From: an uncultured bacterium
GTDB taxonomy: Bacteria; Lernaellota; Lernaellaia; Lernaellales; Lernaellaceae
Reading direction: 5' to 3'
Length of the DNA stretch: 27,257 nt
NCBI GenBank assembly: GCA_964534375.1
Contig: CAZHPN010000021.1
Location: 21,551-48,807, forward strand
The position numbers were made by a program, and so were the translations under genes. Each line of letters opens with the position of its first letter. Positions within the stretch are counted from its first letter, which is position 1. Positions 1-27,257 of the stretch are shown here, piece by piece. Below the pieces are notes generated by a model. The model ran no database searches and was not told where the DNA came from. It saw nothing but the letters and a program-made list of their open reading frames with translations.

Positions 1-630
1 TTGCCACGCCGGCAGGTATTGGCGCCACAGGTCCGGGTTTTTTTCGAAGTAGGAGCGCACGAGGTCGCCGTTCAGAAACATCGGCTCGCCCAGGTTCGAC
101 AGCGAAAAAATCAGCAGATCGGGTTGCAGGCCGAGCACCTGCCGCGCCAGGCGGACCGACTGACCCATTTTGTGGCCGCAGACTCCGAAATTCCAAACCT
201 CGAATTTCCCGCAGCCCCGCGCGTTGAGCAGGTCTTCGAGCCGCGCCGGCCAGGCCTGGTCGTCCCGCACGTCCGCGCCGAAAACCGTGGACCCGCCCAG
301 ACAAAGAATGCGATAAACGCTGGCCGCTTTGGCCGCGCTCCGTTCGGGCCCGCGGGCGCCCTGCGAATTCACGTCCACGCGATGCCAGCCGAGGCGGCCG
401 TACGTGTCGACGTGCGAATCCGGTTTGAGACGATTGAGCAGCGCCGGGTCGGGGTCGGCCAAATGGCTTTCGCGGTATTGATCCCAGCGGGTGAGGTTCT
501 TCTTCAGAATTCGCCAATCGACGTTTGTCGCGCGCACCACCAGTTCGCCAAGCACGCAGCCGGCCAGCAGCGCCAGGAACACGGCGGCGAATTCGAAGGC
601 GGTTCGTTTTCGCCGGGCTTGGACGCGCAT
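1..630 (-). CDS. SGNH/GDSL hydrolase family protein with N-terminal membrane anchor (partial, runs off left edge)
   Basis: Not in the ORF track because it has no stop in the window. Manual translation from ATG 630 (TGATG overlap with the upstream stop): MRVQARRKRTAFEFAAVFLALLAGCVLGELVVR...VNSQGARG...YRILCLGGSTVFG...WPARLE...EVWNFGVCG...PDLLIF. SGNH block I (GGS) and block II (NxG) motifs; open for 210 codons. Confidence 0.8.
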   Translation of the reverse strand, partial: MRVQARRKRTAFEFAAVFLALLAGCVLGELVVRATNVDWRILKKNLTRWDQYRESHLADPDPALLNRLKPDSHVDTYGRLGWHRVDVNSQGARGPERSAAKAASVYRILCLGGSTVFGADVRDDQAWPARLEDLLNARGCGKFEVWNFGVCGHKMGQSVRLARQVLGLQPDLLIFSLSNLGEPMFLNGDLVRSYFEKNPDLWRQYLPAWQ

Positions 631-2612
631 CACCGCAACCGCGCCGGCAAGATCACCATCGGCATGCCGACCCATTGCAGGCGCGCCTGAATCGCGTACG
701 CGGTCTCGTTGTGCAGCAGACGATGATACCAGCGTTCGCGTTCGAAAATGACTTTGCCGGCGAAAAAGGTGATTTCGGGGAAATCCTGGCGCACCTTCTT
801 GCAGAGTTTTTCGGCCGCGTCCACGATGTCGGCGCCGATGTCATAGCGGCTGGTCGCCGGAATCTTCAGACCGCGCGCGAGTTCCTCGTATTGGTGCAGG
901 GTTCCTTCGGTGCGCTGGCGCACTTCCGCCAGGACGTCGTCGCCGCGAAAGGCGCCGGAATCCACCGCGCCGACCGAGAGAAACACGACGTTCTTGAAGT
1001 GGCTGGGGAAGACGCGGAAGACTTGCAACAACGTGTGAATGCCGAGGCCGCCGTAGGCCGCGACGAGCACGCCGGCCGTCGGCTGGCTGGGATCGACGTC
1101 CAGCGTTGGCGGATCTTTCGCGAGCGGCAAACCTTCCAGATCCGTGAACAACTTCTGAAGTTTCAAGCCGATCTGGCGGTAGTGCGAACGAATGGAATAA
1201 AAGAGAGCCACGACGGCGGTGGTGACGGCGATCGTAATCCAGCCGCCTTCGCCGAACTTCTCGAGGACCGTGCCGACCAGAATCGTCGCGCAGAGCGCGA
1301 ACGCCAAGACGAACAAGGCAAACCGGCCTTTCCACGGGGCCGCTTTTGCGTTCGGCCGCCACCACGAGCGGGCCATGGCGAACATCGACAACGAGAAAGT
1401 CAGGAACACATTGATGCTGTACATGATGACCAGCTTGCGAACTTCGCCCTTCGTGGCAAGCAGGCCGGTCAAGGCGGCCGCGCCCATCAGCGCCACGCCG
1501 TTGGCGGTCGTCAGCCGGTCGGACAGCGTGGAAAAGCGGCGCGGCGCCCACGAGTCGAGGGCCATATTGGCCAGCACGCGCGGGCCGTCGATGAAGCCGG
1601 CTTGCGCGCCGACAATCAGCAGGGCGCCTTCGGAAACGAGCGTCAGGACGGTGAACACGGCGCCGCCCGGCAGCCCGTGGGTCATCTTCTCCACGAGCAC
1701 GGCGTTCATCGTCTTGCCTTCCGTGGCCGCGACGTGCCAAAGCAGATAGCAGATCAGCAAGCCCGCGGCGGTGAAGGCCAGCGAACAGGCCATGTACAAC
1801 ATCGTGCGTTTGGCCGTTCGTACGCGCGGTTCGTGCATGATCGGGATGCCGTTGGAAACCGCTTCAATGCCGGTGTACGTTCCGCCGCCCATCGAGTAGG
1901 CGTGGATGAACAGAAAGAACATGCCCGCGACGCCGAGCGTCGAGAGACCGGAATGAAAATTCACCGCCACCGTCCGGGCGGTCTCGGGCAGCGCTGGAAC
2001 GTGGGCGACGAGGCCGCCGACGATCACGATCAGGTGCGTGGCGACGAAGACCAGGAACACGGGCAAGAGCACCAGCACGGATTCCCGAACGCCGCGGATA
2101 TTGAGCGCCGACAGCAGGATCACCGCGCCGATTTCGGCCGGGACCTTCGCGACGTGCCACTCCATCGGCAAGAAACTGAACAGCGCGTCGCCGGCGGCGG
2201 CGATCGAGACGGTGATTGTCATCACGTAGTCGACCAGCAGCGCGCTGCCGGAGACCACGCCGGCGCCGGGCCCCATCAGCTTCGTCGCGACGATGTAACC
2301 GCCGCCGCCGTGGGGGAAATCCTCGATGAGTCGGCTGTAGGCGGCCGCGATCAGGAACACCGTGAGCGCGGTCATCGCCGCCAGGCCGAGCAGCAAATAG
2401 GTATGGTGGCCGACCGTGCGAAACGCTTCGTCCGGGCCGTACGATGACGAGGACAAGCCATCGGCGCCAAGGCCGACCCAGGCCAAAAACGGCAGCAGCG
2501 ACAGCCGATGGAACAGCGAGCGGTCGCCCAGGTCGCGCGGTTGGCCGATGACCAAGCGCTTCAGGCGATCGGCGACCGGCGGTTTTTCGCGGTGGCTGTC
2601 TTCGTCCGGCAA
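630..2612 (-). CDS. APC-superfamily transporter, KimA/YdaO-like potassium/H+ symporter
   Basis: Many hydrophobic helices plus a soluble C-terminal domain; motifs DGLSSSSYGPDEA, GGGGY, TGIEAVSNG and LLHNETA resemble KimA/YdaO. Start placed at TTG 2612 behind SD-like GGAGAGAGGT (ORF track starts at 2693). Confidence 0.8.
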   Translation of the reverse strand: MPDEDSHREKPPVADRLKRLVIGQPRDLGDRSLFHRLSLLPFLAWVGLGADGLSSSSYGPDEAFRTVGHHTYLLLGLAAMTALTVFLIAAAYSRLIEDFPHGGGGYIVATKLMGPGAGVVSGSALLVDYVMTITVSIAAAGDALFSFLPMEWHVAKVPAEIGAVILLSALNIRGVRESVLVLLPVFLVFVATHLIVIVGGLVAHVPALPETARTVAVNFHSGLSTLGVAGMFFLFIHAYSMGGGTYTGIEAVSNGIPIMHEPRVRTAKRTMLYMACSLAFTAAGLLICYLLWHVAATEGKTMNAVLVEKMTHGLPGGAVFTVLTLVSEGALLIVGAQAGFIDGPRVLANMALDSWAPRRFSTLSDRLTTANGVALMGAAALTGLLATKGEVRKLVIMYSINVFLTFSLSMFAMARSWWRPNAKAAPWKGRFALFVLAFALCATILVGTVLEKFGEGGWITIAVTTAVVALFYSIRSHYRQIGLKLQKLFTDLEGLPLAKDPPTLDVDPSQPTAGVLVAAYGGLGIHTLLQVFRVFPSHFKNVVFLSVGAVDSGAFRGDDVLAEVRQRTEGTLHQYEELARGLKIPATSRYDIGADIVDAAEKLCKKVRQDFPEITFFAGKVIFERERWYHRLLHNETAYAIQARLQWVGMPMVILPARLR

Positions 2613-2701
2613 GCTGGCTGACCTCTCTCCCCGCGTTGCAACAGATGTTGGAAAATAAAACCCGGCTGCCGCCAAAAGGAACGGACGAAACAATGGAACG
2701 T

Positions 2702-2730
2702 AGATTAGACCGCACGCCGGCCGGCGTCAA
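2702..2730 (-). promoter_or_regulatory. sigma70-type promoter for the KimA-like/SGNH genes
   Basis: TTGACG-17 nt-TAATCT on the minus strand, about 90 nt upstream of the TTG start. Confidence 0.6.
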
Positions 2731-2796
2731 TTCGGCGGCGCGCGCCGATACCCGTCTCTCGGCGTCATTCGCCCGACGGCCAAATCCGGAGAAAAA

Positions 2797-3054
2797 TCAG
2801 TTGCTTTCCTTGTGGATCGCTTCGGCGATGCGCTGCCGCGCCGATTCGGGCAACGGCGGCAGCGTCGCGCTTTCGTCGTCCAGGAAATGACCGAGATCGT
2901 TGGCGTGCCGGCGCAGCCACTTGAGCTGACGATCGTAGCGCCTGCAGCCGTCGCAAAAGAGCAGATGCGCCTTGAGCAACACGGACTCGAGTTTGGTCAG
3001 CGGCCGATCCAAGGACTGCGAGGATAGCCACGAAGCGCCGCGGCACGAAATCAT
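2797..3054 (-). CDS. zinc-binding anti-sigma factor (zf-HC2/ZAS), soluble, 85 aa
   Basis: MISCRGASWLSSQSLDRPL...HLLFCDGC, i.e. Cys plus HxxxCxxC; ATGA overlap with the ECF sigma stop at 3051-3054. Confidence 0.85.
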   Translation of the reverse strand: MISCRGASWLSSQSLDRPLTKLESVLLKAHLLFCDGCRRYDRQLKWLRRHANDLGHFLDDESATLPPLPESARQRIAEAIHKESN

Positions 3055-3644
3055 CCCGGCTCCTTTCGTACGCTCTTGCTCTCCCACTTGATTTCCAGGC
3101 ATTGCCGCAAAGCCATCCGCGCGCGATGCAACCTCACCCATAGATTATTCGGAGAAATATGCAAAACCTTACACACTTCTTCGGCGTCGAGGCCGTCAAT
3201 TTCGCGAAGCGCGTACGCATCCGCCGTTTTCGCCGGCAGCGTTCGCAGGCAATCGTGCAGCAATTCCCAAAATTCTTTCTGCTCGAGGGCCTGTTCCGGA
3301 TCCATCGCCCATTGGCCCGGCGAGGCCGCCCACAGGCCGAACCAGTTGAAATCGGTCCGTAACGCCTCGTCGGCGTCGGTTTCGCCGAACGCGGCCTTTT
3401 CGCGGTAGATCCGCCGCAGATGGTCGAGAACTTTGTGCTTGAGAATGCCGACGAGCCAGGTGCGCTCCGACGAATGGCCGGAAAATCCCGCGCGGTTCCG
3501 CAGCGCGGCGATGAAGGTCTCCTGGACCATCTCCTCCGCCGTCGTCGGATCGCGCAGGCGAAACAGGGCATAACGATAGAGGTAGTCGCCGTGGCGCTCG
3601 ACCCATAACTCAGGATTGGTTCGTTCGACCTCGTCGGTCGCCAT
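3051..3644 (-). CDS. ECF RNA polymerase sigma-70 factor (TIGR02943-like)
   Basis: Region 2 (AEEMVQETFIAA...FSGHSSERTWLVGILKHKVLD) and region 4 (LREIDGLDAEEVCKVLHISPNNLWVRLHRAR); start at ATG 3644 (MATDEV) with GAGGG upstream. Confidence 0.9.
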   Translation of the reverse strand: MATDEVERTNPELWVERHGDYLYRYALFRLRDPTTAEEMVQETFIAALRNRAGFSGHSSERTWLVGILKHKVLDHLRRIYREKAAFGETDADEALRTDFNWFGLWAASPGQWAMDPEQALEQKEFWELLHDCLRTLPAKTADAYALREIDGLDAEEVCKVLHISPNNLWVRLHRARMALRQCLEIKWESKSVRKEPG

Positions 3645-3798
3645 CGCGCCCTCGAATCCGGGGAAGTTCGCTGCAAATAATATAAGCAGCGCCGTCATGC
3701 GGCGCCAAGGCGGGTCGTGCGGGACCGGGTTCACGGTCGGCCGGAATTCGCGAGGCCCAGTTGTTACGCCTCGTCGGCCTCGAACTCAAACCTGACGG

Positions 3799-4524
3799 TC
3801 ACCGGCAGTTGGTGCAGACGTTGAGCGACGCCGGGTCGATGCCCATGCGTTTGGCGAACTGGTGCGACAGGGCGTCGGGCAACCAGTAATTGCCGCACTT
3901 CTCGCAGACCAGCATGTCGACTTCGCGATGCCAGCGCTTCAGCCAGCGCTTGCCGCCGGCCTCGCCGAACTCGATGCACTGCGTCGGGCAGGCGAAGGCG
4001 CACGCGCCGCAGGCGATGCAGACCGGGTTTTCCGCGTCGAAGGGCGAGACCGCCCGCCGTTCGAACCCGCGGCCTTCGAAACCAAGCGCCGCCACGCCGA
4101 CGATGTCGCGGCAGATTTGCACACACAGGCCGCAGAGAATGCAGTCGTCGTTCTTTTTTTGGAAGCGCGGGTGCGGCGCGAGAACGCCGTATTGGGCGGC
4201 CAGTTTTTGAATCGGTTCTTCGTCGGGACAGCGCGCCAGCAGCAGGTTGAGCAACATTGCGCGATGGCGGTGAATGCGCGGCGAGTCCGTTTGCACGGCG
4301 ATTTCGCGCCGCACCGTATAGACGCAGGACGGGACGACGCGGGTCTTGCGGCCTTCGTTGACTTCCACCGAGCAAATGCGGCACACGCCGTAGGCGGCGA
4401 CGTTGTCGTTGTGGCACAGGGTCGGCACGTCGACGCCGGCGTCGCGGCAGGCGGTCAGCAGGGGCGTGTCGTAGGGAACGGCGGTCGGCCGGCCGTTGAT
4501 GGTGAGGTTGATCAAATCAGCCAT
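3799..4524 (-). CDS. HydA/NuoG N-terminal-like (BfuA/HoxU-type) Fe-S subunit without catalytic domain
   Basis: [2Fe-2S] motif PTLC..GVCRIC..SC; two ferredoxin motifs CILCGLCVQIC and CIACGACAFACP; extra C-terminal CEKC...CTNC; 241 aa with no H-cluster or molybdopterin domain. Confidence 0.85.
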   Translation of the reverse strand: MADLINLTINGRPTAVPYDTPLLTACRDAGVDVPTLCHNDNVAAYGVCRICSVEVNEGRKTRVVPSCVYTVRREIAVQTDSPRIHRHRAMLLNLLLARCPDEEPIQKLAAQYGVLAPHPRFQKKNDDCILCGLCVQICRDIVGVAALGFEGRGFERRAVSPFDAENPVCIACGACAFACPTQCIEFGEAGGKRWLKRWHREVDMLVCEKCGNYWLPDALSHQFAKRMGIDPASLNVCTNCR

Positions 4525-4527
4525 CGG

Positions 4528-6384
4528 TCACTCCTTGATGATCGCGTCGGCGGGGCAGATTTCGTAGCACTGGCCGCATTTGATGCACTTTTCGACGAGG
4601 ATGCGGTGCACGACTTTCTTCTGACCCTCGACGGCCGCAGCCGGGCACACGCGTTTGCAGGCGCCGCACGCGGTGCAGCGGTCGGGCAGCACTTTGTAGG
4701 TGATCAGCGGCGGGCAGACGCCGGCCGGGCAGCGCTTGTGGTGAATGTGCGCCTCGTACTCGCTGCGGAAGAAGCGCAGCGTCGATTCGACCGGATTGGG
4801 CGCGGTCTGCCCGAGGGCGCAGAGGCTGCACTCGCGGATCGTGCCCGCGAGCGTTTCGATCAGGTCGAGGTCGCCGTCCTGGCCTTTGCCGTCGCAGATG
4901 TCCTGCAAGATGCCGCGCATCTGCGTCAGGCCTTCGCGGCACGGCAGGCACTTGCCGCAGCTTTCGTCGCTGAGGAACGCGGTGAAGTAGCGGGCGAGTT
5001 CCACCATGCAGGTGTTTTCGTCCATGACGATCATGCCGCCCGAGCCCATCATCGAGCCGACGTCGTACAGCTTGTCGAAATCCACCGGCAGGTCGAGGTG
5101 CTCGGCGGGGATGCAGCCGCCCGACGGCCCGCCGGTCTGCACGGCCTTGAATTTCTTTTCCTTCGGGATGCCGCCGCCGATGTTGTAAATGATGTCGCGC
5201 AACGTGATGCCCATCGGCACTTCGATGAGGCCCGTGTTGTTGACCTTGCCGACGAGCGAAAAGATCTTGGTGCCGGGGCTGCCCTCGGTGCCGATCTTGC
5301 GATATTCGTCGGCGCCGTGCAGCACGATGTACGGCACGTTCGCCCAGGTCTCGACGTTGTTCAGGTTCGTCGGCCGGTTGTAAAGGCCGTGCTCGACCGT
5401 GTGCACGTACTTGGCGCGCGGTTCGCCGGCCTGGCCTTCGAGCGAAGCCATCAGCGCGGTGGATTCGCCGCAGACGAAGGCGCCGCCGCCGCGGCTGATC
5501 TTGATGTCGTACGAGAAATCCGTGCCCAGGATGTTCTTGCCCAGCAACCCGGCGGCCCGCGCCTGGTCGATCGCGATGGTCGCGTTCTGGACGGCCAGCG
5601 GATATTCGTTGCGCACGTAGATGTAGCCGTCGTTCGAGCCGATGGCGTACGCGCCGATAACCATGCCTTCGAGCACCGAATGGGGATTGCCCTCCAGCAA
5701 CGAGCGATCCATGTAAGCGCCCGGGTCGCCTTCGTCGGCGTTGCAGACGACGTATTTCGGCGAGCCTTTCGCGTTCCGGCAGCTTTCCCATTTTACACCG
5801 GCCGGGAAGCCGCCGCCGCCGCGCCCGCGCAAGCCGGCCCTCTTCACCTCGGCGATGATCTGGTCCGATTGCATGGTCGCCAGCGCCTTCGCCAGCGCGG
5901 CGTAGCCGCCGAGCGCGATGTAGTCGTCGAGCGAGGTGGGGTCGATCGCGCCGTTATTGCCGAAAATCAGGCGGCGCTGGTGCTTGTAGAACGGCACGTC
6001 GTGCTCGTGCAGCACCTTTTGGTCCTTGTCGGTTTTGTCCGCGTAGAGCAGGCGGTCGATGACTTCGCCGGTCTTTACGGTTTTCTCGACGATCTCAGGC
6101 ACGTCTTTCGCGGAGACGACCTGATAAAAAACCCGCTGCGGATGAATCACGACCAGCGTGCCGCGTTCGCAGAAACCGTGGCAGCCGGTGGCGCGGAATT
6201 CGACTTTGTCGGCGAGCCCCTGCTCGGCCAATTCTTTCTTGAACGCCGCGACGACCTGATTGGCGCCGCAACCGATGCAACCCGTGCCGGCGCAAACCGC
6301 GACCATGACGCGCTGCGGATCGCGGCCCGCGACGAGTTGGCCGCGGTATTCTTCCAAGGCCGCAAAGCTGGTGAGCCTTTCCAT
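4528..6384 (-). CDS. HydB/NuoF-like (BfuB-type) NAD(H)/FMN-binding subunit with C-terminal 2[4Fe-4S]
   Basis: N-terminal thioredoxin-like [2Fe-2S] (CAGTGC, GCHGFC), GLRGRGGGGFP, CNADEGDPGAYMDR, GGPSGGC, ESCGKCLPCREG, HKRCPAGVC, CTACGAC and CIKCGQC. Confidence 0.92.
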   Translation of the reverse strand: MERLTSFAALEEYRGQLVAGRDPQRVMVAVCAGTGCIGCGANQVVAAFKKELAEQGLADKVEFRATGCHGFCERGTLVVIHPQRVFYQVVSAKDVPEIVEKTVKTGEVIDRLLYADKTDKDQKVLHEHDVPFYKHQRRLIFGNNGAIDPTSLDDYIALGGYAALAKALATMQSDQIIAEVKRAGLRGRGGGGFPAGVKWESCRNAKGSPKYVVCNADEGDPGAYMDRSLLEGNPHSVLEGMVIGAYAIGSNDGYIYVRNEYPLAVQNATIAIDQARAAGLLGKNILGTDFSYDIKISRGGGAFVCGESTALMASLEGQAGEPRAKYVHTVEHGLYNRPTNLNNVETWANVPYIVLHGADEYRKIGTEGSPGTKIFSLVGKVNNTGLIEVPMGITLRDIIYNIGGGIPKEKKFKAVQTGGPSGGCIPAEHLDLPVDFDKLYDVGSMMGSGGMIVMDENTCMVELARYFTAFLSDESCGKCLPCREGLTQMRGILQDICDGKGQDGDLDLIETLAGTIRECSLCALGQTAPNPVESTLRFFRSEYEAHIHHKRCPAGVCPPLITYKVLPDRCTACGACKRVCPAAAVEGQKKVVHRILVEKCIKCGQCYEICPADAIIKE

Positions 6385-6388
6385 TGCG

Positions 6389-6868
6389 CTAGTCCTCTTT
6401 CTTCTTCAGGTTGGCCACGATCCGCTTCATTTTTTGCAAACTGGCGTGGCCGACGTATTCGTGATCGACGACCACCAGCGGACCCAGCGCGCAACTGCCG
6501 AGGCAGTTGACCGTGTCCAGCGAGAACTTCAGGTCTTTGGAGGTGCCGCCCGGCGGCAAGTCCAGTTCGCGGGCGATCTGGTCGAGAATGAGTTTCGAGC
6601 CGCGCACATGGCACGCCGTGCCCATGCAGACATGAAATTCGTGCCTGCCCTTCGGTTTGAGGCTGAACGCCTTGTAGAACGTCGCGACGTGATAAACGCG
6701 CGCGACCGGCACGTTCAGCTTGTCGCTCAAGTACAATAACGCGTCGTGCGGCAGGTACCGGTATTCGGTTTGAATGTCCTGCAGCATCAAAATCAGGTTC
6801 GCCGACGTCCCGCCGTTTTTCCGGACGATGGCGTCGACGGTCTCCGGGGCGAAAGTCTCAGCGCCCAT
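6389..6868 (-). CDS. HydC/NuoE-like (BfuC-type) [2Fe-2S] subunit, 159 aa
   Basis: VATFYKAF, VCMGTACHVRG, NCLGSCALGP; start at ATG 6868, 2 nt after the porB stop. Confidence 0.9.
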   Translation of the reverse strand: MGAETFAPETVDAIVRKNGGTSANLILMLQDIQTEYRYLPHDALLYLSDKLNVPVARVYHVATFYKAFSLKPKGRHEFHVCMGTACHVRGSKLILDQIARELDLPPGGTSKDLKFSLDTVNCLGSCALGPLVVVDHEYVGHASLQKMKRIVANLKKKED

Positions 6869-6870
6869 GA

Positions 6871-7842
6871 TCACATCCCCGCTCTGGCTTTGAGGGCCGT
6901 CCAGTCCGCGCGCAGACGCTCGCGGATTTGGGCGAGCAATTCGTCTTTGGTTTTGAGGTGGCGGTACCGGCCTTGCTGGAAGAGATAGTTCGACAGCTCG
7001 GCCATGGGATCGTCCACCGATTTTTTGATCGCCTCGATGTCGAGGTTGATGGTGTATTTGCCCGCGTCCACTTCGTAAAGCGGGAACATGCCGCTTTCGA
7101 CCGCCAACCGGCCGAGGCGGATGCCCAGGTTGGCCTCGCAGCGCCAACCCGTGGGGCAGGGCGCAAACACGTGCAGCACGGCCGGACCATTGACCGTCGC
7201 CGCTTTCTTGACCTTGCGAATCAGGTCGAACGGATAGCTCGGGCAGGCCGTCGCCACGTACGGAATGCGATGCGCGGCGCAGATTTCCGCGAAATTCTTC
7301 TTCCACGTGGTCTGCCCTTCGGGATTCGCGCGGCCCGTCGGGCTCGTGGTCGTCGAGGCGCCCAGCGGCGTGGCCGACGAGCGCTGAATGCCGGTGTTCA
7401 TGTACGCTTCGTTGTCGTAGCAGACGTAGAAGAAATCCGTGCCGCGTTCGAGCGCGCCCGAAAGCGCCTGCAGGCCGATGTCGAGGGTGGCCCCGTCGCC
7501 GCCGATGGCCATCACCGCGATTTTGTTCGGCCGGTCATGATAGAAACGCTGCTTGCGTTTGAGGACTTCGATGCCCGCGCTGACGCCCGAGGCGACGGCG
7601 GCGGCGTTTTCGAAAGCGGCGTGAATCCACGGCACGCGCCAGGCGTTGAACGGATACGGGCTGGAAATGATTTCCATGCAGCCGGTCGCGTTGCAGACGA
7701 TCAGGTCGCGGCCGGTCGCCTTGGTGATTTGCCGCAGCATCAGGGCCGGAATGCAGCCCTGGCAGGCGCGGTGCCCTTGCACGAACAGCTCTTCCTGCGG
7801 CAGCAGCCGGGCGGCGTAGACGCCGTAATTGACATCGTTCAT
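6871..7842 (-). CDS. porB: pyruvate/2-oxoacid:ferredoxin oxidoreductase beta subunit (TPP-binding)
   Basis: GHRACQGC, ATGCMEI, GGDG...YDNEAYMNTGIQRS TPP motif, CPTGW; ATGA overlap with porA stop. Confidence 0.9.
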   Translation of the reverse strand: MNDVNYGVYAARLLPQEELFVQGHRACQGCIPALMLRQITKATGRDLIVCNATGCMEIISSPYPFNAWRVPWIHAAFENAAAVASGVSAGIEVLKRKQRFYHDRPNKIAVMAIGGDGATLDIGLQALSGALERGTDFFYVCYDNEAYMNTGIQRSSATPLGASTTTSPTGRANPEGQTTWKKNFAEICAAHRIPYVATACPSYPFDLIRKVKKAATVNGPAVLHVFAPCPTGWRCEANLGIRLGRLAVESGMFPLYEVDAGKYTINLDIEAIKKSVDDPMAELSNYLFQQGRYRHLKTKDELLAQIRERLRADWTALKARAGM

Positions 7843-9032
7843 TCGCGCACCCCCACCATTTCGTAAATCGGCGCCGCGCCGCGGTCGATGTAGTCGATGC
7901 CCTTTTGGATCATGGCGCGGAAGTCGCCGACCGTGACGTCGCGGCCGCCGAGGCCGCCGATGAAGCCGACGACCGTCGGCCGCTGGGGCAGGTTGTACAG
8001 GCTGGCCTTGATTTCCGTGGCCGCAGGTCCGCCGGTTCCGGCGACGCTGAGGCAGCGATCGAAGACGATGACGCCTTTGACGCCGGCGAGCGCCTGGCGA
8101 ATTTTCTCGTGCGGGAACGGCCGCCACAACCGCAGGCGAATCTGCCCGACCTTGACCCCGGCGGCGCGCAATTCGTCAATGGCGACCGAGGCGGTCTCGC
8201 CCAGTCCGCCGATCGTGACCAGCAGATAGTCGGCGCCCTCGGTCCGGTACGGTTCGACGGCCGCGTACGACCGGCCGAACTCCCTGGCGAATTTCTCCCA
8301 AATTTCCTCGATGACCGCCTGGCTGTCGATCAGCGCGACGTCGTGCGCCTTCTTGGTTTCGGTGTAGACCTCGGGAATGCCCACGGGGCCGAACATCTTC
8401 GGATCGCGCGGGTCGAGCCGTTGCAGGGGCTGATAGACGCCGAGGAAATCGCGGATTTTCCCGGTCGGGTAGAACACCATCGGCTCGATCACGTGGCTCA
8501 TTTGGAAGCCGTCCATATTGACGATGGTCGGCAACGTGACGCGATGGTCCTCGGCGATCTTGAACGCGCAGATGGTCTGGTCGATCACTTCCTGGCCGTT
8601 TTCCGTGAAGATCTGCACCCACCCCGTGTCGCGTTCGGCCATGATGTCGCTTTGGTCGCCCCAGATGTTGATCGGGGCGGAGAGCGCGCGGTTGACGCAC
8701 GACATGACGATCGGCAGCCGCATGCCCGACGCGATGTAGAGCATCTCGTGCATCAGCGCGAGGCCCTGGCTGGAGGTCGCCGTAAAGGTGCGAGCGCCGA
8801 CCGCCGACATGCCGATGCAGGCGCTCATCGCCGAATGTTCGGATTCCACGGGCATGAACGCCGCGTCCAAATCGCCGTCGGCGACGAGTTCGGCCAGGTG
8901 CTCGACGATATGCGTTTGCGGCGTGATCGGGTAGGCCGCGATGCAATCGACGTCGCACTGGGCGACGACTTCGGCCTGCGCAATCGACACTTCCATGCCA
9001 ATCGGCTTGCCGGGCGTAATTCGGCCGCTCAT
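7839..9032 (-). CDS. porA: pyruvate/2-oxoacid:ferredoxin oxidoreductase alpha subunit
   Basis: AYPITPQT, VESEHSAMS, TATSSQGLALM, NRALSAPINIWGDQSD; SD GGAGGAGG; ATGA overlap with the delta subunit stop. Confidence 0.92.
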   Translation of the reverse strand: MSGRITPGKPIGMEVSIAQAEVVAQCDVDCIAAYPITPQTHIVEHLAELVADGDLDAAFMPVESEHSAMSACIGMSAVGARTFTATSSQGLALMHEMLYIASGMRLPIVMSCVNRALSAPINIWGDQSDIMAERDTGWVQIFTENGQEVIDQTICAFKIAEDHRVTLPTIVNMDGFQMSHVIEPMVFYPTGKIRDFLGVYQPLQRLDPRDPKMFGPVGIPEVYTETKKAHDVALIDSQAVIEEIWEKFAREFGRSYAAVEPYRTEGADYLLVTIGGLGETASVAIDELRAAGVKVGQIRLRLWRPFPHEKIRQALAGVKGVIVFDRCLSVAGTGGPAATEIKASLYNLPQRPTVVGFIGGLGGRDVTVGDFRAMIQKGIDYIDRGAAPIYEMVGVRE

Positions 9033-9352
9033 CGTTTGACCTCCTCCAGCATCACGATCGCGCCGGTGGGGCATTCCGCCGCGCACACGCCGCAGCCTTT
9101 GCAGAAGTTGAAATTGAAGTCGAAGTAGTGCGTGTACATCGCGCCTTCGGGCGCTTTCTGCCGGCGGACGGCGCGGCGCGAATTGTCGGGGCAATAGATC
9201 CAGCAGACGCCGCAGGCGATGCACTTGTTCTCGTCGGTCCGCGGGTAGTTGCTGCGCCAATCGCCGGTTTTGTATTCGACGGCGGTTCCGGGTTCGGACA
9301 CGGCGCAGCCCAGCGGCATTTCGGTCCAGGTGGGCAGCAGTTTGGTTTTCAT
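9029..9352 (-). CDS. porD: pyruvate/2-oxoacid:ferredoxin oxidoreductase delta subunit (2[4Fe-4S])
   Basis: KTGDWR..P, CIACGVCWIYCPD, FCKGCGVCAAECP; start ATG 9352 overlaps the gamma subunit stop. Confidence 0.9.
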   Translation of the reverse strand: MKTKLLPTWTEMPLGCAVSEPGTAVEYKTGDWRSNYPRTDENKCIACGVCWIYCPDNSRRAVRRQKAPEGAMYTHYFDFNFNFCKGCGVCAAECPTGAIVMLEEVKR

Positions 9353-9903
9353 GCGGGGTTCTCCGAAACGGCTTCGTCGAAGGCGCGTTTGAGGACGGCG
9401 AGGTTCTTCGGGCCGATTTTGCCGAACCGTTCCAGCAGCGGCGTCTCCATGCTCGCCAGATTCACGCAGCCGCAGGCCTTGATCGCCGCGCCGAGCATTG
9501 TGGTGTTGGTGATCGGACGGCCGAGTCCTTCCAGCGCGATTTTCGTGGCGTCGACGCAGAAGATCCGGCACTTCAGCTTGTAGCGCTCGCGCAATTCCGC
9601 GGCGGTCTTGTGCGTGTTGACGATGACCACGCCGTCGGCCTTCATGCCGGCTTCGACGTTGACGATGTTCATCAGCGCCTCTTCCAGCACCACCGCGATA
9701 TCGGGCTCGTAAATCGCTTGCCGCAGACGGATCGGCCGCGAATCGATGCGCGCGAACGCCAGCACCGGCGCGCCGCGCCGCTCGGGCCCGAAGCTCGGGA
9801 ACGCCTGCGCGAATTTGCCTTCGGCGATGGCCGCCTGGGCGAGCAGTTCCGCGCTGGTGACGGCGCCTTGGCCGCCGCGGCCGTGAAAGCGTATTTCGAT
9901 CAT
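9349..9903 (-). CDS. porC: pyruvate/2-oxoacid:ferredoxin oxidoreductase gamma subunit
   Basis: [33 protein letters not shown]. Confidence 0.92.
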
Positions 9904-9951
9904 GAGGACAACCTTTCCCTTCAGCGAAATGGCCGCCAATTTTCGGGGCGG

Positions 9952-9980
9952 ATGCTAGTTCCGCGAAAACTGAAAGTCAA
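9952..9980 (-). promoter_or_regulatory. sigma70-type promoter of the por-bfu operon
   Basis: TTGACT-17 nt-TAGCAT about 50 nt upstream of the porC ATG, with AT-rich sequence upstream. Confidence 0.6.
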
Positions 9981-10043
9981 ACGCCGAGAAGTTAGTTATT
10001 TGTGATTATATCTCGCGGAGTTTGCGCCAAGTTTGCACGCGCA

Positions 10044-10197
10044 CTATTCGCCGCAAATCCAAGTCGGGCTGACCTGCGCGCGCCGGACGCCGCCGTCCAC
10101 GCCGAGGCAAACAACCTGCAGCCAGCCGTCCGGCGCGATCGCCATGTTGAGGCCAGTCCCGCCGTAGTTCATGCCTTCATCAGCGTCAATATTGTTT
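10044..10197 (-). pseudogene. probable C-terminal remnant of a secreted beta-propeller-like protein
   Basis: Protein-like stretch NNIDADEGMNYGGTGLNMAIAPDGWLQVVCLGVDGGVRRAQVSPTWICGE* with no credible upstream coding continuation. Confidence 0.3.
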
Positions 10198-10583
10198 GAC
10201 CGTCCACGCGCCGTTATGGAGGACAGCCAACGCCGGGCCGAGGGCCGGAACGATGGCCACCCAAACGTCCCCGTCCGCCGCAGGGCAAACCTATCCAAAC
10301 CCCCAGCAGCTTTTTGACGCAATCGTCGTTCCGTCCGGCCGTGAGCCATTTGGCGGGGGGCCGTGTTTCTCCTTGAGAGGCTTCGTTTTCGCACAGGTTG
10401 ACGCCAATTGGCGCAGGGCGACGAGGTTCTCGGCGGCATCCCGATCCGCGCACGTCCTTTTCCCCGCCCGGCGCAGCGTGCAAACGGCGCGCGACGCGCC
10501 GAACCGCCGGCCGGCCGCCCGTGCAGCCGGCCGGCGTCCCGAACAAGGTGCTCCCAAACAAGGCGCCAGCCACTTCGGAGACG

Positions 10584-10796
10584 GACCCGTGCAGCGGGTG
10601 CGCCCAAGATGGCGGCCCGGCGGGCGGATGTTACTGGCCGTCGCAACTGAGCGGGGCATCCACCGATACCCCCTACTGGTCGTCCTCCGAGGAAGCGGAC
10701 GCCAGCGACGTGGCGCGGATGATCAACTTCAGCTTCGGCTACGTCTACCGCTTCGACGAACCGAACAACTACGACGCGCGTTGCGTTCGTCAGTGA
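10584..10796 (+). pseudogene. C-terminal fragment of a DUF1566/Lcl (C-type-lectin-like) domain protein
   Basis: DPCSGC..GGPAGGCYWPSQLSG...YWSSS...ARMINFSFGYV...ARCVRQ* matches the YWSSS...F..G...RCVR end of DUF1566; in-frame sequence upstream does not look protein-like. Confidence 0.65.
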
Positions 10797-10884
10797 ACGG
10801 ACCGTAGAAATAGGTTCCTTGCAGGCTGTTGGGAACGCACACCATGACACTTGACACAGCAGCATTATTTGGCCACAAGGATCT

Positions 10885-12186
10885 ATGCCGCGGAGTGCAA
10901 AAGTCCTGGTCGCCTTTTCAGCCTTTCTCCTTGTCATGGCTTGGCCCCTTTCGGCCGAACGGTCGGATAACCAATGGCCAGCAGCGGCAAAGCGAGAACT
11001 CGTATGGTCGGCGCCGGGACAAGAAATTCTTACGCCGCAATTTTCGCAGGATGGAGATTTCATTACTCTTGTGACGCGCGGCTATTCACCGGACGGCTGT
11101 GACGCCGAAGGACTGCCGGACTCTTACTTCAAGGCGCTGGAAGCGAAAGAAAAAGCCAATCCGCGCTTTGCTGATCCGGTCATCAAAGTGATCGACTTGC
11201 GCGGAAACATCGCCTGCGAAGTCAAATACGGATGGCATCCAAGCCTTTCTCGCGATAGCAAACGACTGGTTTTTTCGGAGCAAGTCAAGCCTATTACTGG
11301 CCTTCGAGCGCTTGCCGCAACAATGGAAGGCAATGGCATTCGAATGTATGACTGCGCATCAAAGCAAATCGTGAAGATCGCCGACCCGCATACGGGCTAC
11401 CTTGACAATCCTTTTTTCTCGCCGGGTGGCGGATCAATCATGTATACCTACGATGAGGCCGTAAACGGCGCATTTGGCGGCGCCGTTGGGATTTCTCGAT
11501 TTGATTTGCAGCAAAATGGCGAGATAACGCTCGTCGACAAGAAAACCGTTGCTGCCGTCCCATGTCCGCCCGCGCGCTCCGAGGGATCTCGCCTTGAAGC
11601 AATTCTGTGTTCGCATTTGAAAAATCAACCGAGCAGCTTTTCCCAGATCGTCTACATGGTCGTTCCCGTTGGAAATGATGTTGTCGCATTGTTGGGCACG
11701 CCGCTTCCCGCGCCCGGCGACATGTACATGGCCAACAGTTACGACATGAGCTTGGTTTCCGTGTATCCTGCGCTACGATTGGTCTTGTCGTTCGGAGTGC
11801 GGAAAGCTGCCGACAAGATTGCCTTTCAAACTGTGTCGGGCGAAAGGATCCTGATTTTCTCGGAATATTGGAAGGCCTATTCGCTTTCAACGGGAAAGCC
11901 GCTGCCGGACATCGGGCCTAAAAATACAAACCTGAAGAGCACATACAGTCCTGATCTCAAATATTACCTCCGCGCCCAAGCGGCTCAACGAGACGGAGAA
12001 CCGGACCGTTTTGTGCTGTATCGTACGGCCGACGGCAAGCGACTCGAAAGCCTGCCTAGAATGGCGCGCGCAGATGAGGCGGTGTGGAGTCTAGATTCGA
12101 GTCGATTCGCGATAGTCGGAGTGCCGATTGCTGGCGCGAAGCCGACGCATCACGTGGAACAACTGATCGTTTACTCCGTTCGCTAG
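10885..12186 (+). CDS. secreted TolB/PD40-like beta-propeller protein, function unknown
   Basis: Signal peptide (VLVAFSAFLLVMAWPLSA); repeated blade motifs PQFSQDG, PSLSRDS, PFFSPGG, YSPDLK, WSLDSS; 433 aa; visibly more A/T-ending codons than neighbours. Confidence 0.7.
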   Translation: MPRSAKVLVAFSAFLLVMAWPLSAERSDNQWPAAAKRELVWSAPGQEILTPQFSQDGDFITLVTRGYSPDGCDAEGLPDSYFKALEAKEKANPRFADPVIKVIDLRGNIACEVKYGWHPSLSRDSKRLVFSEQVKPITGLRALAATMEGNGIRMYDCASKQIVKIADPHTGYLDNPFFSPGGGSIMYTYDEAVNGAFGGAVGISRFDLQQNGEITLVDKKTVAAVPCPPARSEGSRLEAILCSHLKNQPSSFSQIVYMVVPVGNDVVALLGTPLPAPGDMYMANSYDMSLVSVYPALRLVLSFGVRKAADKIAFQTVSGERILIFSEYWKAYSLSTGKPLPDIGPKNTNLKSTYSPDLKYYLRAQAAQRDGEPDRFVLYRTADGKRLESLPRMARADEAVWSLDSSRFAIVGVPIAGAKPTHHVEQLIVYSVR

Positions 12187-12218
12187 TCTGGAAATCCGGC
12201 GCCGACGCGCGTCAAACG

Positions 12219-12243
12219 GGGTGGCCTTTGCCGCCTAATTTTT
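12219..12243 (+). terminator. weak intrinsic terminator candidate between the propeller gene and convergent pilS
   Basis: GGGTGGC-CTTT-GCCGCCT hairpin followed by AATTTTT. Confidence 0.3.
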
Positions 12244-13923
12244 ATAGATCGTTATCGGATAGTCTTTGGTCGAAGGCAGGAGCACGTGAAAAACGGCGCC
12301 GCCGCCGCCCGGCGAGTCGACGAAAATCTTGCCGTTGTGATTTTCCACGATGCGGTAGGCGATGGTCAGGCCCAGGCCGGTGCCTTTTTCCTTGGTCGTG
12401 AAGAACGGATCGAAGATCGAGCCCATGATGTCCTTGTCGATGCCCTTGCCGGTGTCGCGCACCTCGACCTCGGCGTACCCGGGGTAGCGCGTCGAAAACC
12501 GCGCGACGACGGTCAGCGCGCCGGGGCCGTCGTCCATGGCTTGGACAGCGTTCAGGCACAGGTTCCAGAACAACTGGCGAATCTGGTCGGGGTCAAAGCG
12601 ACAGATGAGGTTTTTTTGCAAATCGGACTCGATCACGATGCGGTCCTGGACGGCGGGATCATGAGCCAACACGCCCAGTTGCTCGGCCAGAATCTCGGAA
12701 AGATCGGCGATGGAATCGTGCCGCTGCGCCGGCCGCGCGTAGGTCAGGAACTCGTTGATCAGCTTGTTGAGCCGATCGGTCTCGCGCATGACGATGTTCA
12801 TCAGTTGCGTGTGGATGGGGTCCAACTGCAATTCGCTTTGCAGCAATTGAATGGCGCCGGACATGCTGGCCAGCGGGTTGCGAATTTCGTGGGCCATGCC
12901 GGCCGCCAGCTTGCCGATGGCCGCTTGCCGGTCCGCCTGTTTCGCGGCCTGCTCCAACTCGCGCAATGCGGTGACGTCCTGGAGGGTCACGACCCGGCCC
13001 GCCACCTGGCCGCCGGCGTCGCGCAGGTTGTGCGCCGTAATCGACAGCACCGATCGTCGGTCGGAATCCGGACTGAAATCGACGTCCATCGGACTGACGT
13101 GCCCGACGGACGCGCCTAACGGCGGCAGCAATTCGCCGAGCCGGCGGCCGCGCAACTCCGGGTCGCCACGGCCGAGAATCGGTTGGACCGCCTCATTGGC
13201 GAAAATCACCACGCCGCGCCGGTCGCACGTGATCAGGCCGATGGGCAGCGACTGCACGATGTTCTTGTTCAGAATCCTGAGATCTTCCATTTCCTGGGTT
13301 TGCCGCTGAAGTTGCAGCGACGCGGCTTGCGTCCGGGCGGCGAGGTAACTGGCCATCATTCCCGACGCGAAGTAGGCGAGGGCGTTAAGGAGGATCTTGA
13401 CGAAGACTTCCTCGTTCGTCGGCGGCTTGAGATCGAGGCCCAGCAGATCGAACGGTTGCCACACGCCCCAGAGTTGCCCGCAAAGCACGGCCGCGTAGGC
13501 GACCGAACTGGCGAAGGCGATGAAGATGCTCTGTCCCCGGCCGATGAAGATGCCGGCGTAGATGATGGTCAGCACGTACAGGAACGAGAACAGGCTGAAG
13601 AATGAGCCGGTGAAGTACACGAGCACCGTGACGAACAGGAAGTCCCAGTAGATCTGGAAGAGCACGAACAGCCGGCTGGACGCTTTGCGTTCGATCAGCG
13701 TCGCGGAAAGCAACGTGATCAGCACGTTGACGCCGATCATGCCGTAGACGACGGCGGACGAGCGGGGCCCATAAAGAACGTACGTCGATCCGAGGATGAA
13801 GAACGCGACGACGACGCGGAGGAACACGAGCCATTGGAGCAGGCGCACCTGCTCGGGCGCCGAGCCGGCCGCAATTTTGAAAGGCGCGGCGGGGGCGGAG
13901 ATTTTCGCCGGCTTACTTGCCAA
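12235..13923 (-). CDS. pilS: PilS-type membrane sensor histidine kinase (TM-PAS-HisKA-HATPase)
   Basis: Several TM helices, PAS-like region, AHEIRNPLASM H-box, NAVQAM, DTGKGI, FDPFFTTK, GTGLGL; directly follows pilC. Start uncertain (TTG 13923 or GTG 13848). Confidence 0.8.
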   Translation of the reverse strand: MASKPAKISAPAAPFKIAAGSAPEQVRLLQWLVFLRVVVAFFILGSTYVLYGPRSSAVVYGMIGVNVLITLLSATLIERKASSRLFVLFQIYWDFLFVTVLVYFTGSFFSLFSFLYVLTIIYAGIFIGRGQSIFIAFASSVAYAAVLCGQLWGVWQPFDLLGLDLKPPTNEEVFVKILLNALAYFASGMMASYLAARTQAASLQLQRQTQEMEDLRILNKNIVQSLPIGLITCDRRGVVIFANEAVQPILGRGDPELRGRRLGELLPPLGASVGHVSPMDVDFSPDSDRRSVLSITAHNLRDAGGQVAGRVVTLQDVTALRELEQAAKQADRQAAIGKLAAGMAHEIRNPLASMSGAIQLLQSELQLDPIHTQLMNIVMRETDRLNKLINEFLTYARPAQRHDSIADLSEILAEQLGVLAHDPAVQDRIVIESDLQKNLICRFDPDQIRQLFWNLCLNAVQAMDDGPGALTVVARFSTRYPGYAEVEVRDTGKGIDKDIMGSIFDPFFTTKEKGTGLGLTIAYRIVENHNGKIFVDSPGGGGAVFHVLLPSTKDYPITIYKN

Positions 13924-15130
13924 TGACCGTGACGATCTTGAAGATCGGCAGGTACATGGTGACCAGCAATCCACCGACGACGATGCCGAGGAACACCATC
14001 ATGAACGGTTCCAACAGTTTCGTCAGGCTGTCGGTGGCGACGTCGACTTCATCCTCGTAAAAATCGGCGATTTTCGCGAGCATGACGTCCAGCGCGCCGG
14101 TGGCTTCGCCGACCGTGATCATTTGGCACACCATCGGCGGAAACACCCCCGACTCCAGCAACGGCTCGGCGATCGTTTTGCCTTCGGCGATGCTGTCCTT
14201 GGTTCTCAAGATGGCCTTCTCGATCGTGCTGTTGCCGGCGGTCTTCGCGACAATTTCCAGGCCGTCGAGAATGGGCACGCCGGACGTAATCATCGTGCCG
14301 AGCGTGCGAGTGAACTTGGCCACGGCCTGTTTCCTGATCAGATCGCCGAAGACGGGCAGCTTTAGGGAAACGCTGTCTTTGAGGATCTTTCCCTTGGCGG
14401 TGTTGATCAGGAATTTATAAAGATAAACCAAGCCGACGATGGACGGAAACAGAATGTACCACCAGTTGCGCACAAACTGCGACAGATTCACGACGACCTG
14501 CGTCGGCCCCGGCAACTGGCCGCCGAAGTCTTCGAACATCTTCTTGAACGTCGGGATGACGAAGATCAGCATGATCATCATGACGACGAATGCGATAATC
14601 ATGACGACCATCGGGTACATCAACGCGCCCTTGACCTTGCCGCGCAATTTCGCCGACTTTTCCATGTACGCCGACAGGCGGTTCATGATCGTATCGAGAA
14701 TACCGCCGACTTCGCCCGCCGCGACCAGCGCGACGTACAATTGGTCGAAAACCTTCGGGTGCTTGCCCAGCGCCTTCGCGAACGTCGAACCGGATTCGAC
14801 GTCGGTTTTCACGTCGCCCAGCACCTTCTGGAACGACTTGTTGTCCTGTTGGTTGATCAGGATTTCCAGGCATTGCACCAGCGGCAGACCGGCGTCGATC
14901 ATCGTGGCGAACTGCCGCGAAAAAATGACGACGTCCTGGTCGGTAATCTTCGGCGCGCCGCCAATGTTGATATTGAGCAGCATCTCGCCTTTGGATTTGC
15001 CCTTGATCTTCGCGGGCATAATCTGCTGGCTGCGCAATTTCGCGCTGACGGCTTCCTCGCTGGGAGCGTCCATCTCCCCTTTGAGCGTTTGACCCGTCCG
15101 GCTTTTGCCTTCCCACTTGTATATCGGCAT
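13913..15130 (-). CDS. pilC: type IV pilus inner-membrane platform protein PilC
   Basis: FSRQFATMIDAGLPLVQCL, AGEVGGILD, ALMYP, FTRTLGTMITSGVPI, GEATGALD, LLEP...YLPIF. Confidence 0.95.
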   Translation of the reverse strand: MPIYKWEGKSRTGQTLKGEMDAPSEEAVSAKLRSQQIMPAKIKGKSKGEMLLNINIGGAPKITDQDVVIFSRQFATMIDAGLPLVQCLEILINQQDNKSFQKVLGDVKTDVESGSTFAKALGKHPKVFDQLYVALVAAGEVGGILDTIMNRLSAYMEKSAKLRGKVKGALMYPMVVMIIAFVVMMIMLIFVIPTFKKMFEDFGGQLPGPTQVVVNLSQFVRNWWYILFPSIVGLVYLYKFLINTAKGKILKDSVSLKLPVFGDLIRKQAVAKFTRTLGTMITSGVPILDGLEIVAKTAGNSTIEKAILRTKDSIAEGKTIAEPLLESGVFPPMVCQMITVGEATGALDVMLAKIADFYEDEVDVATDSLTKLLEPFMMVFLGIVVGGLLVTMYLPIFKIVTVIGK

Positions 15131-15174
15131 CGAGCGAACCTCCCGGCTGCTGCACTACTCCCTAGTCTACCACA

Positions 15175-16257
<1,083 letters not shown>

Positions 16258-16354
16258 GACTTCGTCCCCCCGGTTGTTGATCTGCCTCGCAGCCGCGTCG
16301 CGTTTGCCCCCCGCGGCACACCAACCCCTGGCCGACGAGCGCCGGATCCCGGCG

Positions 16355-18097
16355 TCAGTCGGTGGCCGTCACGCGCACCACCTCGTCGATGGTCGTTGTG
16401 CCGTCGCCGATTTTCGTGATGCCCGCCTGCCGCATTGTCTTCATGCCGAGCCGGATTGCCTCGCGTTTGATTTCCGAAGTCGAAGCGCCGTTCAGCACGA
16501 ACTCCTTGATCTCTTCCCAGAGCGGCATGACCTCGGACAACGCGATGCGGCCCTTGTAACCCGTCTTCGAGCACTTCATGCAACCGGCGCCCTTGAAGCA
16601 TTCCATCGACTGCGCCATTTCGTCGGTCGCCTGAATGTCCTTGAGAACCTGCGGGCTGACCTCGATGTGGTCTTTGCAGCCGGTGCAGATTTTTCGCACG
16701 AGGCGCTGGGCCTGGATGAGCAGCACCGACGCGGTGACCAGAAATGGCTCGATGCCCATGTTGAGCAAACGGTTGATGCTCGACGGCGCGTCGTTGGTGT
16801 GCAGCGTCGAGAGCACCAAGTGGCCCGTCAGTGCGGCCTTGACCGCAATTTCCGCCGTTTCATAGTCGCGGATCTCGCCGACCATGATGATGTCGGGGTC
16901 TTGCCGGAGGAAGGACCGCAGCGCGGCCGCGAAATTGAGGCCGATCGCGTCATGCATCTGCACCTGGTTGACGCCCTTGAGCGTGTATTCCACCGGGTCT
17001 TCCGCGGTGCTGATGTTGTCGTGAACCGTGTTGAGTTCGGTCAACGCCGAATACAGCGTGGTCGTCTTGCCGGAGCCGGTGGGGCCGGTGACCAGCACCA
17101 TGCCGAACGGCTTGTGGATCGCTTCTTTGAACCACTTGAGCGGCCCCTCTTCGAAGCCGAGTTTGGTCATGTCCAGTTGCAGGCTGTCTTTATCGAGCAA
17201 GCGGAGCACGACCTTCTCGCCGAAAATCGTCGGGATTGACGAAACACGGAAGTCCATTTCTTTGCCCTTGGCGGTTTTCAGCCGGATGCGGCCGTCCTGC
17301 GGCAGGCGGCGTTCGGCGATGTCGAGTTCGGACATGATCTTCAAGCGGGACGTAATCGCGTTTTGCAATTTGCGCGGCGGGTCCATGACCTTATGGAGCA
17401 CGCCGTCGATGCGGTAGCGCACGCGGAAACTTTTTTCGTACGGTTCGACGTGGATGTCCGACGCGCCCTTTTTGATGGCGTCGGAAAGGATCAGGTTCAC
17501 TAGCTTGACGACCGGCGCGTCCTCGGCCGCTTTTTCCAATTCCTTGAAGTTGACGTCTTCTTCGTTTTCGATCAGTTCGAGTTCTTCTTCGTCGAACGTC
17601 TCGATGACTTTCTCGAAATCCTCGGTCGTGCTGGTGTCGTAATATTTTTCCACGGTCGCCATAATCGAGTCTTCCGTCGCGACCACGGCCTCGATGTTGT
17701 ACCCGGTCATGAACTTGATGTCGTCGATGGCGATAATGTTCGACGGATCCGCCATCGCCACGATCAGCGAATTGTCCGCCTTGCTGATCGGAATGACCTT
17801 GTACTTTTCCGCCACGTCGCGTGGAATCAACTTAATTACTTCCGGATCGATTTCAAATTCGGACAAGTTGATCGACGGCACGTTGTATTGGCGCGAGAGA
17901 ATGTCCGCTAATTCGCTCTCTTCGAGATAGCCGAGCCGCGACAAGTGATACGACAGGCGGCCGCCGGAGACTTTTTGTTCCGCCAGCGCGGTTTCCAGTT
18001 GTTCCGGACTGATCAAATCTTCCCGTACTAGCAGTTCGCCGAGTTTTTCGTCCGGCGCCCCGCTCACACCTTTGCTGTTCTTCGTTTCCGCGCTCAT
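16355..18097 (-). CDS. pilB: type IV pilus assembly ATPase PilB
   Basis: N-terminal KLGELLV, ASDIHVEP, ERRLPQDGR, GPTGSGKTTT, LRQDPDIIMVGEIRD, Zn motif CTGC/CMKC; start ATG 18097 with SD GGAGGT. Confidence 0.95.
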   Translation of the reverse strand: MSAETKNSKGVSGAPDEKLGELLVREDLISPEQLETALAEQKVSGGRLSYHLSRLGYLEESELADILSRQYNVPSINLSEFEIDPEVIKLIPRDVAEKYKVIPISKADNSLIVAMADPSNIIAIDDIKFMTGYNIEAVVATEDSIMATVEKYYDTSTTEDFEKVIETFDEEELELIENEEDVNFKELEKAAEDAPVVKLVNLILSDAIKKGASDIHVEPYEKSFRVRYRIDGVLHKVMDPPRKLQNAITSRLKIMSELDIAERRLPQDGRIRLKTAKGKEMDFRVSSIPTIFGEKVVLRLLDKDSLQLDMTKLGFEEGPLKWFKEAIHKPFGMVLVTGPTGSGKTTTLYSALTELNTVHDNISTAEDPVEYTLKGVNQVQMHDAIGLNFAAALRSFLRQDPDIIMVGEIRDYETAEIAVKAALTGHLVLSTLHTNDAPSSINRLLNMGIEPFLVTASVLLIQAQRLVRKICTGCKDHIEVSPQVLKDIQATDEMAQSMECFKGAGCMKCSKTGYKGRIALSEVMPLWEEIKEFVLNGASTSEIKREAIRLGMKTMRQAGITKIGDGTTTIDEVVRVTATD

Positions 18098-18161
18098 TAA
18101 TAGAACCTCCGACTGCAAAAATACGCTCTCCCGGCCTGGGCCGGGGAAGACAACCCGTTCG

Positions 18162-18191
18162 ACTCTACTCGCCGCTCATTCTTTCTGTCAA
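18162..18191 (-). promoter_or_regulatory. sigma70-type promoter of pilBTCS
   Basis: TTGACA-18 nt-TAGAGT about 65 nt upstream of pilB. Confidence 0.55.
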
Positions 18192-18268
18192 GCGCTAGCG
18201 ACGGCTGAAGCCGCCGCCGACAGCGTTTGCCCGCTGGGTCGGACAAAGCCGTATCTAACCGAAATATC

Positions 18269-19981
18269 TTACTTTTTCCCTTTTTGTTCCGCCGGCTCGT
18301 CGTCTTCGTCGCCCTCCGGCGTTCCGTCAGGATTCGGTTCGGGCGGCGTCGACTCGGCTGTCTCTTCCTTGCCGCCCGCGAACAGCCAACCGGTAACCGA
18401 CCGCGCCGCGCTTTTCGCGACCATCCCGAGCAGTTGCCAGAAGGTGATCCCCTCGCCTTCGCCGGCTGGCGGCTGCGCGGCGGCTAATTTGAATTTCAGC
18501 ATCAAATCGGCGGACTCTTGCACCCGCCCCAAATCTTCCATGGACATCTTCCCTTTTTTGGCTTGCTTCCGCAGCGCCTTGTCCGTAACGAAGCGCACGT
18601 CTTTCGCCGCAAGCAAGTTCGCGGTGATGCCGCTCTTGGCCGCAATGCGCAATTTGTATCCGTGCAAGCGGGACAAGGCGTTTTCCAAATCGCCCTTGCG
18701 GCCCGCCACGGTGGGCGAATCCGCGGCGTGGTCGATCAGAAACTCGACGAAGCCTTCCAAAAACGACGCTTTTCGGAAAGCGTTTTCCGCTTCGGCCAGC
18801 GACATGTTTTGCGGATCGGCGGCGGCCAATTTTTCCACGGCGCGCAGCGCAAATTGAATTTCGTCCTCGCCGACCGCCAGATTTCGGTCCTGGAGATCGT
18901 CCGTCTCGATCAGCGTCTCGGTCACCTCCGACCACGCCGATTCGATTTTATGCTTGTAAAATTCGGCGATCTGTTCGCGCGTGAGGCCGGCCACGCTGCG
19001 GTCTTTATCGATGAGATCTTTGATCTCGCTTGGCTGCGGCTCGGTCGCCTCGCGGCCGATTTTCAGCATGTGCAGTTTCGTTTTGTCGCCGAGCATTTCT
19101 TTGATCTGCGCCGCGTCGATCGCATCCATGCCATCGGTGATCAACAGGATTTCCGCGCCTTCGAACATGCCGTCGAAGCGAATGTCTTGCGCGGCGACGC
19201 TGATCGCCTGCGTGATGTCGGTGCCCTTGCCGCCGGGCTCGACGAACAACAATTGGCGCATCAGCCGGTCGAAGTCAGCCGCGTCGGTGAGCTTGGTGAG
19301 TTCGTAAACCTGGAAATCGAACGGCCGAAAAAACAGTCGCGCGCCGCCGCGTTTCTTCTGGCGCAGATACTCGATCGCCAGCACCTTCGCGAACAGCATG
19401 CGTTCGCGGTACCACATCGAATAGGAGCGATCGAGCAGGATATACAGCTTCTGCTCGGCGGCGTTGGTCATTTGCCGGCTGCCGCGATCGCGGATCGGCG
19501 CGGTTTCCATACCGGCTGAGCCCTTGCCGTCGCGCACGAGCACGCGGATGTGCAGTTGCTGCTCTTCGGCCTTGCGCAGCAACTCTGTGAAGTCCTCTGT
19601 CGCCACGTCGCCCGGCTTGATCGCCCCGACTTCCTCGACGCCCTTGATGCGCCGCTCGCCGAAGTGCGGATCGTGGCCCGTCAGCACGGGCACGTTTTCC
19701 GCCAGCGATTTCTTCGACGGCGAGTCGACGGCCGTGCGGCGATCCGCGGAAAGGCAGATGTCGAAGAAGCCCTTCAGTTGGCCGCCGAGTTTGCCGTCGG
19801 GCGATTTGACGATGCGCGCGATCTTGAACAGGAGGAAAAACGACGACGGCACGAGGCCGCGCAGGTCGGCGAACAAGTCCAAAAAGTCGTCAAAGTCCTG
19901 GTCGACCGGCGAATCGACCAGCAGCGTTTCGGGTGGCCGCGGCGCGTCGGCGCCTTGCGCAAGCCGGCTTAGAGCGTCCAT
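18269..19981 (-). CDS. VWA-domain protein (ViaA-like MoxR partner)
   Basis: MIDAS motif ILLDRSYSM (DxSxS), GGKGTDI, ILLITDG; overlaps the ATPase stop by 13 nt; acidic C-terminal tail. Confidence 0.8.
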   Translation of the reverse strand: MDALSRLAQGADAPRPPETLLVDSPVDQDFDDFLDLFADLRGLVPSSFFLLFKIARIVKSPDGKLGGQLKGFFDICLSADRRTAVDSPSKKSLAENVPVLTGHDPHFGERRIKGVEEVGAIKPGDVATEDFTELLRKAEEQQLHIRVLVRDGKGSAGMETAPIRDRGSRQMTNAAEQKLYILLDRSYSMWYRERMLFAKVLAIEYLRQKKRGGARLFFRPFDFQVYELTKLTDAADFDRLMRQLLFVEPGGKGTDITQAISVAAQDIRFDGMFEGAEILLITDGMDAIDAAQIKEMLGDKTKLHMLKIGREATEPQPSEIKDLIDKDRSVAGLTREQIAEFYKHKIESAWSEVTETLIETDDLQDRNLAVGEDEIQFALRAVEKLAAADPQNMSLAEAENAFRKASFLEGFVEFLIDHAADSPTVAGRKGDLENALSRLHGYKLRIAAKSGITANLLAAKDVRFVTDKALRKQAKKGKMSMEDLGRVQESADLMLKFKLAAAQPPAGEGEGITFWQLLGMVAKSAARSVTGWLFAGGKEETAESTPPEPNPDGTPEGDEDDEPAEQKGKK

Positions 19982-21315
19982 AGCGGCAGCCCGTCGCCCG
20001 CCACGTGAAGCACGGCAAGATCCTTGAGCTGCCTGTGGCAGCCGTCAGCCAACTCCTGAATGTAGAGGTTGGCCGGCTTGAGCTCGTTGAGCGCCATGCG
20101 CAGTTGCTCGATGGTCACTTGCAGTTCGTTTTTCTTGCCGCCCAGCTTGTCGGCGACGTCCGCTTTCCAATTTTTCTGCGGCGGCAGAATGCCGAGCATC
20201 GCCAGGTCGAGCGACCCGGCGCGCTTCGGATTCGCGCGCAGCATCTCGATGACGTTGAGGATCGTCGTCAGCAGCACGATCTGCTTGCGGAAGTTTTCGT
20301 CGTTGTGCAGGTAACGAATCGTTTCTTCGGCCGTTTGCGCGAAGATTTTCTCTTCTTCGTCTTCCGCGCCGACCATGCACAGCATCAGGTTCATTTTCGG
20401 CAGGTCGGTTTCTTCCACTTTCGTGCGGCCGCTGAGCAGCGCCCAGGCGCGCAAGTGATTGATGACGGCCGCTTGCCGGCGCGGGCTGAGGTAATAATTG
20501 CCCTTCGCCTTTTTCATGCGGTCGATGAAATATCGCAAGATGATGTTCTTGAGATAAAGCACGTCGTCGCTGATCTCAATATTGATGTCGCCGATCTGCC
20601 CGCACACGATCCGCGCGAGGTAGTCGATCTCGTCGCGCGAGATGGGCTTCACCGGCCCGCCGGCGCCGCTCTGGATGCCGAGGAACGACCGGTCGATGCG
20701 ATATTGCGTGAAGGCGTTGCTCTCGGCCGCGATCACGCTGCGATAGGCGAAACGGTCGACCACGGCCTCGGTCACTTCGTTCAGCCGCAGGTAGTTCGAC
20801 GCCGCCATGCACGTGTGCAGCCGCGCGTGGTACCGCTCGGCGCCTTCGAACAGCATCCGGTCCGACAGCAGCAGCATGATGTCGCGCAGGATCTGCTCGT
20901 TGGTGTCGAACAATTCGTCGAGAAAAGCAAAATCGGCTTCCAGGATCGAGCCGCGCGTCCGCCGGGCCTTCACGCCTTCGTCGCGATACCGCGGGATGTC
21001 GATCGGGCCGAAGTAGTTGTCTTTGGTGTCTTCGGCCGAGGCCTTGATGCCGAACGTCTTCGCCCCGGACGCCTTGAAAATCTCGAACAACTCGTTGGCA
21101 AGCATCGACTTCGCGATGCCGGTGCGGCCCAGCAGCATCACGTGCTGCCGCGTGAGCAGCGCGCAGGCGAATTGCAGAATGATTACATCGCGGCCGATGA
21201 CGCGCTCGGCGACGCGCGCGAATTCCTCGCGCATTTTATGAATGATCGCCTGATAGTCGAAGGCCGTAAAGTAGTATTGCGTAATCGGCGTGCGAATGTT
21301 GCGAACGTTGCTCAT
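19969..21315 (-). CDS. MoxR-family AAA+ ATPase, RavA-like
   Basis: VIGRD, HVMLLGRTGIAKS (Walker A), FAFLDELF (Walker B), AASN, AVVDRF, LSPRR. Confidence 0.85.
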   Translation of the reverse strand: MSNVRNIRTPITQYYFTAFDYQAIIHKMREEFARVAERVIGRDVIILQFACALLTRQHVMLLGRTGIAKSMLANELFEIFKASGAKTFGIKASAEDTKDNYFGPIDIPRYRDEGVKARRTRGSILEADFAFLDELFDTNEQILRDIMLLLSDRMLFEGAERYHARLHTCMAASNYLRLNEVTEAVVDRFAYRSVIAAESNAFTQYRIDRSFLGIQSGAGGPVKPISRDEIDYLARIVCGQIGDINIEISDDVLYLKNIILRYFIDRMKKAKGNYYLSPRRQAAVINHLRAWALLSGRTKVEETDLPKMNLMLCMVGAEDEEEKIFAQTAEETIRYLHNDENFRKQIVLLTTILNVIEMLRANPKRAGSLDLAMLGILPPQKNWKADVADKLGGKKNELQVTIEQLRMALNELKPANLYIQELADGCHRQLKDLAVLHVAGDGLPLWTL

Positions 21316-21350
21316 GCTCTCGCCTGCCGCGCGGCCCCCTTTGCCGCAGA

Positions 21351-21379
21351 AGTATCGGCCTCCCGCGCGGCAAAGTCAA
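21351..21379 (-). promoter_or_regulatory. sigma70-type promoter of the MoxR-VWA operon
   Basis: TTGACT-17 nt-GATACT about 35 nt upstream of the ATG. Confidence 0.55.
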
Positions 21380-21388
21380 ATCAGCGAA

Positions 21389-21406
21389 TGAATGACGGTT
21401 CATTCA
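21389..21406. promoter_or_regulatory. palindromic operator candidate TGAATGA-N4-TCATTCA (TetR-family type)
   Basis: Perfect 7-bp inverted repeat TGAATGA-CGGT-TCATTCA about 10 nt upstream of the -35 of the MoxR promoter. Confidence 0.55.
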
Positions 21407-21560
21407 ATGCGCCAAATTGCGACTGCCGGGCCGCGCCTCGTGGTTGTCGCCCCGACCGCTTGCCGGCGGGTCAACCCCGCAACGGGAAGATGCGTTCGCG
21501 CCGATTCCGGCCGGCCGATCGACGCCCGGCCGCGGTTGACTTGACGGCGCGTTGCCGTTA

Positions 21561-21592
21561 TTACGAAATTATGAAAAACAGAAATTACGAGG
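21561..21592 (+). repeat. four imperfect 8-bp direct repeats in the TA promoter region (putative autoregulatory operator)
   Basis: TTACGAAA-TTATGAAA-AACAGAAA-TTACGAGG, between tandem TTGACT/TTGACG hexamers (21536-21546) and the antitoxin ATG. Confidence 0.5.
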
Positions 21593-21598
21593 CAGGCC

Positions 21599-21901
21599 AT
21601 GGCGGCGGTTAAGGTGACGCGGAACGGGTCGGTCACGCTGCCGGTGAAATTCCGGCGGGCGTTGGGTTTGCGCGAGGGCGACCTCGTCAACGCGGAACTG
21701 AGCGGCGGCGCTATCGTCTTTCGCCCGGCGCGCGTGATCGACGCCGAGGACGCGTGGTTTTACACGAAAGAGTGGCAAGCGAAGGAAGCCGAGGCCGACG
21801 CGGAAATCGCGGCCGGTCTCGCTTCGGAAGTTTTTGAGTCGGTGGAAGCTCTGAAGAGAGATTTCGCAAAGAATCTGCCGCGTCCGCGAAAGAAACAGTA
21901 A
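21599..21901 (+). CDS. AbrB/MazE/SpoVT-family antitoxin
   Basis: VKVTRNGSVTLPVKFRRALGLREGD swapped-hairpin motif; acidic C-terminal WFYTKEWQAKEAEAD. Confidence 0.88.
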   Translation: MAAVKVTRNGSVTLPVKFRRALGLREGDLVNAELSGGAIVFRPARVIDAEDAWFYTKEWQAKEAEADAEIAAGLASEVFESVEALKRDFAKNLPRPRKKQ

Positions 21902-22158
21902 ATGAAGGGATTCAGGCGCGCTCCCGCCTTCATCAAGGACTTCGCGCGGCTGCCCCGGCCGATCCAGGACGCTTTCTGGAAACAACTCGAACTCCTCATG
22001 CGCAACCCGCACCATCCGTCGTTGAACGTCAAGAAAATGAAGGGCGCCGGTGAGATTTGGCGCGCCAACGTCACGGACGGCTATCGCTTCACCTTTGAAA
22101 TTGCGGGCGACCATTGTCTGCTGCGGCGCGTCGGAACGCATGACGTAATGCGCACGCC

Positions 22159-22162
<4 letters not shown>
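21902..22162 (+). CDS. RelE/ParE-superfamily toxin
   Basis: Basic 86 aa protein, FIKDFARL...[14 protein letters not shown]...[13 protein letters not shown]...RRVGTHD; starts immediately after the antitoxin stop (TAAATG). Confidence 0.85.
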
Positions 22163-24432
<2,270 letters not shown>

Positions 24433-24438
24433 CCGAGA

Positions 24439-24467
24439 ATGATTGGGGCCGGCGTCACGGATGTCAA
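24439..24467 (-). promoter_or_regulatory. sigma70-type promoter directly abutting the copA start
   Basis: TTGACA-17 nt-AATCAT-6 nt-ATG; no SD visible. Confidence 0.45.
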
Positions 24468-24496
24468 GCATTCCGGCGACGGCGATTCGCCCGTCA

Positions 24497-24539
24497 AATA
24501 GAGGAGCGGCGCCGGACTGGGGGCTTTGTCCGACGCCGC
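24497..24539 (-). terminator. intrinsic terminator-like hairpin
   Basis: Minus strand GCGGCGTCGGAC-AAAGCCCCCA-GTCCGGCGCCGC (12-bp stem, one G-U) followed by TCCTCTATTT. Confidence 0.45.
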
Positions 24540-24606
24540 CTGGAGAGGAGATTGGCCTTACCAAAACACTGTCTTGCGGTCCAAAGCGCTTCAATCACCA
24601 TCTGCC
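24497..24606 (-). ncRNA. candidate sigma54-dependent small RNA (about 110 nt)
   Basis: Lies between a sigma54 consensus promoter and a 12-bp hairpin with pyrimidine-rich tail; ends approximate. Confidence 0.35.
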
Positions 24607-24616
24607 GTGTTTGGAA

Positions 24617-24632
24617 AGCAAGACGGGCGCCA
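24617..24632 (-). promoter_or_regulatory. sigma54 (-24/-12) promoter
   Basis: TGGCGC-CCGTC-TTGCT matches TGGCRC-N5-TTGCW with exact GG-N10-GC spacing; AT-rich region upstream. Confidence 0.55.
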
Positions 24633-24812
24633 AGTTTCGGCGCTCTTGCCAACTAGCTGTTAAGAAAGGGAAAAGTCGCGTGGGGGAAATTATTGGCCAG
24701 CCGTTATCGACTCTTTGATCTTCAAAAATTCGATGATTCGGCAAAAAAACTGAGTGGGAGAGCGATAAGGCGGCGCCTGGGACCGGCGGCCGCCTGGCTC
24801 TTTCGAGCTTTG

Positions 24813-26453
24813 TTAGAACCGGAACATGAATTCGGTTTTCAGGCCTTTGAACGGCGGCATTTGCCGGCAAACGCCGCCGGAGCAGACCAAGCCGCCGATG
24901 TAGCGGCCGTAGGCGATGTCGATTCGCGCCCACTGGGCCGGGACAATAATCGCTTCGACGTTCCAAAAATTGGGTTGGTTCTGTTTCGGCGCATCCAGGG
25001 TGATGATCCCGCCGTTGGGCTCGTTCGACCATTCGTAGGTGCCCGCCAGCGAGACCCACGGCGCGTAGGCGAGGCCCAGCACGTTCACCTGATCGTAATA
25101 CTGCGCGGAGCGATCGATGCCGAGGCCCTGGAACTGTTTGACCTGCACCTCGGCGTTGATCGACCAGGGGAAAACGATCGGCGTCGCGCCGTTCACCTGG
25201 CCGTGCAGGAAGCGGCCTTCGACGATTTCGCGATACCCGCCGTAGAGGGTCGCGGTGGCGCCGTTGCTGAACACGCGGTCGACGCCGGCGAAAATGTGCT
25301 GAATCCACGTCTGCCAGGGGTTGCCCTTCGTCGACTCGTAATGCTCGGCGAGCGTGGCCGGCTGGGTGGGATGGCTCTCGACGCGCAGGTAGTTGACGTA
25401 GGTCGCCAAGTCGATGCCGGGAATCGTGTAATCCACGCGGGCGCGGCCGCCGATCGCATCGACGAAATTCGGCAGATGGCCGAAGGCGATGTCCGTGTAC
25501 TCCAGGCTCGGCGGGCTGTTGTACGTGACAGGGCTCGAACCCGGTATGGTTTCATTGGGCGACGATTGAAAGTAGTTGAATTGATAATAGTCGGTGCCTT
25601 CGAGAATCAACGTCACCGGGCCGAGATACCAATTGCTCAACAAGTAGGCGGCGCGGCCCTCGTCGAGCACGTTCTTGACGCCGTTCTTGTGGTCCTCGTC
25701 GTACTCCATCCAGGCGTATTCGGCTTCGATCGAACCGGCTTTGCCCAGGTGCGGCGCCTCGGCGATCGCCGAATAGATGTTGATGCGGTTGTCGCGATCG
25801 TAGGCGGCGAAGGCGCTGGTGTCGTCGTACCGCAGTGTGCCGCCGACCCAACTGCCGCCGACGCGGACGTACTGCGGGTCGCCGGCCATCAACCGCCCGC
25901 CCCAGAGAACGTCGCGGCCGTTGAAAAAGCTCGGAATCGGCGCCTCGGCCCGTTGCGGCACGAACGCGACGTCGTCGCCGAGATTGACCATGCCGCCCAA
26001 GCCTTCGATTTCGAAAAAGTTCTGATACGAGGCCCGGAACACGCCGCCTTGAATCGTCGTGTCCATGCCGAATTCGTCCTGCTTCAACAGACTGAGCGTC
26101 AGGCCGTGGCCGAAACGCGCGAAGAAGTCGCCGACGCGCGCATAGATCGGCTTCTGGTCGTATTGAAAGAAGAATTTCCGCGGAATGTATTCGACGTAAT
26201 AAACGGAATTGAGCAGGTAGGCTTCCGTGTCGTAGCGCACACCCGCCGCAAACGGCCCCTTGCTCGCTTGCAGATCGAGCCGGTTGACGAACGCGTAGAA
26301 CGGCTGCGCTGGATCGGTGATGTCGCGGATGAATTTCAACGTTTCGATGACGTTCACCGAATCCGTGACCGGCGTATTCACCTCCAGGGCGGAGGCGGCG
26401 GTCGCCGCGCCGAGCGCCAACAGCGCCGCCAACCAGGCGAGGGGCCGCGTCAT
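24813..26453 (-). CDS. outer-membrane beta-barrel protein with C-terminal CSGGVC motif (DUF6029-like)
   Basis: Signal peptide (LAALLALGAATAASA), alternating amphipathic strands, RVGDFFARFGHGLTL, terminal GGLVCSGGVCRQMPPFKG...MFRF ending in Phe. Confidence 0.7.
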   Translation of the reverse strand: MTRPLAWLAALLALGAATAASALEVNTPVTDSVNVIETLKFIRDITDPAQPFYAFVNRLDLQASKGPFAAGVRYDTEAYLLNSVYYVEYIPRKFFFQYDQKPIYARVGDFFARFGHGLTLSLLKQDEFGMDTTIQGGVFRASYQNFFEIEGLGGMVNLGDDVAFVPQRAEAPIPSFFNGRDVLWGGRLMAGDPQYVRVGGSWVGGTLRYDDTSAFAAYDRDNRINIYSAIAEAPHLGKAGSIEAEYAWMEYDEDHKNGVKNVLDEGRAAYLLSNWYLGPVTLILEGTDYYQFNYFQSSPNETIPGSSPVTYNSPPSLEYTDIAFGHLPNFVDAIGGRARVDYTIPGIDLATYVNYLRVESHPTQPATLAEHYESTKGNPWQTWIQHIFAGVDRVFSNGATATLYGGYREIVEGRFLHGQVNGATPIVFPWSINAEVQVKQFQGLGIDRSAQYYDQVNVLGLAYAPWVSLAGTYEWSNEPNGGIITLDAPKQNQPNFWNVEAIIVPAQWARIDIAYGRYIGGLVCSGGVCRQMPPFKGLKTEFMFRF

Positions 26454-26945
26454 TTACTTCGTCAACGCTTTCTTGATTTGCTCTTCGAGCAATTTTTCTT
26501 CGCCCGGCTGGTAGCCGATGTGCGTCCACTGGATCTTGCCCTGTTTGTCGATCACGATCGTCAGCGGGTAGTCGTTGCGCTGATTGAGCAAGGCGTTGAC
26601 GCGGCTGTCGGTGTCAAGGAGCACCGGGTAATTCACCTGGTAACGCCGCACGATCGTTTTCACCAGCGGCATGTCCGACGACGAATCCGCCGTGATCGAC
26701 CAGATTTCCACTCCCTGGTCTTTGTACACATCGTACAGCTTCTTCAGTTGCGGCATTTCCATCTTGCAGGGCACGCACCAGGTCATCCAGAAACTGAGCA
26801 CGACCACCTTGCCCTTGGCGTCGGCCAGGTGGTGCGACACGCCGTCGAGGTCTTTGAGCGTGAAGTCGGGGGCGATCCCGCCTTGCGCATATGCCAGGGC
26901 GGTCAAACCACACAACGCCGTCAGGACCAAAGCCAAACGTTTCAT
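26454..26945 (-). CDS. exported TlpA/ResA-like thiol-disulfide oxidoreductase
   Basis: Signal peptide MKRLALVLTALCGLTALAYA, APDFTLKDLDG, KGKVVVLSFWMTWCVPC, YPVLLD, YPLTIVIDKQG; start ATG 26945; stop abuts the barrel ATG. Confidence 0.88.
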   Translation of the reverse strand: MKRLALVLTALCGLTALAYAQGGIAPDFTLKDLDGVSHHLADAKGKVVVLSFWMTWCVPCKMEMPQLKKLYDVYKDQGVEIWSITADSSSDMPLVKTIVRRYQVNYPVLLDTDSRVNALLNQRNDYPLTIVIDKQGKIQWTHIGYQPGEEKLLEEQIKKALTK

Positions 26946-27063
26946 TTTTTTCTCGCTCTCATCCCCGGCGGGGTTCGCCGCCGATGTTTCGCAATCTTTA
27001 GCAAAGACACGTGTTCCGGTCAACTTGAACTACAGAGCCACGGCGCGGCAAAGCCGCAACCGA

Positions 27064-27091
27064 ATTTCGGATTGCGGATTTCGGATTGCGG
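27064..27091 (+). repeat. heptamer tandem repeat ATTKCGG x4
   Basis: ATTTCGG-ATTGCGG-ATTTCGG-ATTGCGG. Confidence 0.85.
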
Positions 27092-27150
27092 AATGAACCG
27101 GCGCGGGGTCTGCCTGGTCTTATTGCGCCCGGTTGGCGAACGGGCACGGC

Positions 27151-27204
27151 CCCGATCGCCCCATGAGTGCAATTGGTCCCGAAAGCCCCATTACTCCCAT
27201 GTGC
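27151..27204 (+). repeat. degenerate nonamer tandem array (6 units)
   Basis: CCCGATCGC-CCCATGAGT-GCAATTGGT-CCCGAAAGC-CCCATTACT-CCCATGTGC; CCC recurs every 9 nt in 5 of 6 units. Confidence 0.45.
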
Positions 27205-27256
27205 AGGGCAACGGCAAAGTCGATTTAGGATCTCCGAGCAATGCGAAAGCGTGGCC
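27191..27256 (-). CDS. possible 3' end of an upstream gene (partial)
   Basis: Frame reads GHAFALLGDPKSTLPLPCTWE*; LLGDP resembles the C-terminal motif of peptidase C25/CHAT domains, but only 21 residues are visible. Confidence 0.25.
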   Translation of the reverse strand, partial: GHAFALLGDPKSTLPLPCTWE

Positions 27257-27257
27257 G

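Follow-up and report, generated by a model that had tools for sequence, protein, structure and literature searches.

Seven adjacent genes on a contig from an uncultured bacterium (CAZHPN010000021.1) raise the question of whether a four-subunit 2-oxoacid:ferredoxin oxidoreductase (POR) can act as the catalytic module of an electron-bifurcating enzyme of the HydABC/Bfu family. The locus was analyzed in a 27,257-nt stretch of this contig, referred to in the following as the window. As a class, such an enzyme has already been predicted and is hence not new: Schut et al. named it Por-Bfu (Por-BfuABCDEFG), a Type 2 Bfu enzyme, in 2022, with 12 sequences in BfuB clades 35, 44 and 45 and with Chloroflexi and Proteobacteria as hosts (PMC9304861). 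An earlier note on this DNA had stated that POR-associated members were predicted from genomes, and this paper is such a prediction. It offers neither a docking mechanism nor an assay, and a November 2026 review of PFOR mentions neither Bfu nor confurcation. In the literature searched, we found no purification or assay, leaving Por-Bfu a predicted Bfu type still awaiting one. If the prediction is true, it would alter how NADH and ferredoxin are balanced in the central carbon metabolism of an entire uncultured phylum and of Dehalococcoidia-type bacteria, and would allow a pyruvate synthase at half the low-potential ferredoxin cost.

Organization of the operon

All seven genes lie on the minus strand, in the order porC-porD-porA-porB-bfuC-bfuB-bfuA (Table 1). 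As described in the earlier note, each por gene overlaps the next by ATGA (three junctions), and gaps of 2, 4 and 3 nt follow at the remaining three. Its statement that the operon includes no hydrogenase, formate dehydrogenase or membrane Nuo subunit also held, and a family scan found none among 24 other ORFs of the window. The porB–bfuC gap was between −35 and +32 nt, by automatic start calls, in 39 of the 44 loci holding both genes. An 882-aa ORF on the opposite strand (3862–6510) is presumably a shadow frame that arises from the high GC content. The ECF sigma, anti-sigma and permease genes downstream were not found in 16 relative loci searched and were therefore left out of the operon.

Table 1. 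Features of the por–bfu locus (positions in the window).
Feature	Position	Strand	Length	Evidence
porC, gamma subunit (CoA-binding domain)	9349..9903	minus	184 aa	PRK08534 227.1 bits vs cut-off 225; TIGR02175; PF01558
porD, delta subunit, 2x[4Fe-4S] C44,47,50,54,84,87,90,94	9029..9352	minus	107 aa	TIGR02179 above cut-off
porA, alpha subunit, YPITP motif, Arg115	7839..9032	minus	397 aa	PorA_Arch 474.8 bits vs cut-off 550
porB, beta subunit, TPP motif GDG...DNEAYMNTG, cluster Cys27/30/55/229	6871..7842	minus	323 aa	PRK11865 375.9 bits vs cut-off 405
PorB residues 5–17 (N-Y-G-V-Y-A-A-R-L-L), proposed BfuA docking segment	7792..7830	minus		core of modelled interface; linked-only V8+Y9 class
bfuC (NuoE/HydC-like), C1 [2Fe-2S] Cys81/86/122/126	6389..6868	minus	159 aa	PF01257 E 3.6e-45
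bfuB (NuoF/HydB-like): B5, FMN/NADH site, B1, five B2 ligands, B3/B4	4528..6384	minus	618 aa	Pfam domains; 7T2R_B, 9MQX_B matches
bfuA (NuoG-N-like), Type 2: A1 [2Fe-2S], A2/A4 2x[4Fe-4S]	3799..4524	minus	241 aa	9MQX_A full-length match, E 4.6e-43
BfuA C-terminal Cys4 finger (C207, C210, C237, C240)	3805..3906	minus		read from sequence
sigma-70-type promoter candidate, TTGACT-17-TAGCAT	9952..9980	minus		motif scan + family upstream alignment

The single promoter candidate that the earlier note had placed before the operon fared less evenly. The motif scan alone stood at chance level, with two promoter-type matches against 1.4 expected, but both boxes (TTGAC and TAG..T) were invariant in 8/8 aligned family upstream regions. 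The one match to a Rex-box consensus had three mismatches and lay away from the promoter, which is chance level. Short contigs identical or nearly identical to the por and bfu genes were present in three RNA-library runs from two studies, with none over 10079–10900. Depth was low, DNA carry-over is possible and none of the 24 pieces listed spans porB–bfuC, so we make no claim of co-transcription.

Assignment of the bfu genes

Judged from its sequence, the operon is a Type 2 Por-Bfu. BfuA has A1, A2 and A4 without A3, lacks a catalytic domain and is accompanied by extra subunits for the third reaction; these are four POR subunits with a TPP site and extra [4Fe-4S] clusters, encoded in one gene cluster with bfuABC. 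BfuB (PF01512, PF10531, PF10589, PF00037) and BfuC (PF01257) have the domain set of the BfuABC family, using Pfam equivalents of the InterPro entries. In BfuB, C31/36/68/72 and two C-terminal CxxCxxCxxxCP motifs match the B5, B3 and B4 cysteines, and the B2-site ligands are C459, C497, H546, C552 and C557; the published B2 ligands are Cys438, His525, Cys531, Cys536 and a variable residue at 476, alongside the B5, B3 and B4 cysteines (PMC9304861). The NADH/FMN-site motifs, DEGDPGAYM and GAFVCGES, follow the DEGDPGA[FY]M and GAFVCGE of bifurcating members (PMC9304861). Every published bifurcation motif is retained in this BfuB, and the motifs occur in 39–41 of 41 POR-linked BfuB. The best PDB matches were 7T2R_B (E 9.7e-236) and 9MQX_B (E 2.2e-234), and by eye the ESTAL motif agrees with the clade-45 rows of PMC9304861. 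POR-linked BfuB was not monophyletic in a tree of 80 sequences, which had a weak backbone and did not include the published references. A non-bifurcating NuoEFG/HoxEFU diaphorase was rejected: the B2–B5 sites are present, and EPG/GAY-type motifs and an N5 cluster in the G/U subunit are not.

BfuA has no A3 motif (HxxxCxxCxxxxxC), unlike HydA, NuoG and a protein on contig C149 of the same genome, and no large NuoG domain. Its predicted model superimposed on 9MQX_A with a TM score of 0.90 and an rmsd of 1.9 Å at 37% identity. The protein ends in CTNCR, one residue past the last finger Cys, with no adaptor helix. Likewise, Por-BfuA has been described with a Zn-finger motif and without the C-terminal helix, and its docking was left open (PMC12318220). 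The Cys4 finger was found by regex in 27 of 33 linked BfuA, while those of loci L036, L081 and L142 lack the Cys. A search of the genome contigs with a single BfuA query gave three loci.

The POR subunits and their substrate

PorC scored above the PRK08534 cut-off; PorA, PorB and PorD scored best on POR models yet under their equivalog cut-offs. The closest solved structure to PorA and PorB was the Methanosarcina acetivorans PFOR, 9BT4 (alpha subunit, E 6.7e-94; 9BT4_C, E 2.7e-80), and the PorB cluster Cys were invariant in 34/34 sequences. Phenylglyoxylate dehydrogenase was rejected, the PadE/F/G/I models giving 170, 67, 306 and 209 bits against cut-offs of 300, 150, 700 and 700. The PorD loop insertion of 9–10 residues was considered as a general Bfu adaptor and rejected; it is lineage-specific, as 28–29 residues separate the cluster motifs in Lernaellota-type loci versus 18–19 in other Bfu-linked loci.

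Pyruvate is the likely main substrate by these family comparisons. The same mechanism with another main 2-oxoacid (2-oxobutyrate, branched-chain or aromatic) would suit a host class that has been called proteolytic (PMC9324843), and PorA and PorB do fall below all substrate-specific NCBIfam cut-offs. Against this, each of the four subunits scored higher on POR models than on VOR, Pad or OOR models, five further OFOR alpha genes are present in the genome, including VOR-like, KOR-sized and IOR-sized ones, and a metabolic model of Dehalococcoides requires the four-gene POR as pyruvate synthase (PMC2930330). We consider a different main substrate improbable.

Distribution and gene loss

Of the 16 class relatives, 14 have all or part of the operon; it sits on a single contig in 11, is split over contig ends in two, and lacks bfuB in one. 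The same arrangement occurred at 22 of 80 metagenome loci and in 7 of 100 Chloroflexota genomes, so that a synteny search, as suggested in the earlier note, shows wide co-occurrence of the two modules. In a PorAB tree, all 42 Bfu-linked sequences fell in one clade (SH 0.903), separate from 34 unlinked ones; this single clade, a feature of the sequences compared, is new here. When Chloroflexota loci were picked by PorB alone, a BfuA-type gene came next in 8/8 top-class matches versus 0/19 other fetched POR loci. The linked PORs are all related to one another, which confounds clade with linkage. PorAB and BfuB identities correlated (r 0.83, 34 loci), which was not counted as support because kin share both.

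Also new here is that, by gene content, BfuA stays with the POR where BfuB/C is lost or replaced (L158, L112, L120/L128/L143, L040). In L158, only a 119-aa BfuA remnant with the dicluster and finger follows porB, and in L120, L128 and L143, where the POR belongs to the linked clade, BfuA is accompanied by a simple GltD-like NAD(P)H flavoprotein. Loci that have lost bfuB or bfuB/C show that the bifurcating core is not essential for this POR to work. Among 436 longer PorB relatives, the best 120 comprised 29 PorB–GltD fusions and otherwise mostly intein-containing PorB, and none of them was a PorB–BfuA (Rosetta-stone) fusion.

A model for docking of POR to BfuA

A predicted model of PorD, PorB and BfuA scored 0.85, and the best of three controls 0.01, against a mark reached by 116 of 157 solved pairs and 2 of 215 mismatched pairs, although a three-chain run falls outside this calibration. 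It was built from our own alignments and left out PorA, PorC, BfuB/C and all cofactors. Runs agreed in at least 87% of contacts, with a partner pLDDT of at least 86. The PorB N-terminal segment was placed on BfuA. The earlier note had proposed looking for a PorD-to-BfuA wire in a predicted structure; PorD is placed on BfuA, but it contacts mainly the Cys4 finger rather than A4. In classes picked after viewing the alignment, PorB V8+Y9 occurred in 42/42 linked versus 0/34 unlinked sequences, BfuA V142 in 39/40 linked versus 3/21 others, and R193 in 39/40 versus 10/21. Methanophagales PorB bearing the N-terminal motif also exist. The model suggests that the PorB N-terminal segment is the BfuA docking element, which is new here and would be a specific, mutable answer to the Por-Bfu docking question.

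Proposed mechanism and energetics

We favor, on balance, a soluble Por-Bfu complex with coupled NAD/ferredoxin reduction and the modelled docking. PorABCD, with TPP and CoA, would catalyze the reversible conversion of a small 2-oxoacid to acyl-CoA and CO2, as its family membership indicates; the 2-oxoacid is most likely pyruvate. Electrons would exit through the PorB and PorD clusters to A4 of BfuA instead of to free ferredoxin, with the PorB N-terminal segment standing in for the C-terminal helix of Wor-Bfu BfuA, as the modelled contact and its conservation suggest. By homology to assayed Bfu enzymes, they would pass along A4-A2-A1 to the B1-FMN-C1 site of BfuBC, from which one pair would reduce NAD+ and the other pair would reach ferredoxin through B3/B4. 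The net reaction would be 2 pyruvate + 2 CoA + NAD+ + 2 Fd(ox) <-> 2 acetyl-CoA + 2 CO2 + NADH + 2 Fd(red). In the oxidative direction, pyruvate oxidation could continue against a highly reduced ferredoxin pool, and the 1:2 NADH:Fd mix would feed the HydABC hydrogenase of the genome, which also encodes a 55-aa 2[4Fe-4S] ferredoxin on contig C59. This direction is likelier in the host, since no PDH E1 or RnfC was found in its genome, although an acetyl-CoA synthase gene there would be compatible with an anabolic role. Dehalococcoidia-like genomes yielded no four-subunit POR other than that of Por-Bfu, which in these hosts would act as a pyruvate synthase with half the demand for reduced ferredoxin.

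The computed equilibrium pyruvate concentration was 0.04–0.4 mM at the mean NADH/ferredoxin potential (E0' −500 mV), 0.2–2 M with ferredoxin alone at −500 mV and <0.1 µM for direct NAD+ reduction, figures that move about 20-fold with E0' (−500 versus −540 mV). Only at the mean NADH/ferredoxin potential is the reaction at equilibrium at physiological pyruvate, which is new here. Carboxylation by NADH and ferredoxin was computed to be feasible only with pyruvate at or below about 0.002–0.4 mM. PFOR clusters have been measured at −385 to −475 mV (PMC12337175).

Alternative explanations

The seven proteins very probably form one physical complex, as the three-chain model and gene-loss patterns suggest. 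Two co-transcribed but separate enzymes, a ferredoxin-linked POR and a BfuABC for some other partner, such as the Nuo of contig C103, which has no EFG part, or some hydrogenase elsewhere, seem improbable to us to the same degree as a different substrate. Clade-45-type BfuABC does pair with many modules (CODH, AOR, Rnf, CCG proteins), no NuoE/F/G-like gene was found on C103, and bfuB is missing from the operon in genome G012. However, neither the His-ligated A3/N5 motif nor the large NuoG domain is present in this BfuA, a BfuA remnant persists behind porB after loss of the rest, and the PorB–BfuA model passes its controls. The FeFe hydrogenase, the Hox hydrogenase and one complete Nuo of the genome each have their own EFG-type genes, which argues against the EFG module serving a hydrogenase elsewhere, an outcome that the earlier note had said would refute its proposal. 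That proposal, that POR is the third-reaction module of a HydABC/Bfu core, agrees with the published prediction and is supported by the co-occurrence, the dedicated POR clade, the retention of BfuA and the model.

Given a complex, strict coupling of NAD and ferredoxin reduction is probable. The complex might instead be leaky, a 2-oxoacid:NAD+ oxidoreductase whose PorD still feeds free ferredoxin, reducing the two acceptors independently. Under standard conditions, either reduction is exergonic (PMC9304861), POR carries its own ferredoxin-reducing domain, and within this POR clade BfuA is also found next to the GltD-like flavoprotein. We nevertheless regard this as unlikely: all features separating bifurcating from non-bifurcating BfuB (PMC9304861, Suppl. 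Figs 9–10) are retained, and coupling is strict in Wor-Bfu, whose substrate has an equally low potential and whose BfuA fold is the closest. Direct NAD+ reduction would also be irreversible, a poor fit to genomes where this POR is the only four-subunit POR found. Still less probable than any of these is a different wiring, with POR at the BfuB B3/B4 ferredoxin site, BfuA fed mid-potential electrons from outside, and NAD+ reduction driving acetyl-CoA carboxylation uphill. PorD is ferredoxin-like, and dividing four electrons of about −400 mV between acceptors at −280 and −520 mV would balance, but gene loss links POR to BfuA rather than BfuB, and the model, which lacks BfuB, sets PorB and PorD on BfuA.

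A broader extension of the coupled Por-Bfu reading is more tentative. The dedicated POR clade might form a five-subunit POR–BfuA unit held by the PorB N-terminus, with an exchangeable electron module: BfuBC, Nuo genes, a GltD-like NAD(P)H flavoprotein, or no module at all. Combined with BfuBC, the enzyme would work reversibly, poised at physiological pyruvate, and some hosts would use it as a CO2-fixing carboxylase taking half its electrons from NADH by confurcation. Confurcation within one complex is not reported for any 2-oxoacid oxidoreductase in the literature searched.

Comparison with known systems

The predicted Por-Bfu enzymes share the four POR subunits with BfuABC and a BfuA with A1/A2/A4 only (PMC9304861), the Cys4 finger without the C-terminal helix (PMC12318220), the BfuB motif GGGAFVCGESTAL of the D. 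mccartyi Por row, compared by eye (PMC9304861), and, in seven Chloroflexota genomes, an identical gene order. The operon differs in its probable host phylum, Ca. Lernaellota, which is outside the list in PMC9304861, in its lineage-specific PorD loop, and in the Cys at the variable fifth B2 ligand (205/1558 of the Bfu set there). Wor-Bfu, WorABC(SL)3 of Acetomicrobium mobile (9MQX), is an assayed bifurcating enzyme (PMC12318220) with the closest solved BfuA, the second-closest BfuB, a low-potential third substrate and entry at A4. However, it uses a tungsten aldehyde oxidoreductase rather than a TPP enzyme, and its WorA C-terminal helix recruits WorS; the operon has neither that helix nor a WorS nanowire subunit.

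The M. acetivorans PFOR has the same four subunits and cofactor motifs, but is a stand-alone, ferredoxin-linked enzyme whose beta subunit has no counterpart of the proposed docking segment, its alignment starting at query residue 21. In PadEFGHI, the NADH-dependent phenylglyoxylate dehydrogenase, an additional flavoprotein links a four-subunit OFOR to NAD+. By NCBIfam names, it too combines a four-subunit OFOR with an NAD+ module, but the four subunits here score far under the Pad cut-offs and lower than on POR models, and the NAD module is BfuABC. Compared with HydABC, NiFe-HydABCSL and NfnABC (7P5H, 7Q4V, 7T2R, 9N5U), BfuA lacks the H-cluster, the FAD or pterin domain and the A3 cluster, whereas the BfuBC core, the B1-FMN-C1 site and B3/B4 are shared.

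Operon organization and conservation

The seven genes on the minus strand encode the four subunits of a 2-oxoacid:ferredoxin oxidoreductase (POR) and NuoE-, NuoF- and NuoG-N-like proteins (BfuC, BfuB and BfuA). The operon described in the earlier note was confirmed from the sequence and translations, with ATGA overlaps at the first three junctions and gaps of 2, 4 and 3 nt at the last three. The absence of a hydrogenase, formate dehydrogenase or membrane Nuo subunit also held in a family scan of the 24 other window ORFs, which include an amino-acid permease, an ECF sigma factor, type IV pilus genes, a MoxR/vWA pair, a heavy-metal ATPase and a redoxin. The promoter candidate was conserved in 8/8 family upstream regions, but stood at chance level by motif scan alone.

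pilS is the immediate upstream neighbor of the operon in all seven family relatives whose sequence covered that flank; in the window, unlike in these relatives, an insert of 2.1 kb separates pilS from the por promoter. GC falls to 53% at 11001–12000, inside the insert, and its Lcl-like piece has 12 further matches elsewhere in the host genome. The ECF sigma/anti-sigma/permease group was not found in the relatives' loci; exact matches to this region occur among short RNA-library contigs of run X3. The 882-codon antisense frame was taken as a high-GC shadow frame.

Features of the window and of the loci discussed in the text
Feature	Location	Strand	Description
porC	window 9903–9349	minus	gamma subunit, pyruvate/2-ketoisovalerate-family oxidoreductase (NCBIfam, Pfam)
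porD	window 9352–9029	minus	delta subunit, same family (NCBIfam, Pfam)
porA	window 9032–7839	minus	alpha subunit, same family (NCBIfam, Pfam)
porB	window 7842–6871	minus	beta subunit, same family (NCBIfam, Pfam)
bfuC	window 6868–6389	minus	NuoE-like (NCBIfam, Pfam)
bfuB	window 6384–4528	minus	NuoF-like (NCBIfam, Pfam)
bfuA	window 4524–3799	minus	NuoG-N-like (NCBIfam, Pfam)
882-codon open frame	window 3862–6510	plus	antisense to bfuBA
ECF sigma factor, zf-HC2 anti-sigma, amino-acid permease	window 630–3647		downstream of bfuA
Insert, 2.1 kb	window 10044–12235		between pilS and por promoter
Lcl_C-like C-terminal fragment	window 10398–10796		in insert; E 2.8e-4, below cut-off
433-aa ORF	window 10885–12186		in insert; no Pfam match
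Type IV pilus cluster and vWA/MoxR pair	window 12235–21315		PilS-like kinase, PilC, two ATPases (family scan)
OFOR operon	L009 (G000:C89) 3950–8313		porC, GltD-like flavoprotein fused to PorD, porA, porB
Second Nuo operon	L013 (G000:C103) 2146–13484		histidine-kinase-like gene between nuoD and nuoH
porCDAB-bfuC-bfuA	L040 (G012) 222–4531		no bfuB; same arrangement in L041
bfuCBA	L042 5727–11271		directly preceded by Rnf/Nqr membrane genes
OFOR, bfuCBA	L046 5601–11032		KOR/VOR-type OFOR, 26–29% identity, directly ahead of bfuCBA
porB, bfuA, Nuo genes	L112 7978–12016		bfuA directly after porB, then NuoB-, NuoC-, NuoD-like genes
Mini-BfuA, 119 aa	L158 8139–8498		behind porB; tRNA-like stretch next

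The co-occurrence of the two modules, for which the earlier note had proposed a synteny search, was found in class relatives, metagenome stretches and Chloroflexota genomes. Among 16 class relatives, the seven genes stood in order on one contig in 11 (one of these frameshifted), were split over contig ends in two and lacked bfuB in one; neither module was found with these queries in two. Metagenomes were scanned with a BfuA alignment of 81 sequences; of 288 confirmed stretches, the best 80 were kept, giving 22 with a close PorB followed by bfuC-bfuB-bfuA, three with POR, a GltD-like flavoprotein and bfuA, one with bfuA directly after porB and three with a degenerate porB ahead of bfuCBA, the remainder of the 80 being short or having other partners.

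The 100 Chloroflexota genomes were searched with PorB alone, and hence without BfuA-based selection bias. Eight matches were set apart (E ≤ 2.6e-113; next best 3.6e-88), seven of them with a full Por-Bfu operon. At the eighth, L158, porCDAB is followed by a protein comprising only the BfuA dicluster and finger, and bfuB and bfuC are absent from the locus. No bfu genes were found in the 19 loci examined of 29 other PorB matches, several of these stretches ending at contig borders. The eight top-match genomes measure 1.4–2.4 Mb, and in seven of them this was the sole PorB-family match at E 1e-50.

Phylogeny and variant pairings

A PorA+PorB tree of 76 loci and 691 columns (one duplicate, two frameshifted loci and the short loci L014–L028 omitted) grouped 42/42 Bfu-linked PORs as a single clade (SH-like 0.903), with 17 stand-alone and 17 GltD-type PORs outside it; the linked loci were mostly found via BfuA, so that the sampling is biased. 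The BfuB tree was poorly resolved, POR-linked sequences being mixed among CODH-, CCG-, AOR- and KOR-linked ones, which agrees with the available text of PMC9304861, where three clades are given.

Several loci depart from the standard arrangement. In L120, L128 and L143, a POR of the Bfu-linked clade and BfuA are accompanied by a GltD-like protein with a NuoF-type 4Fe-4S domain, replacing BfuB/C. The genome of L040 and L041 has further bfuB copies, one within a CODH/ACS-linked bfuCBA cluster. L112 is a possible link of POR-BfuA to a complex I-type operon, and L046 is possibly an independent OFOR-Bfu pairing.

Redox gene set of the host

Among named relatives, the window BfuA is nearest to that of Ca. 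Lernaella stagnicola (71%), followed by Ca. Alcyoniella australis (57%), which makes Ca. Lernaellota (FEN-1099) the probable host phylum. Both a saccharolytic and a proteolytic metabolism are described for Ca. Lernaellota, along with FeFe group A3, FeFe C3 and NiFe 3d hydrogenases, and the POR-Bfu link goes unmentioned for them (available text of PMC9324843). All three hydrogenase types are present in the host genome (6.3 Mb, 94% complete, 64% GC). Its redox genes include FeFe HydABC in complete form, a Hox hydrogenase, a full set of Nuo genes, six OFOR alpha genes, a 55-aa ferredoxin, an acetyl-CoA synthase gene and a weak ICL-family match; no PDH-type E1 and no RnfC were found there. The second Nuo operon had no match to NuoE/F/G. 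The second four-gene OFOR operon, L009, is probably NAD(P)-linked; its type occurs in 15/17 class genomes, each time alongside a Bfu-linked POR operon.

Predicted docking of POR on BfuA

The structure prediction proposed earlier for the heptamer was run as three chains, PorD, PorB and BfuA, each with a 33–34-row alignment, and came out in favor of the complex with a score of 0.85, against 0.01 for the best of three controls. The model mark was reached by 116/157 solved complexes and 2/215 mismatched pairs, counts that are only roughly valid for a three-chain job. Contacts agreed by at least 87% between runs, with partner pLDDT of at least 86. As a model, this supports binding of PorD/PorB to BfuA rather than demonstrating it; PDB searches gave no entry naming POR together with Bfu chains. 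The tightest modelled contacts were PorB 6, 9, 10, 12 and 13 on BfuA 137–142 and 172–178, around Cys138/172/175, and BfuA 238–239 on PorB 242–246 and PorD 93. From ferredoxin-fold ligation, we take the BfuA patch to surround cluster A4; PorD 42–47 and 92–97 presumably surround the distal cluster.

With residue classes set after viewing the alignment, an aliphatic plus aromatic pair at PorB positions 8–9, within the proposed docking segment (residues 5–17), was present in 42/42 linked and 0/34 unlinked PorB, and a stricter pattern in 34/42 and 0/31. On the BfuA side, V142 occurred in 39/40 POR-linked versus 3/21 other-partner sequences and R193 in 39/40 versus 10/21, again in classes set after viewing. 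The PorB segment was recognizable in all three degenerate PorB adjoining bfuCBA. In 29 fusions (P0128–P0160; 52–61% identity to the window PorB), PorB is joined to a GltD-like NAD(P)H flavoprotein; these sit inside the clade of linked PORs, on a branch that is long and has weak support, with the motif in 0/28 scorable sequences and a BfuA segment in none of the 29. Four longer PorB relatives (P0127, P0136, P0141 and P0156) carry an intein and the proposed motif, two being named from Methanophagales archaea.

Energetics and direction

Equilibrium pyruvate was calculated at POR −500, NADH −280 and Fd −500 mV (Table 1 in the available text of PMC9304861), pCO2 0.2 and acetyl-CoA/CoA of 1–10. The coupled reaction gave 0.04–0.4 mM, or 0.002–0.02 mM at POR −540 mV; Fd alone at −500 mV gave 0.2–2 M and NAD alone less than 0.1 µM. 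On these figures, the POR couple would act in cells as a mid-potential reaction, which answers a puzzle raised in PMC9304861 (available text); in agreement with this, PFOR clusters have been measured at −385 to −475 mV (available text of PMC12337175). Oxidation is the likelier role in this host; in Dehalococcoides, a metabolic model requires the four-gene POR as pyruvate synthase (available text of PMC2930330).

Comparison with known Bfu enzymes

The earlier note described POR-associated members as predicted from genomes, and the class is indeed in print as a prediction (available text of PMC9304861). No Por-Bfu assay or structure appeared in the literature searched, which covers few subscription papers; in a 2026 PFOR review (PMC13768988), a search for the terms Bfu, confurc and Dehalococc gave 0 matches, and the available text of PMC13689815 leaves Por-Bfu untreated. 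The window operon is a real, conserved case of the named Por-Bfu kind, itself a prediction. The analysis adds to this a distribution across the phylum, a dedicated clade for the linked PORs, the observation that BfuA is kept with POR, and a specific hypothesis for the docking.

The window BfuB has the B5 cysteines, DEGDPGAYM, GAFVCGES, GGPSGG, the B1 cysteines and five of five B2 ligands, together with a pair of C-terminal [4Fe-4S] motifs. Across POR-linked BfuB, positions of the flavin site, of B1 and of the fixed B2 ligands are kept in 39–41/41 sequences and the B5 cysteines in 36–38/41. These flavin-site, B1, B2, B5 and C-terminal features divide bifurcating from non-bifurcating homologues (available text of PMC9304861); the flavobicluster and ferredoxin site are defined in PMC12018979 (available text). 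In BfuA, the A1 site, the A2/A4 dicluster and a Cys4 finger are present, and a motif search found no His-ligated A3 motif. Among solved structures, BfuA is best matched by WorA, from the bifurcating aldehyde oxidoreductase, both by sequence (E 4.6e-43) and by fold (model pLDDT 88.8; TM 0.90). WorA recruits its partner via a C-terminal helix, and a Por-Bfu homologue is described as having the finger and not the helix (available text of PMC12318220). Unlike WorA of Wor-Bfu, the window BfuA stops one residue past the Cys4 finger.
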